Origin: Deinococcales bacterium
Lineage (GTDB): Bacteria > Deinococcota > Deinococci > Deinococcales > JAAFIG01
Direction of reading: 5' to 3'
Assembly (NCBI GenBank): GCA_043775825.1
Contig: JAYVRX010000047.1
Location: 7,027 to 71,026 of the forward strand
DNA: 64,000 nt
Shown: positions 1 to 64,000 of the stretch, one piece after another
Layout of the letters: each line of letters begins with the position of its first letter
How positions within the stretch are numbered: position 1 is the stretch's first letter
Notes under the pieces: model-generated
What the model saw: the letters and a program-made list of their open reading frames with translations, nothing else
Told to the model about the DNA's origin: nothing
Database searches by the model: none
Program-made: the position numbers and the translations under genes

Positions 1-1
1 G

Positions 2-883
<882 letters not shown>

Positions 884-920
884 GCATTCACAAATTTGAG
901 GAAAAAAAATGTTCTTTCTA

Positions 921-968
921 CCCTCATCCCCGACCCTTCTCCCAACATCAGGAGAAGGGAGTTTTATT
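921..968 (-). repeat. REP-like hairpin element, copy A (family AATAAAACT-CCCTTCTC..GAGAAGGG-TYGGGGATGAGRG)
   Basis: Plus strand reads ccctcatccccgacccttctcc-caacatca-ggagaagggagttttatt. In this orientation a hairpin plus TTTTATT follows the gap stop, so it may act as a terminator. A degenerate related stretch (gtgggagagggtagtgag..gggtgaggg) lies at about 1005-1050. Confidence 0.75.
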
Positions 969-1100
969 CCCTTACACGGCTAGGCTCGAGGTTTTTATTC
1001 TTCTTCCTGTGGGAGAGGGTAGTGAGTTTGCTCGCCGGGTGAGGGCTTCAAGTGAAGTAAAACGCGTTATTCTCGAGATAACCAATTTTGGAGGTTCAAT

Positions 1101-2264
1101 ATGAAGAATTTAGAATCGTTGGATGTTTCAGGCAAACGCGTTTTGGTGCGTGTGGATTACAACGTGCCAATCGAAAATGGTGTGATCGAAGATGACACCC
1201 GAATCACAGCGAGCCTACCGACTGTTAATTACCTGCTCAGTCACGGCGCAAGTGTGATTTTGATGTCGCACCTTGGGCGACCAAAGGGCGTGGATGACAA
1301 ATTCCGTCTCGCACCAGTCGCGGCGCAACTCGAGAAAGTGCTGGGTAAACCCGTTAAATATATTGCTTCAAAACCCGCCAGCCTCGAGACGGCAAAAGCT
1401 TTAGAAGGTATCAAACCTGGCGAGGTGGCGTTACTCGAGAACGTGCGTTTTGAATCTGGTGAGGAGAAAAACGATCCTGAACTGAACCGTGCACTCGCTG
1501 CCTTGGGCGATGCGTTCGTGCTTGATGCCTTCGGCAGTGCTCACCGTGCGCACTCGAGCGTGTCGGGTGTGGCGGGTTTGCTGCCGCACGCTGGCGGTAT
1601 CTTGCTCGAGGCTGAAGTCAAAGCACTGGGTAAGCTGACTGAAAATCCTGTCGCGCCGTACATTGTGATTATCGGCGGGGCGAAAGTTTCGGATAAGCTC
1701 AAAGTCATTGAAAACCTGCTGCCGAAAGTAGACCGAATGCTGATCGGCGGCGGCATGGCGTACACGTTCGTCAAAGCCACTGGCGGCAACATCGGCAAGA
1801 GTATTCACGAGGACGATTACCTCGACACCGCCAAACGCCTGCTCGAGCAATACCGGGGCAAGATCGTATTGCCAAGCGACACCTTGGCAGGCGATGCGTT
1901 TTCTAACGACGCAAACACCAAAGTTTTTGCGACCAATGACATTCCCGACGACTGGGAAGGTATGGACATTGGACCCGAAAGTATTAAAGCCTTCTCGAGC
2001 GCCCTTGAAGGTGCAAAAACCGTTTTTTGGAATGGACCAATGGGCGTCTTTGAATTTGAGAAATTCGCCACCGGCACAAACGCCATTGCCAAAGTTGTCG
2101 CCGAACTCCAAGGCGCGTACACCGTGATTGGCGGCGGTGACAGCGTTAGCGCAATTCATCAAAGTGGACAAGCCGACAAGATCAGTCACATTTCCACCGG
2201 TGGCGGCGCGAGCCTCGAGCTTCTCGAGGGTAAGATTTTGCCTGGCGTTGCCGCATTGGATTAA
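1101..2264 (+). CDS. pgk: Phosphoglycerate kinase
   Basis: Full-length 387 aa with typical PGK motifs ([27 protein letters not shown]). SD ggagg lies 7 nt upstream of the ATG. Confidence 0.97.
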
Positions 2265-2301
2265 TGCTTTTCGCCCTGTTTGGAAAACAATATTCTCGCT
2301 T

Positions 2302-2359
2302 CTCGAGAAATCAATAAAACTCCCTTCTCTCCTTGGAGAGAAGGGTTGGGGATGAGAGG
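2302..2359 (+). repeat. REP-like hairpin element, copy B
   Basis: ctcgagaaatcAATAAAACTCCCTTCTCTCCttGGAGAGAAGGGTTGGGGATGAGAGG. Its flanks match copies at 921, 44174 and 56497. The stem carries compensatory differences between copies. Confidence 0.8.
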
Positions 2360-2398
2360 CGAAAGGACATGCCGCCCGTGCTCGAGCAAAGGAAATTT

Positions 2399-2749
2399 AT
2401 GCCCAAAACCGTGACCGTAACCAGCCTTGACGAATACCAAACCCTCTCGAGAAGAACCGCGCAAGTGGTCAAAACCGATCACCCGATTGTGTACCCGACG
2501 CTTGGCTTGACCAACGAGGCTGGCGAATTTGCGGGCAAGGTCAAAAAGCTTTTCAGAGACAAAAACGGCGTGATTGACGACACAGACCGTGAAGCCTTAA
2601 AACAAGAATTGGGCGATGTGCTCTGGTATTTGGCGCAAATCGCCACCGAACTCGGGGTCACGCTCGAGGATGTGGCGAGTAGCAATTTGACCAAGTTATT
2701 TGACCGCCTCGAGCGCGATCAGATCAAAGGTTCGGGGGACAACCGTTAG
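2399..2749 (+). CDS. MazG-like nucleotide pyrophosphohydrolase
   Basis: LGLTNEAGEFAGKVKK...ELGDVLWYLAQIATELG is the MazG/NTP-PPase four-helix signature. I prefer the ATG at 2399 (SD aaagga 6 nt upstream) over ORF-track start 2333, which would read through the REP element. Confidence 0.8.
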   Translation: MPKTVTVTSLDEYQTLSRRTAQVVKTDHPIVYPTLGLTNEAGEFAGKVKKLFRDKNGVIDDTDREALKQELGDVLWYLAQIATELGVTLEDVASSNLTKLFDRLERDQIKGSGDNR

Positions 2750-2880
2750 ATTTTGGCATTTATAAATTTCATTTTGAGATAGCAGAACGTTCAAACACGG
2801 CGTTGTACTCTTCAAAAATCTATTTAAAGGCTTTCTCCTCGATTCGTCAGTTAAAATACTTTCACTCGAGGAGGAAATTT

Positions 2881-3618
2881 GTGGCAAAACTTTTGATCGT
2901 CGAAGACGAACCAGAATTGGGTTCGCTTTTACACCAACACCTGCAAGGCGAGGGACACACCGTGCAACTCGAGCGTGACGGCAGAAACGCGCTCGAGTCG
3001 TGTCGGTTTACGACTTTTGACCTGATTATTCTGGATTTGATGCTGCCTGGGCTTGACGGCTTGGAGGTCGCACGGCGCATTCGTCAACCTCGAATGCCAC
3101 TGAATAACGTCTCGTTTGAAAGCGCGGGTTTAGAGCACGCCACCAGCGCCACCGTGCCAATTTTAATGCTGACCGCTCGAGCCGAGGAATCTGATCGGGT
3201 GCTGGGTTTCGAGGTCGGCGCGGACGATTACATTGCCAAACCGTTCAGCCTGCGTGAAATGCTGGCTCGGGTGCGTGCCATGTTGCGCCGTTCGCAAATC
3301 ACCAAGGAAGCCACCGCCGCCAGCGTCGAAGTGATTCGGCTGGGCAAACTCGAGATTGATCTTGCCGCGCGGTCTGTAAAAATTGGCAGCACCGTGACCG
3401 ACCTGACGCCCCGCGAATACGACTTGCTTTTAATGCTGGCGCATCATCCCGGACGCACGTTCTCGCGGGATTACCTGCTCGAGCGCATTTGGGGAACCAG
3501 CTTTGAAGGCTCTGACCGCGTGGTGGACACGACTGTTGTTCGCCTTCGTCGCAAGTTGCTCGAGGAGGGCGAACGTGTCGTCAGCGTTTGGGGCGTCGGA
3601 TACCGTCTGGACGCTTGA
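2881..3618 (+). CDS. OmpR/PhoB-family response regulator (receiver + winged helix)
   Basis: LLIVEDEPE, DLIILDLMLPGLDG, KPF, and a C-terminal LTPREYDLL...GVGYRL. GTG start at 2881 with SD ggagga. About 22 extra residues (nt 3088-3153) sit before the ILMLTA strand. Confidence 0.9.
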   Translation: MAKLLIVEDEPELGSLLHQHLQGEGHTVQLERDGRNALESCRFTTFDLIILDLMLPGLDGLEVARRIRQPRMPLNNVSFESAGLEHATSATVPILMLTARAEESDRVLGFEVGADDYIAKPFSLREMLARVRAMLRRSQITKEATAASVEVIRLGKLEIDLAARSVKIGSTVTDLTPREYDLLLMLAHHPGRTFSRDYLLERIWGTSFEGSDRVVDTTVVRLRRKLLEEGERVVSVWGVGYRLDA

Positions 3619-3672
3619 ACTACAGTGGCAGTCTTAGAACTCGAGTAGACTTGTGCCGTAAGGAGGCTCGAG

Positions 3673-3867
3673 ATGATCAACACCGTTCGTAACGTTCTGG
3701 GCTTTATTTGTGTGTTTATAGGCTTTATTTGGATTTTTCAAGGTCTGGGCGTCATCAAAGGTAGTTTCATGACTGGCTCGGGCTTCTGGGGGATCGTGGG
3801 CGTGATTGTGGCACTTGTTGGCGGGGGATTGCTCTCGAAGATTGGGCGTTCTAAAAACGATCCTTAA
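3673..3867 (+). CDS. Small two-TM membrane protein (64 aa), unknown function
   Basis: SD taaggagg directly upstream. Two hydrophobic segments. Confidence 0.55.
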   Translation: MINTVRNVLGFICVFIGFIWIFQGLGVIKGSFMTGSGFWGIVGVIVALVGGGLLSKIGRSKNDP

Positions 3868-4646
3868 ACCACAAAGGCTTTTGCGGTTTCGGTCAATAGC
3901 GTGTCGAAACTCGAGGCTTTACGCAAGACGCTCGAGTTTAATTTCGCCGCTTTGTTTTGGGTTTCCACATTTGGCTCGAGCATTGTAACAATTGCGGGTG
4001 TTTTCAAATTCGCGGCTCGCATTTCAGCGATTAATTCCAGACCATCAACGCCACCAGGCTCACAGGTCGTGACCACAAGTTGCACGCCGCCATCACCCAA
4101 ACGCTCTAACGCCAAATCCAAACTCGAGAAGACCTCGACGCTAAAACCAGCCTTTTCAAGTTGCTGGCGTTGCACCAGTTGCGCGGTTTGGGAAGGTTCG
4201 AGCAGCAACGCCAGTTTTTGAGGCTCGAGGTTTGAGGGGGTTTTGACGGCTGGAACGCTGGGAATCACACCACTGGCACGATTCCGCAATGCTCCCAACA
4301 ATTCCAGCATTTCAGGACTCGGATGCTCGAGCGTCGGTTCGGTTCTGACAATCTGACGCAACATATCCACGGCGCGTAACAACAACGACGCCGTGTTCGC
4401 CTCGAGCACCTCACCACCGTCACGCAGCCGTCCCAGCACATCCTCGAGCGAGTGCGTGATTTGCTTCATGACCTTTAACTCGAGCATTCCAGCGCCGCCC
4501 TTGATGGTGTGCGCGTTCAAGAACAAACCGCGCACCAAGTTCGCATCGCTGGGATCACGCTCGAGCGCCAGCAAACCCTGGTCGAGCCGCTCGAGGTTTT
4601 CTTCGGCTTCAGATTTGAATTCCTCGAGAAAGGCGGAAATGTCCAT
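3864..4646 (-). CDS. Hpt (CheA-P1-like) phosphotransfer domain fused to a degenerate receiver domain
   Basis: The N-terminus FLEEFKSEAEENL...NAHTIKGGAGML is an Hpt His motif. The C-terminal receiver-like fold lacks the acidic pocket (LLLEPSQ, VVTTCEPGGVDG). Start moved to ATG 4646 (MDISAFLEEF). Confidence 0.75.
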   Translation of the reverse strand: MDISAFLEEFKSEAEENLERLDQGLLALERDPSDANLVRGLFLNAHTIKGGAGMLELKVMKQITHSLEDVLGRLRDGGEVLEANTASLLLRAVDMLRQIVRTEPTLEHPSPEMLELLGALRNRASGVIPSVPAVKTPSNLEPQKLALLLEPSQTAQLVQRQQLEKAGFSVEVFSSLDLALERLGDGGVQLVVTTCEPGGVDGLELIAEMRAANLKTPAIVTMLEPNVETQNKAAKLNSSVLRKASSFDTLLTETAKAFVV

Positions 4647-4735
4647 GATGTATTGTGGCACGAAACCCCGATTCAAAATAAGGGAAGTTTTATTACACGC
4701 AGACCAGTGGCTCGAGCCAAACGGAGAACCAACCA

Positions 4736-4978
4736 ATGAAACAAGTACCATTGAGTAAAATTAAAGATGACCTGTCGCGGTATTTGCACATTGCCCAAAC
4801 AGAAGAAATTATCATTACCCGCCACGGCAAACCCGCCGGTATTCTGGTTGAGTTTGAAAACGAAGACGATTGGTTTGATTACCGTCTCGAGCATGACCCA
4901 AGATTCCAAAATCGTGTCGCAAACGCCCTTCAAAGCCTTCGAGTAGGGCGTGGCGTCAAACTTGAAGACCTCGAGTGA
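4736..4978 (+). CDS. Phd/YefM-type antitoxin, orphan (no adjacent toxin ORF)
   Basis: MKQVPLSKIKDDLSRYLHIAQTEEIIITRHGKPAGILV is a typical Phd/YefM N-terminus. No toxin-sized ORF fits between 4979 and 5070. Confidence 0.7.
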   Translation: MKQVPLSKIKDDLSRYLHIAQTEEIIITRHGKPAGILVEFENEDDWFDYRLEHDPRFQNRVANALQSLRVGRGVKLEDLE

Positions 4979-5027
4979 CCCAAGTAGCTTCAATCTCGAG
5001 GGTTGAACATGGTTTGACTTGAGAAGA

Positions 5028-5052
5028 CAAAGAAATCTCGAGATTTTCTTTG
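5028..5052. terminator. Palindromic hairpin centred on CTCGAG between convergent genes
   Basis: caaagaaatCTCGAGattttctttg. Near-perfect palindrome with weak T tracts on both strands. Confidence 0.45.
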
Positions 5053-5070
5053 AATAAAATACCCAAAAAG

Positions 5071-6213
5071 TCACAGATTATTTTGCAAAATGTACTGATC
5101 CAGTGGAATCACACCAATGTTTTTTGCTAACGAATACTGTATTTCTCCTGGATAGATTACATCCAAAGAATCGAGTTGTAATACTTCAAACACGGTTTTC
5201 ATTGAAGCCGTCAGCTTTGGTGCATCGCCACGTTTGAATTCGACACCAAGTCGTTTACCGTCTTTAAACATCAAAAGATCGAGTTCTGCACTGTTGTGCG
5301 CCGCCCAGAAATATGCGCTTTCGGGACGAACGCTCTGCACAACTTGCTCGAGCGCAAAGCCTTCCCAAGAAGCCCCACTTTTAGGATGGGTGAATAAATC
5401 CGATTGATCTCGAATACCAAGCAGGTAGTGCAATAAACCAGTGTCAGGAAAATAAATTTTAGGATGTTTGACTTGACGCTTTGCCAGATTCTCGTGCCAA
5501 GGTTGTAATTGACGAATCATATACGTTTGCGTTAAATGGTCAAGGTAACGCCGTACTGTGGTTTCGCTGCTGCCCATTGACCTTGCAGGGTCGGCAGCGT
5601 TCCAGATTTGACCATGAAAATGCCCAAGCATTGTCCAGAAACGCAACATTGCAGGCGCTGGAACATTGATTCCAAGTTGTGACAAGTCTTGTTCGACAAA
5701 CCGATTAATTGCATTTTTACGCCATTCGTTGCTGTCATCTTCGGTTTGTCCAAGAAACGATTGCGGATAACCACCTCGTCGCCAAAGTAACTCGAGGTTA
5801 TCGTTCCCAACTTCTTCAAGCGAAAAGCCAGCAATTTCGATCACTTCGATGCGCCCCAGAAGCGATTCACTACTTTGTTGTAAGAGGCGCGGTGAGGCAC
5901 TGCCAAGTATCAGGTATTGTCCAAAATCTGGTTTTTGATCCATTAACACCCGCAGCACAGGGAATAAATCTGGGGCTTTCTGAACTTCATCAATGACCAC
6001 TAGCCCCTCAAGTGGTTGTAGCGCGGTCATGGGTTGTTCGAGGCGTACCCGTGAAAGTGGATTCTCGAGGTCGAAGTAATTTGGGTGTGTAAAAGGTAGG
6101 AATTCGCGTGCGAGTGTGGTTTTACCGACTTGGCGCGGTCCAACCAAAGCGACGCTTTTGCTGCGTTGTAAAGCTCGAGCGATTCGATTTTTGAGAGCAA
6201 TACGGTCAATCAT
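5071..6213 (-). CDS. AAA+ ATPase with C-terminal DUF4143-type domain
   Basis: Walker A VGPRQVGKTT, Walker B LVVIDEVQ, overall AAA_14/DUF4143 architecture. Start moved to ATG 6213 (MIDRIALKN). Confidence 0.8.
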   Translation of the reverse strand: MIDRIALKNRIARALQRSKSVALVGPRQVGKTTLAREFLPFTHPNYFDLENPLSRVRLEQPMTALQPLEGLVVIDEVQKAPDLFPVLRVLMDQKPDFGQYLILGSASPRLLQQSSESLLGRIEVIEIAGFSLEEVGNDNLELLWRRGGYPQSFLGQTEDDSNEWRKNAINRFVEQDLSQLGINVPAPAMLRFWTMLGHFHGQIWNAADPARSMGSSETTVRRYLDHLTQTYMIRQLQPWHENLAKRQVKHPKIYFPDTGLLHYLLGIRDQSDLFTHPKSGASWEGFALEQVVQSVRPESAYFWAAHNSAELDLLMFKDGKRLGVEFKRGDAPKLTASMKTVFEVLQLDSLDVIYPGEIQYSLAKNIGVIPLDQYILQNNL

Positions 6214-6304
6214 GATGGTACACTTTAGCATAAATGCTTGAAATTCCCTTGTAAGATGTGGGAATTTCGAAGATTTTGAATGCAATAAGACTCGAGAAGA
6301 AAAA

Positions 6305-6336
6305 GAAAATCTCGAGCCTCCAAAAGCTCGAGATTT
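6305..6336 (-). terminator. Rho-independent terminator of the PA14 lipoprotein gene
   Basis: 12-bp stem aaaatctcgagc / gctcgagatttt, with a CTCGAG in each arm. It is followed on the minus strand by cttttcttct. Confidence 0.7.
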
Positions 6337-6383
6337 TGGAATTTGAGCTTGTAGTGTTGCGCAATTCTAGAATTAAAATGCCT

Positions 6384-9131
6384 TTACCACGTAAAGGGGA
6401 TGGTTTCGCATGTTGACTTTAATGCTTCCCAATTTGCTGATAAATACGAACTTACTTCAGCATAGGCTCCCATTTGAGAAGCTCTTTTCTGAACCCAAAA
6501 GCTTACTGTTTGAAATGGGTTGTTACCGAAAATGCGATAGCCAAATACTCCTGATGCTGAATATGTTGTTATCTTTGGATCGGGATCATAAGTTGAACCT
6601 GTTGCAACAATAGCTTGTTGACCTTCTAACTGAGCTAAACTACCTGGGGTATTAAGTCCGCTGCCCGTACAATTTCCGACGATCCATTGATTTATTTCAT
6701 TAAAATTTAGAAGTTGTCCTTCACCAAATTGATTCAAACCAGCAGACCACTGCATACTTGGTGCTGGATTAGGCAAGCACTTCATACCAACATCAACAGT
6801 TTTCTGTTCTGTTACTGGTGAACCGTTTGCATCAAAAGTTTCATAGTAGACATGAATTGTAAGTGTTTTATAAAATCCTGCTCGAGTGCAGTAAATATCC
6901 GCAGTGTATTGAACTGGTAAAGCTCCTTGTTCGAGAGAATCACCTCTATGAGAAGTGGTTGGAAACCCCCAAGTGCCGTTATAAGGAATTAACTCTACAT
7001 AATAGTTGAGAATACTTCCTGGATCACCAACGTTGGCAATTTTGAATGAAGGGAGTGCATGTTCGTATAGATGAATAGTTGCAAAAGTGTTATCTGCAAT
7101 AATTCCAAGTTGCGGTTTTGCAATGCAATTCAGGATAACATTTACTAAAAGCGGATTTGTAATCCCAGGAACATTATGGAACACCCCAATCGTTCCAGTT
7201 CGTGTTTCCGCAACAGCATCACACTTTGCAGTCACACTGACATTCTGGCTCGAGTTTGCAGGAATGGCATTTGCGCCCGTAAAACCTGAAGGTGAAGCAG
7301 TCAACCACGGTGCAGTAATGCCAAAACCTGAAATCTCGAGATACCCAGTGCCAGGGTTTGTGATGGTTAGGGTTTTTGTGACGCTCGAGTTAAGGGAGGC
7401 TGTGAGGGATATTGGGTTTGGTGCGACGTTGATTTGGGGAATGCCTTGTATGCAATTTATAGTCACAGGAACTGGTATTGCACCATTAGGAGCATTATGA
7501 GTGAGCGTGAATGTTCCAGTCCAAGTTGAAGGGATTTGCGGGCATTTATACCAAATGTATCTTGTGGTAGAGCTACCTGCTGCAACGGTTCCTGATTGGA
7601 TTATTGGTGATAAACGTGCAGCCGAAGTATCGCTCAAAGAAACACTAATTCCCAACCCTTGACCTTGCAACTGAAAACCATACGCTAGTGGTCCATTTCC
7701 TACTGGGGCTTTATTGCCCCACCTAACGGCTACGAATCCTTCATGTCCAAGATCATCTGTTATGTTAATAGGATTAGGGTTTGGTCCGTCGAGAATTGGT
7801 GGACAACCTGGAATAGGTACATTTCCAACAACTCGTTTACCTGCAATACACTCAAGATACGCAGCCCATGCCGCCTCTATTGCATTTCGAGAGAATGCGC
7901 CATTTGCGATTACGCCTAAGGCATTAGTAGAGATTGCTCCACTTATACCTGAACCACCAAGAACAACACCGATTACCTTCCATGTGATTGCTGGTCCTGT
8001 AAGAAGAGGTCCAACACCAGCAAGGGCAGCTCCCAGAACTGCATCACCCACACCACCAATTAATGTGCAAACAGCGTCTCGATAAGCTAAAGCAAGGTCT
8101 ATACAGTTGCCGCTAACACAACCTGAAGAAGGTGGAACTATCCAATCTTGTTTACATATACTATCTATTACTAAACGTGTTTGATTGACTGGTTTAGAAA
8201 TTGCCTGTGATAGGTTAATATCGTAATTTAAGTATACTCTAGCGAGTGCTTTGACTAAATTTTCTTTAGCGTTCGTATTTAACGTTCCATCTGCGTTAAT
8301 CAAATCGCTGAACTTTCCAACATCAACGTTTCTCTTCAGCAATAAATCATAGAATTTTACTGTATCTAAATTTTGGGAATACTTGAGAAGATAGTCTACA
8401 TTCCCCGAAAGATCAATTCTGCCAAAAATTAAACTTATACCACCTTCAACAATAGACTCAAATGCTTTACCTTTTGAGCCACTCGAGACAGTCGTTAAAT
8501 CAGGATTCAGCACCAAACTGGTTGCTTTAAAAGTAGTATTTGCTTGAAGAATTGCAATAACATCTGGAACACTGTAACCCGTTGGGAACAAATTCCCCGT
8601 TGGCACAACCTGCCTTGCCCTGCTCGTACTTTGCCATTCGAGTTTCACCACGCTCGAGTTTGTCGCGTTGCGATAATATTCCAGTCTAATGTCATACTTT
8701 GTATTCGCTTGCAAAGTTACTGTTCCACTGTTCACAGTGCTGGTGTGGTCAGTCCAGTTGTTCACCAGCACTTGCCCGTTTACCATCAACCGTGCGCCGT
8801 CGCTCGAGGTGACGTAAAAGGTATACGTTTCGCTAAAAGCTGGCATGATCTGACCAGTCCAACGCACGCTGTAAGTGCTGGCGGCAATGCCTGTGATTGG
8901 GGTATTTTTTGCCCAAGCTTTGTTGATAGTGGCATCCACTTGGGTTTTGCTTGTGCCTGTAAAGTCTATGTTGTCGTAATATACGCCCGTTAAACCGTTG
9001 GTGGCGGTGGCTCGAGGGTCGTCTTGGCTTGGGTCGGTCTGGTCTGGCGTGGTTGTTTGACCACACGCGACCAGTGCGGTCAGGGTGATGATGCCGAGTA
9101 GGAATCGTTTTAATGTCCCAAAGTGCTTCAT
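6384..9131 (-). CDS. Large secreted lipoprotein: PA14 domain + glycine-zipper-rich central module + Ig/ASH-like C-terminal repeats
   Basis: Lipobox LTALVAC after MKHFGTLKRF. PA14 signature (GLTGVYYDN...TYTFYVTSSDGARLMVNG...YDIRLEYY) at nt about 8604-8996. GxxxG-rich hydrophobic stretch at nt 7893-8066. SD aaggag before ATG 9131. Confidence 0.8.
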   Translation of the reverse strand: MKHFGTLKRFLLGIITLTALVACGQTTTPDQTDPSQDDPRATATNGLTGVYYDNIDFTGTSKTQVDATINKAWAKNTPITGIAASTYSVRWTGQIMPAFSETYTFYVTSSDGARLMVNGQVLVNNWTDHTSTVNSGTVTLQANTKYDIRLEYYRNATNSSVVKLEWQSTSRARQVVPTGNLFPTGYSVPDVIAILQANTTFKATSLVLNPDLTTVSSGSKGKAFESIVEGGISLIFGRIDLSGNVDYLLKYSQNLDTVKFYDLLLKRNVDVGKFSDLINADGTLNTNAKENLVKALARVYLNYDINLSQAISKPVNQTRLVIDSICKQDWIVPPSSGCVSGNCIDLALAYRDAVCTLIGGVGDAVLGAALAGVGPLLTGPAITWKVIGVVLGGSGISGAISTNALGVIANGAFSRNAIEAAWAAYLECIAGKRVVGNVPIPGCPPILDGPNPNPINITDDLGHEGFVAVRWGNKAPVGNGPLAYGFQLQGQGLGISVSLSDTSAARLSPIIQSGTVAAGSSTTRYIWYKCPQIPSTWTGTFTLTHNAPNGAIPVPVTINCIQGIPQINVAPNPISLTASLNSSVTKTLTITNPGTGYLEISGFGITAPWLTASPSGFTGANAIPANSSQNVSVTAKCDAVAETRTGTIGVFHNVPGITNPLLVNVILNCIAKPQLGIIADNTFATIHLYEHALPSFKIANVGDPGSILNYYVELIPYNGTWGFPTTSHRGDSLEQGALPVQYTADIYCTRAGFYKTLTIHVYYETFDANGSPVTEQKTVDVGMKCLPNPAPSMQWSAGLNQFGEGQLLNFNEINQWIVGNCTGSGLNTPGSLAQLEGQQAIVATGSTYDPDPKITTYSASGVFGYRIFGNNPFQTVSFWVQKRASQMGAYAEVSSYLSANWEALKSTCETIPFTW

Positions 9132-9230
9132 GGTTCTCCTTGTATTGCTTTTTAAGTCAGCTTTGGCTTTTGTGCGTTTTAAAGTCTGAAAAGGTGATTG
9201 CAAACAATAAAACGTCAATAAAGCTCGAGA

Positions 9231-9476
9231 TCATTCTTGAAACTTGGGGTTTCCCGAGCGGGAAAGCATTTTAAGTTGAACGATGATTTTGCTGGTTCTG
9301 TGCTGGAAACGGCGGACTTCAAGTTGCGTTGCTTCAATTTCTTGTTCTAAACTGATCGTGTCAATCCAGTCACTTAAGGTTTTAATGCCTTGTTCAACAG
9401 CTTGAATTGGTGATTTACAATTTGTGCCTTCAAGGAACTTTTTGGTGGCTCGGATTAAGTACGCTGTTTTTTTCAT
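9231..9476 (-). CDS. Hypothetical 81-aa coiled-coil-like protein
   Basis: ATG 9476 is preceded by gaggtg. It lies between the peptide gene and the PA14 gene on the same strand. No recognisable family. Confidence 0.35.
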   Translation of the reverse strand: MKKTAYLIRATKKFLEGTNCKSPIQAVEQGIKTLSDWIDTISLEQEIEATQLEVRRFQHRTSKIIVQLKMLSRSGNPKFQE

Positions 9477-9522
9477 GAACACCTCGTGTTGCAACGAAAT
9501 ACAGTGTGGTAGTTGTTTAACG

Positions 9523-9550
9523 AATCTCGAGCCTTTGAAGGCTCGAGATT
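9523..9550 (-). other. Intercistronic hairpin with CTCGAG in both arms
   Basis: aatctcgagcc-tttgaa-ggctcgagatt. 11-bp stem with no clear U tract. It sits downstream of the peptide gene stop. Confidence 0.6.
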
Positions 9551-9612
9551 CTGAAAATGCCTTAGAAAATTGAATTTCTGTAAAATTGCGAACTTTTGGT
9601 AACATCAGCGCT

Positions 9613-9795
9613 TTAGTTGCAGCTTGAAACCAATGTCCAACCTGTTTTGTCAGAGCCTTTCCAAACGGTTGTACAATTTTGTACAGTACATGTGCTATAC
9701 CCTCCAACGGGACGAGTACAGTCAGCTTTCGCATTCATCAGTAAATTGATTGCAAGAAATGAAACAACAGCGATAATTTTCGTAACCTTTTTCAT
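9613..9795 (-). CDS. Small secreted cysteine-containing peptide precursor (60 aa; predicted mature about 36 aa with 4 Cys)
   Basis: Strong SD aaggag 7 nt upstream. Sec-type signal MKKVTKIIAVVSFLAINLLMNAKA, then DCTRPVGGYSTCTVQNCTTVWKGSDKTGWTLVSSCN. Confidence 0.6.
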   Translation of the reverse strand: MKKVTKIIAVVSFLAINLLMNAKADCTRPVGGYSTCTVQNCTTVWKGSDKTGWTLVSSCN

Positions 9796-9982
9796 TGTGA
9801 ATCTCCTTAAAACGATGCGTATTTGATCTCTGAGCCTGGTTGAAAAATATTGAAGACTTTTATCCTCTCAGTGTTGCCAAAACATATTTCTTTCCGACCA
9901 CACCACTTTTCATGTACTCTCCTTCCTCAAAGCACTCAATTTCAAATGCTTTTGTTTTATCCAAAAACAGCTTAAAAAACAG

Positions 9983-10002
9983 GCGGGGAATAGCGGGGAA
10001 TA
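9983..10002 (+). promoter_or_regulatory. Perfect tandem direct repeat GCGGGGAATA x2 in the divergent intergenic region
   Basis: gcggggaata gcggggaata, about 135 nt upstream of the STAND/BTAD regulator start. Direct repeats are the usual site type for SARP/OmpR-like winged-helix domains. Confidence 0.35.
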
Positions 10003-10135
10003 CTTTATGAGAAAAGCCAATTGCATTCGTCTAGCAAGAATCACATCGGTTGTTTAGGTGGCATCGTCAGCCAACCCGAACAGATTTTCTTGGTTTCAAG
10101 CCGTAGAATGTAAGCGTATTTTCAACCACAAAGCC

Positions 10136-13100
10136 ATGACCCTCAAAACGACCCCTCAACACCAACATTCCACCCGTTCAGGTCGGGCGATTCCCAAAGC
10201 ATTGACCAACGAAATTACGCGTCCACGTTTGCTGGCTTTGCTCGAGCAAGCCAAAGACCTGAAATTGATTGCCTTGATTGCTCCCACGGGTTATGGCAAA
10301 ACAACCTTGTTGGCGCAGTACGCTCGAGGGTTAAGCCGTCGGGTGCTTTGGTTGGATTTGCTCGAGGATGCCGCCGATCCAGTGTTTTTGTCTGGGTTGG
10401 TGGCTCAAAATTTGGGTTTTGTGCCGTCCGTACTCGGGTTACAAGCGGCAACAGTGGGTGTGGTGATTGCGCCCGAATCGTTGGCGGCATGTCTTGACCA
10501 AGCCGAACAGAACGTGACCCTTATCGTTGAGGGGATCAATCGTTTGGGTGTGGATGCCTCGAGATGGTTGCACCGTTTTGTGTTGGCACTTGCCGAAGGG
10601 CATCATGTCTTAATCAGCGGTTACGAGGCGGGTGCAATTCCTTTGGCGCGGTATGTCAGCGAAGGCAGCGCTTTGGTGCTTGGCGTTCCTGAATTGGCAT
10701 TTTCGTCCGAAGAAAGCGTGGAATACCTGCTGCTTCGTGCGCCTACGCTTGACGCAAACGCCTTGCATCACTCGCTCGAGGGTTGGGCGGCGGGTTTGGC
10801 ACTTGCCGCCTCTGGAGCACCCCTTGGCTTAGCACCACGCGATTTGGTCTTGGAGGTTTTGAATACTTTGCCCAAAGCGGTTCGGGCTGGCATTGCCGAG
10901 GTTGCTTTGCTCGAGGTTTGGTCTGAAGATGCAGCCCGTCAACTTGGGGCAAGATTGCCAAAGAGCTGGTTGACCAAAGTGCAACGCGCAGGGTTGCCTA
11001 TCGCGCCGCTCGGGGCTGGCAAGTACCGCCCGCATTTGTTGCTCCTCGAGTGTCTCGAGTTTGAACTGCAAGCCGATTCTGTTCGTCATTCCGAATTGCA
11101 CGCTGCCGCCGCACGTCAGGCTGAATTGGAGCAACATCCGCTCGATGCGTTAAAGCATTTTCAACGCGCCGGTTTGCAAGATCAGGCTTTGCGAATTGCT
11201 TCTCAGGTGGCTTACAAGTATGTGCAACGTTGGGAGTTTCGTTTGGTCAGGCAAGTGCTCGAGTCATTTCCAGAATTGGAATTACCCCAAGACTTACTCG
11301 AGTTTCTGGGTGGGGCTTACATCGAAACGGGTGAGGCAACCAAAGGCGAGGCGATACTTCGACGACTTCACAGTTCGGGCAAGCGCACCAGTGCTTTGGG
11401 TTTTCGCTTGGCAGTGATTTCTGAACGTCGTGGAAAGTATCAAGACATGCTCGAGTTTGCTCAGGAAGCAATTGCGCTTGCCAAAAACGATCTTGACCGT
11501 ATGGGTATGATTCGGATGTCAGGAGCAGCGCATCTCGAGTTAGGATTCTTGCCAGAATCGCAACGTTTAACAGATTCTGTCATTAATTGGGCAAAAGCAA
11601 ATGGTGAACTTTCTTTGCTCGGTTTGGCATTGACACAACGCGAAAACATTTTGATCGACATGGGCGATGTTCATGGCGCTCGAGATGCTTCTATAGAAGC
11701 CTTGCGTGTTTATCGTTCGTTCGCTGCGGCAGGTCGTTTGATTATTCCTTTGCACAACATGGCAAACAATTTGCGTATTTTGGATCAACTGGAGCCAGCT
11801 TTTGAAGCGATTGAAGAAGCGATTTTAATTGCAGAACGTGAATCGCATTCAATGATGACAAGGCTCTTGTACATGCGAGGTTTGTTATTTCAACATCAAA
11901 CAGAATTCGAAGCCACTGTTCGAGATTTCAAAACCGCACTTGGAACTTGTGCCGAATTTGGGCAAGAGTTCCTTGCTGCACAGCTTAAACTCGACCTTAT
12001 TTGGGCTTATCAAAACTTGGGGCAATTCCATGAGGCAAACGTATTGTGGCAAGAAGCTCGAGTTGAAGCTCAAAAATTTGGTGCAAATCTCGAGCATCGA
12101 ATTCAAATGCTTGAAGGCTTGGAAGCCTTAGAAAACAACAAATTACCGCTTGCCAATCAGCGTTTCGAGTACGTCGAAACCCACGAAAACGAACCTATCG
12201 ACCTTGCTCGAACCTTGCTCTACCGTGCCGAAGTTGCCAGACGCGAGAGCAGATTAACCCACGAACATGCCTTAAAGCTCGAGCGTCAATTTCAAAAAAT
12301 TGGCAACAGCGGTTTTTTAAGAATTGATGCCGCTAAACTTCGGCTTTTATATCAAGAATTTGTCACTCGGGATTGGTGCGCTCAGCACTTCAAAGATTTT
12401 CTTGAAACAACCCCGAATCTTCCAGCCCAGCAAGTACCGACGCTCGAGTTGGTGGTAAAAAGTTTTGGTGCGTTGCAAGTCAGTATCAATGCTTCACGGG
12501 TTCACATTCCACTGGCTAAAGCGGGCGAGTTGCTGGTCTGGCTCATCTTGAACGGTGCTGCCACTCGAGATGAAATTGTGCGGGCTTTGTGGGGCGACCC
12601 AAACGAACAACGGCATGTCGAGTATTTCAAAATTTGCGTTCGACGGTTACGGGCGGCGTTAACTGAGGCGGTTCAAAATCTGAACATCAATCCCTTACCC
12701 TTCGAGCATCACCTTTACAGCCTGCACGAGCGTTTCAAAATTCATTGCGATGCGCTGCAACTGACCCAAGCGTGCGAATCTAATAGCGTTCAAGCACTTC
12801 AGGCTACCCTTGATGCAGCTCGAAGAACATTTCTGCCAGGTTCGGATACCGAATGGATTCTGAACGCCAGAATGCAGTATCACGACAAAGCCTTGAATGT
12901 TTCCATGACATTAGGGCATCTGCTCGAGCTTGTTAACTCTAAGGAAGCCATTCTAGTGTATCAACGCGTTATCAAACTTGAGCCATTGTACGAAGAGGCG
13001 CACCTGGCTTTAATTCGTGTTTTCCAAGAATTACAAGAGATCAACAACGCTCAAGCGGCGTATTCGCGTTATGTTCAAATGCTCAAACTCGAGTTTGGTA

Positions 13101-13162
13101 AGATTCCCAGCCTCGAGTTGCAAAAAGTTTTTACGCCGTTGGCATCAATTTTAAAAGCCTGA
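10136..13162 (+). CDS. STAND-type NTPase / TPR / C-terminal winged-helix + BTAD transcriptional regulator (MalT/AfsR-like architecture)
   Basis: RPRLLALLEQ...IAPTGYGKTTLLAQYA P-loop, a long helical-repeat middle region, and a C-terminal ELLVWLILNGAATRDEIVRALWG...EPLYEEAHLALIRVF (SARP/BTAD-like). Start moved to ATG 10136. Confidence 0.8.
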   Translation: MTLKTTPQHQHSTRSGRAIPKALTNEITRPRLLALLEQAKDLKLIALIAPTGYGKTTLLAQYARGLSRRVLWLDLLEDAADPVFLSGLVAQNLGFVPSVLGLQAATVGVVIAPESLAACLDQAEQNVTLIVEGINRLGVDASRWLHRFVLALAEGHHVLISGYEAGAIPLARYVSEGSALVLGVPELAFSSEESVEYLLLRAPTLDANALHHSLEGWAAGLALAASGAPLGLAPRDLVLEVLNTLPKAVRAGIAEVALLEVWSEDAARQLGARLPKSWLTKVQRAGLPIAPLGAGKYRPHLLLLECLEFELQADSVRHSELHAAAARQAELEQHPLDALKHFQRAGLQDQALRIASQVAYKYVQRWEFRLVRQVLESFPELELPQDLLEFLGGAYIETGEATKGEAILRRLHSSGKRTSALGFRLAVISERRGKYQDMLEFAQEAIALAKNDLDRMGMIRMSGAAHLELGFLPESQRLTDSVINWAKANGELSLLGLALTQRENILIDMGDVHGARDASIEALRVYRSFAAAGRLIIPLHNMANNLRILDQLEPAFEAIEEAILIAERESHSMMTRLLYMRGLLFQHQTEFEATVRDFKTALGTCAEFGQEFLAAQLKLDLIWAYQNLGQFHEANVLWQEARVEAQKFGANLEHRIQMLEGLEALENNKLPLANQRFEYVETHENEPIDLARTLLYRAEVARRESRLTHEHALKLERQFQKIGNSGFLRIDAAKLRLLYQEFVTRDWCAQHFKDFLETTPNLPAQQVPTLELVVKSFGALQVSINASRVHIPLAKAGELLVWLILNGAATRDEIVRALWGDPNEQRHVEYFKICVRRLRAALTEAVQNLNINPLPFEHHLYSLHERFKIHCDALQLTQACESNSVQALQATLDAARRTFLPGSDTEWILNARMQYHDKALNVSMTLGHLLELVNSKEAILVYQRVIKLEPLYEEAHLALIRVFQELQEINNAQAAYSRYVQMLKLEFGKIPSLELQKVFTPLASILKA

Positions 13163-13197
13163 AATTAATGCCAGCAACGTTTCTCGAGCATCAAAAA

Positions 13198-14763
<1,566 letters not shown>

Positions 14764-14796
14764 TTACAGCGCAAATGAACTTTTGAAACCTCGAGT

Positions 14797-15144
14797 TTGT
14801 TGCATACTGAAGACGTGCTTGCCCTCGAAAATTATCAGATTCGTTCCGCAGGTGTGTCATTTGAAGTTGTGACCGGACGCATTAAAACGCTTGACCCTGC
14901 AAACAACGAGGTCAGTGGGCATTTTGAACTGGTTGACGGCGTGCAAATTCCGCGCGGCTTACCAGGCTTAAGAATTGAAGGCGAGGTCAAACTCGAGGTG
15001 AAATCGCTCTCGAGCGTTATTACTTCCGCAGGCAAACGCCGTTACCGTTTTGTGGCGACCTGTGCGCCCGAGGTGGTTAGTTTGCTGGATTTGATGATGA
15101 ATTCGGCAAAGCATCCAACGGTACTTGATGACATGATGCGTTAA
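14797..15144 (+). CDS. Hypothetical protein (115 aa), start uncertain (TTG/GTG)
   Basis: Open frame with native CTCGAG density. No recognisable motif. Confidence 0.4.
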   Translation: MLHTEDVLALENYQIRSAGVSFEVVTGRIKTLDPANNEVSGHFELVDGVQIPRGLPGLRIEGEVKLEVKSLSSVITSAGKRRYRFVATCAPEVVSLLDLMMNSAKHPTVLDDMMR

Positions 15145-15302
15145 ATTTGCTGGCAATCAAAAGACCTTTGAGTTTAAAAGCTCGAGGGTTTTTGTTTAAA
15201 GCATTGGAACTTTATGTCAATCTTTTAATTTTCTGACAAATTTTAGTTTAATGCCAGATATCAATCATCATGGTAAGATATTCTCGAGGTGACATTGTGA
15301 CC

Positions 15303-15551
15303 ATGATTCGCAAAGAAGTCGAACTCGGGGCAAATGCCCGAGTCGTTATTCCACTCGAGGTGAGACAAGCGCTGCATTGTCAAACGGGTGACAAAATTAT
15401 TTTTCTGGTGACTGATGCAGGGGTGCAACTCACGACTCGGCAAGCTTTAGCCGAACGTTTACATGGCGCACTCGCTAGCGACGATGGTCGCGATCTGACC
15501 AATGAATTACTCGAGTCCAGGCGGCTCGAAGCCACTGCCAAGGGGTGGTGA
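15303..15551 (+). CDS. vapB: AbrB/SpoVT-type antitoxin
   Basis: VELGANARVVIPLEVRQAL is a SpoVT/AbrB swapped-hairpin motif. Its stop abuts the ATG of the PIN gene. Confidence 0.8.
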   Translation: MIRKEVELGANARVVIPLEVRQALHCQTGDKIIFLVTDAGVQLTTRQALAERLHGALASDDGRDLTNELLESRRLEATAKGW

Positions 15552-15947
15552 ATGCTGATTCTGGACGCCTCTGCATTGATTGCATTCATTCGCAGAGAAG
15601 CTGGTGGTGAAGTTGTTAAAAGTCGCATTGCTAAAACTGAATCTTTCATCAGCGTTGTGAATTTAACCGAAGTCAAAGGAAAACTTGTTGGCGCAGGTGA
15701 TTTTACGCCCCAACAAGTCGAATCAGAACTCGAGCAATTGAGCGCCCTGATCGAACCACTGGCTTATGATCTCGAGCAGGCAAACCTAGCGTCATGGTGG
15801 TACGCCCGTAAAAATCCGTATCAGTTATCTTTGGGCGATTGTGCTTGTTTGGGTGCGGCTGAGGCTCGAGGGTTGGAAGTTTTGACCGCAGAACAACGCT
15901 GGAAGAAACTGCCCAACTTACGCGTCAAAGTGACACTGATTTGTTGA
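15552..15947 (+). CDS. vapC: PIN-domain toxin
   Basis: MLILDASALIAF... with acidic PIN residues. 131 aa, immediately follows the antitoxin. Confidence 0.85.
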   Translation: MLILDASALIAFIRREAGGEVVKSRIAKTESFISVVNLTEVKGKLVGAGDFTPQQVESELEQLSALIEPLAYDLEQANLASWWYARKNPYQLSLGDCACLGAAEARGLEVLTAEQRWKKLPNLRVKVTLIC

Positions 15948-15958
15948 AGTCTGGCAAT

Positions 15959-15998
15959 TAAAAGACCCTCGAGTTTTTAAGCTCGAGGGTCTTTTTTG
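15959..15998. terminator. Bidirectional rho-independent terminator
   Basis: aaaagaccctcgag-tttttaag-ctcgagggtctttttt. 11-bp stem with CTCGAG in each arm, an A tract upstream and a T tract downstream. Confidence 0.8.
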
Positions 15999-16022
15999 TG
16001 GTCGCGTTTTTCAAGCGCGGGT

Positions 16023-16097
16023 TGGTGACCCCAACGGGATTCGAACCCGTGTCGCCGCCTTGAAAGGGCGGTGACCTAACCGCTAGTCGATGGGGCC
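16023..16097 (-). tRNA. tRNA-Glu (anticodon UUC), CCA encoded
   Basis: The reverse complement is GGCCCCATCGACTAGCGGTTAGGTCACCGCCCTTTCAAGGCGGCGACACGGGTTCGAATCCCGTTGGGGTCACCA. It folds as a cloverleaf with anticodon loop CTTTCAA. Confidence 0.92.
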
Positions 16098-16179
16098 AGT
16101 ATCCTCTGACCGACTGCGAACTATAACAGGCAATTCTAAATCTGTCAAAACCCCGTAAAACAAGACCTTCCAACCGCAT

Positions 16180-17064
16180 TCAATGACGTTTTAAGAAATC
16201 CACAATGTCAGGTACAACACTTGGGTCAAGCGAAGCCGCCGCCAAGGACACCGCCCCAATCAACTCTTCATGCTCGAGTTTTGGATAGGTTTTGAGTTCG
16301 ACTTTTCCACCCGTAGCCAGAATCTTTTGTTGCAACATAATGCTTTGACTGTAATCCACCGTCGTATCACGCAAACCATGCTGGAGCAGCATTGGCGGAT
16401 TTGTGCCGTCCACAAAATTAAGCGGTTGCGTCGCCGCCCAAGCGCTCGGGTCTGTCCCAAAAACCTGCTGTAACGCAGGCGATTGCGGAAAAAATGCGGC
16501 AATATCATACGGACCAGCCATACCCACCACCCCGCGCAGCGCACTGCGCTCGAGGTTGACGGCTTTCAAATACGCAGGATTGAGCGCCAGCATCGCCACA
16601 ATCTGCGCCCCAGCGCTGTGACCCACCAAGAAAACACGGTTTGGATCGCCCGCAAATTTTTGCACGTTCTCTTTCGCCCATTTAACCGCAAGCGCCGCAT
16701 CTTCTATAAAACCAGGGAACGGCGTTTCGGGCGCAAGACGGTAATTAATAATCAGCGTCACAAACCCCTCGAGCGCGAAGCGCTCACCAAAAAACGGGTA
16801 AATTTCTTTGCTGCCATTGCGCCACGAGCCACCATGAACAAAAATCAGCACTGGTAAATTTGTGCCCTTGCGCGGCTGGTAAACATCAAATTTTTGACGC
16901 TCGAGCGACCCATAAGCCACGTTGCGCGTGCCAATAAAATTGCGTGGCGAGACGCGGTTGTTAATCAGCGTTAAAGGCGAGCAAGCCACAAGGCTCGAGA
17001 ATGCCAACAAGAGTAGAAAAAAACGTTTCACGTTGCGAATTGTACTCGAGATACGGAATGGCAA
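16180..17064 (-). CDS. Alpha/beta-hydrolase (esterase/lipase-type) lipoprotein
   Basis: HGGSW oxyanion motif, GHSAGA nucleophile elbow, lipobox SSLVAC. Exact start uncertain. Confidence 0.85.
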   Translation of the reverse strand: MPFRISSTIRNVKRFFLLLLAFSSLVACSPLTLINNRVSPRNFIGTRNVAYGSLERQKFDVYQPRKGTNLPVLIFVHGGSWRNGSKEIYPFFGERFALEGFVTLIINYRLAPETPFPGFIEDAALAVKWAKENVQKFAGDPNRVFLVGHSAGAQIVAMLALNPAYLKAVNLERSALRGVVGMAGPYDIAAFFPQSPALQQVFGTDPSAWAATQPLNFVDGTNPPMLLQHGLRDTTVDYSQSIMLQQKILATGGKVELKTYPKLEHEELIGAVSLAAASLDPSVVPDIVDFLKRH

Positions 17065-17128
17065 TTGTTAACTCGAGACGAGATTGGGAATGTTGGGTTG
17101 AGATGGTTTTGAATTCTGCATCAATAGA

Positions 17129-17530
17129 TCAAGGTAGCAACTCAAAATAATCAATGCCCTGAGGTCTGACCAATGAAAAGTGTCGTCTATCAAATGTAAG
17201 AATTTTTTTGATGCGATGCTTTTCTGCCAATGCAACAAGACTGGCATCTACCAATCCTAAAGGCACATCTGGGTAACGTTCCATAACTGCCACAGCACGT
17301 TCTAAATCATTCGCTTCAAAGGTCATAACGGTCATTTCTCCAGCATTCAAACCCTTCATAAAAGCACGACTTGCATGTGCACCAATGTATTTTGTGGCAA
17401 GATAATCCACTTCGGGCAAAATTGTGGTTGGAACAAAAATTGGTTGCCCAGCAAATGCTTTCATTGCGTTGTGATTTGGGTCACGACGATTCAAAATAGC
17501 AAGTGCAGCGTTAGTATCGAGCAAGATCAT
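17129..17530 (-). CDS. vapC: PIN-domain toxin
   Basis: MILLDTNAALAIL..., 133 aa. ATGA overlap with the upstream antitoxin. Confidence 0.85.
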   Translation of the reverse strand: MILLDTNAALAILNRRDPNHNAMKAFAGQPIFVPTTILPEVDYLATKYIGAHASRAFMKGLNAGEMTVMTFEANDLERAVAVMERYPDVPLGLVDASLVALAEKHRIKKILTFDRRHFSLVRPQGIDYFELLP

Positions 17531-17739
17531 GCTTCGTCTTGAAATAACAATTCTTCGTCACGCAAAGACAAATTCTCAACACTCGAGTCTCCAACACCAA
17601 AGAAACTCCAGATTTGAGAAGCCCCTGTTTCTTTGCGAATCGCCTCGAGGATAATTTCTTCAGCAGTTCGTCCTTGCTGAGATGCAAGTTTTTGCACCGC
17701 CGCTTCAAGGTTTGGTTCTAAGTTAATTTGCAAGGTCAT
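17527..17739 (-). CDS. vapB: RHH/CopG-like antitoxin
   Basis: MTLQINLEPNLEAAVQKLASQQGRTAEEIILEAIRK. I prefer ATG 17739 over the TTG at 17757. Confidence 0.7.
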   Translation of the reverse strand: MTLQINLEPNLEAAVQKLASQQGRTAEEIILEAIRKETGASQIWSFFGVGDSSVENLSLRDEELLFQDEA

Positions 17740-17803
17740 GCTAGAAGTGTAGCTCAATTTAAGGTCTTAAATTGTGAATCCCAATTGCTCGAATAGTAGT
17801 CAT

Positions 17804-18646
17804 TTAACTCGAAATGAGATTTGGAGTGCTGGTTTGAGAGGGTTTAGAACGCCAAATACCAAATGCCAGCGCCACAAAAGCTAAACCCATCAAAATACTC
17901 GAGATGATATCACCACGGTTGTAAATAACGTTTTTATTGGTCAAGCCACCAAGATAATGCAGTGCCTCGAAAACAGGCGCAAAAATACTCGAAGCGTTAA
18001 TGGCAAGCACAAAAAAGAGCATCACGACAAGCAACGATCTGGAAATTTTGGGCATTTCTGACCAATCCAAACTTGTGTTATGAAACCGAACTCGAGCGAA
18101 ACAGATTGCAAGATAACCAATTAGAAACAAGAAACCGAATCGATTGTTCGCTTCCAAATCATGATTTCCAAACATTGCAAACAGATTTTGTATGATGACA
18201 CTGACGCAAGTAGCACCAATTCCAAACCATTCCAAGCGGGTTTTTCGTTTTGGTAAAGTTAAGAAAATACCAATCGCTGTGAACAAAATAAGTCCGCCAG
18301 AAATGTTAAAAATCGTACTTGAGAAATCGGCAGTGATGTGTCCTGGTCGATGAAACATTCTAAAACCTGCATCGGCAAATAAACTGCTGGCAAAGATTAA
18401 ACTTGAAAGTCCACAAAATTTAACAAACCAATTCATACGTTCACCCTTTCCAAAAAACCATTCTCGAGCAACACCGCGCAGGCAATCAAAAACTGTTGCA
18501 ATCCAGAACAGCAATGCTCTCTTCTCGAGTTGCACGTTCTTGATTTCTAAACGGAAAACTTGCAGCATCTCAGTTTCAAACTCGAGCCTGAAAGCTTTTG
18601 GGTACGCCTTCAACAACCAACCATAAATTCGAGTCTCGAGCTTCAT
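17804..18646 (-). CDS. Multi-pass membrane protein co-transcribed with PadR regulator
   Basis: Several hydrophobic segments. 4-nt overlap with the padR-like gene. Confidence 0.7.
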   Translation of the reverse strand: MKLETRIYGWLLKAYPKAFRLEFETEMLQVFRLEIKNVQLEKRALLFWIATVFDCLRGVAREWFFGKGERMNWFVKFCGLSSLIFASSLFADAGFRMFHRPGHITADFSSTIFNISGGLILFTAIGIFLTLPKRKTRLEWFGIGATCVSVIIQNLFAMFGNHDLEANNRFGFLFLIGYLAICFARVRFHNTSLDWSEMPKISRSLLVVMLFFVLAINASSIFAPVFEALHYLGGLTNKNVIYNRGDIISSILMGLAFVALAFGIWRSKPSQTSTPNLISS

Positions 18647-18987
18647 GTAACCCGCCCGAGTTTGGGTAGTAATTTTTTGGTTCGAGAGGTGCGTACCAGT
18701 TGCTCGAGGCGTTCGGCTTCGCTTGTGGCGGCGGTATGACCTTTGGGCGTGATGCGGTAGTAACGGCGGCGTTCGTCGTCAATGCTAGGGTCGGGGCGGG
18801 TGTCGGATTCTGTAATCCAACCACTTTCGAGCAGGCGCTTGATTGTGCCGTACAGCGTCCCAGCGCCAAGTTTGATTGCGCCAGCAGTTTGGTCGCTGAC
18901 TTCTTTAATGATGGCGTAACCGTGGCGTTCCTGGTCAGAAAGTGCCAGCAGGATATGAAAAACGGCGGGGGTGAGTGGCTCTGACAT
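18643..18987 (-). CDS. PadR-family transcriptional regulator
   Basis: HILLALSDQERHGYAIIKEV...GTLYGTIKRLLESGWI. SD aaggag before ATG 18987. Confidence 0.9.
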   Translation of the reverse strand: MSEPLTPAVFHILLALSDQERHGYAIIKEVSDQTAGAIKLGAGTLYGTIKRLLESGWITESDTRPDPSIDDERRRYYRITPKGHTAATSEAERLEQLVRTSRTKKLLPKLGRVT

Positions 18988-19134
18988 AAACTCCTTTAGT
19001 ATCGGTGGTGGATATATCTGTTGCGGATATAGTGCATCGAATCTCAAAAAAAGTCAAGAGTTAGGGTAAACTGACTAAGTTTGCACGACCTCGAGAACCC
19101 TCGAGTTTGCAAGGATTCAAAAAAGGAGCTTCAA

Positions 19135-19695
19135 ATGATTAGCGTTACAGACCTTCGCAGCGGCACAAAAGTCGAGATGGACGGCGGCTTGTGGGAAACC
19201 ATTGACTACATGCACCAAAAAATCGGACGCGGCGGTGCAAAAGTCGTCACCAAATTCCGCAGCCTCGAGACGGGTTCAATCGTGGATCGTACCTTCAACG
19301 CCACCGAAAAATTGCAAGACATTTTCATTGAAGGACGCACCATGCAATACTTGTACAAAGACGGCGATGACTTCATGTTCATGGACATGGATACGTTTGA
19401 CCAGATCAGCCTGCCAACCAAACTGGCGGGCGACTCGGTGCGGTTCTTAAAAGAAAACACCAACGTCGAAGTGCAATTTTACAAAGACAAACCGCTCAAA
19501 ATTACCCTGCCAAACCAAGTCGTGTTGCAAGTCACGCGGTCTGATCCAGGTTTGAAAGGCGACACCATTTCGGGCGGCAGCAAACCAGCTACGCTCGAGA
19601 CGGGCGCTTTGATTCAAGTGCCGTTGTTTGTCGAACAAGACGAATTCGTGCGGGTGGACACGCGAACGGGCGAATACTTGGGACGCGAGAAATAA
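19135..19695 (+). CDS. efp: Elongation factor P
   Basis: MISVTDLRSGTKVEMDGGLW...KIGRGGAKVVTKFR...GGSKPATLETG. SD aaaggag. Confidence 0.96.
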   Translation: MISVTDLRSGTKVEMDGGLWETIDYMHQKIGRGGAKVVTKFRSLETGSIVDRTFNATEKLQDIFIEGRTMQYLYKDGDDFMFMDMDTFDQISLPTKLAGDSVRFLKENTNVEVQFYKDKPLKITLPNQVVLQVTRSDPGLKGDTISGGSKPATLETGALIQVPLFVEQDEFVRVDTRTGEYLGREK

Positions 19696-19714
19696 GCAGT
19701 TAGCAAAAATTTAG

Positions 19715-19747
19715 AACTCCCGCTCGAGATTTGGGCGGGAGTTTTTA
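19715..19747 (+). terminator. efp terminator
   Basis: aactcccgc-tcgagatttgg-gcgggagttttt. Confidence 0.75.
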
Positions 19748-19794
19748 GGCTCGAAAGCACTTGTGAAAATCTGATTTTTGATTAGACTGGTTTT

Positions 19795-19971
19795 ATGACT
19801 GCGGCTACCGAATCAAAAAAAACAAAACGCCAACCCAAACAACAAAAAGGCACAGGGACTCGCTTGCTCGAGGCACTGGATCGTCTTGCAGTTAAAGTTC
19901 CTGATAAGGCTTGGGATAGCGTACCAAAAGATGGTTCGAGACTTGTGAATGAAGTTCAAGGCAACAATTGA
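19795..19971 (+). CDS. Small antitoxin-like protein (58 aa, below ORF-track cutoff)
   Basis: Manual translation MTAATESKKTKRQPKQQKGTGTRLLEALDRLAVKVPDKAWDSVPKDGSRLVNEVQGNN. The stop overlaps the TTG start of the PIN gene (TTGA). Confidence 0.55.
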   Translation: MTAATESKKTKRQPKQQKGTGTRLLEALDRLAVKVPDKAWDSVPKDGSRLVNEVQGNN

Positions 19972-20387
19972 TTTCAACTGTTTTTGTAGATACCTCGTAC
20001 TGGATAGCGTTATTCAACTTACGAGATAAAGCTCGAGTAGAAGCTCAAGCCTTGGCACTTGAATACGACAACTATGTTTGGGTCACGACAGATGCCGTAC
20101 TGTTTGAAACACTTAACTGGTTCTCAAAAGCAGACGCGGCACTGCGGGTTTTTGTTGCAGAATCAATTGAAGCCATCATTGCCAATGAACGAATTGAAAT
20201 CGTGACAAGCGGACGCAATTGGCTTATTGCTGCAACAGAATTTTACCGAAAACGCGAGGACAAGCAATGGAGTGGTGTGGATTGCTTTTCAATGCTGGTC
20301 ATGGAATCCAAAGGCATCAAGGATATTTTGACTACGGATAAACACTTTCAGCAGGCAGGTTTTAATGTGCTGATGCTCAAGGATTAA
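19968..20387 (+). CDS. vapC: PIN-domain toxin
   Basis: VFVDTSYWIALFNLRD...TTDKHFQQAGF is a typical PIN N- and C-terminus. Confidence 0.8.
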   Translation: MISTVFVDTSYWIALFNLRDKARVEAQALALEYDNYVWVTTDAVLFETLNWFSKADAALRVFVAESIEAIIANERIEIVTSGRNWLIAATEFYRKREDKQWSGVDCFSMLVMESKGIKDILTTDKHFQQAGFNVLMLKD

Positions 20388-20461
20388 GGAACGCGTAGCC
20401 ATGCGTCCCTACGATTATTTGATTTTGAGCCTCGAGACTTGCCTTTTGCCATCTGCTTTCC

Positions 20462-22882
20462 CTACCCGCGTATCTCGAGTCCCGCATCCTTCACAGCGTT
20501 CATCACGTTCTGCATTGCGCCGTCCACTTCGGTATCGGTCAGTGTTCGACCTGGGGCGCGAAACTCGAGGCGGATGGCAACGCTGCGATGACCTTCGGGG
20601 ATTTTGCCGCCGGCGAATACGTCAAACGGTTGAACGCTCTCGAGGAATAATCCTGCGGCTTTTTTGGTCAGTTTCTCGAGGTCGCTGTACGGTGTGGAGT
20701 TCGGGGCGATGATGGCAAGGTCGCGCAGGGCGCTGGGAAGGCGGCTGGGGTCTTTGAAATTCCAAGCTCGGGTTGGAAGCGGCAGTTTCATTTCGGCAAT
20801 TAAGGTGTTGTTTGGAAGCTCCAAGTTGGCGGCAACTTGCGGGTGAATTGCGCCGATCACACCAACGCTAGACCCGTTCCAAAAAATTTCGCCTGCAATG
20901 CCTGGATGTAGGAAGGCTGGAGCGTGCCTATGTTGTTGCACCTCTAACAAATCGCCAAGTCTGTGCGCGGCAGCTTCCAAGATACCTTTGAACGCGTAGA
21001 AACCGCCGTTCACGCCAGCCTGCCAGTTCTTGGCGGCATAATCGCCACTCATCAATAAGCCCAAGTGTTCCTCGCCAGGGTGATTGGTGTCCGAAAGCGG
21101 GTACGGGAAGACATTGCCAACTTCAAACAACAACAGATTCTCGAGCGCCCGATTGACTTTGGCGGTGTTCAGTAAGCTCGAGACAAGTTGCGTCCGAAGG
21201 TGCGTGCGCTCCGAAGATTGCGCGTTTTGCAACTCGAGCATCGGTTCTGGAACTCGAGCGCGTTCTGCCTCGAGGGTATTGGTGAAACTGTAACTAACAA
21301 TTTCTTGGAAACCAAGCCCAACCAGAACTTCTTTTAAAGCTCGAGTTGCTTTCATAGGCGCATCCACACCGCGTACACCATCGTTCACGCGAATATTCGG
21401 CAAGGTTTCGGGAATGGCATCGTAACCAAGCATCCGAGCGACCTCTTCGACCAAATCGACTTCCAAATCCATATTCACGCGGTTGGTTGAAGGATGAACT
21501 GTCCACACGTCACTCGAGCTTTCAACCAAGAATCCCAGACGCTCGAGTGCCGCTTTCATGTCATCGCTCGAGAAACCAGTTCCCAAATATTCGTTGGCAA
21601 ATGTGGGACGAAATTGAACGCTCAAACGTGGTTGTTCACCGCCAGCATCGAAATGCCCAGCCACGACCTGCCCGCCGCCAGACTCGAGGATCAACTGCAT
21701 GTAACGGTTAGACGCCCAGACGGGCAAGTTTGGGTCTACGCCGCGCTCGAAACGATACACGGCATCGGTTGCCAGCCCCAAACGCCGTGCGGTAAGGCGC
21801 AATTGCACAGGATTAAAACTTGCCGCCTCGAGCACCACATCGGTTGTGGCATCCGTGATGGCGCTGTATTTCGCGCCAACAATTCCAGCGACACCAATCA
21901 CTCGAGATTCAGTGTTGACTGGGGTCGTAATCACCAAATCTCTGGCAGTCAACACCCGAGGTTGATCGTCGAGCGAAATGATATTTTCGGCGTCCATCGC
22001 ATGACGAACCACAATCTTACGTTCGGGTAAGTCCTTGGCGTCATAAGCCGCCGTGGGTTGTCCAAGCTCGAGCATCACATAATTGCTGGCATCCACCAGA
22101 TTGTTGATGGCTCGCATTCCAGCGTTGGTGACACGACGCTGCAACCACGCGGGACTCGGAACGACCTTTACACCCTTCGCCATTCTCGCCACAAAACGCG
22201 GGCAGGATTCAGGCTCGAGGACTTCGATCTGCACAGGGAAATTTGAGTCATGCGCACTTTCAAGACCCAGAGAAGGCAGTTTCACCTCGAGTTTTAAGAA
22301 CGCCGCCAAATCCCTGGCAATGCCCAAGACGCTTAAAGCATCGGCACGGTTTGGCGTGATTTCCACATCCAACACCACATCCTCAGCCCACAAATTGCTG
22401 AGCGCCGTGCCAGGTACGGCGTTGTTGGCTGGAAACTCGAGCAAGCCACCCGCGTACTCGCCGATACCCAATTCTTTGGGCGAACAACACATGCCCCACG
22501 AGGTCTTCCCTTGAATCTCGCGGATGCCGACCACCGTGCCCTGCCCGTCCATGTCCACACCCTGATGCGCCGCCAGTTGCGTGCCAGGGGCTGCCACCGC
22601 CACGCCCACACCCGCTCGAGCGTTGCTTGCCCCCGTGACAATCGTTTTGGGCGTACCATCACCGACATCGACCAACAAATCAAACAAATGCGTTTCGGGC
22701 ATGGCTTCACAGGTCAGCACCACGCCAAAAATCACACCATCGGGCGGCGCGGGAGACTCGAGAAATTCTTCAACGCCCGTGCCGAGCATGGCAAGAATCG
22801 GCTCGAGGTTGTGCGGGTTGTTACTTATTTTAGCGGGAAGTTCTGGAAGCATTTCGACCAGCCAGGAATAGGGTACTTTCAT
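20462..22882 (-). CDS. pheT: Phenylalanyl-tRNA synthetase beta subunit
   Basis: 806 aa. MKVPYSWL start, tRNA-binding, B3/4, B5 and FDX-ACB regions are recognisable. Confidence 0.95.
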   Translation of the reverse strand: MKVPYSWLVEMLPELPAKISNNPHNLEPILAMLGTGVEEFLESPAPPDGVIFGVVLTCEAMPETHLFDLLVDVGDGTPKTIVTGASNARAGVGVAVAAPGTQLAAHQGVDMDGQGTVVGIREIQGKTSWGMCCSPKELGIGEYAGGLLEFPANNAVPGTALSNLWAEDVVLDVEITPNRADALSVLGIARDLAAFLKLEVKLPSLGLESAHDSNFPVQIEVLEPESCPRFVARMAKGVKVVPSPAWLQRRVTNAGMRAINNLVDASNYVMLELGQPTAAYDAKDLPERKIVVRHAMDAENIISLDDQPRVLTARDLVITTPVNTESRVIGVAGIVGAKYSAITDATTDVVLEAASFNPVQLRLTARRLGLATDAVYRFERGVDPNLPVWASNRYMQLILESGGGQVVAGHFDAGGEQPRLSVQFRPTFANEYLGTGFSSDDMKAALERLGFLVESSSDVWTVHPSTNRVNMDLEVDLVEEVARMLGYDAIPETLPNIRVNDGVRGVDAPMKATRALKEVLVGLGFQEIVSYSFTNTLEAERARVPEPMLELQNAQSSERTHLRTQLVSSLLNTAKVNRALENLLLFEVGNVFPYPLSDTNHPGEEHLGLLMSGDYAAKNWQAGVNGGFYAFKGILEAAAHRLGDLLEVQQHRHAPAFLHPGIAGEIFWNGSSVGVIGAIHPQVAANLELPNNTLIAEMKLPLPTRAWNFKDPSRLPSALRDLAIIAPNSTPYSDLEKLTKKAAGLFLESVQPFDVFAGGKIPEGHRSVAIRLEFRAPGRTLTDTEVDGAMQNVMNAVKDAGLEIRG

Positions 22883-22902
22883 GAGTTTACCTCTCTAGAA
22901 CC

Positions 22903-22923
22903 ATAAGCTTTAAGCTATAAGCT
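22903..22923. repeat. Left inverted repeat of four-helix-bundle gene cassette
   Basis: ataagctttaagctataagct is the reverse complement (19/21) of agcttatagcttggagcttat at 23305-23325. Confidence 0.7.
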
Positions 22924-23283
22924 AAGAATCTCGGGGTTTGAGTTTGCGGACAAACGCTATCGTTATTTTTTTGATCTCATTGGTTTTTTCTTGAAGCGAT
23001 TCGTACCGTTCTAAGGGGAGATATTCAAGATCACGTGCAAGAATGAGTTGATACTCGAGTTCGGAGATTGAGCCTGGTGCAATGATTAAAAAACGGTGAA
23101 ATTCATTTCAGAGCTTCGTCCACAACCTTCGGCAATATTTGTTGGGATAGAAGACGCAGAACGACGAATTTGACTTGTTAAACCATAAAGTTCGTCTCAA
23201 GGGAAACTCTGACTGGTTTTGTAAATTTCGAGTGTTAACACATGACTTTTTTGCCACACAACCAATTCTCGAAAATCACGCAT
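22922..23283 (-). pseudogene. Decayed four-helix-bundle protein gene (23S rRNA intervening-sequence protein family)
   Basis: Manual translation: MRDFRELVVWQKSHVLTLEIYKTSQSFP*DELYGLTSQIRRSASSIPTNIAEGCGRSS. After a frameshift it continues as NEFHRFLIIAPGSISELEYQLILARDLEYLPLERYESLQEKTNEIKKITIAFVRKLKPRDS*. There is one in-frame TGA (23197-23199) and at least one frameshift. Confidence 0.75.
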
Positions 23284-23304
23284 AAGATACCTGTTTTCGC
23301 TTAA

Positions 23305-23325
23305 AGCTTATAGCTTGGAGCTTAT
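23305..23325. repeat. Right inverted repeat of four-helix-bundle gene cassette
   Basis: agcttatagcttggagcttat. See 22903-23923 partner at 22903-22923. Confidence 0.7.
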
Positions 23326-23337
23326 AGCCCAAATTCC

Positions 23338-24348
23338 TCACTCGAGATTCCCCCTAAACTGCCGCAACACCCGCAAATCATTCTGAAAAAAATACCGAAT
23401 GTCAGGAATGCCGTACTTAATCATTGCCAGGCGCTCAATCCCCAAACCAAACGCGAACCCTCGAGCGCCTGCGTACTTGTCATCTTTGCGTAGTTTGCAA
23501 ACTTCTTCAAACACCCGAGGGTGAACCATGCCGCACCCGCCAAGCTCGAGCCATTTTGCCGCGCCCGTGCGCGGGTTCTCCCAGTACACGGCAAAGTCGG
23601 CGCTGGGTTCGGTGAAAGGGTAATAACTGGGTTGAAAACGGACTTTGGCACGGCTACCAAACAAACCTTTCGCCATTTCTGCCAAAGTACCTTTTTGGTC
23701 TGCAAGCGTGATCCCAGTCCCCACCACCAGTCCCTCGAGTTGATGGAACATGGCTTCGTGGGTGGCGTCAGTTTGCTCAAATCTAAAAACTTTTCCTGGC
23801 ACGACAATTTTGAACGGCGCTTCATGGGCTTCCATAAACCTGATTTGCATTGGGCTGGTGTGCGTCCGTAAAACGCGGTTGTCTTTGAGCCAGAACGTAT
23901 CCCATTGATCGCGGGCGGGATGATAACCAGGAATGTTCAGGGCATCGAAATTGTGTAGTTCGTCCTCGACTTCAGGTCCTTGCACCACGGCATAGCCTAG
24001 GCTGCGGTAAATGTCGGACAGGTCATCAATAATTCGGGTAATCAAATGGAAACCGCCCGTTTGAAAACCGATTCCTGGCAATGTCACATCGAGCGCCTCG
24101 CTGGCAAGTTTGCGCTCGAGTTCGGCATTCTTGATCTCGGATTCTCTGGACTCAAACATCATCTCGAGTTCGTTCTTGACCAGATTAACGGCTGCACCTT
24201 TGGCTTTTCGGGCGTCTGGGTCAAGGCTGCCGAGGGTTTTGAGTTCTGCCGTCAACAAACCCTTCTTACCCAGGTATTTGACTTTGACTTCTTGCAACAT
24301 CGCAAGGCTCGAGCTTGCTGCAATTTCTAGTTTGGCTTCGTTGACCAT
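23338..24348 (-). CDS. pheS: Phenylalanyl-tRNA synthetase alpha subunit
   Basis: Class II core motifs (HPARD, FRFE, GFAFGLGIERLAM). SD aaaggag before ATG 24348. Confidence 0.96.
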   Translation of the reverse strand: MVNEAKLEIAASSSLAMLQEVKVKYLGKKGLLTAELKTLGSLDPDARKAKGAAVNLVKNELEMMFESRESEIKNAELERKLASEALDVTLPGIGFQTGGFHLITRIIDDLSDIYRSLGYAVVQGPEVEDELHNFDALNIPGYHPARDQWDTFWLKDNRVLRTHTSPMQIRFMEAHEAPFKIVVPGKVFRFEQTDATHEAMFHQLEGLVVGTGITLADQKGTLAEMAKGLFGSRAKVRFQPSYYPFTEPSADFAVYWENPRTGAAKWLELGGCGMVHPRVFEEVCKLRKDDKYAGARGFAFGLGIERLAMIKYGIPDIRYFFQNDLRVLRQFRGNLE

Positions 24349-24368
24349 AAAATTCTCCTTTGGGACAA

Positions 24369-24394
24369 TAAAAAACTTCGGCTGATAGCCGAAG
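24369..24394 (-). terminator. Terminator-like hairpin in the pheS 5' leader (candidate attenuator)
   Basis: Minus strand reads cttcggct-atc-agccgaag followed by TTTTTTATT, only about 20 nt upstream of the pheS SD. A second hairpin lies at 24401-24431. Confidence 0.5.
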
Positions 24395-24562
24395 CGAACG
24401 CGCAAAACACTCTTTTAAAAGGTGTTTGCGCTAACTTGTAAATGGCGAACGTGTACCCACGGATTAAGGGTAACGGGTTACGGGCAGAACGTCAAGACTC
24501 GAGTTCCATAAAATTCTAATCTCTGTCACGAAAATGAACCTAAAAAGGAGTACATTGAGCTT

Positions 24563-24787
24563 ATGAGTCAGCTTGAACTTGAAAAAGTGTTACTGGATTT
24601 ACCTCGTGAAGCTCGAGCCGAAATTGCGCATCGGTTAATCTCGAGCTTAACCGAACCGAGTGAAGCGGAATCAGATGCCTTGCTGGCAAAAGTGGCACTC
24701 AAACGACTCGAGGAATTAAAAGCAGGTACAGTCAAAGGCATTTCGGGAAAGGAAGCGCTTTTCAGTGCCAGACAAGCTTTACAATGA
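24563..24787 (+). CDS. Addiction-module antitoxin (ParD/RelB-partner type small helical protein)
   Basis: MSQLELEKVLLDLPREARAEIAHRLISSL...EELKAG is a typical 'putative addiction module component' sequence. SD aaaggag. Confidence 0.75.
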   Translation: MSQLELEKVLLDLPREARAEIAHRLISSLTEPSEAESDALLAKVALKRLEELKAGTVKGISGKEALFSARQALQ

Positions 24788-25078
24788 CACGTTTCACCCT
24801 GAAGCACTCGAGGAATTGATTCAGACCGAACTGTACTACGCCGAAATATCCAAAGAATTGGCGAATGATTTTTACCTCGAGGTAGAAGCTTCTATTGGTT
24901 TCTTACGAGAATTTGCTGAAGCTGGACGAAAAATCCATCCTGATGGTGTACGAAAAATGACCTTGAAACGTTCCCCTATCAATTGGTTTATGTACTCGAG
25001 GGGCAAGAATTTATTGTTTTGGCAGTGGCACACCAGCGCAGTCAACCCGAGTATTGGTTGTACCGATTGAAGAACTAA
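24765..25078 (+). pseudogene. RelE/ParE-family toxin gene carrying frameshift(s)
   Basis: The N-terminal frame reads FHPEALEELIQTELYYAE.... The conserved C-terminus ETFPYQLVYVLEGQEFIVLAVAHQRSQPEYWLYRLKN* is in a different frame, ending at 25078. The switch is near the A5 run in cgaaaaatgacc. The ATG overlapping the antitoxin stop is also out of frame. Confidence 0.65.
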
Positions 25079-25135
25079 TATAGCTCGAGTCACTCAGGAC
25101 TCGAGCCAAGTCTTTTCAAGGAGTAGACTCGAGAC

Positions 25136-26398
25136 ATGAGTGTTAGCGCGTCCACATCGGGTTTTGGTTTAATCAATTCGTTTTCTTCGGCGGTACAAAA
25201 GAATTTGCTGGTATTGTTCAGCGCCCAAGCCTTAAACACGGGCGCGACCACGGTTTCAACTTCACTCTCGAGCATTATCATTGTGCATATTACTGGGGCG
25301 GACAAACTGTCTGGTTTACCCAGTACGATTAATTTTTTCATGAGCGCCATCGCCGCGTTTTGGGCTGGGCGTTTGATGGCTGCCAAAGGGCGGCGCATCG
25401 GTTTAAGTTTGGGTTACGCGATTGGTTTTGTCGGCGCAGCACTGGCGGCAACGATGGCGCTCGAGAAGAATCTGGTTGGGTTTTTGATCGGTGGCGCGTT
25501 GGTCGGTGTGGCGAACGGCGCGGTTCAGCAGGGGCGTTATGCCGTGGCGGACATGGTGGGCGGTGGCGTGCGCGGTACGGTCATGGGTTGGATTTTGACA
25601 GGCAGCGTCCTTGGATCGGTGGCGACCACGATCATCTCGAGCTATGTACGGGCGTATGCAAAGGGCATTAACCTGCCCGAGATTGAATTTGGTTGGTATC
25701 TGGGGTCATTGTTCATGCTGATTGCGGGTCTGATTGTCTGGTTTTTCTTGCGCCCAGAACCGTTGACGCTCGCGCCACAAACCTCGAGCGTCACAACTGA
25801 AAGCCTGCCCAGCAATCTCGAGGTTCGGAGTTGGAGCACGTTGCTGGCAGTTCCGAATATTCGCCTTGCATTAAGTTCCATGACCTTTGGACAGTTGGTC
25901 ATGGTGATGCTGATGGTACTGATGCCGCTTCATGCCGATCACTTGGGAATTGCGCCCCTCACGATCATAACCCTGATTACTTCGCATATTTTTGGCATGT
26001 TCTCACTTTCCTGGCTGACTGGCAGTTTGGCAGATAGATGGGGTCGTCGTACCGTCATCATGCTTGGCGCGTTGCAATTTGCGCTCTCGGGATTTATCGC
26101 TATTTTTGCCACGCGTCCGCTCGAGATGGGCATCAGTTTATTCCTGCTCGGCACGGGTTGGAATTTTTGTTCGGTGGGTGGCAGCACACTGTTAACCGAC
26201 AGCCTCGAGCCTATTGAGCGTGCTCGAGTTCAGGGCGGTGCGGAAACGATGGTTTGGATTTTTGCCGCAACGGGTGCGCTCGGCGGTGGCTTGATTGCGG
26301 GAACGTTTGGCTTTCCTATTCTTGGGGTGATCGGCATGATCGCGGGTCTAGTGCCGCTTGCGGTGGCATTGATGACCTCCAATACCAAAAACCTGTAA
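25136..26398 (+). CDS. MFS transporter
   Basis: 420 aa, about 12 TM segments, with the MFS loop motif (GRLMAAKGRR, DRWGRR). Confidence 0.88.
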   Translation: MSVSASTSGFGLINSFSSAVQKNLLVLFSAQALNTGATTVSTSLSSIIIVHITGADKLSGLPSTINFFMSAIAAFWAGRLMAAKGRRIGLSLGYAIGFVGAALAATMALEKNLVGFLIGGALVGVANGAVQQGRYAVADMVGGGVRGTVMGWILTGSVLGSVATTIISSYVRAYAKGINLPEIEFGWYLGSLFMLIAGLIVWFFLRPEPLTLAPQTSSVTTESLPSNLEVRSWSTLLAVPNIRLALSSMTFGQLVMVMLMVLMPLHADHLGIAPLTIITLITSHIFGMFSLSWLTGSLADRWGRRTVIMLGALQFALSGFIAIFATRPLEMGISLFLLGTGWNFCSVGGSTLLTDSLEPIERARVQGGAETMVWIFAATGALGGGLIAGTFGFPILGVIGMIAGLVPLAVALMTSNTKNL

Positions 26399-26408
26399 TA
26401 CTGCTGCC

Positions 26409-27899
26409 ATGAGCGTCAATCGCATGGTGATGGTGGACATTCCAGGGGCTAGCCTCGATGAAGAGACTCGAGCGCATTTAACGCGCTTTAAGCCTGGTGG
26501 CATTATTTTATTCCGCAAGAACATTGTGGATCGTGCGCAAACTCGAGCGCTGATTGAAGATTTGAAAAGCATTCTTGGCGATGATCTGCTGCTGGCGATT
26601 GATGCCGAAGGCGGCGGCGTCTGGCGCACCACAGACCTTCCCAACGCACCCAGCGCCATGAGTTTGGGCGCAAGCAACGACCTGAATCTGGCTCGAGACA
26701 TTGGTGCGTTGGTGGCTCGAGGGTTGCGGTCTATGGGTATCAATTGGAATTTTGCACCGGTGCTGGATTTGAACAACAATCCGTTCAATCCGGTCATCAG
26801 TGATCGGTCTTTTGGCGAGAATCCAAAACGCGTGACCGAACTGGCGCTGGCTTGGGCTGAAGGTCTGATGTCGGAGGGTGTCGCGGCGTGCGGCAAGCAT
26901 TTTCCTGGGCACGGCGATACCAAACTCGATTCGCATCTGGCACTGCCAACTGTGACGCGCAATCTCGAGGGTCTGGAAGAGTACGAACTTGTGCCATTTC
27001 GAGGTTCTGCCGCGCATCTGCCAAGCATCATGACGGCGCACATCGTCTACCCGAGCATTGATCCTGATTTGCCCGCAACGCTGTCAAGAAAAATCTTGAC
27101 GGGTTTGCTGCGCGAACGCGGTGGGTTTGAGGGTGTGATCGTGACCGATTCGATGGGAATGCACGCGATAGACAAAAACTGGGGTCGTGGCGAGGCTGCC
27201 GTCATGAGCATCAGCGCGGGTTCGGATATGGTTGAGGCGCTTGGCGCTAGGGAGGCTCAAGCCAAAACGATGGAAGCGCTCGAGAATGCCGAAAAAAACG
27301 GTGTGATCTCGAGCGAACGCATCACAGCCTCACTCGAGCGTCTTCACAAACTCGCCAGCCGTTTTCCGATTGCGCCACTCGACTACGCCGCCGATCTCGA
27401 GGCTTCAGACCGTGTTTTGGCGTCCGTTGCTTGGGGTGCGGGCATTACCGAATTTGGCAGTGTTGTGCTGCCAAAACCTGGCTCGAGCATTACGCTGATT
27501 GCGCCCGATGTTGCCCCCGAAGAAAATGTTTCCGAAGTCGGCGTGGCAGGAGCGAACCTTGTCACACTGCTCTCGAGCGAATACCAAGTCAAAGCGATTC
27601 TTCACCCCGCCCGTGACCCGCTTTCAGTTCTGGCGCAAGTTAAAGCGGCTCGAGCGGCTGGGGATTTTATTGTTTACGCCAGCACCAGCCGTCACCGCAT
27701 GACCGAAGCCGGATGCGAACTGGCTCGAGTCGCACAACCCAATCTGCACTTAGCGCTGTGGAACGCCTACACAGTCGCTGACGTGCCAGCACCCGCACTT
27801 ATGACCTATGGCTACCGCCCCGAGGCGCTAAGGGCATTAAAGAGGGTTTTACGCGGTGAAGCTCGAGCGACTGGGGTTGTGCCAGTGAAGTTGGGTTGA
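26409..27899 (+). CDS. Glycoside hydrolase family 3 beta-N-acetylhexosaminidase (NagZ-like) with C-terminal extension
   Basis: GGIILFRKN, AIDAEGG, KHFPGHGDTKLDSH, VTDSMGM motifs. Confidence 0.88.
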   Translation: MSVNRMVMVDIPGASLDEETRAHLTRFKPGGIILFRKNIVDRAQTRALIEDLKSILGDDLLLAIDAEGGGVWRTTDLPNAPSAMSLGASNDLNLARDIGALVARGLRSMGINWNFAPVLDLNNNPFNPVISDRSFGENPKRVTELALAWAEGLMSEGVAACGKHFPGHGDTKLDSHLALPTVTRNLEGLEEYELVPFRGSAAHLPSIMTAHIVYPSIDPDLPATLSRKILTGLLRERGGFEGVIVTDSMGMHAIDKNWGRGEAAVMSISAGSDMVEALGAREAQAKTMEALENAEKNGVISSERITASLERLHKLASRFPIAPLDYAADLEASDRVLASVAWGAGITEFGSVVLPKPGSSITLIAPDVAPEENVSEVGVAGANLVTLLSSEYQVKAILHPARDPLSVLAQVKAARAAGDFIVYASTSRHRMTEAGCELARVAQPNLHLALWNAYTVADVPAPALMTYGYRPEALRALKRVLRGEARATGVVPVKLG

Positions 27900-27939
27900 G
27901 GTTCTAACCTTGCACTCAGAATCTCGAGTGCGCCTGATG

Positions 27940-29862
27940 TCAAGGACTGACGAACAACCGTGTTCGCGGTGGCGCATCTTTGGTCAAAAATTGTCGCACT
28001 TCACTGCCTCGAGCTTCCTCGACTTGAATGTCGTAATTGCGGGTGGTGTAAACGATATTGGAGTACAAAAAACTGCCCTTCGCGTTGGAGGAAATCTTAA
28101 ACGCAACCTCATTAGGCTGCATTCGGTCTGTGGCAGGGTACAACAAGCCACCAAGATATTCGCTCGAGCCACCGTTTTTGGTGTCAATCACGGTTTGGTT
28201 GCCTTCGGTTTTCATGCCCAAAATCCAAAGTATGCCGCCGTCGTTGATGATTTTGGTGCGTTCGCGTTGTTCGTTATTGACTTGACGACCCCAGAAATGC
28301 TGTCCCGCTTTCACGGTGAAACCGTCCATTTGCGCATCCTCGGCGAAGACATCGCCCGCGCCAGGGTTCGAGCGGTAATCAAAAACGCCGTATTTCATGA
28401 CGACGGTACGGCTCGAGAGGTGCTCGATTTTGATGCCGTAACCAAATTGTTCAATGATTAAAGGTTCGCTCGAGGCTGAGTCCACAATAAACCGAATTCC
28501 GCCACCATTAATGCCGTTGGCATCGCTGTTAATCACCCCAGAAAATCCGACGATACGTTTGACGCTGGCGGGGACACGCACCGCCAGTTCGTTGTAAACC
28601 AATCGCGTGCCGAACGGAAAGTAGACGGTACTCTTGCCAGAGTCGAGTAAGGCTTGCAGTTCGCTGACCACCTGGCAATCGCCGTAACCAAAGCAAGTCA
28701 CTTTTGCCCAGTTGCTCAGGTTTTCATCGTTGAACGAGGGCGTGTTCAGAATCGGTAATTTTAGCATTTCGGCTTTTGCGTTGGCATTGAACAAACTGTA
28801 CACTTTCGGACTCGAGTACCATTCGCTTAAACTTGAGCCAGGGATCACCTGCCCATCGTCTTGCACGACACTGGCATAACCAGAGGCAGACACATTTCGC
28901 AAGTACACGAAAGCCTCTTTGCTCGAGGCGGTCAGAATCGCGCTCGAGTTTGCCGCGCCACCCTCGAGCTTGGAATCGAGCAGGGTGATTAAGCCGTGTC
29001 CGTACCCGTCGTTTTTGATGGCTGGAACGGCGTTAATGCTCGAGAGTCCTCGAATCGCCATGACCGCACCATCGTTTTTGATGCCGGCAATTTTTTGGTT
29101 TTTCAACACAATGTTTTCGTAGGTTTGACTGTACTCAATAAATTGCACACGAATGCCGTAATCGAAGCCTTCGATGTACAAATTCTTGAACATGTTCGGT
29201 CCAGCCCAGTTGCGGGTCAACTCGAGACCAGAAACGCCCTGCCCATCTTCGGAGCGAATCAATACGTTGCGCAGTGCGCCAGAATTGTTGCTGATGTAAT
29301 CCAGACCGATAGCGCCAGGGTTAGCCGATGACACCAGAATTTGCATATCCCAAATATTCTGCCGAAACGATTCGTTACCGTTCTCGGATTTGATGACTGC
29401 TTTGGGACTGGCGACGCTCGAGAATCCAGGGCTAGCAGGTTTCAAACGGATAATGCTGCTACCCGAACCCTGCCCTTGCAGAGTCACGCAGCATCCCGTC
29501 CAACTGAGGGTATCAGAAACCAAATATGTCCCCGCCGGAAAGTACAGGGCTTTTGGGCGACCATTGAACTCGGCGGGTGGATAAAGCGGTTTGCCGTTTG
29601 CATCGCGCCGTCCGTCGTCCAAGGCTTTTTGAATTGCGGCGGTGTCATCGGTTGTGCCGTCGCCCTTCGCGCCGTAGTCTTTGATGGATTTCATAAAACC
29701 GTCTGGAAACGCAATCGGACCCAGCGTCAATACAGCGCTGGCAGGTGGCGCCGGGGTCGGCGTAATCGGCTGCGCGGTGTTACAAGCCATCAACACAACC
29801 AGTACAAGACCCAAGCTCGAGAATGCCAACTTACGAGCACTATTTTTCAACTCGAGTTTCAT
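27940..29862 (-). CDS. Secreted lipoprotein, pectate-lyase-3 / GH55-like right-handed beta-helix
   Basis: Lipobox VLMAC. The N-terminal IKDYGAKGDGTTDDTAAIQKAL motif is typical of the Pectate_lyase_3/GH55 family. Confidence 0.8.
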   Translation of the reverse strand: MKLELKNSARKLAFSSLGLVLVVLMACNTAQPITPTPAPPASAVLTLGPIAFPDGFMKSIKDYGAKGDGTTDDTAAIQKALDDGRRDANGKPLYPPAEFNGRPKALYFPAGTYLVSDTLSWTGCCVTLQGQGSGSSIIRLKPASPGFSSVASPKAVIKSENGNESFRQNIWDMQILVSSANPGAIGLDYISNNSGALRNVLIRSEDGQGVSGLELTRNWAGPNMFKNLYIEGFDYGIRVQFIEYSQTYENIVLKNQKIAGIKNDGAVMAIRGLSSINAVPAIKNDGYGHGLITLLDSKLEGGAANSSAILTASSKEAFVYLRNVSASGYASVVQDDGQVIPGSSLSEWYSSPKVYSLFNANAKAEMLKLPILNTPSFNDENLSNWAKVTCFGYGDCQVVSELQALLDSGKSTVYFPFGTRLVYNELAVRVPASVKRIVGFSGVINSDANGINGGGIRFIVDSASSEPLIIEQFGYGIKIEHLSSRTVVMKYGVFDYRSNPGAGDVFAEDAQMDGFTVKAGQHFWGRQVNNEQRERTKIINDGGILWILGMKTEGNQTVIDTKNGGSSEYLGGLLYPATDRMQPNEVAFKISSNAKGSFLYSNIVYTTRNYDIQVEEARGSEVRQFLTKDAPPRTRLFVSP

Positions 29863-32315
29863 GGTTCAAACCGAAGTTGGTCACCACCAAAGAATCGAAA
29901 GTAAATTCGACCCGCATCAATGACAAAGCCGCTGCTCGAGCCAGATTGTAAGGCGCTTAAGCTTGTGGCAGCATTGATTTGAGTCCAGGTTGCAGGATCG
30001 TTGTCGCAAGAATCACCACGCTGACAACGCCTGATTTTAAAGCTGACGCTTGGGGCGGGGGCGCTGACGGTCAAACTTCGGCTTGCCCAGGCAGGGTCGT
30101 AAACTGCACTTTTACCACCCACCTGTGGTGCTTCGGACAGATCACCGACGCTTAAACCAAGGTTGACGTAAGCCAGTTTCTCGAGCGCGTAAACGTTCGT
30201 GTCGCCAGTATTTTTGACGTTTTTGACCTCGAGCCTGTAGGTTTTGCCAGGTGTAACATAAGACACCCAGCGAAAATGATTCGGCGTGACACGGTTGTTG
30301 TCCTCGTCGCGGACGACATCAATACGCCAATTCAGATTGCTGAAACCAGGGTCGGTTGGGTAGGTCACGCCGAGGGTACGGTAATCAAAATTGGGACAGA
30401 TCGCCAACCCAAGCGCCGCGCGTTTCTCGCATTCCTGGCTGACCAAACCAAAGGAATTATCGCTCGAGTTTGGATTGTAATGAACCAAGGTTTTTGGCGT
30501 GCTCGAGCCGCTCATTGAACCGTCAATATCGCGGTTGATACTGTCGCCGCAACCCGCTTGAGGGTCGGAGTCAATCATTTTTGAACCCGTAGCACTAAAA
30601 CGCGGGTATTCGATACCGCAAGTCAATGTTCTGGCAACCGTGCGCCCATCCTTAAAATTGATCCAAGTCACCCGTTCTGCGTTGGCAAATCCGCCGTATG
30701 CGAACATTCCCGTTTCGCCCCATTCGCTGCTCGAGTCGAGATTGGCGCTGCGGCTGACGACCACCGAATCGCGCAAACCAATCTGCGAGATGGCTTTGCC
30801 ATTGTCGGCAAGGATCGAATCGCTGGTGACGCCGCGCCCCGCCGTTTCGATGGCTCGAGCGTTCTTGTAAGCGGTCACGTGTGTGAAGTTTAGAACGCCA
30901 TCTTGACTTGGGACAAAACCATCGGTGTGCCAAACCGCCCAAGTGTCTGATTCCGTATTTGGCAAACGTTCACTCAAATGCGAGTGAACGGTGTTGAAGT
31001 CAAACTTTAGGTTTGGTTTGGTGGCATTTGCACCATCTAAAAAACTTAGGTCAAACCAAAATCCCGCGTAATCTCCTCCAGCCGAAACGTTATTCGTGAC
31101 CGTGACCGCCGCCGTTCGCAACCAAAATCCTGCGGCAGCTTTATCTTGTTGGTCTTTCAAACCATCCACCGTAAACGTGGCAGGACGCGGCAAGATCGCC
31201 AAGTTTCGCGTTAATGTATTGCCTTTTTCCGAACCATCCTCGAGCGCAAACGCATGACCTGGCGTTTTAAAAACCACGTTGTTCTCGAGGCGCACACTGT
31301 CCGAGCCGTGAATCACCACACCGCGCTGAAGCGAGTCGTGAATGCTCGAGTTCTCTAGAAAATCGTTGCTGCTATCGCCATTTTGATGCCAGTGAATTGG
31401 GTAACGCCCCAGGTGATTAAACTGTCCCATGCGTCTGAATTCGACACCCCTGATCTTGGCGCTCGAGCGATTGTCAGGGTTCGTTTCGCGTGTGCTTGTA
31501 CTTGCGCCCATGACCATGACATGCCCGCCGAGTTGACTCGAGGTTGACGCGTCATCGCCCTGAATCACAATGTTGCGACTGAGCAAACCCACCTCAGCGC
31601 GTTCGTCCAAGGTTTTGCCATCAAAGGTTTGCAATTGCCCAAAATGCGCGAACGATAATGGTTTATCCAAGGTCATGCTCGCCCCTGCAACCGCCGTGAT
31701 CGTGCGCTCCTCAGCCTCTTCTGGATTCATACTGCTCGAGGTCAGGACAATTTTTTCACCAACCCGCCAGTCCACATTTTCTTTTAACGTGATTGTACTT
31801 GCACCCTGCGCCGCACTGACGCCGAGTTGTGACCATGACACGCGGTTCTCGCCAATGATCTCGAGCTTGCCGCCCATCATCGCGCCCAGAAATTTTGTTC
31901 CCATGCCCATGATGTTCTCGGAGGCATCAGCACCCTTGAGCGTGATCGTTAGGCGCTTGGTGAACGCCCCACCGTTCTGACTGACCTGAAACACCCCAGG
32001 TCCATGCACCATGATATGACCCGCAGACAACTCGAGGTCTTTGTTCATTACCGTTAATGCCCCGTAAACCGTAATGTTTCGCACATCCACATTCATGTCC
32101 AAGACAACGGTTTTGCCCTGCGGAATGGTGACGCTCGAGTTGATGTCTGGGATTTTGCCACCCCAGGTGGCAGGGTCAGACCAGTTTGTGCCGGCGCCAA
32201 CGGGTGTGATTGGAACAGGCAAAATAGAAGTGTTTTGATTGCAGCCAGCCAGCGCAATAAGCCCCGTAAAAATCAAAGTGAGCCGTTTGAATCCTCGGCG
32301 GTAAATGTTTCGCAT
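29859..32315 (-). CDS. Secreted lipoprotein with G8 domain and parallel beta-helix repeats
   Basis: Lipobox IALAGC. WSDPATWGGKIPDINSSVTIPQGKTVVLD is a G8-domain start, followed by PbH1-like repeats. ATGA overlap with the downstream gene. SD aaaggag before ATG 32315. Confidence 0.8.
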   Translation of the reverse strand: MRNIYRRGFKRLTLIFTGLIALAGCNQNTSILPVPITPVGAGTNWSDPATWGGKIPDINSSVTIPQGKTVVLDMNVDVRNITVYGALTVMNKDLELSAGHIMVHGPGVFQVSQNGGAFTKRLTITLKGADASENIMGMGTKFLGAMMGGKLEIIGENRVSWSQLGVSAAQGASTITLKENVDWRVGEKIVLTSSSMNPEEAEERTITAVAGASMTLDKPLSFAHFGQLQTFDGKTLDERAEVGLLSRNIVIQGDDASTSSQLGGHVMVMGASTSTRETNPDNRSSAKIRGVEFRRMGQFNHLGRYPIHWHQNGDSSNDFLENSSIHDSLQRGVVIHGSDSVRLENNVVFKTPGHAFALEDGSEKGNTLTRNLAILPRPATFTVDGLKDQQDKAAAGFWLRTAAVTVTNNVSAGGDYAGFWFDLSFLDGANATKPNLKFDFNTVHSHLSERLPNTESDTWAVWHTDGFVPSQDGVLNFTHVTAYKNARAIETAGRGVTSDSILADNGKAISQIGLRDSVVVSRSANLDSSSEWGETGMFAYGGFANAERVTWINFKDGRTVARTLTCGIEYPRFSATGSKMIDSDPQAGCGDSINRDIDGSMSGSSTPKTLVHYNPNSSDNSFGLVSQECEKRAALGLAICPNFDYRTLGVTYPTDPGFSNLNWRIDVVRDEDNNRVTPNHFRWVSYVTPGKTYRLEVKNVKNTGDTNVYALEKLAYVNLGLSVGDLSEAPQVGGKSAVYDPAWASRSLTVSAPAPSVSFKIRRCQRGDSCDNDPATWTQINAATSLSALQSGSSSGFVIDAGRIYFRFFGGDQLRFEP

Positions 32316-32450
32316 TGTTGCTCCTTTGAATGGGGTACATCCCACTGTGAAAGTCAATCTTGCAAACTATACGTTGCGCTCGAGTGGAAACCGTGTGTAA
32401 ATAATTTGTGTGTAAAATGTGCCCAAGCAAGCCTAAGCCGCTGGAGACGT

Positions 32451-32495
32451 GGCAAAGCTCGAGCTTCGGGAGTTGCACCTGTGAAGTTGGGTTAA
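32451..32495 (+). pseudogene. Orphan duplicate of the nagZ-like gene 3' end
   Basis: ggcaaagctcgagcttcgggagttgcacctgtgaagttgggttaa encodes GKARASGVAPVKLG*. The gene end at 27855-27899 encodes GEARATGVVPVKLG*. Identity is 34/45 nt and 11/14 aa. Confidence 0.65.
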
Positions 32496-32499
32496 ATGT

Positions 32500-32949
32500 T
32501 TACCTCTGATATTCTTGATATTTTTGGTCGTGAAAATCGTTTTTATTTATTGGTGCATTAACTACTACACGAATAAGTTCATGAAACCAGCCGTAAGAAA
32601 TCTTTAAAATTTTTTCAGGAGCACCACCTGCTCTAATGCCTACAGAACCCAAGGTACTGTCAGGCATAAATTTAATATCATTTGGTAAACCACCCTCGTG
32701 AACAAGCTCACACCGAAACCATTTATAGAAAATATGATAAGCAGGATGAATTCCATCAAGATACTCGACGCTGACACGTTGAAAAATACCTTGTTGGAGA
32801 AAATCTTCAAAAGCATCTTTATCGCCTTTCTTCGGGAAGAGCAGCTTTGAAGTTCCAGCAACAGCAACCAGTGCTGAAAGAAATGCTCCTTCAAAACGGT
32901 CATTACTCCATAAAAATAACGCATCATCTATTCGGTTGCGAATGCTCAT
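32500..32949 (-). CDS. Hypothetical protein (149 aa), AT-rich, no CTCGAG
   Basis: ATG 32949 with SD aagggga. No family recognised. Confidence 0.5.
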   Translation of the reverse strand: MSIRNRIDDALFLWSNDRFEGAFLSALVAVAGTSKLLFPKKGDKDAFEDFLQQGIFQRVSVEYLDGIHPAYHIFYKWFRCELVHEGGLPNDIKFMPDSTLGSVGIRAGGAPEKILKISYGWFHELIRVVVNAPINKNDFHDQKYQEYQR

Positions 32950-33029
32950 AAATCCCCTTTCATCTTTCCGTTTAGATGATATTTGCTTTGAAAAGCTACG
33001 CAAAAACTCGGGTGTGATTTGCTTGGATT

Positions 33030-33785
33030 TTACACACCAAGATTCGACAACAACAAACACTTATCGCACTTAAAATCAAAAAACCGATGCAACGGTTTCT
33101 CGAGATACCATTGTCCGCCACACGAAGGGCAAACCCGTTTTTTCTCGAGCGCTAATTTTCCGTTATACGAGCGGTATAGGTGATAGTAAAATGGTTTTCC
33201 TGTTAAAGTCTCGAGCGTTTTACAGTGCGCCCTACCAGCTTTTGAAAGGCTGCTGTTCACATCCGAAATTTGGCGTGTTGCGGCGCGTTCTAGGTTTTGG
33301 CAGTTCATTTGCAACGAATCACAAGATTTGTAATCCGATGCCCAAGAAATCAGTTCGTAGTATTCCTTGCTTGGCATTTTCGGCAGTTTGTAAAGCGGTA
33401 TGGGTTGAAAACAATCCAAGCAATGCACGGGCGATTCTAAAGTGAGGTAATCAGTGTGCAATACGTAAGCACTCGAGTTTTTACAACGACATGGTTTTAA
33501 GCTTTGCGTGTCTTCGGCAAGCATCTGGCTCGAGGTAACAATCTTGTTCTCGTGTAGTTTCTCGAGGGATTGCTTAACGTAAAAACCATTCCATTTTGAT
33601 TTTAGCGAATCGCGCTCTGGGGTCATGACCACAGAAATGTAACGGTTGTTATTAAAGTACAAAGACCATTCACGCCCCGCAACTTGACCGTTCATTCGTA
33701 ACGAGCATAAGTACGCAAATACCATGTCAGAAAGTTCTTCTGAAGGTTTTTTGGGAAGCAAAAATTCGATTTGATGAACAAACAT
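33030..33785 (-). CDS. Zn-ribbon protein with several CxxC pairs (DUF2310-like)
   Basis: VHCLDC..., CPSCGGQWYLEKPLHRFFDFKCDKC. SD aggtgg before ATG 33785. The family assignment is from memory and unverified. Confidence 0.55.
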   Translation of the reverse strand: MFVHQIEFLLPKKPSEELSDMVFAYLCSLRMNGQVAGREWSLYFNNNRYISVVMTPERDSLKSKWNGFYVKQSLEKLHENKIVTSSQMLAEDTQSLKPCRCKNSSAYVLHTDYLTLESPVHCLDCFQPIPLYKLPKMPSKEYYELISWASDYKSCDSLQMNCQNLERAATRQISDVNSSLSKAGRAHCKTLETLTGKPFYYHLYRSYNGKLALEKKRVCPSCGGQWYLEKPLHRFFDFKCDKCLLLSNLGV

Positions 33786-33824
33786 AAAAGCCACCTATGG
33801 TCTTTGATGCTCGAGTTTATCATG

Positions 33825-33848
33825 CCCTATTTTTTGTAGAATCTCGAG
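33825..33848 (+). repeat. Direct repeat copy 1 (decayed duplicate of the GNAT promoter and 5' end)
   Basis: ccctattttttgtagaatctcgag is identical to 34359-34382. Weaker similarity continues for about 50 nt, and the ATG is mutated to ATA. Confidence 0.8.
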
Positions 33849-33925
33849 CAATAACTCAACTCCAATATGCTCGAGATTTTACACTTGAGCTTGTGCTGTT
33901 CGGGCTTTCGCGCTACCATAATCTC

Positions 33926-34207
33926 ATGTCTGATCTGGTGATAGAAACCTTTGGCGGTGAACCATATTCGTATTACCCAATGGGTGAGTACGTTGTGCGT
34001 GCTTTGGGCGTATGTGGCGGCAGACCAACTTTTAAGCATACCCGCATCGAAATTACGGGGGCTTTGGCACGTCTTGCGGCGGGTGAAACGCTTGAAGCAG
34101 TCGTGCAAGGCTATGCAGGTCGTGTCAGCCACGAGGCGGTGCTTGAAGCCAGTGAGATCATGGCTCGAGAATTTTTAAGTCATCTGCCAAAGTTACAAGC
34201 CGCGTGA
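33926..34207 (+). CDS. DUF433-family antitoxin-like protein
   Basis: VVRALGVCGGRPTFKHTRIEITGALARLAAGETLEAVVQGY is the DUF433 signature. Confidence 0.8.
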   Translation: MSDLVIETFGGEPYSYYPMGEYVVRALGVCGGRPTFKHTRIEITGALARLAAGETLEAVVQGYAGRVSHEAVLEASEIMAREFLSHLPKLQAA

Positions 34208-34299
34208 TTGTGCTTGATGAGCAGTTGCTTGGACGAAATCTCGAGCGTTTGATTGATGCGTGGTATCCAGGCGCAGTACGGTTCATTACTGAGCTTTGA
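34204..34299 (+). pseudogene. Short (31-codon) translationally coupled ORF, probable truncated toxin partner
   Basis: GTGA overlap with the DUF433 stop. VIVLDEQLLGRNLERLIDAWYPGAVRFITEL* looks like only the N-terminus of a partner protein. Confidence 0.35.
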
Positions 34300-34358
34300 G
34301 CTTGAAGTGTTCAAAAATTCGAGATTCAGTCTGGCTCTACAGATTTGATCTGATGATT

Positions 34359-34382
34359 CCCTATTTTTTGTAGAATCTCGAG
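34359..34382 (+). promoter_or_regulatory. Direct repeat copy 2, carrying a -10-like TAGAAT 8 nt upstream of the GNAT ATG (leaderless-type promoter)
   Basis: ccctattttttgTAGAATctcgagtaATG. There is no SD between the -10 and the start codon. Confidence 0.55.
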
Positions 34383-34384
34383 TA

Positions 34385-35305
34385 ATGACCGACTTTCAAC
34401 CCATGCTCGCGCTTTGGAATACCGCCATGACCGACCCGCGTTTCAAACTGGATTTGGCAGCGCTCGGGTCGCGGTTTTTAAATCCTGATGACACGCACCT
34501 CGAGTTTCTGGATGGTGTGCTGGCGGGTTTTGTTTGCATTGCCAATCCTGCCAAACCGTACCGATTAAACGACACAACTGGGCATCTGCGGCTTCTCGCG
34601 GTGCATCCAGATTTTCAACGTCAAAGCATCGGCTCGAGGCTACTATCTTGGGCGGAAAAAACCTTGAAAGCCCGAGGTGCAACGCGGGTTGTCATTGGCA
34701 CTGAAGCCCATCATTTCTTTCCAGGTATTCCGCTCGATGAACACTTGCCAATCACGCTCGAGATTCGCACGCCAGAAAATGCTTTGCTCGGGTTTTTTGA
34801 GCGGCGCGGTTTTGAAATCTCAAATGGTATCAGCAACGATTTGGCGCGAGAATTGGATGAACTTCCAAAACTCGAGTTGCCCGAAAATGCGCGAATCGTG
34901 CAAGCCGATATTGATTCTGTGCTCGAGTTTGTCCGCCGTGAATTTCCTGGGCGTTGGGTGCACGACACGAACTTTGTCTTGCAGCAAGCCGAGCATCAGC
35001 ATTTGGCGCTCGAGGTTGACGGGCGTGTGATGGGTTTTGCGCTCATCGGCTTGCGTTCCGATCCTATTATCTTGCCCTCGAGTTTGTGGCTGACCGAAGA
35101 TTGCGGACTTGGACCGATGGGCGTCTCGAGTGCTTTGCGCGGGCAGGGTTTGGGTTTTGCGCTGCTGGTTGCCGCCATGCACAAATTGAAAGCCCGAGGT
35201 GGAACGCGCATGGGCATTGATTGGACGGGCGTACAAGGGTTTTATCAGAAGGCTGGATTTGAGGTCGTGCGGCGCTATTGTCACGCGGTCAAATCGCTCG
35301 AGTAA
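34385..35305 (+). CDS. Tandem-GNAT N-acetyltransferase
   Basis: Two acetyl-CoA motifs (RQSIGSRLL, RGQGLGFALL). Confidence 0.8.
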   Translation: MTDFQPMLALWNTAMTDPRFKLDLAALGSRFLNPDDTHLEFLDGVLAGFVCIANPAKPYRLNDTTGHLRLLAVHPDFQRQSIGSRLLSWAEKTLKARGATRVVIGTEAHHFFPGIPLDEHLPITLEIRTPENALLGFFERRGFEISNGISNDLARELDELPKLELPENARIVQADIDSVLEFVRREFPGRWVHDTNFVLQQAEHQHLALEVDGRVMGFALIGLRSDPIILPSSLWLTEDCGLGPMGVSSALRGQGLGFALLVAAMHKLKARGGTRMGIDWTGVQGFYQKAGFEVVRRYCHAVKSLE

Positions 35306-35320
35306 CGTTAGACTGATTTT

Positions 35321-36043
35321 ATGCCCCTGTTGCGCCGTATTACCGCCGCCAATGACCCTGCCATCGCCAGTTTTGGGCAATTGCAAGAACGCACGTACTT
35401 CGAGCCTGACATGCTGATTCCAGCTTCCATCATCGGGCAGATGCTCGAGTGGAGTAATCATGATCGGCAAAATATTTTGTTGGTGCTCGAGAATTCAGGG
35501 CGTGTGGTGGCGGGAACGTTGTTTCATTTTTTACGCAAAACCAATGTTGGTTTCTCGAGTTATTTGGCGGTGGATCAAGATTTTAGGGGGCAGGGTTTGG
35601 CGCGAAAATTGCATCAGGCACGGTTTGACGTGCTAGACGAACTTGCTGGCGGCGAAGTCAAGGGTTTGTTTATTGATGTCGTCAATCCAGATCGTCTTTC
35701 AACGTCCGAACTCGAGTTGGAACACAGCGTTGGTAGCGATCCCAGAATGCGTTTAAAAGCTTTCGCTAGCCTCGGTTTTAAGCGGGTGGACGTGCGGTAC
35801 GAACAACCCGTGGGCGGTGAAAACAGTGGCGCGGTCACGAACATGGATTTATTGTTTTGCCCTCGAGAAATATTGACTTCGATTTCAACAGCGCTTGTGG
35901 TTGAAACGATGCGAACCTACTGGACACCGTGGTTGGGTGCAAAAATGGCGCTGCTCGAGTCAAAGAAATTGGAAACTCGAGCGGGTGGAGAAAACATTGC
36001 GCTCGTCTCTCTCGAACCTGGCTGGCTCGAGGGAGTAACATAA
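35321..36043 (+). CDS. GNAT-family N-acetyltransferase
   Basis: VDQDFRGQGLARKLH acetyl-CoA binding motif. Confidence 0.75.
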   Translation: MPLLRRITAANDPAIASFGQLQERTYFEPDMLIPASIIGQMLEWSNHDRQNILLVLENSGRVVAGTLFHFLRKTNVGFSSYLAVDQDFRGQGLARKLHQARFDVLDELAGGEVKGLFIDVVNPDRLSTSELELEHSVGSDPRMRLKAFASLGFKRVDVRYEQPVGGENSGAVTNMDLLFCPREILTSISTALVVETMRTYWTPWLGAKMALLESKKLETRAGGENIALVSLEPGWLEGVT

Positions 36044-36046
36044 ACC

Positions 36047-36352
36047 ATGCAACATTCAGAGCAGTATTTTCTGCGGCTTTCCGTGAACGACAATGTGCTT
36101 GTGGTGGTGAAAGCCATTCTCGAGGGTCAAGAATTCGAGATTGAGGGTGTGAAAGTCAAAGCTAAGAAAACCATTCCGTTTGGGCACAAGATCGCGGCTC
36201 GAGCGCTAAACGCAGGCGAGAAAATCGTGAAGTTTGGAATGCCGATTGGGTCAACCACGACCACGATTTCGGCGGGTGAGCATGTGCACACGCACAATTT
36301 GCAAAGCGATTACATTCCCAGTTTTGGTCGTCCAGGAGAGGGAGGACACTAA
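36047..36352 (+). CDS. UxaA-family dehydratase, small N-terminal (SAF) subunit
   Basis: VLVVVKAILEGQEF...IPFGHKIA...GEHVHTHN. Confidence 0.85.
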   Translation: MQHSEQYFLRLSVNDNVLVVVKAILEGQEFEIEGVKVKAKKTIPFGHKIAARALNAGEKIVKFGMPIGSTTTTISAGEHVHTHNLQSDYIPSFGRPGEGGH

Positions 36353-37548
36353 TGCAAGCTTACTTACGCAGTGATGGTCGCAAAGGCATTCGCAATGTGA
36401 TTGCGGTGGTGTATTTGGTCGAGTGTGCCCATCATGTCGCCAAGCAAATCGCCGCGCCGTTTGAAGACAACGATGTTCACGTGATCGGTTTTAGTGGTTG
36501 CTACCCGAACACCTACGCGCTCGAGATGATGGAATCACTTTGCACGCACCCGAACGTTGGCGCGGTCTTGTTGGTCAGTTTGGGTTGCGAGAGTTTTAAC
36601 CGCAATCAACTGGCGCAAACGGTACGCTCGAGCGGGCGTCCTGTGGAAGTCTTGGTGATTCAGCAAACGGGTGGCACGCGCAAAACCTTCGAGGCTGGAC
36701 GCGAATGGATTCGCAGCACGTTGGTTGATCTCGAGCGAGTACCACGCGCCCAGATGGGAATGCACGAATTGATTGTCGGCACGGTCTGCGGTGGTTCGGA
36801 CGGCACGAGCGGTATCAGCGCCAATCCTGCGGTGGGCAATGCCTTTGACCGTCTGGTCAATCTGGGCGCGACCACAATTTTTGAAGAAACCGGTGAGTTG
36901 ATCGGCTGCGAGCAAGACATGGTGCGCCGTGCGATCACGCCCGAGCTTGGGCAGGAAATTTTGGCGTGCATGGAAAAAACCGCGAATTATTACAACATTC
37001 TCGGGCATGGCAGTTTTGCCGTGGGCAACGCCGAGGGCGGACTGACGACGCTCGAGGAAAAGAGTTTGGGGGCATATGCCAAGGCGGGTCACGGGGCATT
37101 GCACGGCATCATCAAACCTGGGAACGCGCCGCCCAACCCTGGCTTGTATTTGCTGGATGTGATTCCAGACGGCGAGGTGCGGTTTGGCTTTCCGAACATC
37201 AACGACACCGCCGAAATTGGCGAACTTATTGCCTGCGGTTCGCACGTGATTCTGTTCACCACAGGGCGCGGCAGCGTGGTCGGCAGCGCCATAAGCCCCG
37301 TCATTAAAATTTGTGGCAATCCAGAAACGTATCGCCGCATGAGTGACGACATGGACGTGAATGCGGGCAGGATTCTCGAGGGGCAGGGCACGATTGATGA
37401 GGTTGGACTCGAGATTGTGGAACGGATTCGTTTGACTGCGGAAGGTGAAAAGACGGCTTCTGAAAGTTTGGGACACCGCGAGTTTGTGCTGACGTACAAA
37501 AGTTTTGAACCGATTGGACCGAGTTGTTTACCACTCGCCTTGGCGTAG
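36352..37548 (+). CDS. UxaA-family (altronate/galactarate-type) dehydratase, large subunit
   Basis: GYLRSDGRKGIRN-like start, with GCES and TTGRG motifs. TAATG overlap with the small subunit. Confidence 0.88.
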   Translation: MQAYLRSDGRKGIRNVIAVVYLVECAHHVAKQIAAPFEDNDVHVIGFSGCYPNTYALEMMESLCTHPNVGAVLLVSLGCESFNRNQLAQTVRSSGRPVEVLVIQQTGGTRKTFEAGREWIRSTLVDLERVPRAQMGMHELIVGTVCGGSDGTSGISANPAVGNAFDRLVNLGATTIFEETGELIGCEQDMVRRAITPELGQEILACMEKTANYYNILGHGSFAVGNAEGGLTTLEEKSLGAYAKAGHGALHGIIKPGNAPPNPGLYLLDVIPDGEVRFGFPNINDTAEIGELIACGSHVILFTTGRGSVVGSAISPVIKICGNPETYRRMSDDMDVNAGRILEGQGTIDEVGLEIVERIRLTAEGEKTASESLGHREFVLTYKSFEPIGPSCLPLALA

Positions 37549-37638
37549 TAAAAACTTATATCTCGAGAAATCGAAAGCATTTTAGGGTTGAATTCAGGTA
37601 AGCTCGAGAAACTAGAAATTCCTTGGAGGAGCAACATC

Positions 37639-39078
37639 ATGACAGCCACACTCGAGTTTCAAGGGCAGACCAAAGCACTCATTGGATCAGGTTGGGTCAA
37701 TGCAGCCAGCACGTATCCACTCACCAGTCCATCCATGGGGCAAGTCATCGCGCATGTTGCAGATTGTGGAGTTCTTGAGGCTCGAGACGCGCTCGAGGCA
37801 ACCGTCAGCGCCTTTGAAACTTGGCGCAACACCACGGCGTATGAGCGGTCTGCGCTGATGAAGAAATGGTTCGCGCTGATGATTCGTGATGAGCAAGAAA
37901 TTGCACGTTTGATTGCGCTCGAGATGGGCAAACCTGTTTCCGAGGCGCTGGGCGAGGTACGTTACGCCGCCAGTTTTATCGAGTGGTACGCCGAGGAAGC
38001 CAAACGCGTGTACGGCGAGATCATTCCAAGTCAGTTTGGGCATAAGCGCTTGTTTGCGAGTAAGCACCCCGTTGGTCCTGTGTATGCGGTCACGCCCTGG
38101 AATTTTCCGGCGGCAATGCTGACCCGCAAAGTTGCCCCTGCACTCGCGGCGGGTTGTACCTTCGTGCTCAAACCCGCCGAGCAAAGCCCGTTAACCGCCT
38201 TAAAGCTTGCGGAACTCTGGCTCGAGGCTGGCGGGGCTGCGGGGGTCTTCCAGGTGCTGCCTTGCGCCGATCCAATCGCGGTGTCAAAAGTCTTTATGGA
38301 AGACTCGAGAATCCGCAAGATCACGTTCACGGGTTCGACTGAAGTGGGTCGGATTCTGACCAAGCAAAGTGCGGACACTTTAAAACGCGTTTCGATGGAA
38401 CTCGGCGGTCATGCGCCGTTTATTGTCTTCGATGATGCGGATATTGAACAAGCCGTCAAAGATGTGATCGCCTGCAAATTCCGTAACGCGGGACAAACCT
38501 GCGTTTGCACCAACCGTGTTTACGTCCAACGCGGCATTCTCGAGACGTTCACCGCAAAACTTGCTAGTGCAGTCTCGAGTTTAAAAGTTGGTGATTCGCT
38601 CGACGCCAGCACTCAAATTGGACCACTCGTGGACGCGCAAGGACTGGCGAAAGTCAAGGCGCACGTTGCGGATGCCCTATCACACGGTGCAACTGCTGTG
38701 ACTGGCGGCGCAGCACTCGAGGGGTTGTACTTCCAACCAACTGTGCTTGCTGGCGTAACCGAAGACATGCTGGTGATGCGCGAAGAAACTTTTGGACCCA
38801 TCGCACCCGTGATTGTCTTTGACACCGAAAGCGAGGTTTTACACGCCGCCAACAACACCCCATTTGGTCTGGCAGCTTACCTCTGGACTAAGGATTTATC
38901 TCGAGCCATGCGGGTTTCAGAAAAACTCGAGTATGGGATTATTGGACTGAACGATCCAATCCCAAGCACCGCCCAAGCGCCATTTGGTGGCATTAAGCAA
39001 AGCGGTTTTGGTCGTGAGGGTGGGCATTTTGGCATTGAAGAATATTTGTATGTGAAATACGTTTCAATGGTGATTTAA
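37639..39078 (+). CDS. NAD(P)-dependent aldehyde / succinate-semialdehyde dehydrogenase
   Basis: ALDH motifs FTGST, ELGG, catalytic GQTCVC, and EEYLYVKY at the end. SD ggagga before ATG 37639. Confidence 0.9.
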   Translation: MTATLEFQGQTKALIGSGWVNAASTYPLTSPSMGQVIAHVADCGVLEARDALEATVSAFETWRNTTAYERSALMKKWFALMIRDEQEIARLIALEMGKPVSEALGEVRYAASFIEWYAEEAKRVYGEIIPSQFGHKRLFASKHPVGPVYAVTPWNFPAAMLTRKVAPALAAGCTFVLKPAEQSPLTALKLAELWLEAGGAAGVFQVLPCADPIAVSKVFMEDSRIRKITFTGSTEVGRILTKQSADTLKRVSMELGGHAPFIVFDDADIEQAVKDVIACKFRNAGQTCVCTNRVYVQRGILETFTAKLASAVSSLKVGDSLDASTQIGPLVDAQGLAKVKAHVADALSHGATAVTGGAALEGLYFQPTVLAGVTEDMLVMREETFGPIAPVIVFDTESEVLHAANNTPFGLAAYLWTKDLSRAMRVSEKLEYGIIGLNDPIPSTAQAPFGGIKQSGFGREGGHFGIEEYLYVKYVSMVI

Positions 39079-39824
39079 GCTGTAGGGGATGGTCCCAGAC
39101 CATCCCCTATCAACTGTTCGCGCACGCCCACCACATGCCCAATTACCCATACGGCGGGGGCTTCAACACTGGTTTCACCGTTTGCCACCGCATCCAGGCT
39201 CGAGATCACCACGCGCTCCCTTGGGGTGCTGCCGCGTTCAATGAAGGCGCAAGGCTCGAGTTTATCCCGTCCGAGGGCAATCAAGTTTTGCGCGATATGG
39301 GCACGTTCGCCCACGCCCATCAAGACCACCAAGGTTTCCACGTGGGCGTAATGTCGCCACTCTGGGGCAGATTCTTCGGAGTGATGCCCTGTCACCACCG
39401 CGAAGCCTCGAGCGAGGTTGCGATACGTTAACGGTATTCCTGCCAAGGCGGGTACGGCAAGGCTCGAGCTGATGCCAGGAACGATCTGCACCGTCACACC
39501 GAGCGCGGTAAGATGCGCCCATTCTTCCGCGCCGCGACCAAACACGAACGGGTCGCCGCCTTTTAAGCGCACCACATTCTTGCCAGCCAGGGCGTAACGC
39601 TCGAGCAGCACCATGATTTCGGTTTGCACACTGTCTTGCTCGCCGTGATTTTTACCAACGTAAACGCGTTCGGCAGTGCTGGGGATCAACTCGAGAATCG
39701 CTGCCCCAACCAAACGGTCATAGAGCACCACGTTGGCATTCTCGAGGGCACGTAATGCCTTGATGGTCAGTAATTCTGGGTCGCCAGGTCCAGCGCCAAC
39801 AATAAAAACTTTGCCAGCGCTCAC
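39075..39824 (-). CDS. cobA: Uroporphyrinogen-III C-methyltransferase (SUMT)
   Basis: VFIVGAGPGDPELLTIKA...VVRLKGGDPFVFGRG. GTG 39824 overlaps the sirC-like stop (GTGA). Confidence 0.9.
   Translation of the reverse strand: MSAGKVFIVGAGPGDPELLTIKALRALENANVVLYDRLVGAAILELIPSTAERVYVGKNHGEQDSVQTEIMVLLERYALAGKNVVRLKGGDPFVFGRGAEEWAHLTALGVTVQIVPGISSSLAVPALAGIPLTYRNLARGFAVVTGHHSEESAPEWRHYAHVETLVVLMGVGERAHIAQNLIALGRDKLEPCAFIERGSTPRERVVISSLDAVANGETSVEAPAVWVIGHVVGVREQLIGDGLGPSPTA
39084..39108. repeat. GGGGATGGTC-N3-GACCATCCCC hairpin, copy 1
   Basis: aggggatggtc-cca-gaccatcccct lies at the junction of convergent genes. It supplies the last codons (GDGLGPSPTA) of the cobA ORF. Confidence 0.75.
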
Positions 39825-40534
39825 AGGTTCATCTCGAGTCCAGAAAAGACCGCGCAATTTTCGGGTGTACAGCCTTTGCACGGCGCTTTTTGGCAGGCTT
39901 CGCGTTGTGCCAGCACACCACGTTTGATCTCTAATCGAGCCGCCTCGGGTTGACCATCTTTCACCAGTTGCAGAGCTGGGGAATCCATCAGGTCGTACCA
40001 AAGTTTTTTGCGAAGATCAAAACTAGCAAACCCTGCTGTGATGCTCGAGCGCATCGAACGCAAAATTGCCAGAAATTCGCTGTATTCCTCGCCGTACTCG
40101 AGGTTGAGTTTTTGTTTGATGCGCACACCCAAAGCTGGCGCTGTGCCACTGGTCGAAATGCCAATAATCAGATCGCCACGGCGCACCACGCTGGGCAGAA
40201 TCAACGAACAACGCTCAGGGTCGTCCACGCTGTTGCACAAGACGCCTCGAGCCTCAGATTCGGCATAAATGGCGACATTATCGGCTTTGTCTTTGGTGTG
40301 CGACATGACCAACCAAACACCCGCCAGATCACCCGCCTCGAAACCGCGCCGTAACCAAGTGATTTTGCCGTCTTCCTCGAGCGCATCGAGTTCTGGGTGT
40401 TGGTACGGTGAAAGCAGGGTCAGGTTTGCGCCAGCCTCGAGTAAACCGCGCACTTTATGCTCGGTTTCCCAACCGCCACCGACGAACAAGACCTTGCGAT
40501 TTTTGAGGTTCAGCATGACAGGGTAATAAGACAT
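39821..40534 (-). CDS. sirC: Precorrin-2 dehydrogenase / sirohydrochlorin ferrochelatase (CysG N-terminal-type)
   Basis: YPVMLNLKNRKVLFVGGGWETEHKVRGLLEAGA Rossmann start. SD ggag before ATG 40534. Confidence 0.85.
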   Translation of the reverse strand: MSYYPVMLNLKNRKVLFVGGGWETEHKVRGLLEAGANLTLLSPYQHPELDALEEDGKITWLRRGFEAGDLAGVWLVMSHTKDKADNVAIYAESEARGVLCNSVDDPERCSLILPSVVRRGDLIIGISTSGTAPALGVRIKQKLNLEYGEEYSEFLAILRSMRSSITAGFASFDLRKKLWYDLMDSPALQLVKDGQPEAARLEIKRGVLAQREACQKAPCKGCTPENCAVFSGLEMNL

Positions 40535-40556
40535 GGTTTTCTCCAAAAATACGGGC

Positions 40557-40580
40557 GGGGATGGTCTAAGACCATCCCCT
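40557..40580. repeat. GGGGATGGTC-N3-GACCATCCCC hairpin, copy 2
   Basis: ggggatggtc-taa-gaccatcccct, intercistronic between sir and the sirC-like gene. Confidence 0.75.
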
Positions 40581-40599
40581 ACGAGAATATGATAATTTT

Positions 40600-42189
40600 T
40601 CAATCTGCGGCGTGGGCAAGCTCGAGCACAGTTGAAGGTTCAAACGCGCTCGAGCCGATACGCCCAGTGTACTCACGCCAGCTTTCAGAACCGACACGGT
40701 GCGCCAGAAAACCTGTAATCACTTTTTCGGAGTATTCCTCGAGTTGCGCTGCTGGAATCACACTTTTCAGTTTGTCCCCAAGGCGTGCCTCAGCATCCAA
40801 ACCACCCGAGAGATGAACTTGATAAACCTCTTCTTGCCCGCCGTTCGCGTCAGTGCGGTTCGCGCCCATAAAGCCCAGATCAGCCACTTGATAACGCGCA
40901 CAGGCGTTCGAGCAACCCGTTAAGTTGATGCTGAAAGCGTGTGGAAAAGTGTTGCCAAATTTTGCCTCGAGATACTCGACCAAATGCGTGGTTTTGGCTT
41001 TGGTTTCGGTCAGCGCCAACCTGCAAAATTCGATGCCGGTGCAGGCGATGGTACTGCCACGAAAAAAATTGTTGGCATACAAACCAATCTGCTCGAGTTC
41101 GGTAATGGCAGCCTCGAGTTTTTCCTGTGGAACATTCACCACGATCACGTTTTGGCGTGGGGTGTTGCGCAAATCGCCCGAACCGTAAGTTTCAGCAATT
41201 CGGGCAAGCTCGAGGGCGTGGGCTGTGGTGATGCGTCCGACGGTGGTGGCAAGCCCAATGGCGAACTGCCCGTTGTTTTGAGGAATGACTCCAAGGTGAT
41301 CGCTGGCGTTGCTGGGTGCTCGAGGGGCTTCGAGACCGTCCTCAAATTTGCGACCCAAGTATTCGCGCTCGACGACATCACGGAATTTTTCAGCTCCCCA
41401 ATCGGCAAGCAAAAACTTCAAGCGGGCTTTCTTGCGGCTGACCCGATAACCATGATCGCGGTAGGCGGCTGTGATGGCGCGTGAAACCTCGAGCACGTCT
41501 TCAGGCACTACAAACACGCCAAGGCGTTTGGCGAGGTGCGGGATTGCGCCCAGACCGCCACCGACCCAGACATCAAAACCGATACGCCCATCGGAGTGTT
41601 GATGCGCGATGAAGCCAATGTCGTTGATGTGATGACAGGCGCATTGTTCGGGGCAAGCGGTCACGGAAATCTTGAATTTGCGCGGCAGATCACCGAACTC
41701 GACATTGCCAGAAAAATGATTGGACAGCGTTTGAGACAATTCTCGGGTGTCCAGAATTTGTCGTCCATCCAGTCCCTCGAGCGGGCAGGCAATCACGTTG
41801 CGAACGGTGTCACCGCACGCGCCAACCGAATGCAAGCCGACTTTCTCGAGTCTGGCAAAAATTTCGGGGACATCTTCAATTTTTAACCAGTGAAATTGGA
41901 AACATTGCCTGTCGGTAATGTCCAGCACACCGCGACCAAAATCGTTGGCAATACCGACCACCACGCGCATGATTTCGCTGTTGTACGCGCCAGCCGTGAT
42001 CTTGATGCGCAGCATGAAAAAACCGTCTTCTTGTGGGCGTTGCGGGTACAAACCGTACCATTTGAACAAATCCAGATCGTCTGGGGCAATGCTCGAGAAA
42101 CCTGTTTTGGCATAATTGTAAATATCTGCCAGCACTTGATAGGGCGGCTTGACCGCCTTGATTTCCTCCACGTGGTTTGTCTTTGCCAT
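40600..42189 (-). CDS. sir: Sulfite reductase hemoprotein (ferredoxin-type nitrite/sulfite reductase family)
   Basis: 529 aa with siroheme/4Fe-4S Cys motifs (TACPEQCA, TGCSNACA). Confidence 0.9.
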   Translation of the reverse strand: MAKTNHVEEIKAVKPPYQVLADIYNYAKTGFSSIAPDDLDLFKWYGLYPQRPQEDGFFMLRIKITAGAYNSEIMRVVVGIANDFGRGVLDITDRQCFQFHWLKIEDVPEIFARLEKVGLHSVGACGDTVRNVIACPLEGLDGRQILDTRELSQTLSNHFSGNVEFGDLPRKFKISVTACPEQCACHHINDIGFIAHQHSDGRIGFDVWVGGGLGAIPHLAKRLGVFVVPEDVLEVSRAITAAYRDHGYRVSRKKARLKFLLADWGAEKFRDVVEREYLGRKFEDGLEAPRAPSNASDHLGVIPQNNGQFAIGLATTVGRITTAHALELARIAETYGSGDLRNTPRQNVIVVNVPQEKLEAAITELEQIGLYANNFFRGSTIACTGIEFCRLALTETKAKTTHLVEYLEAKFGNTFPHAFSINLTGCSNACARYQVADLGFMGANRTDANGGQEEVYQVHLSGGLDAEARLGDKLKSVIPAAQLEEYSEKVITGFLAHRVGSESWREYTGRIGSSAFEPSTVLELAHAAD

Positions 42190-42228
42190 TTCAGGGTCCT
42201 CTCGAGAAAACGGGTTTTAATCCCGTTG

Positions 42229-42972
42229 CTAGCTGCTCAGCACCGACCTGAGGATCAATACTGTTCCAATAATTGACAGCACTGTACCAAGAAGTGGACG
42301 GGCAATGTTCTCTGAGAGTTTAGGCGCATAACCGCTGGCAAGCCAAGTGCTGGGAAGTGCCCCGAGCAGCAACCAACCAACAGTGCCAAAATCAACTGCT
42401 GAACGCTGCGCATGACCTGCGGCAGCCACCAAAGACAACAAAACGCCGTGGGCAACGTCTGTGCCTGCGAGCCTCGAGACTTTGAGATGCGGCATGATAA
42501 ACGTCAGTGCCAGCGCGAGCATTGCGCCGCTGCCAATGCTGGTTAAACCAACGATAGCACCAACGGCTGCACCAACCAGTGGCAACGGAATTGGAATGGC
42601 TTTGACCACTTTGGGCGGGTACTTCCAACGCCATAAAATGGCAATGCCCGTAAAGATCAATGCCACCGCCAGCAAACGTAGCAAGAACGTGACTTTGAGG
42701 TGCATTAAACTGGTGGCATAACCTGCGGGAAGGCTGCCAATTGCCAGCAGTGCAACCGTTTTCCAATCAATCGTGCCGCTTAAATGATGCCGCCATGACG
42801 CGCCCATTTTGGTCACGCTGGCGGCAATCAAATCCGTGCCGATCAAAACAGGTGTTGGCAGTCCGAGCAGCAACAGGGCTGGGGTCAGCAAACTGCCGCC
42901 ACCAAGTCCTGTCGTACCGATCAAAAAACCTGTGACCGCGCCAAGCGCCACCAGAACGGGCGGCTCGATCAT
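42229..42972 (-). CDS. TauE/SafE-family sulfite exporter-like membrane protein
   Basis: [24 protein letters not shown] motif, about 7-8 TM segments. Confidence 0.85.
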
Positions 42973-44138
42973 GTCCGTGCCTCGAGATACGCGGCACGTA
43001 AGACTTCAGCCACTTCTTTGCGGGTGAATTCGACGGGCAGTTCCTCGCCTGCGGTCAGTTTCTCGCGGACTTTTGTGCCTGACAAAACCAGATGATGACT
43101 GCTGTCGTGCGGGCAGGTGCGGCTCGAGACGAGCGAACCGCAAGTGCGGCAGTAAAACGTGTGCTCGAATTTGATAATTTCGATGCCGAGTTCTTCTTTG
43201 CTGTAGGTGTTAAAAATTTCTTGCGCGTCGTATGTGCCGTAATACGTGCCAACGCCAGCGTGGTCGCGTCCGACAATAAAGTGGGTGCAACCGTAATTGC
43301 GACGACTGATCGCGTGCAAAATTGCTTCTCGAGGTCCGGCGTAACGCATCGCGGCGGGATAAACGCCAAACAAAACGCGTGAGGCTGGGTAGTAATTCTC
43401 GAGCAAGACTTCATAGGCTTTGACTCGGGTGGCGGCGGGAACATCGTCGGATTTGGTGCTGCCGACCAGCGGATTTAAGAACAATCCGTCAATCGTCTCG
43501 AGCGCGACCTTGTGCAAATACTCGTGCGCACGGTGAATCGGGTTGCGGGTTTGAAAAGCCACCACGGTCTTCCAGTCTTTTTTGGCAAATTGCGCCCGGG
43601 TCTCGAGCGGGGTGTAATGATGCTCGGGGTAATCACCACGTGAAACCTCGAACAAGGTCACGTCACCCGCCAAGTTCACCTGTCCCTGCTCGAGCAACGC
43701 AGCCACGCCAGGATGCTTCTCGTCGCTGGTGCGGTACACCTCCAACGCCTCTTTTTGCTTGTCGGGCGTGTACTGCTCACTCACCTCGAGCAAACCAACG
43801 GGCGTATTGCGGTACGACAACAAAACCTTGCCCGTAAAATTCTTTGCCGCCTCGCTCGAGACACCCAAGGTGATCGGAATGCTCCACGGTAACCCGTTCG
43901 CCAAGCGCAAATTCTCAACGATGCTGGCATGGTCTTTAGAACCCGCAAAACCCGTCAGCGGCGAGTACACGCCCGTCGCAATCAACTCGAGATCGGCGTA
44001 ATTACTGTCAGACAACTCGAGGGTTGGGAGGTGCGCAAAATCTTTGGGGTCAAGGTTTTGAACGCGGTTGATGAGTTTGCCGCCGAGCGGCGTGATGAGG
44101 CTGTTCTCGAGGTTTGTGGGTTCTAAGGTCAAGGTCAT
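42969..44138 (-). CDS. sat: Sulfate adenylyltransferase (ATP sulfurylase)
   Basis: [11 protein letters not shown] and GRDHAG motifs, with a C-terminal Zn-ribbon-like CRTCG...CPHD. Confidence 0.93.
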
Positions 44139-44173
44139 GGGTTTCCTTTTTGGTTGGGATTGAATGGTTGCTT

Positions 44174-44221
44174 CCCTCTCATCCCCAACCCTTCTCTCCT
44201 AGGAGAGAAGGGAGTTATATT
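44174..44221 (-). repeat. REP-like hairpin element, copy C
   Basis: ccctctcatccccaacccttctctcctaggagagaagggagttatatt, intercistronic between cysH and sat. Confidence 0.8.
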
Positions 44222-44265
44222 TTTTTGTGGTGTGGCTGCAAAATTGGTTTTTTGTTGGTTATACA

Positions 44266-44922
44266 CTAAATCGCGTTTTGACCTACCCACAAACCGCATT
44301 CGGTTTTACCTTGTCCCGCCCATCGTCCCGCTCGAGCGTCTTCGCCTGGGCGCACGGCGCGGGTGCATGGGGCACAACCGATGCTTAAAAAACCATCAAA
44401 GTACAGTGGGTTGACGGGAAGTTCGTGCTCGAAGGCGTATTTCTCGAGATCGGATCGAGTCCAGTTGGCAAGTGGGTTAAGTTTGACTCGAGCACCGCCG
44501 TTTTCGATCAATGGAATGTCGGCGCGGGTGCTGGCTTGGTCGCGGCTGCGGGCGTTCAGAACGGCGCTGGGGTTGATTTGGGCAAGGTAATTTTGCAAGG
44601 GCGCGACTTTGCGTGCGGCACAGCAGGCATCGGTGTCGGTCAAATACAAATCGTCGAGCGGTAAGCCGGCGTGCAAGGTCACAAACTCGAGTTGCAGGTA
44701 TCTGGCGATCAGGGCATCTCGAGTCTCGAGTGTCTCGATGAAATGATAATCGGTGTCCACAAAAATCACTTTTCCCGTGTAACCAGCTTTGGCAGCGAAA
44801 TCAATCAAAACAATCCCATTCAGATTGAACGCGCTTGGCATGACGACATCGGGGTAAGTTTTGATCGCCCAAGCAATAAACTCGAGCGGACTGGTTTTTG
44901 GTGGCTCTAGGACGTAGCTCAT
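44266..44922 (-). CDS. cysH: Adenylyl-/phosphoadenylyl-sulfate reductase with Fe-S Cys motifs (APS-reductase type)
   Basis: [18 protein letters not shown] and C-terminal ECGLW motifs. Confidence 0.9.
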
Positions 44923-45455
44923 GCGCTGACTGGGACTCGAATTCCGAGGCTACTAAGCTTTTCGAGTACACGATCTAGGCTTTGCTCGAGGCTTTCAAGG
45001 TCGGTGTGAAGGTGAAGTTCTGGATTTTCTGGGGCTTCGTAAGGGTCGCTTACGCCAGTGAAGTGCTGAATCTCACCTGCCAGGGCTTTTTTGTACAAGC
45101 CTTTGACATCGCGGCTCGAGACGGTCTCTAAGGGCGCGTCAACAAAAATTTCTAAACTTTTATCGGCTTGATCAAGGACTTCGCGGCGGGTGTCACGGTA
45201 CGGGCTGATGGCGCTGACCAGGGTCACAACACCGTGTTTTGCCAGTAGATTTGCGACAAATCCAATACGGCGGATGTTCGTGTCGCGGTCTTCTCTCGAG
45301 AATCCCAAGCCTTTAGAAAGCGTTTCGCGCACAGCATCACCGTCAAGAATTTGGACTTTATGCCCAGCCTCTAAAAGCACTGGTTCGAGTGCTTTAACGA
45401 TGGTTGTTTTGCCTGCGCCCGATAATCCTGTAAACCAGATAACTGCTCCACTCAT
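44919..45455 (-). CDS. cysC: Adenylylsulfate (APS) kinase
   Basis: [14 protein letters not shown]-loop, LDGDAVR, FVDAPLE. ATGA-type overlap with cysH. Confidence 0.93.
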
Positions 45456-45619
45456 ACGTTTACCTCAAGAAAAAGTTGTTTGCGGGTTGAATTCGGACGT
45501 TGCTTAGGCATTCGACATTGGGGACACATCAAAATTCCTTTCAGAGCAGGAGAACGCTGAAGTCCTCTGATCGTAGTGGTTATGCGCTTAATTTTTGTGA
45601 AACCTAAAATCGCCGGAGG

Positions 45620-45682
45620 TCAACAACAAGGACAACAGCGTGTGACTGTAGGCATTCGTGTGTTGTGATGAACCTCGAGCAT
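45620..45682 (-). CDS. Candidate Cys-rich leader peptide (20 aa) of the sulfate-assimilation operon
   Basis: Minus strand: aagagggatact ATG CTC GAG GTT CAT CAC AAC ACA CGA ATG CCT ACA GTC ACA CGC TGT TGT CCT TGT TGT TGA = MLEVHHNTRMPTVTRCCPCC*. SD-like GAGGG lies 6 nt upstream. The ORF ends 164 nt upstream of the cysC ATG. Confidence 0.5.
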   Translation of the reverse strand: MLEVHHNTRMPTVTRCCPCC

Positions 45683-45894
45683 AGTATCCCTCTTAAAAAT
45701 AATATAGTTTACAAAACTTATAAACTTACAACTTTTGTATAGCTTATACCTTTGTTCTGGCAAAGTTTCGTTTGCTGGAATACAAGACCGCACGAATGAG
45801 AAATTAAAGACTATTTATCTCGAGCAGCACCATAAAAAACGCTGAGAAGAACCCTCAACCTTTTATTTTCAAGCGCTTGCTGTGCTTACCACCC

Positions 45895-45929
45895 TCAAAA
45901 AAATAACCCTGCGAATTGCGTCGCAGGGT
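45895..45929 (-). terminator. Terminator of the S33 peptidase gene
   Basis: Minus strand: accctgcga-cgcaat-tcgcagggt followed by TATTTTTTT. Confidence 0.8.
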
Positions 45930-45949
45930 AAAAAGTTGTTCAAGGCAAT

Positions 45950-47656
45950 TTAGAAACGGGGGAACATTTGCGCGGGTTCGATCTTTGGCATTGGGAAAGG
46001 ATCGGCGCTGCGTGCTCGAGTGGTGTTCACAAAGAACGAAATCGGCTTATCGGCACAAGATGTGTTGATTTCGGCTGTCGGATTCTCGAAGAATGCCGCC
46101 AAAATGCCTTGGGCACATTCACCTTCGTCGCCAGGTTCGGCGGATGGATAAGCTGAAGCGCCGTGTGCACCTGCTGGATAAAAGACAAATTCTTTATTGA
46201 ACAACCTAGAATCCACAGCTTCGGCATAACTTGGTGGTGTGATTGGATCAAAGTAACCAACCTGTAAAAGCGTAGGAATATCACTAATCACTGGGAACTG
46301 GGCGAAGAAATCGGCGGGAACACCCCATTGGCGGCAGGTTTTTTGAATTGCCAACGGACTTGCGCCCAACAGACGACGGTAGGCTGGTGTTACGCGATCA
46401 AGGAAGCGATTGATCTGAAATTCGCTGGTGAATTGTGCGGTATCACTACAGACCACCGACAGGTACATTCCATCCGAGTTGCTGCCATCACCACCCACAA
46501 ACAATTCCGAAAGAATGTTGGCAAAGGCTCTGTAATTGCCCGCTTTGGTGACACTGACGTAAATGGGCACAAACGGCAAGAAAGAGGGGCTGTACAACAA
46601 TTGGTTCAGTACCCTAAAGAACAAGTCACCAGTCACTCGAGCGGTTATAAATTCGGTGGCTGATACTGGAATTTGAATCTCGGGTTGCTTGGTGTTGAGT
46701 TCCACGATCAGATCATCAAAAGTCTGTGACAGATTTGGATAGGTCGCGTTACAACTGGCATCTGCGGCACAAGCCTTAAAAATTTCAATTCGGCTGCGAT
46801 CAAACGCCAAGGGTGCTCGAGCCGACCAGTCCTGGCTGGGATCAATGATCGCCTCGAGATTGACGGCACGAACCACACGGCGGTAATCGCGCATGACAAT
46901 CTGTGCCAAGTAAGTGCCGTAAGATGCGCCCCAAACGTTGAGCTTCTTGTAACCCAAGGCTTTGCGGATATCGTTGACATCGCCTGCGCTCTCACGGGTA
47001 TTGAAGGCTTTTAATTGATAGCCTTTGGCAACTAAGGCATCGCGGCATTTAAGGTTTTCTGCCACGCCTTGATTGACAATTTCATCCAAGATTGGATCGG
47101 AACTTTTTGGTGTTGCCGAAAATGAAAGTGCCGATTGCAGACGGGCTTGAGCGCCTTGGGTGCTTGGGCATTCCAAACGGGGTTGTGAATTGCCAACGCC
47201 ACGTTGGTCAAAAATAATCAAATCGTTTTGACCCGCAAATGTTTTAAGGTTCTGACCTTGCAAACCAAGAATAGCTCCCTGGACTGTGCCACCAGGACCA
47301 CCCTGCAAGTAAATATTGGCAGCAGAATTTTCGATACCAGCCAAATTCTTAACAAGCAAAACCGCCACCTTAATGGTTTTGGAACTGCGTGGATAGCGAC
47401 TTTCACGAACCACCACATAACCACAACGCGTGTTTGTGGCATTCAGATTGCTTGGAAGTCGGAATGGACAAGTTTCAGCCGCTTCAAAGCGGGGCAATTG
47501 TTGACCATCAGAGGAACGTTCCATCAGGTTTTCATCTTGTTGAGGCGGGGCTGTAGGCGTTGCGACTTGAGGATCGGTTGTGGCGCTTGGGCTGTTGTTA
47601 CAGCTTATAAACCCCAGGGCGAGCGTAAGAATAAACAAGGGCAGCAATCGTTTCAT
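45950..47656 (-). CDS. Secreted alpha/beta-hydrolase, tripeptidyl-aminopeptidase (S33, TAP-like) lipoprotein
   Basis: Lipobox GFISC, GGPGG oxyanion region, GASYGT nucleophile elbow, TAP-like C-terminus. CTCGAG-poor (4 sites in 1.7 kb). Confidence 0.8.
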   Translation of the reverse strand: MKRLLPLFILTLALGFISCNNSPSATTDPQVATPTAPPQQDENLMERSSDGQQLPRFEAAETCPFRLPSNLNATNTRCGYVVVRESRYPRSSKTIKVAVLLVKNLAGIENSAANIYLQGGPGGTVQGAILGLQGQNLKTFAGQNDLIIFDQRGVGNSQPRLECPSTQGAQARLQSALSFSATPKSSDPILDEIVNQGVAENLKCRDALVAKGYQLKAFNTRESAGDVNDIRKALGYKKLNVWGASYGTYLAQIVMRDYRRVVRAVNLEAIIDPSQDWSARAPLAFDRSRIEIFKACAADASCNATYPNLSQTFDDLIVELNTKQPEIQIPVSATEFITARVTGDLFFRVLNQLLYSPSFLPFVPIYVSVTKAGNYRAFANILSELFVGGDGSNSDGMYLSVVCSDTAQFTSEFQINRFLDRVTPAYRRLLGASPLAIQKTCRQWGVPADFFAQFPVISDIPTLLQVGYFDPITPPSYAEAVDSRLFNKEFVFYPAGAHGASAYPSAEPGDEGECAQGILAAFFENPTAEINTSCADKPISFFVNTTRARSADPFPMPKIEPAQMFPRF

Positions 47657-48191
47657 TGGATTACCTCTTCAGTTGACGGTTCAGTGTCAACCATCAACAA
47701 TCACAGCGTGACCACGGCTTGAGCAACGATCACCTCAAAAGCTTGTTGGGCAAGGTGAAAATCGACTTCAAATGGTCACCGAGATGGTTTTCTCGAGGTT
47801 CGTGAAGCATCTGAATGGCAGTTTTCGACGAACGGCTCGAGATGTGTTCAAAATTGATAAAGACATGACCAACGTGCAGTTATTACACGAGGGCAACAAC
47901 CTCCTTTTGAGAATAGAGTTTCTAAAGTCATGTTTCCTAATCTTCATGAGAAACAACACCAAGAGAGTTGAAGCTCACTCATTTTAAAAAGACAAGTTTT
48001 TTCAGTATTTTTCTGCAATCTGCATTTGGCAGGGTTTTAAGGGCATTCACAATTTCTACACATTCTTAAATTGTACTGCGTGTAAACATTACTTCAGCTT
48101 CGCACCTCGAGATTGCAAAACGACAAGATTTGATCATCACAAGCGGCTGGTGCTCGACTTTGGTTAGGTATTTGCAGATATGCTCGAGCGG

Positions 48192-48230
48192 CACAAAAGA
48201 TCACGCTCGAATCCGCGAGACTCGAGCGTG
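48192..48230 (-). terminator. Terminator of the nitrate-transporter operon
   Basis: Minus strand: cacgctcgag-tctcgcgga-ttcgagcgtg followed by atcttttg. Confidence 0.65.
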
Positions 48231-48252
48231 TCCAACTTCAACCCCCAGCCTC

Positions 48253-49071
48253 TTAAGCCGCCTCTTTGACCGCCAAATCCACCGTCAAAATCCTGACCAG
48301 ACGTTCACGCAAAGCAGTATATTCGAGCGTTTTGGTCATCTCGGTACGGTTGCGCGGGCGTTCAAATGGAACATCAATGACATCAAAAATCCTGGCTTTA
48401 GGACCATTGGTCATAATCACGATACGGTCAGACAAATACATTGCCTCGTCAATATCGTGCGTCACCATCACCACAGTCTCGGCGTTGGACTCGCCGTACA
48501 ACATTTTGTTCAACTGCTCCTGCAAACCGCCACGGGTTAAGGCATCGAGCGCCCCAAACGGTTCGTCCAACAGCATCACCCTGGGATTAATCGCAAACGC
48601 CCTGGCAATCGCCACGCGCTGCTTCATGCCGCCAGAAATTTCGTGCGGGCGCTTGTGACGGTGCTGCCACAAACCAACCGCCCTCAAATACTCCTCGCTG
48701 CGTCCAACTTGCATCAAATTATCGATCTCGGGACACGATGCCTCTACCGCCTCGAGCACGTTTTCCTCGACGGTTAACCACGGCAGCAACGAATAATTTT
48801 GAAACACCACCGCACGGTCAGGACCTGGACCTTTAATCTCCTGCCCCTCGAGCTTGACAAAACCCGTGCTGGGTTTCTCAAGTCCGGCGATCATAGAAAG
48901 CAGTGTGCTTTTACCACAACCCGAATGTCCGATCAAACTGACAAATTCACCCGCCGCAATCTCGAGATCAACCGCCTCGAGCGCAGTGTACCCGCCGTTT
49001 TTACCTGGAAAGTGCTTGGAAAGATTTTTGATTTCAATGCCAGTGTTTGCCGTCTCGAGTTTTAAAGTCAT
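48253..49071 (-). CDS. nrtD: Nitrate/sulfonate/bicarbonate-type ABC transporter ATPase (NrtD-like)
   Basis: GHSGCGKST Walker A, LSGGMKQRV signature, LLLDEPF Walker B. SD ggagga before ATG 49071. Confidence 0.88.
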   Translation of the reverse strand: MTLKLETANTGIEIKNLSKHFPGKNGGYTALEAVDLEIAAGEFVSLIGHSGCGKSTLLSMIAGLEKPSTGFVKLEGQEIKGPGPDRAVVFQNYSLLPWLTVEENVLEAVEASCPEIDNLMQVGRSEEYLRAVGLWQHRHKRPHEISGGMKQRVAIARAFAINPRVMLLDEPFGALDALTRGGLQEQLNKMLYGESNAETVVMVTHDIDEAMYLSDRIVIMTNGPKARIFDVIDVPFERPRNRTEMTKTLEYTALRERLVRILTVDLAVKEAA

Positions 49072-49163
49072 GAAATCGTATCCTCCGATTGACGTAACGT
49101 GCGCTGTGCGCATCATAACCGCGTAAAAAACGGTGCGCACGGCGCACCCTACCAGTTTGTGCT

Positions 49164-50003
49164 TTATCCGCCGTAAGAAACTTTTCTCGAGAGCCAATCG
49201 AAACCCTTGTCGAACAGCAAGCCCGTCAAACCAATCAGGGCAATGGCGCTGATGACTTTTTCGTAACTTAAGGCGTTGTAAGAATCCCAAGCGAAGAATC
49301 CAATGCCGCTCGCGCCAGACAGCATTTCGGCGGCAACAATCACCATCCAGGCAATGCCGAGGCTGACACGCAAGCCAGTCACAATGTGCGGCAATGCAAA
49401 TGGTAGCAGCACGCGGCGCACGTAACGATCACTGGAGAAATTAAAGACTTTGGCAACGTTTTTAAAATCTTTCGGCACGGCTGCCACGCCAAAATAGGTG
49501 TTGATCACGGTGGGCCACAAGCTGGTAATGAAAATCACGAAGACCAGAGCGTTGGGCGCACTTTTGATTGCCACAAGCGCCAGCGGATACCAGGCGAGCG
49601 GCGAAACGGGGCGCAAGACTTGCACAATCGGATTCACAAGCCTGTGAATAAATTGCACTGAACCCATCAAAATGCCGAGTGGCACGGCAACAACCGCCCC
49701 CAGAAACCAACCCAAACCGACGCGCTGCAAACTCGAGAGCAACAACAATCCCACACCTTGATCATTTGGTCCGCCGTAATGAAATGGGTTTTTAATCAAA
49801 TCCCAGAACACACCAACGGTTGCCTGCGGCGAGGGCAAATCAGTGCCAACAAATACCCGCACGATCAACCAAACCGCCACAATCAAGCTTAAACTACCAA
49901 GCGTAAACGCCAAGGTCGTCAGGCTCGAGCGCAACCAAGCAGGTACGACTGGGGTTTTTGGAGTCTCGAGATTCGAGTTTGAACGACCTATTCCTCGGTT
50001 CAT
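49164..50003 (-). CDS. nrtB: Nitrate ABC transporter permease (NrtB-like)
   Basis: BPD-type permease with an EAA-like loop. SD aagggga before ATG 50003. Confidence 0.85.
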   Translation of the reverse strand: MNRGIGRSNSNLETPKTPVVPAWLRSSLTTLAFTLGSLSLIVAVWLIVRVFVGTDLPSPQATVGVFWDLIKNPFHYGGPNDQGVGLLLLSSLQRVGLGWFLGAVVAVPLGILMGSVQFIHRLVNPIVQVLRPVSPLAWYPLALVAIKSAPNALVFVIFITSLWPTVINTYFGVAAVPKDFKNVAKVFNFSSDRYVRRVLLPFALPHIVTGLRVSLGIAWMVIVAAEMLSGASGIGFFAWDSYNALSYEKVISAIALIGLTGLLFDKGFDWLSRKVSYGG

Positions 50004-50013
50004 GATTCTCCCC

Positions 50014-51252
50014 TTATTTCGCGGCTTCTTTGAGGTACGCGGCTGGATTGTTCGGATCAAATTTGGATTTGTCCAAGGTCATCGTCCACGGTTTCATGTC
50101 GTCGGCTGGCAGGTTTAAACCAAGCTCTTTGGCAACCTCGCGGTAAAGGTCTTGCATAATTAGTTTGTCGGCAATCGCTTTGGCATCCGCTGGGAATGGT
50201 TTGTAACCAAAACGGGCGTACTGCGCCAAGAACCAAATACCGTGCGCTAAGCGCGGCATCGAAACTTTGCCGTCGCGCGAGAACACCATGCGGTCATCAA
50301 GAAATTGTTTTGTCCCAAGCCCGTTGCCAAAATCGTAACGTCCCTCGAGCCTGGCACCGATCACGTCAGGGCTGGCATTGATGTACTGTGCCGCGCCAAT
50401 CGTGGTGGCAGCTTTGCGAATATTGCCGACTTCATCGAGCCAAGCGGATGCCTCGAGCACAGCTTTCATAATGGCTTTGACTTCATCTTTTTGGGCGCTG
50501 AAAGCTTTGTTCAAAACCAGCGCTTTTTCTGGGTGATGCTTCCAGATTTCCTGGCTGGTGATGGCGGTAAAACCAATTTTTTGCTGCACCGCAACGCCGT
50601 TCCAAGGTTCACCCACCGAATAGCCGATCATGTTGCCAACTTTCATATTGGCAACCATCTGCGGTGGTGGAATCGTGATGATGCGTTGTTTGCCCGTCAC
50701 GCTGGCATCAACGCCCGCATGGTCAAGGTAATTGCGCAACCACATGTCGTGCGTGCCACCAGGGAAGGTCATGGCAAACGTTGTGTCTTTGCCGTCCGCC
50801 AGGAGTTTCTCGAGCGCCCCTTTGAGTTTGCTGGGGTCACGTCCGACGTTGCCAAGAGCATTTGCCAGCGTAATGCCTTGACCGTTGTTGTTTAAAATCA
50901 TGGCAATCGGCATTTCCTTGCCGGCTTGTCCACCAATGCCCGAGTAAACACTAAACGGCATTCCGAACAAACAGTGAGCACCTTGAATATCACCGTTCAA
51001 AACACCGTCACGCAGCGCAGCCCATGAGGCTTGCTTCACGACTTCGACATCAACGCCGTACTTTTTAAACAAACCCAATTCTTTTGCCATGATAATGCTG
51101 GCGGAATCGGTCAGGGCAATAAAACCAAGCTTGATCGTATTGGCGGCTTTGGACTGAATCCAAATGTTGGGCAGGGCGAAAGTTACTGCCGTTCCAGCCG
51201 CGATCTTCAAAAAATCACGACGGGAAACTCGAGACGAAGCTTTTTTGTTCAT
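50014..51252 (-). CDS. nrtA: Nitrate ABC transporter substrate-binding protein (NrtA/CmpA-like) with Tat signal
   Basis: SRRDFLKIAAGTAV twin-arginine signal, NrtA-like body. SD ggagga before ATG 51252. Confidence 0.88.
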   Translation of the reverse strand: MNKKASSRVSRRDFLKIAAGTAVTFALPNIWIQSKAANTIKLGFIALTDSASIIMAKELGLFKKYGVDVEVVKQASWAALRDGVLNGDIQGAHCLFGMPFSVYSGIGGQAGKEMPIAMILNNNGQGITLANALGNVGRDPSKLKGALEKLLADGKDTTFAMTFPGGTHDMWLRNYLDHAGVDASVTGKQRIITIPPPQMVANMKVGNMIGYSVGEPWNGVAVQQKIGFTAITSQEIWKHHPEKALVLNKAFSAQKDEVKAIMKAVLEASAWLDEVGNIRKAATTIGAAQYINASPDVIGARLEGRYDFGNGLGTKQFLDDRMVFSRDGKVSMPRLAHGIWFLAQYARFGYKPFPADAKAIADKLIMQDLYREVAKELGLNLPADDMKPWTMTLDKSKFDPNNPAAYLKEAAK

Positions 51253-51270
51253 ACAATCCTCCAAAGTTGT

Positions 51271-51291
51271 GGGACGGTTTGAAACCATCCC
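51271..51291 (-). repeat. GGGATGGT-type intercistronic hairpin, copy 3 (diverged)
   Basis: Minus strand: gggatggttt-c-aaaccgtccc, immediately after the nasA stop. It is related to the copies at 39084 and 40557. Confidence 0.55.
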
Positions 51292-53400
51292 TTAGGAAAC
51301 AGCGATTTTTACGGCACAAACCTTAAATTCTGGCATTCTCGAGGTGGGATCGAGCGCGGCTGAGGTCAAACGGTTGATGGCTTCTGCGCCTGCAAAATGA
51401 AACGAAACGAACACGGTATCGGCTCGCATTTTGTCGTCAAATAAAACCTTAAAGTCACCCACGCCGCGCCTTGTCTCGAGCTGAACGGCTGCACCATTTG
51501 AAAGGTTGTGTTGCGCCGCGAGGCTCGGGTGCATTTGCGCCAGCGCATGCGGGCTTTTGGCGTTTAAGCTGCTGCGCCGCGTTTGCGTGCCGCTCTGGTA
51601 ATGGTTGACATCGCGCCCAGTGGTTAAAAAAAGCGGATACTCGAGGCTTGGCATTTCCGCGCCCTCACGGTATTTGACGACAGCCAAATGTGCCCGTCCG
51701 TCTTGGTGGGCAAAAAATTTGGTAAACGGTTCTGGTGTGCCAGGATGATTCGGGTGAGGGCAGGGCCAAAAAACGCCGCGTGTACCAATTTTCTGGTAGG
51801 TCAAACCCGAGTAATCGGCTGGCGCACCTCGAGTCGCAGTGGCAAGATCATCGAAAATTTCTTCGACATTTTGGTACAAAAATTTGTCACCATGCCCGAG
51901 CCTAGCGCCAATCTCACAGAGGATTTTCCAGTCTTCCCGCGCCTCGCCTGGGGTGTCCTGGACTTTTCGGCGACGCAAGACGCGACCCTCTAAGTTGGTC
52001 ATTGTGCCGTCCGTTTCAAGCCACATTGAGCCTGGCAGCACAACTTCGGCAAGCGCGGCGGTTTCGGATAAAAAGAAATCCACGACCACCAGATGCTCGA
52101 GTTTCTGTAAGCGCTCCTCGAGTTTGCTGGCATCGGGGGCGCTGACCACGACATTTGAGCCAATCACAAACAAACCTTTAACGCTGCCTCCGCAAGCCTC
52201 GAGCAATTCTTGGGCGCTTAAACCCTTGCCTGGCAGGTCGTCCTCGTCAATGCCCCAGTGCGCGGCAAAATAACCCCTGGCGAGCGGGTCTTGGATACTT
52301 CTGTAGCCTGGGAGCTGATCGGCTTTCTGTCCGTGCTCACGTCCGCCTTGACCATTGCCTTGACCTGTCAGGGGCGCGTAAACGCCGCCCAAACTGAGTG
52401 CCAGGTTGATGATTGCCTTGATCGTGTCCACACCCTTGGATTGTTGCTCTGGACCGCGCCCAGAGAGAATCACCAGACCGCCAAATTTTGCATCGGGCGC
52501 ACTGACGGCTCGAGCCATCAGCCGCGCCGTGTCACGAATCATTTTGGCAGTTAATCCGCACTTGTCGCTCGCCCATTCTGGAGTGCAATCCGTTACGGAC
52601 TTCATGACTTTTTCCCAGCCCACCGTGCGCTTCTCGAGGAACGCCCAACGTTCGCGGGCTTCGTCAATAATCACGTGCAACATTGCCAGCGCCAGTGCCA
52701 AATCGCCGCCAGGTTTAACTGGCAAATAATGCGTTGCCAGACTCGAGGTGCGGGTTGGGCGCGGGTCAATTACAATGATTGGCGCACCCGCTTTTCTGGC
52801 TTTTAGAATGAACTGCGAAACGGGCGGCAGGGTTTCGGCAAGGTTCGCGCCCCACAGCACAATGCAGTCTTTTTGGGTCAGTTTCTCGAGCGGAAACGGC
52901 AAGCCGCGATCCATGCCGTAAACGGCTCGCATCGCTCCTGCGGCGCTGCTCATGCAAAAACGTCCGTTGTAATCGATGTTGGCGGTCTGCATGGCAACCC
53001 GAGCAAATTTTGATAGCAGGTAAACGTGTTCGTTGCTGAGACTGCCGCCGCCAAACACGCCGTAAGCATTCGAGCCGTGTGCCGCCCGAACCGATTTCAT
53101 GCCGTCTACAACTTTGGTTAAAGCCTCTTCCCAAGTTGCTGGCTCGAGGCTTCCGTTTTTGCGCACGAGCGGCGTTAATAGGCGCTCTGGATGGTTGACC
53201 AACTCGAGCGCGTTCAAACCTTTTTTGCAAACCGAACCGCCCGCCACGGGGCATTCCTTGGTAGGTTTCATGGCGGTGGCTGCGCCCGTTTGGACGGCAA
53301 TGTCAAAACTGCACTGCACCGCACAGTAAGGGCAGGTGGTGCGGGTGGTTAGGGCAGGTTGCGCCGTCACTGGAGAAACCTCGAGTAAAGCGGCACTCAC
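51292..53400 (-). CDS. nasA: Assimilatory nitrate reductase, molybdopterin catalytic subunit
   Basis: N-terminal CPYCAVQC...C 4Fe-4S motif and MopB-family body, 702 aa. GTG start. Confidence 0.92.
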   Translation of the reverse strand: MSAALLEVSPVTAQPALTTRTTCPYCAVQCSFDIAVQTGAATAMKPTKECPVAGGSVCKKGLNALELVNHPERLLTPLVRKNGSLEPATWEEALTKVVDGMKSVRAAHGSNAYGVFGGGSLSNEHVYLLSKFARVAMQTANIDYNGRFCMSSAAGAMRAVYGMDRGLPFPLEKLTQKDCIVLWGANLAETLPPVSQFILKARKAGAPIIVIDPRPTRTSSLATHYLPVKPGGDLALALAMLHVIIDEARERWAFLEKRTVGWEKVMKSVTDCTPEWASDKCGLTAKMIRDTARLMARAVSAPDAKFGGLVILSGRGPEQQSKGVDTIKAIINLALSLGGVYAPLTGQGNGQGGREHGQKADQLPGYRSIQDPLARGYFAAHWGIDEDDLPGKGLSAQELLEACGGSVKGLFVIGSNVVVSAPDASKLEERLQKLEHLVVVDFFLSETAALAEVVLPGSMWLETDGTMTNLEGRVLRRRKVQDTPGEAREDWKILCEIGARLGHGDKFLYQNVEEIFDDLATATRGAPADYSGLTYQKIGTRGVFWPCPHPNHPGTPEPFTKFFAHQDGRAHLAVVKYREGAEMPSLEYPLFLTTGRDVNHYQSGTQTRRSSLNAKSPHALAQMHPSLAAQHNLSNGAAVQLETRRGVGDFKVLFDDKMRADTVFVSFHFAGAEAINRLTSAALDPTSRMPEFKVCAVKIAVS

Positions 53401-53444
53401 ACTTGACCTTGTTTGGGTTTTGGCGTGTGCAAATTCGAGGTCAT
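53397..53444 (-). CDS. Possible 15-codon upstream ORF translationally coupled to nasA
   Basis: acaaggaaaatcaacc ATG ACC TCG AAT TTG CAC ACG CCA AAA CCC AAA CAA GGT CAA GTG TGA. The stop overlaps the nasA GTG start (GTGTGA). Confidence 0.3.
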   Translation of the reverse strand: MTSNLHTPKPKQGQV

Positions 53445-53519
53445 GGTTGATTTTCCTTGTCTGAAACGGTATTTATCAGAATTTTGTGATTTGGTGCACA
53501 GACAACTTTCTCGAGCGTC

Positions 53520-53548
53520 AATCTAAAACAACAATTGCAAAGTGTCAA
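53520..53548 (-). promoter_or_regulatory. Candidate sigma-70-type promoter of nasA operon
   Basis: Minus strand: TTGACA - 17 nt - TAGATT. Confidence 0.45.
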
Positions 53549-53784
53549 GCAAAAACTTACATAGTGTTCAATAATTTATGTACAAATTGCAAATGCAAGG
53601 TTCAGGGGATTTGACCGATTTTCGATTTTAAATTACTCGAGAGTTAGAAAAAACTCAAAATTATGCTTGAATAACATTCAAAATCCGCATTCTCGAGAAA
53701 TTTTTAGAAATCTCGAGCATTAAAGAATCATAAAATCTCGACTTTAAGGTGTACACCATAAAGTGACACTTGTACATATTTTGG

Positions 53785-53813
53785 TTGACAGTTTGCAAAA
53801 ATTTCTCTAACAT
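53785..53813 (+). promoter_or_regulatory. Candidate sigma-70-type promoter of nirBD
   Basis: TTGACA (53785-53790) - 17 nt - TAACAT (53808-53813), about 45 nt upstream of the nirB ATG, which has SD aggagg. Confidence 0.5.
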
Positions 53814-53855
53814 AAACTCAACGTCACGATTGACGCGTGACAGGAGGTATACAAA

Positions 53856-56378
53856 ATGGCTCATCAAGCAATCGTTGTGATCGGCAACGGCATGGTCGGA
53901 CACAAGTTCCTCGAGTCCTTAATGGGTTCGGGGCAGCATTTTGACATTACGATCATCAATGAGGAGGCACACCTGGCGTATGACCGCGTTCACCTCAGTT
54001 CGTACTTCGAGACGCCCGCGCCAGATTTAAGCCTTGGACGACAGGCGGATTACGAAGCCTGGGGTGTCAAGGTCGCCTGGGGAAAAGCCAGCAGCATTGA
54101 CCGCGAAACCAAGAACGTTTACGTCGGCGATCAACGTTTTCCTTACGACATTCTGGTGCTGGCGACAGGTTCTTTTCCGTTCGTACCACCCGTTCCAGGC
54201 AAAGACCTGAACGGCGTTTTTGTTTACCGCACGCTCGAGGATTTGGACAAAATTCGCAGTTACAGCCACAACAGCAAAGTCGGCGTGGTCATCGGTGGCG
54301 GTCTGCTCGGACTGGAAGCCGCAGGTGCGCTAAAAAACCTTGGACTGACCGCCCACGTCGTCGAATTCGCCCCGCGCCTGATGCCCGTGCAAGTGGACGA
54401 GGCGGGCGGCAAAATGCTGAAACGCAAAATTGAAGACATGGGCATTGGCGTTCATGTTGCCAAAAGCACCGAATGTATTTTTGACACTAACGACTCGGGC
54501 AACGTCGCAGGCTTAAAATTTGCCGACGGTCAAACCCTCGAGGCGGACATGGTGGTCTTCAGCGCAGGCATTCGCCCCCGCGACGAACTGGCTCGAGCCT
54601 CGGGAATTGAAGTTGGCGAACGTGGCGGTATTGTGATCGACGATTCCTGCCGCACCAGCGATGCAAGCATTTACGCCATTGGCGAGTGCGCATTGCACTC
54701 TGGACGAATTTACGGTTTGGTCGCGCCAGGCTACACGATGGCAAGGGTTTTAGCCGACGTTTTAACGGGCGGCGAGCAACGTTTTGAGGGCGCAGATTTA
54801 AGCACCAAACTCAAACTTCTGGGCGTTGATGTCGCCTCGTTCGGTGATTCGTTTGCCAAAACACCAGGCGCGGAAGAGATGAGTTTCATTGACCCCATCA
54901 AAGGCTCGTACAAAAAAATTGTGCTCTCGAGCGACGGCACAACATTGCTCGGTGGTGTGCTGGTCGGTGACACCAGCGATTACGGCATGTTGATCGCTCA
55001 AGTTCAAGCCAACACGGTATTAACCAACCCTGCCGAATTGATCGTGCCAAGTTTCGACGGTGCTCGAGTCAAAGCCGCACTGCCTGACAGCGCCATGATC
55101 TGCTCTTGCGAGAACGTTTCCAAAGGCGCGATTGTCAGTGCCATTCGTGACGGCGCAAACAACCTGGCTAGCATCAAAACCGCCACCAAAGCCTGCACGG
55201 GTTGCGGCGGTTGTGCGGCGCTCTGCAAAGACGTGCTCAATGCCGAATTGGTGGCTATGGGTCAAACCGTCAACAATTACGTCTGCGAGCATTTTGAATT
55301 CTCGAGGCAAGAACTTTACGACATCATTCGGGTGCGCCAATACCAAAGCTTTGATCAAGTCCTCGAGCATCACGGACACGGCGAAGGCTGCGAAATTTGT
55401 AAACCTGCCGTTGCCAGCATCCTTGCCAGCCTGTACGAAGAATATGTTCTCAAAGATGGACTGGCGGTTTTGCAAGACACCAATGACCGCTTCCTCGCCA
55501 ACATGCAGCGCGACGGCACGTACAGCGTCGTACCGCGCATGGCGGGCGGCGAGGTCACGCCAGAAGGCTTGATCGCCGTCGGCAGCGTCGCCAAAAAATA
55601 CGGCTTGTACACCAAACTGACCGGCGGGCAACGCGTGGACATGTTCGGCGCGAGGCTCGAGCAACTGCCATACATTTGGCAAGAATTGATTGCCGCAGGT
55701 TTTGAAAGCGGTCACGCTTACGGCAAAGCCTTGCGCACCGTCAAAAGTTGCGTTGGCAGTACCTGGTGCAGGTACGGCGTCCAAGACAGCACCGCAATGG
55801 CGGTGCTGCTCGAGAATCGTTACAAAGGTTTACGCGCCCCGCACAAACTCAAATCTGCCGTGTCGGGTTGCACCCGAGAATGCGCCGAAGCCCAAAGCAA
55901 AGATTTCGGCATTATCGCCACCGAACGCGGTTACAACCTGTTTGTTTGCGGCAACGGCGGCATGAAACCACGTCACGCCGACCTGTTCGCCAGCGACCTC
56001 GACGACGCGACATTGATTCGTTACATTGACCGCTTTTTAATGTTTTACATCCGCACCGCAGACCGTTTGCAACGCACCAGCGTCTGGCTCGAGAAAATGC
56101 CAGGCGGTATTGAATACCTCAAGCAAGTGATTATCAAAGATTCCTTGGGCATTTGCGCCGAACTTGAAGCCGACATGGAAAACCACGTCAAAAATTACCA
56201 ATGCGAATGGGCTGCCACGCTCGAGAATCCAGAAAAAATGGCGACCTTCAAGCATTTTGTGAATTCTGACCTGCAAGACGAAAACATTGTTTTTGTCAAA
56301 GACCGCGACCAGCACCGTCCGATTTACGATTTTGAACGACTCGAGGCGCTACCGATGTTGAACATTGCCAACGATTGA
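53856..56378 (+). CDS. nirB: NAD(P)H-nitrite reductase large subunit
   Basis: 840 aa with an FAD/NAD Rossmann start (IVVIGNGMVGHKF), a BFD-like 2Fe-2S region (CSCENV...CTGCGGC) and siroheme/4Fe-4S motifs (CVGSTWC, GCTREC). Confidence 0.95.
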   Translation: MAHQAIVVIGNGMVGHKFLESLMGSGQHFDITIINEEAHLAYDRVHLSSYFETPAPDLSLGRQADYEAWGVKVAWGKASSIDRETKNVYVGDQRFPYDILVLATGSFPFVPPVPGKDLNGVFVYRTLEDLDKIRSYSHNSKVGVVIGGGLLGLEAAGALKNLGLTAHVVEFAPRLMPVQVDEAGGKMLKRKIEDMGIGVHVAKSTECIFDTNDSGNVAGLKFADGQTLEADMVVFSAGIRPRDELARASGIEVGERGGIVIDDSCRTSDASIYAIGECALHSGRIYGLVAPGYTMARVLADVLTGGEQRFEGADLSTKLKLLGVDVASFGDSFAKTPGAEEMSFIDPIKGSYKKIVLSSDGTTLLGGVLVGDTSDYGMLIAQVQANTVLTNPAELIVPSFDGARVKAALPDSAMICSCENVSKGAIVSAIRDGANNLASIKTATKACTGCGGCAALCKDVLNAELVAMGQTVNNYVCEHFEFSRQELYDIIRVRQYQSFDQVLEHHGHGEGCEICKPAVASILASLYEEYVLKDGLAVLQDTNDRFLANMQRDGTYSVVPRMAGGEVTPEGLIAVGSVAKKYGLYTKLTGGQRVDMFGARLEQLPYIWQELIAAGFESGHAYGKALRTVKSCVGSTWCRYGVQDSTAMAVLLENRYKGLRAPHKLKSAVSGCTRECAEAQSKDFGIIATERGYNLFVCGNGGMKPRHADLFASDLDDATLIRYIDRFLMFYIRTADRLQRTSVWLEKMPGGIEYLKQVIIKDSLGICAELEADMENHVKNYQCEWAATLENPEKMATFKHFVNSDLQDENIVFVKDRDQHRPIYDFERLEALPMLNIAND

Positions 56379-56496
56379 TACAAAAAATGTCTACGATCTC
56401 ACCTGAAGCTCTCACCCGACTTCTTACCCCTGAAAGCAGCACCTAGCGGGCATGGTCGCTAAGCGAAAGAAGGTTCAGGACACCAAATTTTCGCTA

Positions 56497-56558
56497 CTCG
56501 AGAATTAAATAAAACTCCCTTCTCCCGCCTGCGGGAGAAGGGTCGGGGATGAGGGTGG
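56497..56558 (+). repeat. REP-like hairpin element, copy D
   Basis: ctcgagaattaAATAAAACTCCCTTCTCCCGCctGCGGGAGAAGGGTCGGGGATGAGGGTGG, intercistronic between nirB and nirD. Confidence 0.8.
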
Positions 56559-56618
56559 AGAAAGTACCAGTTTCATTTGATTTGCCCCCCAAGCTCGAGA
56601 AACCCATAAGGAGATCAC

Positions 56619-56987
56619 ATGCCCACCACACTCGCCGCAAAACCACTCGAAACCACTTGGACAGACATCTGCAAGCTCGAGCAAATCCCCGTTGCTGGAG
56701 GCGTGAACGCCTTGGTCGAAAACACTCAAGTTGCAGTTTTTCGCACCCGAGAGGACAAGCTTTTTGCGGTCTCTAACTTCGATCCGTTCTCCAAAGCCAA
56801 CGTCATGTCCAGAGGCATTTTTGGCAGCACCAAACGCGACGGACGTGATGTCTACAAAATTGCATCGCCAATTCTCAAGAACACTTTTGATCTCGAGACG
56901 GGGCAAAGTTTTGATGATCCAAGCGTATTCTTGCGGGTTTTTAACGTCAAACTCGAGGCTGGGCGGGTTTTGGTTGGCACACTGTAA
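56619..56987 (+). CDS. nirD: Nitrite reductase small subunit (Rieske-like fold)
   Basis: 122 aa. WTDICKLEQIPVAGGVNALV...VFRTREDKLFAVSNFDPFS is a typical NirD sequence. Confidence 0.88.
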   Translation: MPTTLAAKPLETTWTDICKLEQIPVAGGVNALVENTQVAVFRTREDKLFAVSNFDPFSKANVMSRGIFGSTKRDGRDVYKIASPILKNTFDLETGQSFDDPSVFLRVFNVKLEAGRVLVGTL

Positions 56988-56996
56988 ACTGCATTT

Positions 56997-57812
56997 ATGA
57001 CCGTACCCGCAAATTTTAATGGCGCAACAGTGCTCGCACTTGAGAGCCGTCGTGCCAGCGACATGCAAACCCTGATCGAAAGTTTTGGTGGGCTAGGCAC
57101 GGTTGCGCCCAGCATTCGTGAAGTGCCACTCGAGGAGAATGCGGAATCGCTCGAGTTTCAAACCGCATTGACCAGCCATACGGTTTCTGACTTGGTCTGT
57201 ATGACTGGTGTCGGCACAAAATTTTTGTTGCGGCAATTGTCACCCGAAGCTTTAGCTGCCCTGCAAAACGTCAACTTGGTCTTACGCAGCAACAAAGCCG
57301 TGGCGGTCTTGCGCGAACACGATCTGAGGGGAACACTGGTCAGCGAACCACACACTTGGCATGAGGTGCTCGAGTATTACCAGAACATTGAAACACTCGA
57401 GAATCGAAAAGTTTGGATTGCCGAATTTGGCGAGGATACGCCCAAAGCATTCGTGAGCGCCCTCGAGAAGCTGGGCGCACGTGTTCACTTGTTGCCCGTC
57501 TACCGTTGGGCGTTGCCCGAAGACACAGCGCCGCTCGAGCGAGCCGTGCATGGTGTGATCGCGGGTCAATTTGAGTGGTTGTTGTTGACCAGCGGTGTTC
57601 AACTTTGGCACGCCGTGGAATTTGCCAGAACTTTAGGCTTGGTCACTGACTTCAAAACTGCGCTCGAAAAGCTCCGAATTGCCAGCATTGGACCCGCCTG
57701 CGATGAGGCGATTACTGAACTTGGGTTTAAACCAACCGTTCAAGCCCAGCCGCACAAGATGGGGGTACTGGTTCGGGTTGCGGCGCTAAAACATTCTGAA
57801 ATGTCAGTCTGA
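56997..57812 (+). CDS. Uroporphyrinogen-III synthase (HemD)-like protein
   Basis: Two-lobed HEM4-like pattern (VLALESRRASD..., LLLTSGVQLWH...). Its position in a siroheme-dependent nir operon fits this call. Confidence 0.7.
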   Translation: MTVPANFNGATVLALESRRASDMQTLIESFGGLGTVAPSIREVPLEENAESLEFQTALTSHTVSDLVCMTGVGTKFLLRQLSPEALAALQNVNLVLRSNKAVAVLREHDLRGTLVSEPHTWHEVLEYYQNIETLENRKVWIAEFGEDTPKAFVSALEKLGARVHLLPVYRWALPEDTAPLERAVHGVIAGQFEWLLLTSGVQLWHAVEFARTLGLVTDFKTALEKLRIASIGPACDEAITELGFKPTVQAQPHKMGVLVRVAALKHSEMSV

Positions 57813-57816
57813 AGAT

Positions 57817-58518
57817 TCATTTCAAACTTGCCAACATTTCTTTCGCACTTTCCAAAGCCCGTTTCTCGAGAAAACTGCTTGCCTCGAGTTTTACTGCCAC
57901 CTCGAGTTGTGATTTTGCGGCATCACGGTATTTTTGACCGTCGAGCTTGAGTACGGCTTTGGCATAAGTCAGGCGTACCGTAACCGATTTTGGTGCGATT
58001 TGAACGGCACTCTCGAACAAAGAAAAGACTTTCTCGGGTTTTCCACCGTACAAAAACCCCACCCCTCGAGAGACAATTTCGGCGTGCCACGACCCAAGCG
58101 CGATCATGGCAGAGGTGTGCTTTGGGTCGAGCGCGATGGCTTTCTCGAAATTTTCACGCACGGTTACAGCCACGCCCGATGCAAAGGCGTAAGCCGCACC
58201 GCGCAAGTTACCCAATTGCCCCGTGGTTGCGCCCAATTCAAAGTAGGCATCGGCATTTTGGGCATCAAGCTTGACGGCTTTTTGAGCATACTTTTCGGCT
58301 TGCTCGAGAATTGCCAAACGGGCTTCTTTGGGTTGCTGATTGGAGAATTCAAATAAACTTCTGGCAGCCAAGGCATAACCCGCACTGCTCTCGAGCGTCA
58401 GGGCGACTTTGAGGGCTTCTGAAAATTTGCCGTTGTTAAATAAGGTTTTTGCATCCTCGAGCGAAGCTGCCCCGAAGGCAACGCCAAGCATAAACAACAG
58501 TGTTATCAAAAGTTTCAT
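57817..58518 (-). CDS. Secreted TPR/Sel1-like repeat protein
   Basis: Signal peptide MKLLITLLFMLGVAFGA, then helical repeats rich in A/L/K/Y. Confidence 0.7.
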   Translation of the reverse strand: MKLLITLLFMLGVAFGAASLEDAKTLFNNGKFSEALKVALTLESSAGYALAARSLFEFSNQQPKEARLAILEQAEKYAQKAVKLDAQNADAYFELGATTGQLGNLRGAAYAFASGVAVTVRENFEKAIALDPKHTSAMIALGSWHAEIVSRGVGFLYGGKPEKVFSLFESAVQIAPKSVTVRLTYAKAVLKLDGQKYRDAAKSQLEVAVKLEASSFLEKRALESAKEMLASLK

Positions 58519-58580
58519 GACTCGAGTTTAAAGGCTCTTGATGACTCGAGAATGTGATGATGATGTAAGGATTCAGGTAG

Positions 58581-59366
58581 TTATGAACTCGCGCTGGTGT
58601 AATTCCTGAGCGCAAACTTCCAGAACAACCTCGAGATTGTCAACAACAACAATGCGACACCCAAAGCGCCAAGTGCCGTCTCGAGTTTGCCGCGTCCAAT
58701 CAGGGCTTCGGCGGGAACGGTGGTAATGAATGCGACAGGAATCACGAAGGTAAACAAGATTCGTCCCCACCCTGGGAAGGCGGTCACCGGAAACTGCCCG
58801 GCGCGAAAAAATCCCCAGAACAATTCAGTAATGTTTTCGACGCCGACCCACCAAAAGGCAGTGGTACAAAGCATCAGCCAGATTGAATACACCGAGGCAA
58901 AGCCAGCCAAAATCAGCAAGACCGCAATCAAAATTCCTGGCGCTTGAACGCTGGCGAGTCGCGTGCTGGCGTAAACGATTAGACCCGTGCCAATGAACAG
59001 ATCGGCAATGCGCAAAATGTTGACGTTGCGGCTCGAGACTAGAAATTGCGAATCGAGCGGTTTTAACAGCGTGAAATCCATGCTGCCCGTGCGAACACCC
59101 TCACTGATTTTGTTGAGGTTTGGGTACAAAAACATGCCCATGTACCCTTCAATCAATGTGAACACGCCAACCACCACGATGGCTTCAAGTTGATTCCAAC
59201 CGCCGAGACTCGAGCCGTTTGAGAGCAACACCGACAAGCCAAACAAACTACCGACAGCGGTAAACAGCGAACCAACCAAATTGACAATAAAGTTCGCACG
59301 GTACTCGAGTTGAGCGGCAATGCTCGAGCCAGCAAAAATGGAGATCAGGCGAAAGTAGCGTTTCAT
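58581..59366 (-). CDS. ABC-2 family transporter permease
   Basis: Six TM segments. ATGA overlap with the upstream permease. Start moved to ATG 59366. Confidence 0.8.
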   Translation of the reverse strand: MKRYFRLISIFAGSSIAAQLEYRANFIVNLVGSLFTAVGSLFGLSVLLSNGSSLGGWNQLEAIVVVGVFTLIEGYMGMFLYPNLNKISEGVRTGSMDFTLLKPLDSQFLVSSRNVNILRIADLFIGTGLIVYASTRLASVQAPGILIAVLLILAGFASVYSIWLMLCTTAFWWVGVENITELFWGFFRAGQFPVTAFPGWGRILFTFVIPVAFITTVPAEALIGRGKLETALGALGVALLLLTISRLFWKFALRNYTSASS

Positions 59367-60199
59367 GCGCCCACCGCGCCGTACTTTTTTAGACCCGCTC
59401 GCCATAAAATGGCTCGCAAGACTGTAAACAGCACAATCCACCCCAGCAACATGCCAATCACGCGCAAGGTTTCAGACGGCTCGAGCGTGCCAGTCAAGAC
59501 TTTGGCGGGATAATAAACCATGTACGGAAATGGCGTCCATTCAATCACGGCACGCAAGCCCGCAGGAAAAAACTCGAGCGGCGCAAAACCTCCCGCCAGA
59601 AAAGTCAGAAGCACGTAATAAAATTCGTCGAAGGCGGTGGCGTTTTCAAACCAGAAGCACAACGTGCCAATGCAAAACGCGATCATAAAACGCATTAAAA
59701 ACGCCATTTGAATCACCAACAGGTACTCGAGCACATGCCAAACATCTGGGGTGAGGCGCGTGCCTGGAACAATAAACGTTCCAGCAACCACGAATGCCAG
59801 AATAAACGGACCTCGGACGAAACGTTCGGTGAAATGCCGAAAAAATTGTTCCCAAAATGGGTCCATTGGGCGCAGGAGTCTCGAGGAAAGTTCACCCTGC
59901 CGAATTTGAAAATCGAGTTCCCACGCGACCCACGCCACGGTCAGTTGTTGCGAAACCCAGGCGGCAAGAAAGTAGGCTGCAAAACTGGCAGGACTAAAAT
60001 TCCCCACGCTGCCACCGTTGGCGTTGGCTTTGCCGATCCAGACGCTCATCATGATTAAGGGCACAACACCCGAAAGCATCCAGATCAAAATTTCGGCGCG
60101 GTAGATGGTCATGTGTGCGAAGTACACCGTGAACATGGCTTTGGATTTGCGCCACATGTTCTCGAGTAAACCCATTTGGGTTTCAGTCTCGAGTTTCAT
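59363..60199 (-). CDS. ABC-2 family transporter permease
   Basis: Multi-TM protein, overlaps the ATPase gene stop. Confidence 0.8.
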   Translation of the reverse strand: MKLETETQMGLLENMWRKSKAMFTVYFAHMTIYRAEILIWMLSGVVPLIMMSVWIGKANANGGSVGNFSPASFAAYFLAAWVSQQLTVAWVAWELDFQIRQGELSSRLLRPMDPFWEQFFRHFTERFVRGPFILAFVVAGTFIVPGTRLTPDVWHVLEYLLVIQMAFLMRFMIAFCIGTLCFWFENATAFDEFYYVLLTFLAGGFAPLEFFPAGLRAVIEWTPFPYMVYYPAKVLTGTLEPSETLRVIGMLLGWIVLFTVLRAILWRAGLKKYGAVGA

Positions 60200-61176
60200 G
60201 GTTTCACCGTTTGACTTTGAAACAATTCGCCAATGATTTCTTCAATATCAGGGTCTTGAATCGTCACGTCAGCCACAGGTAAATCCGAAAGTAAACGCCC
60301 CGAGATTTTACTTGTCTCCAGACGTGGCACAAGTAATTCTGCAAACAAACCATCCATGCTTTTGACCGTTGCATACGACTCGAGCACATGCTTTTCGACG
60401 GGTCTGGACAACTCGAGCCTAACGATTTTTGCGGGACTCGAGCGTTCGATAAGCGCTGAAAGATCACCATCAAAAATAATGCGTCCTTTGTCCACTACGA
60501 TAATGCGCTTACACAATGCCGTCACGTCTGCCATGTAATGCGAGGTGAGGATGACGGTGGCGTTAAAACGTTGATTGTACGCCGCGACAAATTCCCGAAT
60601 GCGCACTTGCATGTTGACATCCAAACCGATGGTCGGTTCGTCCAAAAAAAGGACTTTCGGACGGTGCAACAACGCCGCCGCAAGTTCGCATTTCATCCGT
60701 TCGCCCAAGGACAACTTGCGGACTTGCTTTTTCAGAATACCCTCCAAATCGAGCAGTTCGGTAAATTCTTTCATGGTGGCGCGAAACTCGAGGTCAGGGA
60801 TTTCGTAAATGGCTTGGTTGACCAAAAAACTGTCCAAGGCGGGTAAATCCCACAACAACTGCTGCTTTTGCCCCATCACCAGCGTAATGGTTTTTAGAAA
60901 GCTCGAGCGTCGTTCAAACGGCGTGAAACCCGCGACTTTTGCCATGCCAGCCGTTGGATGCAGCAAGCCCGCCAACATTTTTAAGGTGGTGGTTTTGCCC
61001 GCACCGTTTGCGCCCAAGAATCCAACCATCTCACCCGCGTCAATCTTAAAACTGACGCCATCCACGGCTTTGACGGTTTTTGTTTTGCGAGAAAAAAACG
61101 ATCTTAAACTGCCCGCAATGCCAGGTTCTTTTTCATTCACCGTGTAATGCTTTTCGAGGTTGGCAACTTCAATCAT
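60196..61176 (-). CDS. ABC transporter ATP-binding protein
   Basis: GANGAGKTT Walker A, LSLGERMK signature, LFLDEPT Walker B. Confidence 0.92.
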   Translation of the reverse strand: MIEVANLEKHYTVNEKEPGIAGSLRSFFSRKTKTVKAVDGVSFKIDAGEMVGFLGANGAGKTTTLKMLAGLLHPTAGMAKVAGFTPFERRSSFLKTITLVMGQKQQLLWDLPALDSFLVNQAIYEIPDLEFRATMKEFTELLDLEGILKKQVRKLSLGERMKCELAAALLHRPKVLFLDEPTIGLDVNMQVRIREFVAAYNQRFNATVILTSHYMADVTALCKRIIVVDKGRIIFDGDLSALIERSSPAKIVRLELSRPVEKHVLESYATVKSMDGLFAELLVPRLETSKISGRLLSDLPVADVTIQDPDIEEIIGELFQSQTVKP

Positions 61177-61380
61177 GAATACATAAGTTTAACTCGAGTT
61201 GTGCTGGGCAGACATGGGCATATTGACGTATTGCAATCTGAAATTAAGTGGTTTTGACATCAAGCTTTCTCGAGTTTCACGTCTTCGTAAATCTCTTCAA
61301 GCGTCATTGAAAACTCGAAATTCTAAGTTTGCCCCTCCTTCCTCTCGTCGGGTACAATAAAACGTTTATTGGAGGACACT

Positions 61381-62130
61381 ATGAAACCATTACTTGCCTT
61401 AAATTGGAAATTGCAAAAAGGACCTGCCGAAGCCCTAAACTGGAGCAAATCGCTGCTCGAGAAACTGCCCTCTCCTCTGCCCGCAGATTTGGCGATCATG
61501 TCGCCCACCATCAGCCTAAGCGCCGTCGCTAGCGTACTTTCTGGCTCGAGCGTGGCGTTTGGAGCGCAGGATGTCAGCGCTCAGAGCAAGGGTGCGTTCA
61601 CAGGTGAAACCGCCGCCGCCTGGTTGCTCGAGTTGGGTTGCAAGTACGCGGTGATCGGTCACAGTGAACGCCGCGAGTACCACGGTGAAACGGACGCGAT
61701 TGCCAATGCAAAAGTGAAGGCAACGCAAGCCGTGGGTTTAACCCCAATTTTGTGCGTTGGCGAAAAGCTCGAGATTCGTGAAGCTGGAAATGCAGAATCT
61801 TATACGGTGGGGCAACTCGAGGTGGCGCTGAACGGTGTCGAAGTGAATTCTGATGATTCATTGGTGATTGCTTACGAACCGATCTGGGCGATAGGCACGG
61901 GCAAAACCGCCACGCCAGACGATGCCGAAAACATGGGCAACGCAATTCGGGCGTTCTTGGACGGCAAGTACGGTGCGAAGTCGGCGCACATTCGAGTTTT
62001 GTACGGCGGCAGCGTCAAATCGGACAACATCAAAGCCCTGTGCGCCCGCAGCAACGTAGACGGCGCTTTGGTCGGAGGCGCAGCCCTCGAGTTGGACAGC
62101 GTACTTGGCATGTTAAACGCTCTGGCGTAA
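61381..62130 (+). CDS. tpiA: Triosephosphate isomerase
   Basis: LNWKL, IGHSERR, AYEPIWAIGTG, YGGSV motifs. SD ggagga before ATG 61381. Confidence 0.95.
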   Translation: MKPLLALNWKLQKGPAEALNWSKSLLEKLPSPLPADLAIMSPTISLSAVASVLSGSSVAFGAQDVSAQSKGAFTGETAAAWLLELGCKYAVIGHSERREYHGETDAIANAKVKATQAVGLTPILCVGEKLEIREAGNAESYTVGQLEVALNGVEVNSDDSLVIAYEPIWAIGTGKTATPDDAENMGNAIRAFLDGKYGAKSAHIRVLYGGSVKSDNIKALCARSNVDGALVGGAALELDSVLGMLNALA

Positions 62131-62139
62131 TCTGGTTTC

Positions 62140-62985
62140 ATGACAAAATTTGGGGTGGTCGGAGCGGGTCAGATGGGTGCAGGCATCGCGCAGGTGGCAG
62201 CTTTGAGCGGTTTTGAGGTTGTGCTGCGCGATGTCGAAACTCGGTTTCTCGAGCGTGGAAAAAGTATTATTGAAAAGAGTTTGGATAAATTTGTCGAAAA
62301 AGGCAAACTCGAGCTTGATGATCGCAACGCCGCACTGAGCAAAATTCAGTACACGACCTCACTCGAGGATTTTGCGGATTGTGATTTGGTGGTTGAAGCG
62401 ATTCTCGAGAACAAGAATTTAAAACTCGAGTTGTTCCAGAACCTTGGACGGATTGTCAAACCGAGCGGGATTCTTGCCAGCAACACCTCGAGCATCCCAA
62501 TTACGGAACTTGCCACGGCATCAAACAGACCTGCGCAATTTATTGGAATGCACTTCATGAATCCTGTGCCGCTGATGGCTTTGGTTGAGGTGATTCGCGG
62601 GTATTCGACCTCCACTGAAACGCTCACATTCACACTCGAGACTGCCAAAAAAATGGGCAAAACGCCAGTGCAGTGCAATGATTTTCCTGGTTTTGTCAGC
62701 AACCGTATTCTGATGCCCATGCTGAACGAGGCGATTCAGTGCGTGATGGAAGGCGTTGCCGAACCCGAGGCGATAGATCAGATCATGAAACTCGGTATGA
62801 ATCATCCGATGGGTCCGTTAACGCTTGCCGATTTTATTGGTCTTGACACCTGCTTGGCGATCATGAAAGTGCTGCATGAAGGCTTGGGTGACGATAAATA
62901 CCGTCCGTCGCCGTTGCTACGGAAAATGGTGCAAGCTGGGTTATTGGGGCGCAAATCCAAACGCGGTTTTTACGAGTATGATTAA
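62140..62985 (+). CDS. hbd: 3-hydroxybutyryl-CoA dehydrogenase
   Basis: [14 protein letters not shown] Rossmann start, with NTSS, HFMNPV and GFVSNR motifs. Confidence 0.93.
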
Positions 62986-62988
62986 CCC

Positions 62989-63216
62989 ATGACACTCGAA
63001 CGCATTACCGTAAATCCAAACAAAATGGGTGGGAAACCGTGTATTCGTGGCATGAGAATTACAGTTGGTACAATTGTGGGATTGATTGCCAGTGATCTAA
63101 GTACCGATGAAGTGCTCGAGTTGTACCCACTTTTAGAACGTGAGGATATTACAGCCGCTTTGACGTATGCAGCATGGCGTTCTAAAGAATACGAAGTCGA
63201 AGTTGGATCAGTTTGA
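62989..63216 (+). CDS. DUF433-family antitoxin-like protein
   Basis: ITVNPNKMGGKPCIRGMRITVGTIVGLI...ELYPLLEREDITAAL. Confidence 0.85.
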   Translation: MTLERITVNPNKMGGKPCIRGMRITVGTIVGLIASDLSTDEVLELYPLLEREDITAALTYAAWRSKEYEVEVGSV

Positions 63217-63587
63217 AATTGTTGATTGATGTTAACCTCAGCCCAAGATGGCGTGATTTTCTTAAAGAACACAGCATTGAAGTTCTGCTGTGGGCAGATG
63301 TTGGTAGTGTTGATGCTGACGACATTGAGATCATGCAGTACGCTCGAGATCATGGTTTTGTGATTTTCACTAATGATCTTGATTTCGGGCATTTGTTGGC
63401 TGTGACCAATCACAACACACCCAGCGTGATTCAAATTCGGACAAACTTACTAATTCCCAAACACGTTGGGAAACTGCTGTTAGAAGCATTGGTTCAGTTT
63501 CAGTTCGAGTTGGAATCTGGTTCACTGGTGACAATAGAAGACCAAAAACTACGAGCACGAGTGCTACCCATACAACCACGGAATTAA
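63213..63587 (+). CDS. DUF5615 / Mut7-C-like PIN-fold toxin partner of DUF433
   Basis: MKLLIDVNLSPRW...IFTNDLDFGHL. 4-nt overlap with the DUF433 gene. Confidence 0.8.
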   Translation: MKLLIDVNLSPRWRDFLKEHSIEVLLWADVGSVDADDIEIMQYARDHGFVIFTNDLDFGHLLAVTNHNTPSVIQIRTNLLIPKHVGKLLLEALVQFQFELESGSLVTIEDQKLRARVLPIQPRN

Positions 63588-63652
63588 ATCGTATTTTTTG
63601 AGATTCTCGAGCATGGTTCTTCAAACCTTTGAACTTGTTAAGATTCACTATC

Positions 63653-64000
63653 ATGTTTTCCCTTAATTCTGACCAAACCGCGATTCTCGAGATGGTGAAA
63701 GACTTTTGCAAGTCCGAAATCGCGCCGCTTGCCGCGCAGTATGACCGCTCGAGCGAGTTCCCGTGGGTGCAGTTGCGTAAACTTGCCGAGATTGGTTTGC
63801 TTGGCGCGATGATTCCCGAAGAACTCGGCGGTTCGGGGCTTGATTGCCTGACTTACGCCTTGTGTCTCGAGGAAATCAGTGCGGCGGATGCCAGCGTGGG
63901 TGTGATTGTCAGCGTCACCAATGGTTTACCACAGCAAATGCTCTTGAAGTACGGGTCACTCGAACAGCAACAAAAATTCTTAATACCACTGGCAAAAGGC
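63653..64000 (+). CDS. Acyl-CoA dehydrogenase (3'-truncated by window edge)
   Basis: Manual translation: MFSLNSDQTAILEMVKDFCKSEIAPLAAQYDRSSEFPWVQLRKLAEIGLLGAMIPEELGGSGLD...CLEEISAADASVGVIVSV. This is a typical ACAD N-terminal domain, open to nt 64000. Confidence 0.88.
   Translation, partial: MFSLNSDQTAILEMVKDFCKSEIAPLAAQYDRSSEFPWVQLRKLAEIGLLGAMIPEELGGSGLDCLTYALCLEEISAADASVGVIVSVTNGLPQQMLLKYGSLEQQQKFLIPLAKG

Follow-up and report, generated by a model that had tools for sequence, protein, structure and literature searches.

The locus analyzed here raises the question of whether three leftward genes, coding for a secreted four-Cys peptide, a small protein and a large PA14 lipoprotein, represent a functional trio controlled by the regulator transcribed divergently from them, and of what such a unit might do. 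A first-pass annotation had compared the arrangement to bacteriocin/signal-peptide or surface-toxin cassettes under a dedicated SARP-like activator. In the window (i.e., the whole stretch of 64,000 nucleotides that was analyzed), the features of the locus are the following:

6306..6337, minus strand: hairpin resembling a terminator, followed through by a T tract and closing the leftward unit (-18.4 kcal/mol, z -4.1)
6384..9131, minus strand: lipoprotein gene (915 aa from MKHFG, stop codon included; SD AAGGAG)
nt 6387-6761, minus strand: variable C-terminus of the lipoprotein
nt 6762-7796, minus strand: three Ig/ASH-like domains of the lipoprotein
nt 7797-8171, minus strand: Cys-bracketed Gly-rich hydrophobic helices of the lipoprotein
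nt 8172-8588, minus strand: beta domain of the lipoprotein
nt 8589-8999, minus strand: PA14 module of the lipoprotein
9231..9476, minus strand: small-protein gene (81 aa)
9522..9551, minus strand: hairpin 3' of the peptide gene (13-bp perfect stem, two CTCGAG copies, weak U tract)
9613..9795, minus strand: peptide precursor gene (60 aa; SD AAGGAG 7 nt upstream)
9969..9974, minus strand: -10-like hexamer (TAAGCT) facing the peptide and lipoprotein genes, with the 3' repeat 8 bp upstream of it
9983..10002, no strand assigned: tandem direct repeat, predicted operator (GCGGGGAATA twice; on the operon strand, TATTCCCCGC twice)
10133..13162, plus strand: regulator gene (1009 aa, STAND-type activator)

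The four open reading frames, their SD sites and the Sec and lipoprotein signals all lie where the first-pass annotation had placed them, and so do the Cys residues of the peptide and the hairpin following its gene.

The regulator embeds, in this order, a MalT-like P-loop NTPase, a TPR sensor region and a C-terminal SARP-type unit consisting of a weak OmpR-type winged helix and a BTAD domain. The P-loop/TPR/BTAD content first proposed for it is upheld by profile matches: BTAD (PF03704) scored 30.3 bits with the whole regulator and 34.1 bits with its C-terminal piece (cut-off 22.1), and Trans_reg_C, located just upstream of BTAD (residues ~801-846), scored 15.9 bits (E 0.014), below its cut-off of 26.2. 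The MalT model NF003420 aligned with residues 20-389 only (E 3e-19). The protein resembles MalT/LAL regulators in its N-terminal P-loop NTPase plus helical arm, in its size (~1000 aa) and in its C-terminal sensor-like repeat region; it differs from them in the score (68.6 bits versus an equivalog cut-off of 537), in that the domain search found no LuxR-type HTH, and in that DNA binding is predicted to occur through the SARP-type unit. A literature search for this type of regulator in Deinococcus returned nothing useful.

The divergent spacer harbors what we predict to be the operator. In SARP-dependent promoters, direct repeats are placed one helical turn apart and the 3' repeat lies 8 bp from the -10 (PMC10936776). 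This geometry, a sequence geometry at a predicted site, is found in the window and in nine related loci, whose spacers carry a GGGGAAT/GGGGAAA repeat with a period of 10-11 bp (a tenth locus, G007, has GGGGACA twice with a period of 11 bp, versus 10 bp in the window). The orientation of the repeat is constant across the repeat-bearing loci, and in every one of them a -10-like hexamer lies 7-8 bp past it, the variants at the same offset being TAAGCT, TATGCT, CACAAT, CACGAT, AACCAT and CATGAT; the pattern search used detected no repeat in G011 and in the second G009 locus. When the window is compared with the contigs L040-42, both repeat units are altered in concert inside an otherwise invariant block. 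Moreover, the exact repeat is unique in the 4.5-Mb genome, where only five near-matches occur, one of them in the spacer next to a regulator paralogue. From this arrangement we infer that the repeat and the hexamer form a SARP-type promoter driving the leftward unit, even though the period of 10 bp, versus the 11 bp typical for SARPs, counts against this reading.

The closest known counterpart is represented by AfsR and other large Streptomyces SARP regulators, which combine a SARP, a NOD ATPase and TPRs and are accompanied by an afs box (PMC10936776). The window regulator shares with AfsR the BTAD, preceded here by a putative OmpR-type winged helix, the STAND/NOD ATPase and the TPRs, and its predicted operator shares with the afs box a pair of direct repeats spaced by roughly one helical turn, of which the 3' one is separated from a weak -10 by about 8 bp. 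As in afsR-afsS, the target begins beside the regulator gene, and one of its products is a small protein (about 65 aa), a likeness of position and size. The differences concern the domain order (ATPase-TPR-SARP here, with the SARP unit C-terminal, versus SARP-ATPase-TPR, SARPs being defined by an N-terminal unit), the above-mentioned repeat period, the host (a member of the Deinococcota), the target (a surface lipoprotein versus an antibiotic pathway) and the winged helix, which lies below the Pfam cut-off in the window regulator; the DNA binding of the latter is a prediction.

The comparison of related loci bears directly on the trio. Of 11 loci, which represent four genera of a single uncultured family of the Deinococcales, 10 contain the divergent regulator/lipoprotein pair (the window, G001, L123, L040, G011, G007, G017, G012 and two loci in G009). 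Most of the relatives have a spacer of 140-250 bp devoid of small ORFs; G001 and L123 lack the peptide, and their small gene lies between two copies of the repeat-promoter; the window and L040 have a single, distal repeat-promoter. The recurrence of the pair in four genera, together with a repeat and a -10-like hexamer at SARP spacing, supports the dedicated SARP-like activator initially suggested; the idea of the three leftward genes as an ancestral functional trio did not withstand the comparison, given that most relatives possess the lipoprotein alone, that the small gene belongs to a family of about 13 copies with varied neighbors and that the peptide is a recent insertion. Judging from this distribution, the ancestral unit is the regulator plus the PA14 lipoprotein, the small genes being later insertions. 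The unit is real and tidy, and represents a variant, peculiar to this lineage, of a type of regulation already known.

On balance, we consider it fairly probable that the locus consists of a dedicated activator and its lipoprotein target, with small genes later captured behind the same predicted promoter. According to this model, two regulator protomers would bind the tandem GGGGAAT repeats in the divergent spacer, the repeats would stand in for the -35 element, and RNA polymerase would start about 7 nt past the -10-like hexamer and proceed to the left. The conserved N-terminal PA14 module of the lipid-anchored lipoprotein would bind an extracellular ligand, probably a polysaccharide, and the other modules of the lipoprotein are exchanged between lineages, as is seen when surface proteins experience diversifying pressure. 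In the genus of the window the gene of the small helical protein would have been inserted between the promoter and the lipoprotein gene, and in the sub-lineage of the window the gene of the Sec-exported peptide would have been inserted next. With one repeat-promoter left, the activated regulator would switch on peptide, small protein and lipoprotein together, and the hairpin after the peptide gene might favor the peptide transcript. The anatomy of the genes, the conservation of the pair, the geometry of repeat and hexamer, the purifying selection on the peptide and the mosaic structure of the lipoprotein are observed; the binding of the regulator to DNA, the joint transcription of the genes, the nature of the ligand and a possible part in adhesion or competition are predicted elements of the model. 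The co-transcription of the three genes is what the promoter geometry, taken alone, would imply; separate transcripts are possible, because the leftward unit contains spacers of 136 and 99 nt and a strong hairpin. A promoter-like TTGCAA-16-TAAAAC site is present upstream of the lipoprotein gene.

The peptide has a predicted cleavage site between AKA and D, yielding a mature form of 36 aa with Cys at positions 2, 12, 17 and 35 (DCTRPVGGYSTCTVQNCTTVWKGSDKTGWTLVSSCN), which suggests the formation of two disulfides. It occurs only in the window and in three syntenic metagenome contigs (L040-42). A search of 5.8 billion proteins for relatives returned P0007 alone, which is 80% identical and retains all four Cys, and scans of metagenome contigs, by back-translated alignment and by IUPAC pattern, gave no matches. 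Weak matches in genus g5 were rejected as antisense frames of pilT. The first-pass annotation had named a lack of conservation of this ORF among the findings that would refute its proposal, and the ORF is conserved in a second lineage: between the window and the L040 lineage its dN/dS is 0.18 at a dS of 0.71, with flanks diverged beyond alignment, and by this measure it is a real ORF under purifying selection. The antisense frame of the gene lacks its start codon in L040, and the window does not conserve a 66-aa ORF that was called between the regulator and peptide genes of L040. The hairpin that follows the peptide gene is very stable (-23.2 kcal/mol, z -5.8; 0 of 200 shuffles equally stable), the corresponding place in L040 and L041 is occupied by a 16-bp hairpin of unrelated sequence, and it is possible that this element acts as an attenuator or stabilizes the RNA.

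The second small gene was described at first as coding for an 81-aa protein. The ORF is present; its length, instead, is that of a frameshifted copy, since a 1-nt deletion in a 68-aa gene has changed the C-terminal tail, and the orthologues measure 68 aa. The family counts about 13 copies per genome, is almost restricted to one Deinococcales family and has neighbors that vary between loci. The AF2 model (pLDDT 83) consists of three helices, and a cytoplasmic protein is predicted; no relatives were found in PDB, Pfam, NCBIfam, PHROG and PADLOC, nor any fold match. A role as member of a toxin-antitoxin pair was rejected, since none of its 13 loci contains a toxin gene paired with it.

It might be argued that only the regulator and the lipoprotein are functional, and that peptide and small gene are neutral or independently expressed, with unrelated roles. 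This would fit the restriction of the insertions to certain lineages, the frameshifted tail of the small gene in the window and its in-frame TGA in G001, the varied neighbors of the small-protein paralogues, and the composition of the leftward genes, which are GC-poor (35-47% versus 50%) and poor in CTCGAG relative to the genome. Nonetheless, the peptide is under purifying selection though both of its flanks have diverged past alignment, and both peptide-bearing lineages retain a hairpin after the gene despite its different sequence. Furthermore, the small gene has its own repeat-promoter copy in G001 and L123, and for this reason it appears to have been recruited into the regulon. We regard the passenger status of the two genes as unlikely.

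The lipoprotein has a lipobox (LVAC followed by G), and the PA14 domain originally assigned to it is strongly matched (95.8 bits; cut-off 24), the match to BACON_2 being marginal (26.4 bits; cut-off 25). The PA14 module is about 50% identical, over its entire length, to that of C. thermocellum RsgI3 (PDB 6qe7, E 5e-64; 126 bits for module A). Cellulolytic clostridia possess the anti-sigma factors RsgI3 and RsgI4, whose PA14 modules bind pectin or xylan via a calcium loop (PDB 6qe7, 6qdi), and the DcisD motif of lectin-type PA14 is a calcium-dependent sugar site (PMC6852018). Both the RsgI module and that of the window are extracellular; the window has a single PA14 on a lipoprotein versus a dyad on an anti-sigma factor, and its specificity loop CBL2 reads RNATN versus QHVRA (pectin) and NNTGN (xylan). 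At the DcisD position, the window and the rest of its genus have S-D, genus g5 and the homologue P0004 from a metagenome have S-G, and G007 has A-D; since the calcium motif is not matched, sugar binding is not assured.

The AF2 model of the lipoprotein is poor (pLDDT 55), the Ig-like domains alone being confident; its Foldseek matches are generic tandem Ig/ASH proteins, and to this extent the model agrees with the Ig/ASH-like repeats previously proposed. The GxxxG-rich module of the first-pass annotation survives as a Gly-rich hydrophobic stretch (residues ~352-400; 17% Gly, Kyte-Doolittle 1.4-1.8, borderline transmembrane); it contains only two strict GxxxG motifs, and residues 324-454 match no glycine-zipper Pfam family at E <= 10 (Gly-zipper_Omp, YMGG, Rick_17kDa_Anti). 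The PA14 module is 65-91% conserved among the relatives, and the remaining modules are shuffled, with nucleotide breakpoints, a pattern by which the lipoprotein is a fast-evolving mosaic. The family comprises just 67 sequence clusters among 1.84 billion representatives.

These features lead to the possibility, in our opinion improbable, of an antagonism cassette, in which the lipoprotein would be a surface-displayed contact-dependent toxin, its PA14 would dock on a target polysaccharide, its Gly-rich hairpin would enter the target membrane and the peptide would be a bacteriocin-like partner. The genomic context of the regulator paralogues is suggestive: the closest one in the genome, 37% identical, is located immediately upstream of genes for SdpC-like, SdpA and SdpB proteins (the scores of SdpA, 92 bits, and of SdpB, 252 bits, exceed their cut-offs; the SdpC-like match has E 4e-13), a contiguity that might tie the regulator family to secreted antagonistic factors, and others adjoin secreted Gly-zipper proteins with HTTM/DCC partners. 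However, SdpA, SdpB and SdpC are all absent from the locus of the window, and none of the other lipoproteins found beside such regulators is a toxin, these being proteases and proteins of the beta-helix, RCC1 and FG-GAP types. Large lipoproteins are enriched beside BTAD regulators; a crude test revealed no enrichment of signal-peptide proteins (14 of 57 neighbors versus a background of 20%). In the lipoprotein, the N-terminus is conserved and the modules after it are shuffled, a pattern reminiscent of polymorphic toxins, and the hydrophobic stretch reaches a Kyte-Doolittle value of 1.8. The mosaic pattern is all that the lipoprotein has in common with polymorphic toxin systems, no C-terminal toxin domain being present; its modules match no toxin, pore-former or glycine-zipper family, and the hydrophobic hairpin is not conserved, three family members lacking it. 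Like Sec-dependent class II bacteriocins, the peptide has a small size, a Sec signal, paired Cys, a strong RBS and a strong hairpin after the gene, the latter being frequent for bacteriocin structural genes, and its C-x4-C-T-x-V-W stretch resembles the disulfide loop of pediocin-like peptides, a lead only. It differs from class II bacteriocins in that it has no YGNGV box, no match to PDB and Pfam at any threshold, none to Bacteriocin_II and other bacteriocin models, and no dedicated immunity gene. No conserved immunity-like gene was found downstream of or adjacent to the unit, the downstream genes differing in every relative, and the neighboring small protein was rejected as a dedicated immunity protein because it belongs to a multicopy family older than the peptide, with about 13 paralogues elsewhere. 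The initial proposal of a bacteriocin or surface toxin gains some context from the Sdp-like and Gly-zipper cassettes beside the paralogues and is opposed by the failure to find a toxin domain, a bacteriocin family or an immunity gene; such a role remains a guess.

A more far-reaching version, very unlikely in our view, would have this bacterium and its family operate ~30 STAND-SARP sensors, each driving one extracellular weapon or tool (Sdp-like toxin, Gly-zipper peptide, protease, lectin-like lipoprotein). The unit of the window would be a two-part contact-dependent antagonism device, whose PA14 lipoprotein docks on a neighbor's polysaccharide and inserts a disulfide-locked hydrophobic hairpin, alongside a new family of disulfide-stapled 36-aa peptides, and the 68-aa proteins would be AfsS-like outputs.

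Least credible of all is a signaling circuit of the RRNPP kind, in which the secreted peptide would re-enter the cell as a pheromone and be bound by the regulator TPRs for self-induction: the peptide is Sec-exported and its gene adjoins, divergently, that of a TPR-containing regulator, being the first behind the regulator's predicted promoter, which would allow positive feedback, but regulator and peptide are not inherited together (most relatives, the same genus included, have the regulator/lipoprotein pair and the operator without the peptide), a four-Cys peptide of 36 aa, probably disulfide-bonded outside the cell, is unlike short linear Opp-imported peptides, no part of the regulator lies in the membrane or outside the cell, and the locus contains no peptide transporter.

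Coming back to the activator with a lipoprotein target and captured small genes, the locus does not overturn current ideas; it offers a clean regulator-operator-target pairing, with a predicted operator, for a domain-permuted SARP/STAND activator outside actinomycetes. It also seems to preserve three stages of operon growth (the lipoprotein alone; the addition of the small protein with a duplicated promoter; the addition of the peptide with one promoter), and it flags three uncharacterised families, i.e., the four-Cys secreted peptide, the 68-aa helical protein and the mosaic PA14 lipoprotein.

A last observation concerns the history of the regulator itself. The regulator on contig L040 shows 86% aa identity with that of the window and keeps its start ATG, and the syntenic one of G001, a member of the same genus, is only 36% identical to it; in the phylogenetic tree, the window regulator groups with paralogues from its own genome (support 91/99, not decisive). 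On account of this low identity and of this grouping, an exchange of the regulator at the locus may have occurred.

As a form of SARP/STAND control, the unit is a lineage-specific variant, and three of the protein families in it are uncharacterised. Its anatomy was confirmed: all four open reading frames described in the first-pass annotation lie where that reading had placed them, with the features assigned to them, in a metagenome-assembled genome (G000) of 4.54 Mb, 194 contigs and 79% completeness. The elements of the locus are the following:

6384-9131, minus strand: lipoprotein, with lipobox LVAC/G, a PA14 domain (residues 45-181; 95.8 bits) and a marginal BACON_2 match
9231-9476, minus strand: small ORF encoding 81 aa
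9522-9551: hairpin 3' of the peptide gene, with a perfect 13-bp stem (-23.2 kcal/mol, z -5.8)
9613-9795, minus strand: peptide precursor, with AAGGAG 7 nt 5' of the ATG and a typical Sec signal ending AKA/D
9983-10002: tandem repeat in the divergent spacer, GCGGGGAATA x2
10133-13162, plus strand: regulator, with a MalT-like P-loop NTPase, TPRs, a sub-threshold Trans_reg_C and BTAD

The sequence bears out the strong Shine-Dalgarno (SD) signal and the Sec signal attributed to the peptide, as well as its mature form, which is 36 aa long with Cys at positions 2, 12, 17 and 35; the hairpin expected after the gene is likewise present. In the mature peptide, disulfides would be expected to pair C2 with C35, at the termini, and C12 with C17, in the loop. 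The P-loop/TPR/BTAD architecture of the regulator also held: NF003420 matches residues 20-389 (E 3e-19), the TPRs are found and the BTAD match is above the cut-off, the Trans_reg_C match being sub-threshold.

Judged from the comparison of related sequences, the peptide is a real gene. The homologue P0007 is 80% identical to it, with the four Cys and the cleavage site preserved. Compared with L040, a peptide-bearing metagenome contig, dS is 0.71 and dN/dS 0.18, for the signal as well as for the mature part. Among the three other frames, forward and reverse, two reach about 1 or higher; the antisense one that shares third positions is low as well, but has no start codon in L040. The ORF stands out by its conservation between the two lineages: about 140 nt upstream of it and the entire stretch down to the next gene are unalignable. 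Directly 3' of the stop both lineages keep a strong hairpin, the two sequences being unrelated. Beyond P0007, no homologue was found in the 5.8 billion proteins searched or in two scans of metagenome contigs, and the peptide has no match in PDB or Pfam. Weak matches in genus g5 were rejected as antisense pilT. In the otherwise near-identical contigs L040 and L041, the hairpin loop 3' of the peptide gene (L040:4042-4083 and L041:1220-1261) is reverse-complemented, GTGCATTAATTC versus GAATTAATGCAC, that is, inverted between the stem arms.

Homologues of the lipoprotein spanning residues 1 to about 670, at 34-39% identity, were found in the same bacterial family only; beyond it, matches are limited to the PA14 part, apart from lipoproteins of two Deinococcus MAGs, which have no adjacent regulator. 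In 10 of the 11 loci the homologue and a MalT/BTAD regulator of 940-1000 aa are divergently arranged. Because this pair is separated in three other genera by a spacer of just 140-250 bp without any small ORF, the genus g1 loci (the relative G001 and metagenome contig L123) have the small helical gene and no peptide, and the peptide occurs only in the window and in three JGI contigs (L040-L042) with an identical gene order, it follows that regulator and lipoprotein came first, and that the small helical gene and then the peptide gene were inserted between them. The regulator itself may have been exchanged at the locus, or be evolving very fast, because in a 13-row tree its nearest neighbours are paralogues from the genome it belongs to, not the regulators syntenic with it in other genera (support 91/99, not decisive), and it is just 36% identical to the G001 regulator. 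Gene calling splits the L123 regulator (230-3164) into two ORFs of 583 and 411 aa, which suggests a frameshift, and in the G001 copy of the small gene (L012, G001:C184, 8544-8753) codon 9 has changed in frame from CGA to TGA; the two observations point to decay of these sister loci.

As far as the control of the unit is concerned, the regulatory logic predicted from the sequences is well supported by comparison. The spacers of the relatives G009, G017, G012 and G001 and of contigs L123 and L040-L042 share with the window a GGGGAAT/GGGGAAA repeat of 10-bp period; that of G007 has a GGGGACA repeat with an 11-bp period, and the orientation is the same throughout. In L040 the tandem repeat reads CCAGGGAATA x2, so that, with respect to the window, both units have changed in concert (CCCCGC to CCCTGG) within an otherwise invariant block. 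In all the repeat-bearing loci a -10-like hexamer (TAAGCT, TATGCT, CACAAT, CACGAT, AACCAT or CATGAT) lies 7-8 bp past the second repeat, reading toward the lipoprotein. This is the same geometry as that described for SARP promoters, where the repeats are one turn apart and the 3' repeat is 8 bp from the -10 (PMC10936776). Allowing up to one mismatch, the predicted operator motif occurs five times in the 4.5-Mb genome, its exact form at this locus only, and one of the near-matches sits in the spacer of a paralogous regulator. G001 and L123 have the repeat-promoter twice, before the small gene and before the lipoprotein gene; since only the distal one is left, 186 nt ahead of the peptide ATG in the window and 177 nt in L040, a single regulated transcript is predicted there. 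In the predicted leader, between this promoter and the peptide gene, lies a 17-codon mini-ORF, MKSGVVGKKYVLATLRG (9860-9913, minus strand), with a strong SD; L040-L042 have an SD and an ATG at the aligned position, followed by a different 20-codon sequence (MKCNTCKKYF...).

The 81-aa ORF belongs to a family of stand-alone proteins of 65-80 aa, with the motif Y-L-x-R-A-x-K-x-F-L-x-G-T...P-x-x-A-V-x-x-G...W-x-D. In the 16 genomes of this bacterial family that were searched by profile, the copies number 1-13 per genome; elsewhere in the order, the proteins turned up in only one of 64 genomes. The 13 copies of G000 include the following:

C17:20526-20714; C95:8995-9162; C43:22054-22272
C178:7635-7868; C88:62220-62483; C49:825-1019; C49:7376-7612
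further copies on contigs C90, C72, C18, C9 and C22

Orthologues of the ORF have 68 aa, and a 1-nt deletion near codon 63 has given the window copy a new tail. The conserved 50 N-terminal residues model as three helices (pLDDT above 90), for which no sequence or fold relative was found. Because the paralogues stand alone beside varied genes, the small protein is not a dedicated partner of the peptide. Three of the 13 copies adjoin large STAND/SARP regulators or sit one gene away, and two further copies follow 11-bp tandem repeats (background 2.4% of upstream regions; chance of 2 in 11, 0.027); on this basis, a role like that of AfsS is possible.

The lipoprotein is a mosaic whose identity to its homologues varies sharply from module to module, the module borders being break points of the nucleotide alignment as well.

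Identity to the window lipoprotein by module (L040; G001)
Signal: 93%; 35%
PA14: 91%; 74%
Beta domain: 24%; 74%
Hydrophobic: 39%; 82%
Ig-A: 80%; 87%
Ig-B: 85%; 23%
Ig-C: 37%; 10%
C-terminus: 34%; 16%

Across genera PA14 holds 65-75% identity, the other modules dropping to 25% or less. Both the PA14 domain and the Ig/ASH-like repeats ascribed to this protein were recovered, the latter as three Ig-like beta-sandwiches in the model, with Foldseek matches to tandem Ig/ASH proteins. The Gly-rich hydrophobic helices are there too, flanked on both sides by conserved Cys and absent in three relatives; their likeness to a glycine zipper was not supported, as no glycine-zipper model matched, and membrane insertion is borderline. 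When 1.84 billion representatives were searched with a profile of the beta and hydrophobic modules, no more than 67 clusters matched, and almost all of them share one layout. PA14 has about 50% identity with the domains by which clostridial RsgI3/RsgI4 sense pectin and xylan (PMC6852018); however, this likeness does not fix its ligand, because S-D stands at the DcisD calcium motif and RNATN at the specificity loop.

The window unit is one case of a recurrent design, in which a large STAND-SARP regulator stands beside an extracellular factor, because regulators elsewhere in G000 adjoin clusters of secreted factors or large lipoproteins. BTAD proteins number at least 27 in this genome, and the majority have 1000-1300 aa. 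The nearest paralogue of the regulator (37% identity) lies upstream of SdpC-like, SdpA and SdpB genes; opposite two further paralogues are secreted proteins, with HTTM and DCC partners in either case:

C190:16802-24039: lipoprotein and SdpC-like toxin, SdpA, SdpB-DCC fusion
C100:1-6299 and C125:3801-11372: small secreted protein (Gly-zipper type at C100), membrane protein of about 250 aa, HTTM/SdpB-like protein, DCC thiol-disulfide protein

Moreover, large lipoproteins (540 aa or more) are over-represented near the regulators: eight were found no more than two genes away from the 30 regulators counted, about 1.4 being expected (crude binomial p ~1e-4). They are proteases of the papain-like and subtilase types and beta-helix, RCC1, FG-GAP/LamG, Big_13 and DUF11 proteins. 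The earlier label of the unit as a bacteriocin or surface toxin is supported by neither family membership nor an immunity gene and is one of several readings.

Next to the locus is an AAA_14/DUF4143 ATPase (5071-6285, minus strand), which scores 246 bits against PDC-S01, a candidate defence family. Nearby lie a solitary gene of Phd/YefM antitoxin-like type (4736-4978, plus strand) and an ORF pair (15270-15947, plus strand), the latter resembling, by its sequences, an AbrB-type antitoxin and a PIN toxin. The leftward genes are GC-poor (35-47% versus 50%), and those of the peptide, small protein and lipoprotein are depleted in CTCGAG. Genome-wide this hexamer reaches 6.4/kb (28,914 sites in 4.54 Mb), about 26x the random expectation (about 0.24/kb), and in the window and in G000 it occurs within genes and in intergenic hairpins.

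Follow-up and report, generated by a model that had tools for sequence, protein, structure and literature searches.

The window, meaning the whole 64,000-nucleotide stretch of Deinococcales DNA that was analysed, carries a sulfate-assimilation operon on its minus strand. The pathway that an earlier note on this DNA had assigned to its genes is borne out by Pfam throughout, the products being APS kinase, PAPS reductase, ATP sulfurylase, TauE, sulfite reductase, a SirC-like protein and uroporphyrin methylase. Upstream of the operon lies a hydrolase gene (45950-47656), and the terminator hairpins of this gene delimit the promoter region of the cys leader; an equivalent terminator is found in the relative L001.

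39075-45466, minus strand: sulfate-assimilation operon cysC-cysH-sat-tauE-sir-sirC-cobA, including the Shine-Dalgarno sequence (SD) of cysC
45466-45463, minus strand: SD of cysC, GAGG
45455, minus strand: ATG of cysC
45706-45739, minus strand: conserved promoter/operator block with a palindrome and the -10-like TAAACT
45841-45929, minus strand: two terminator-like hairpins with T-runs (stems 45929-45906 and 45859-45841), ending the hydrolase gene

The promoter/operator block is near-invariant in four leaders and comprises a 30-bp imperfect palindrome, TACAAAAGTTGTAA-GT-TTATAAGTTTTGTA (45739-45710), whose 14-nt arms are 86% complementary, together with the -10-like TAAACT on the minus strand at 45711-45706. 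The palindrome is a candidate site for a transcription factor of the cys regulon, and related ACAAA..TTTGTAA motifs are located 5' of the cys operons in L006, L007, L081 and L179, the last of which neighbours a gene of the Rrf2 family. The leader region of the window has no consensus match to a sigma-70 promoter, the spacing from TTGTAA to TAAACT being 14 nt. A search of the whole window against Rfam at the gathering threshold gave no match except one tRNA, and a search of 45300-46100 with E up to 10 returned sub-threshold chance matches only, with no SAM-I or T-box in the leader.

Downstream of this block the leader contains a short open reading frame, uORF1, with the following features.

45688-45694, minus strand: SD of uORF1, AAGAGGG, 5 nt before the ATG
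45620-45682, minus strand: uORF1, MLEVHHNTRMPTVTRCCPCC followed by TGA, from reading of the sequence and the ORF list
45623-45637, minus strand: Cys block TGT TGT CCT TGT TGT, codons 16-20, directly abutting the stop
45612-45680, minus strand: long imperfect hairpin around uORF1, from folding

On the minus strand uORF1 runs from the ATG at 45682-45680 through 20 sense codons to the TGA at 45622-45620, and a spacer of 164 nt (45619-45456) separates its stop from the ATG of cysC, which agrees with the SD-preceded 20-codon ORF that had been described 164 nt upstream of cysC. As had also been pointed out, four of the last five codons (16, 17, 19 and 20) are TGT. Four Cys in 20 codons compare with 1.1% Cys in the long ORFs of the window, and the Cys codon usage of the genome is 38% TGT and 62% TGC. 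A ribosome short of Cys-tRNA(Cys) would presumably stall at the Cys block. When the 64-kb window was randomised 100 times under a Markov-1 model, ORFs with four or more Cys in six codons arose 1.55 times per window, or 0.48 times if they are restricted to at most 40 codons. The real window holds two of them, and a scan for further Cys-cluster ORFs or copies of the conserved motifs returned, besides uORF1, just the one at 20898-20999, which is antisense within an 806-aa ORF. The chance expectation for such an ORF in the correct orientation within a leader of ~230 nt is ~1e-3. An ORF of this type is not improbable somewhere in the window, and its real significance therefore rests on conservation in relatives.

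Close relatives, in which cysC is 92-97% identical, were found through a genome scan, a protein search and contig look-ups and provide nine distinct leaders, uORF1 being kept in L001-L003 and L161-L169; a metagenome scan with cysC gave no close relatives, the best reaching 74%. The earlier note had named conservation of the ORF and its Cys codons as a check in advance, and both are conserved in the nine leaders, which keep the SD, ATG, stop, Cys codons and 20-codon length of uORF1 (19 codons in L161). The mean pairwise identity of uORF1 is 83-87%, as against about 46% for the 5'UTR and linker flanking it. A purine-rich SD (AAGGA/AAAGGA/AAGGAG) stands at unchanged spacing in all nine leaders despite the low identity of the 5'UTR, which argues for a leadered start of uORF1. 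Cys16, Cys17 and Cys19 are invariant and Cys20 is present in eight of the nine leaders; L162 and L165 show a synonymous change of TGT to TGC, while codon 18 between the pairs is free (CCT/TCT/GCT/CCG/CCA, encoding Pro, Ser or Ala). The TGT-to-TGC changes and the free middle codon point to selection on the Cys codons and, combined with the non-synonymous variation of codons 4, 5, 11 and 13, form the pattern expected if the frame and the Cys codons matter and the peptide does not. As judged from these alignments uORF1 is not fortuitous, contrary to a possibility that the earlier note had entertained.

Two explanations dispense with a codon-level sensor. The first is that the frame of uORF1 is incidental to a DNA operator or promoter or to an untranslated RNA, with cysteine control exerted only by a transcription factor at the palindrome. 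The strongly conserved palindromic block just upstream, the Rrf2-family gene that adjoins in L179 and the chance frequency of Cys-cluster ORFs (~1.5 per window) would all be in line with this, but it is very unlikely given an SD whose spacing is constant although the rest of the 5'UTR is 46% identical, the retention of start, stop and 20-codon length, a TGT-to-TGC change that preserves Cys, and the recurrence of Cys-rich uORFs in three non-alignable leader types; nor does any Rfam family match. The second is that the product of uORF1 is a Cys-rich micropeptide with a function of its own, such as a metal- or redox-active CCxCC peptide, whose frame happens to be transcribed together with the operon. 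The positions M1 L2 E3, H6 N7, R9 M10 and T12 are indeed invariant outside the Cys residues and the C-terminal CCxCC is conserved. On the other hand non-synonymous changes are many, the variable columns number 7/6/10 for the three codon positions, so that the third-position excess is not strong, and those non-Cys codons that do not vary fall on RNA pairing partners (CUCGAG, ACAACA) or on the CGAAUG motif. One relative ends in CCPC and another in CCPCR, a search of four leader peptides against Pfam and NCBIfam matched no family, and the peptides of other leader types are unrelated, with only Cys richness in common, all of which makes a micropeptide scarcely probable.

These other leader types are found in three groups of distant relatives, cannot be aligned to that of the window and carry Cys-rich uORFs in the corresponding position. 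The uORF of L170/L171 reads MTQQR..PGCGCCCR and ends in GCGCCCR-stop, so that its Cys codons are the last before the stop. That of L176, ..TCCRMSTLEARC (TCCRM...C-stop), is followed just before cysC by a canonical terminator, GCAGCGC-agatg-GCGCTGC-T7, which shows that at least one relative regulates the operon at the level of the transcript; constrained folding of L176 found no antiterminator. The uORF of L179/L180 (..CRCCRMP..) sits behind a SAM-I riboswitch, matched by Rfam in the relative L179 only, and the P1 strand of the riboswitch abuts the SD of the uORF, which implies that translation of the uORF matters for the operon.

The spacer between uORF1 and cysC is not featureless and includes a second reading frame, uORF2, which the earlier note missed.

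45570-45619, minus strand: C-rich, G-poor single-stranded spacer from the uORF1 stop to hairpin H5, 46% identity
45547-45569, minus strand: hairpin H5, CAGAGGAC...GUUCUcCUG, conserved in position and not in sequence
45536-45542, minus strand: SD of uORF2, GAAAGGA, then the invariant GGAAUUUUGAUG, 78% identity
45452-45529, minus strand: uORF2, 25 aa followed by TGA, with an in-frame TTG at 45532, from the ORF list
45509-45517, minus strand: invariant Cys-Arg-Met core of uORF2, TGTCGAATG, 98% identity
45488-45496, minus strand: conserved block in uORF2, CCGAATTCA, 88% identity

In each of the nine leaders the uORF2 frame is open, over 24-29 codons, which by itself does not reach significance (P about 0.2 per sequence); gap runs within uORF2 are all multiples of three, which is not true of gaps in the spacer. 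Its stop overlaps the start codon of cysC (AUGA) in the window and altogether in seven of the nine leaders, and lies within the cysC SD in L001/L002. This overlap is partly free because cysC begins with Met-Ser (AUG AGY). The Cys-Arg-Met core can pair with the start region of uORF2, UUUGAUGU (45533-45526), in helix 6, which has 8 bp and shows no covariation; the resulting hairpin at the uORF2 start has -6.9 kcal/mol and z -1.85 in the fold of the window. Block CCGAATTCA is able to pair either with AUGAGUGG of cysC (45455-45448; helix 7) or with the spacer between SD and AUG of uORF2. Against a role of the pairing with cysC stands the cysC start region of the window, which is less structured than shuffled sequences (z +2.0) and thereby argues against control of cysC through masking of its start site.

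A 10-nt direct repeat, CGAATGCCTA, to which the earlier note had drawn attention, is real (minus strand, 45658-45649 and 45514-45505) and is part of a conserved in-frame Arg-Met motif common to uORF1 and uORF2. An origin of the two uORFs by tandem duplication was considered and rejected by inspection, since they have just the word CGAATGCC in common and the order of their elements differs. The 9-mer core of uORF2 occurs in identical form in the leader uORFs of L176 and L179/L180, and UGY-CGA-AUG is common to uORFs in three or more cys leaders of Deinococcota that cannot otherwise be aligned. A speculative and rather doubtful extension is that the leader senses cysteine through two uORFs, with no terminator, and has at its centre an ancient in-frame Cys-Arg-Met (UGY-CGA-AUG) module; in this reading the core in uORF2 would pair with the uORF2 start codon and the newer uORF1 would add a second, more sensitive stage. 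If this were true, the core would define a specific stalling or recognition context of a type not on record for attenuators; where others have terminator or anti-SD helices, the clade would have a relay of ribosomes from uORF1 through uORF2 to cysC, and the leader fused to SAM-I would combine methionine/SAM with cysteine input.

The leader was searched for the elements of a classical attenuator. No intrinsic terminator is present at 45456-45690 of the window, and on the plus (sense) strand of L001 there is none downstream of uORF1, with a weak 5-bp hairpin within uORF1 only. The folding stability of whole leaders is no better than that of shuffled sequences (z +1.26, +0.26), and pair probabilities averaged over the nine leaders, free or ribosome-covered, reveal no conserved alternative helix, in agreement with the earlier statement that no convincing mutually exclusive hairpins could be folded in the spacer. 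Neither a footprint of a ribosome stalled on uORF1 nor one on the Cys codon of uORF2 has a consistent effect across the nine leaders, the former on the accessibility of the uORF2 and cysC starts and the latter on the opening of the start regions. The U-run that had been placed at 45462-45470 does exist, a few nucleotides away at 45474-45467; the complementarity proposed between GUUGUU of the Cys codons and AACAAC involves a word that is present at 45480-45475 and has a counterpart in seven of the nine leaders, but its pairing is no better than in shuffled controls. Likewise, the start region of cysC or of uORF2 gives no better duplex with the Cys tract than shuffled targets do (z -0.6 to +2.9). 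With neither terminator and antiterminator nor conserved pairing of the Cys tract, the leader matches neither attenuators of the trpL type nor the mechanism proven in mycobacteria. Of the Cys attenuator put forward in the earlier note, the sensor half is supported by conservation, while the classical trpL/hisL layout, with a leader terminator and mutually exclusive helices, is not supported for this clade.

Three structural features of the leader bear on its possible output. The long hairpin around uORF1 is formed by a 5' part (CUCGAG, ACAACA, ACAGU) that pairs with GCUGU, the UGUUGU of the Cys block and the region past the stop, and in several relatives it includes pairing of the uORF1 SD. 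Its stability is -21.6 kcal/mol in the window (z -0.5), with z -2.6 in L001 and z -2.75 in L169, and its helix 1 is built from the palindrome CTCGAG, which is hyper-abundant in this genome; the outer helix may do no more than reflect this excess of CTCGAG. The segment between the uORF1 stop and H5 has a C/G ratio of 1.3-3.5 in all nine leaders, and codons 4-15 of uORF1 are likewise C-rich and G-poor (C 13-17, G 4-5). This segment is a candidate loading region for Rho, on evidence that is weak because the ratio for the entire 164-nt spacer of the window, 1.35, is not exceptional, being matched or exceeded by 12% of random windows. H5 is the sole helix with covariation: five of its six pairs change on both sides, and relatives have the versions GGGCG/CGCCC, UGUGAAG/CUUCACA, AGGCGCG/CGCGCCU and GAGCG/CGCUC. 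It lies 9-13 nt upstream of the invariant UUUUGAUG or U4 tract, just before the uORF2 start, and is followed by an SD and not by a U tract. The idea that H5 is an antisense terminator, raised by an opposite-strand call in L001, was discarded since the A-run it needs is absent in the window, L161 and L169.

With its Cys-Cys-X-Cys-Cys end conserved before the operon, uORF1 is most likely a ribosome-based cysteine sensor, and the probability that it acts as a Cys-responsive cis-regulator of the sulfate-assimilation operon, by whatever output, is put at about 0.75. Translation of uORF1, stalling, the direction of regulation and the involvement of Rho are what we infer from the arrangement of these elements. 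In the proposed mechanism uORF1 would tell the operon how much charged tRNA(Cys) is available. With ample cysteine, the ribosome would pass Cys-Cys-Pro-Cys-Cys, terminate and depart, upon which the uORF1 region would fold on itself and the C-rich spacer behind it would be left naked. When cysteine is scarce, the ribosome would park on the Cys codons and keep the leader unfolded and occupied, and expression of the operon would rise. Since the Cys codons abut the stop, a parked ribosome would also cover the first 10-13 nt past it.

As the clade has no intrinsic terminator, the output is placed in conditional premature termination within the spacer, of a Rho type similar to that of tna; this is a tentative assignment, held at somewhat less than even odds. 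The loading site of Rho would be the C-rich, G-poor stretch from the uORF1 stop to H5, and Rho would catch RNA polymerase at or near the site formed by H5 and UUUU unless a parked ribosome interferes; after escape of the polymerase, uORF2, with its invariant strong start site directly after H5, would re-couple translation to transcription as far as cysC. The abutment of Cys codons and stop, the C-rich spacer and a covarying H5 before an invariant U4 tract are consistent with this model. Against it, the model leaves unexplained GATGTCGAATGC and CCGAATTCA in uORF2, where conservation of the leader is highest, the uORF1 hairpin of the window has no unusual stability, and the terminator-bearing relative L176 gave no antiterminator in constrained folding. 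Exclusion of Rho is also hard to explain when a parked ribosome covers only ~12 nt past the stop and not the bulk of the linker, and the reading of H5 as a pause hairpin is drawn from a geometry that the spacing between SD and AUG of uORF2 would impose anyway.

A possible and somewhat less likely alternative is that the output of the Cys sensor is purely translational and takes the form of a two-stage relay through uORF2. Here UUUGAUGU at the uORF2 start would pair with AUGUCGAA in a start-masking helix, CCGAAUUCA would pair either with AUGAGYGG of cysC or else with GGAAUUU of the uORF2 start region, and a ribosome stalled on uORF1, or at the one Cys codon that is conserved in uORF2, would shift these pairings; ribosomes ending uORF2 on AUGA would then open or re-initiate cysC, in a manner resembling ermC or the mycobacterial Ms5788A leader. 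Such a relay would account for the invariant SD and AUG of uORF2, its gaps in multiples of three and the stop that overlaps the cysC ATG in seven of nine leaders, and the four blocks capable of pairing are the most conserved parts of the leader (78-98% identity). RNAalifold predicts helices 6 and 7, the former corresponding to the uORF2-start hairpin with its z of -1.85, and by inspection the linked changes of L161 (GGGAUUUU with GAAAUC) keep a 6-bp pairing of the GAAUUU:GAAUUC type in a shifted register. Translational Cys attenuation also has an experimental precedent (10.1101/834739). However, helices 6 and 7 never vary and hence offer no covariation for or against them, footprints on the uORF1 Cys tract or the uORF2 Cys codon open neither start consistently in the nine leaders, and complementarity of the Cys tract to either start region is at the shuffled level. 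The cysC start of the window, less structured than its shuffles, has a good SD of its own, the AUGA overlap comes partly free with a cysC that starts Met-Ser, and the other leader types have no second uORF equivalent to uORF2.

The Cys sensor could also control how long the mRNA lives. A ribosome parked close to the 5' end would either block decay of the RNase J type or mask an endonuclease site in the A/C/U-rich linker, and the operon mRNA would persist for longer under scarce cysteine. In the ermC/ermA leaders of Bacillus and Staphylococcus a parked ribosome blocks 5'-end-dependent decay of the RNase J type, and RNase J is present in Deinococcus-Thermus. Stabilisation needs no alternative helices, in line with none being found; uORF1 probably lies within ~10-20 nt of the 5' end, provided that the conserved TAAACT serves as -10 element, and the G-free A/C/U linker between two hairpins resembles an endonuclease site. 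This output is nonetheless improbable to a high degree, as the 5'-proximal uORF1 hairpin should itself protect the mRNA when cysteine is replete and blur the contrast between the two states, and as uORF2 and H5 would go unexplained.

Conditional premature termination governed by uORF1 has its closest parallels in leaders that detain the ribosome where the ORF ends. In tnaC of E. coli the ribosome stalls at the stop codon through the action of free tryptophan on the nascent peptide, which induces a catabolic operon. The proposal for uORF1 has in common with tnaC a ribosome held at the end of the leader ORF, the Cys codons being the last and stalling being presumed, a long spacer without an intrinsic terminator, and a parked ribosome that would hinder Rho loading beside the stop codon. 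It differs in that pausing would occur at hungry codons and before a biosynthetic operon, and the predicted rut signature is weak. Cys leader peptides of Actinobacteria, predicted computationally, have no conserved terminator hairpin, and a Rho-dependent, tna-like mechanism was proposed for them (Seliverstov et al. 2005, PMC1262725). As in tnaC-type leaders, their Cys codons abut the stop as those of uORF1 do, but they belong to another phylum, are predictions only and have neither a second uORF nor a covarying hairpin (PMC1262725).

Mycobacterial polycysteine short ORFs such as Ms5788A and Rv2334A (Canestrari et al. 2020, 10.1101/834739; Mol Microbiol 114:93) include the sole Cys uORF proven by experiment, which acts at the translational level and in this respect counts against premature termination as the output of uORF1. 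Like uORF1 they are short, unannotated ORFs before a cysteine or sulfur operon, with consecutive C-terminal Cys codons right before the stop, partly conserved non-Cys residues and an untranslated spacer of ~100-160 nt without an intrinsic terminator (10.1101/834739). Unlike uORF1 with its conserved SD they are leaderless, and in Ms5788A the Cys tract and the SD of the next gene form one very stable duplex, a complementarity that has no equivalent in the Deinococcales leader. The latter in turn has a second conserved uORF overlapping the start of the first gene. The mycobacterial ORFs are from Actinomycetota and uORF1 is from Deinococcota, and there is no sequence homology between them. A likeness to ermC (as treated in 10.1101/834739) would exist if a ribosome stalled in uORF2 or uORF1 re-paired start-masking segments, with shortage of tRNA(Cys) and not an antibiotic as the stall signal; the required helices are invariant in the Deinococcales leader, which makes covariation uninformative, and thermodynamic modelling gives them no support.

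The leaders trpL, hisL, pheL and thrL share with uORF1 an SD-led short ORF that is rich in codons for the end product and precedes a biosynthetic operon. Unlike these, the clade of the window has no terminator/antiterminator pair, and the regulatory codons abut the stop, whereas they lie 10-15 nt before it in classical attenuators; a classical-like feature is seen in one distant relative only, namely the canonical terminator after the Cys uORF of L176. Within the same phylum, leaderless leader peptides have been predicted in Deinococcus deserti, where short peptides rich in the cognate amino acid were proposed to control genes for amino-acid biosynthesis and tRNA synthetases; 14 leaders are reported, among them a 10-aa peptide with two Cys before cysS (de Groot et al. 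2014, PMC4007540). In that account the peptides are assigned to transcription attenuation and the Cys case of the main text is that of cysS, which sets them apart from uORF1, an SD-led frame that ends in CCxCC and is followed by a second uORF.

To our knowledge, cysteine was for a long time without a known leader-peptide attenuator. Candidates had been predicted in Actinobacteria only (2005; PMC1262725), one mycobacterial Cys locus was proven in 2020 (10.1101/834739), and ribosome-based cysteine sensors have so far been described mainly in mycobacteria. With a conserved leader of Cys codons in another, distant phylum, the sensing of cysteine by ribosomes would prove to have arisen repeatedly in evolution, here in a different build that is SD-led, has neither an anti-SD duplex nor a terminator and is coupled to a second uORF. 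Features newly described here are uORF2, the covarying H5, the C-rich, G-poor spacer and the invariant Cys-Arg-Met core, to which the relatives add the combination of a Cys leader with a terminator or a SAM riboswitch. The leader would offer a compact natural system in which a hungry-codon stall is converted into gene expression without classical helices. Leader ORFs of this kind are invisible to gene callers, and the start sites of cysC are mis-called in public metagenome annotations of the clade.

The leader ORF in front of the sulfate-assimilation genes (uORF1) is a 20-codon frame preceded by a Shine-Dalgarno (SD) sequence, and both its place, separated from the cysC start at 45455 by a 164-nt spacer, and the four TGT codons among its last five (codons 16, 17, 19 and 20) are confirmed as the earlier note described them. 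By Pfam the operon comprises cysC (APS kinase), cysH (PAPS reductase), sat, tauE, sulfite reductase, a sirC-like gene and cobA. Two terminator-like hairpins stand behind the upstream hydrolase gene, whose end is at 45950, and the cys leader is therefore part of a separate transcription unit.

Features of the leader
45739-45710, minus strand: 30-bp palindrome, with a -10-like TAAACT; conserved putative promoter/operator block (repeat analysis, alignment)
45694-45688, minus strand: SD of uORF1, AAGAGGG (strand reading)
45682-45620, minus strand: uORF1, ATG at 45682, 20 codons MLEVHHNTRMPTVTRCCPCC, TGA at 45622-45620 (strand reading, ORF listing)
45569-45547, minus strand: hairpin H5
45529-45452, minus strand: second leader ORF, uORF2

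ORFs with Cys clusters arise about 1.5 times per 64 kb in randomised windows and twice in the real one, where the other lies antisense within an 806-aa ORF; such an ORF is not rare per se, and it is location and conservation that need explaining. By sequence the window belongs to an uncultured Deinococcales lineage, its cysC protein matching uncultured Deinococcales MAGs at 94-97% identity and then Calidithermus, Thermaceae and Deinococcus at 69-76%. A metagenome scan with cysC added nothing close; further leaders were gathered by protein search and contig look-ups, giving nine distinct leader sequences within the window clade (cysC 92-97% identical).

uORF1 peptides at the relatives' loci
L001: MLEINHNTRMSTATRCCPCC
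L002: MLEQNHNTRMSTVTGCCSCC
L003: MLEITHNSRMSTATRCCACC
L162-166: MLEITHNTRMPTATRCCPCC, one Cys codon being TGC
L168: MLEKHHNTRMLTATRCCPCC
L169: MLEINHNTRMPTTQRCCPCC
L161: ends ...RCCPC*
L167: ends ...RCCPCR*

Among the nine leaders uORF1 averages 83-87% pairwise identity, the 5'UTR and the linker that follows uORF1 average 46%, and the sequence of H5 has turned over completely, so that neutral sites are saturated and uORF1 is under selection. The spacing of its SD is unchanged and its variable columns fall 7/6/10 by codon position. At codons 4, 5, 11, 13 and 18 the amino acid changes freely, whereas the Cys codons, frame and length are kept, a pattern typical of leader ORFs that are selected for their codons and not for their peptide. 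This comparison makes it unlikely that the ORF is fortuitous.

The leaders of more distant relatives cannot be aligned with that of the window, yet they carry Cys-rich uORFs directly upstream of cysC. These include MTQQRLTRRMPSSPRMPGCGCCCR and ...GCGRCCR at L170/L171, MRPLPLFPIRTCCRMSTLEARC on a 5-Mb contig (L176), where a canonical terminator, GCAGCGCagatgGCGCTGC-T7, stands behind the uORF just before the cysC SD, and MFEFSVLHQCRCCRMPMAF... at L179/L180, which follows an Rrf2-family gene and a SAM-I riboswitch (Rfam 68 bits). In other Deinococcales cysC sits within an operon, or its leader is short and has no uORF. That Cys-rich uORFs turn up again in unrelated leaders argues more strongly than anything else for the Cys codons as the functional element, and uORF1 is read, with a probability of roughly 0.75, as a cysteine-responsive cis-regulator.

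At L179 (cysC 73% identical) the riboswitch (RF00162, 1127-1263, also in L180) precedes a 38-codon uORF (1278-1394) containing Cys-Arg-Cys-Cys-Arg-Met, not cysC directly, and the 3' strand of its P1 (GAUAAG) abuts the SD ahead of that uORF; this leader could combine SAM and Cys-codon inputs in tandem.

Window-clade anatomy was taken from the nine-leader alignment, the RNAalifold consensus and pair counts. The linker is poorly conserved, C-rich and G-poor (C/G 1.3-3.5 in 9/9 leaders). H5 is fixed in place and free in sequence (CAGAG.., GGGCG.., UGUGAAG.., AGGCGCG.., GAGCG..); both partners have changed in five of its six base pairs, and it is the sole helix with covariation. An invariant GGAAUUUUGAUG, 9-13 nt after H5, is the start site of uORF2, which the earlier note had missed. 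uORF2 has 24-29 codons, and every run of gaps within it has a length divisible by 3, as against spacer gaps of 1, 5 or 11 nt. Its core GAUGUCGAAUGC (Arg/Gln-Cys-Arg-Met) is 98% and its block CCGAAUUCA 88% conserved, with variable sequence between them, and its openness alone is not significant (P ~0.2 per sequence). Its stop overlaps the cysC AUG (AUGA) in 7/9 leaders, partly because cysC begins Met-Ser, and lies within the cysC SD in the other two.

All leader uORFs in all the clades examined contain the word CGA-ATG (Arg-Met) in frame, mostly as TGY-CGA-ATG (window 45509-45517 and 45653-45658; L176 1398-1406; L179 1314-1322; the L170/L171 uORFs), and this word explains the 10-nt direct repeat CGAATGCCTA reported earlier, which is exact; at 16% of Arg codons, CGA is by no means rare here. 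The U-run reported with it is present, at 45474-45467, slightly off its earlier placement.

The classical trpL/hisL/pheL layout that had been proposed does not hold for the window-clade leader, in which neither an intrinsic terminator nor alternative helices for classical attenuation were found. Duplexes of the Cys tract with the cysC or uORF2 start regions were no better than with shuffled targets, and the pairing of Cys tract and downstream SD that is proven for mycobacteria (10.1101/834739) was rejected as a mechanism here. Folding with and without the ribosome-covered segment, as the earlier note had advised, left the accessibility of both start sites unchanged under a footprint on the uORF1 Cys tract and gave no conserved new helix.

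Beyond leader anatomy and conservation everything is inferred, and the favoured output, held tentatively at somewhat below even odds, is conditional premature termination of the tna type. The Cys codons adjoin the stop, so that a parked ribosome would reach the post-stop RNA. The C-rich, unstructured spacer would suit such termination, and composition is rut-like from the uORF1 stop to H5 as well as over codons 4-15 of uORF1, though weakly so over the whole spacer. H5 has pause-hairpin geometry ahead of a U4 tract, and the strong uORF2 start right after H5/U4 would re-couple translation. The open start site of cysC (in the window less structured than shuffles, z +2.0) and the real terminator in one relative also count for this output. 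The SAM riboswitch at L179 is of the translational type and seems to gate the uORF and not cysC, as would be expected if uORF translation protects the transcript. Ranked next, and somewhat less likely, is a purely translational relay through uORF2, which alone accounts for the leader's most conserved blocks. An ermC-like scheme can be drawn there, UUUGAUGU pairing with AUGUCGAA, and CCGAAUUCA with AUGAGYGG or GGAAUUU; these pairs, however, never vary among the leaders, a footprint on the uORF2 Cys codon has inconsistent effects, and the open cysC start region of the window speaks against masking. What probability remains is divided among an incidental ORF, a functional micropeptide and stabilisation of the mRNA by a parked ribosome.

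Among the closest known systems, the Cys leader peptides predicted for Actinobacteria in 2005 have their Cys runs close to the stop and lack a terminator, and a Rho mechanism was proposed for them (PMC1262725); SD unmasking was shown experimentally for mycobacterial polycysteine leaderless sORFs (10.1101/834739). In Deinococcus deserti, of the same phylum as the window, leaderless leader peptides are predicted, including a two-Cys one before cysS (PMC4007540). The literature yielded no report of a Cys leader before a sulfate-assimilation operon in Deinococcota. The defining structural features of both the trpL and the Ms5788A types are absent from the window-clade leader, which would work like a known kind with added elements, namely a second uORF, a covarying hairpin and a conserved Cys-Arg-Met core.

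The non-coding DNA upstream of uORF1 holds two blocks that hardly vary (45706-45739 and 45760-45790, minus strand), one being GTCTTGTATTCCAGCAAACGAAACTTTG and the other the 30-bp palindrome TACAAAAGTTGTAA-GT-TTATAAGTTTTGTA. Related ACAAA..TTTGTAA palindromes stand ahead of cys operons at L006, L007, L081 and L179 (~1010-1050), once adjoining an Rrf2-family (CymR-like) regulator gene. The palindromic block is probably a transcription-factor operator, which would place the cys operon under dual control.

uORF1 itself lies within a long imperfect hairpin of the RNAalifold consensus, in which CUCGAG of codons 2-3 pairs with a post-stop CUCGAG, ACAGC with GCUGU, and ACAACA with UGUUGU of the last Cys codons. 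At L001 (z -2.6) and L169 (z -2.75) it takes in the SD as well; nothing about the window's version stands out (z -0.5). Its outer helix may be a by-product, because CTCGAG is hyper-abundant in this genome, no hexamer of the window being commoner (437 copies in 64 kb, 27.6x what composition predicts). Its copies are spread over all three codon phases (239/76/82) at a median spacing of 113 nt (e.g. 45674-45679, 45819-45824), and the excess is visibly common to L001-L003, L005, L008 and L176; the palindromes AGGCCT, AGTACT, AGATCT and ACTAGT have zero copies in the window. The pattern has the look of a DNA-level signature of the whole genome, perhaps connected with restriction-modification, repair or uptake.

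On the opposite strand H5 with its preceding A-run scores as an intrinsic terminator at L001 (858-877, minus strand, GGGCGTAGAATCTCGCGCCC-TTTTTGG); the A-run is absent in the window, L161 and L169, so this reading is probably coincidental. L167, whose uORF1 ends CCPCR, carries a ~140-nt insertion inside uORF2 (~1300-1470) with terminal inverted repeats GTACCTCCT...AGGAGGTAC, which may be a miniature mobile element landed in the leader or mark a decaying leader copy. Public cysC calls in the clade (P0001, P0002, P0004-P0006; L161-L168) run to 199-200 aa as against 178 aa, starting at the ATG of the conserved GATGTCGAATGC core, which is in frame with cysC in some genomes; since in the window a stop closes this frame (MSNA*) and in L001 it is not in frame with cysC, the long calls are start-site mis-annotations. 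Upstream of the hydrolase gene lies a nitrate-assimilation-type cluster (48253-56378) with an NMT1_2-type binding protein, permease, ATPase, molybdopterin oxidoreductase (NasA-like) and a divergent NirB-like nitrite/sulfite reductase, so that genes for assimilating sulfur and nitrogen lie side by side in this genome.
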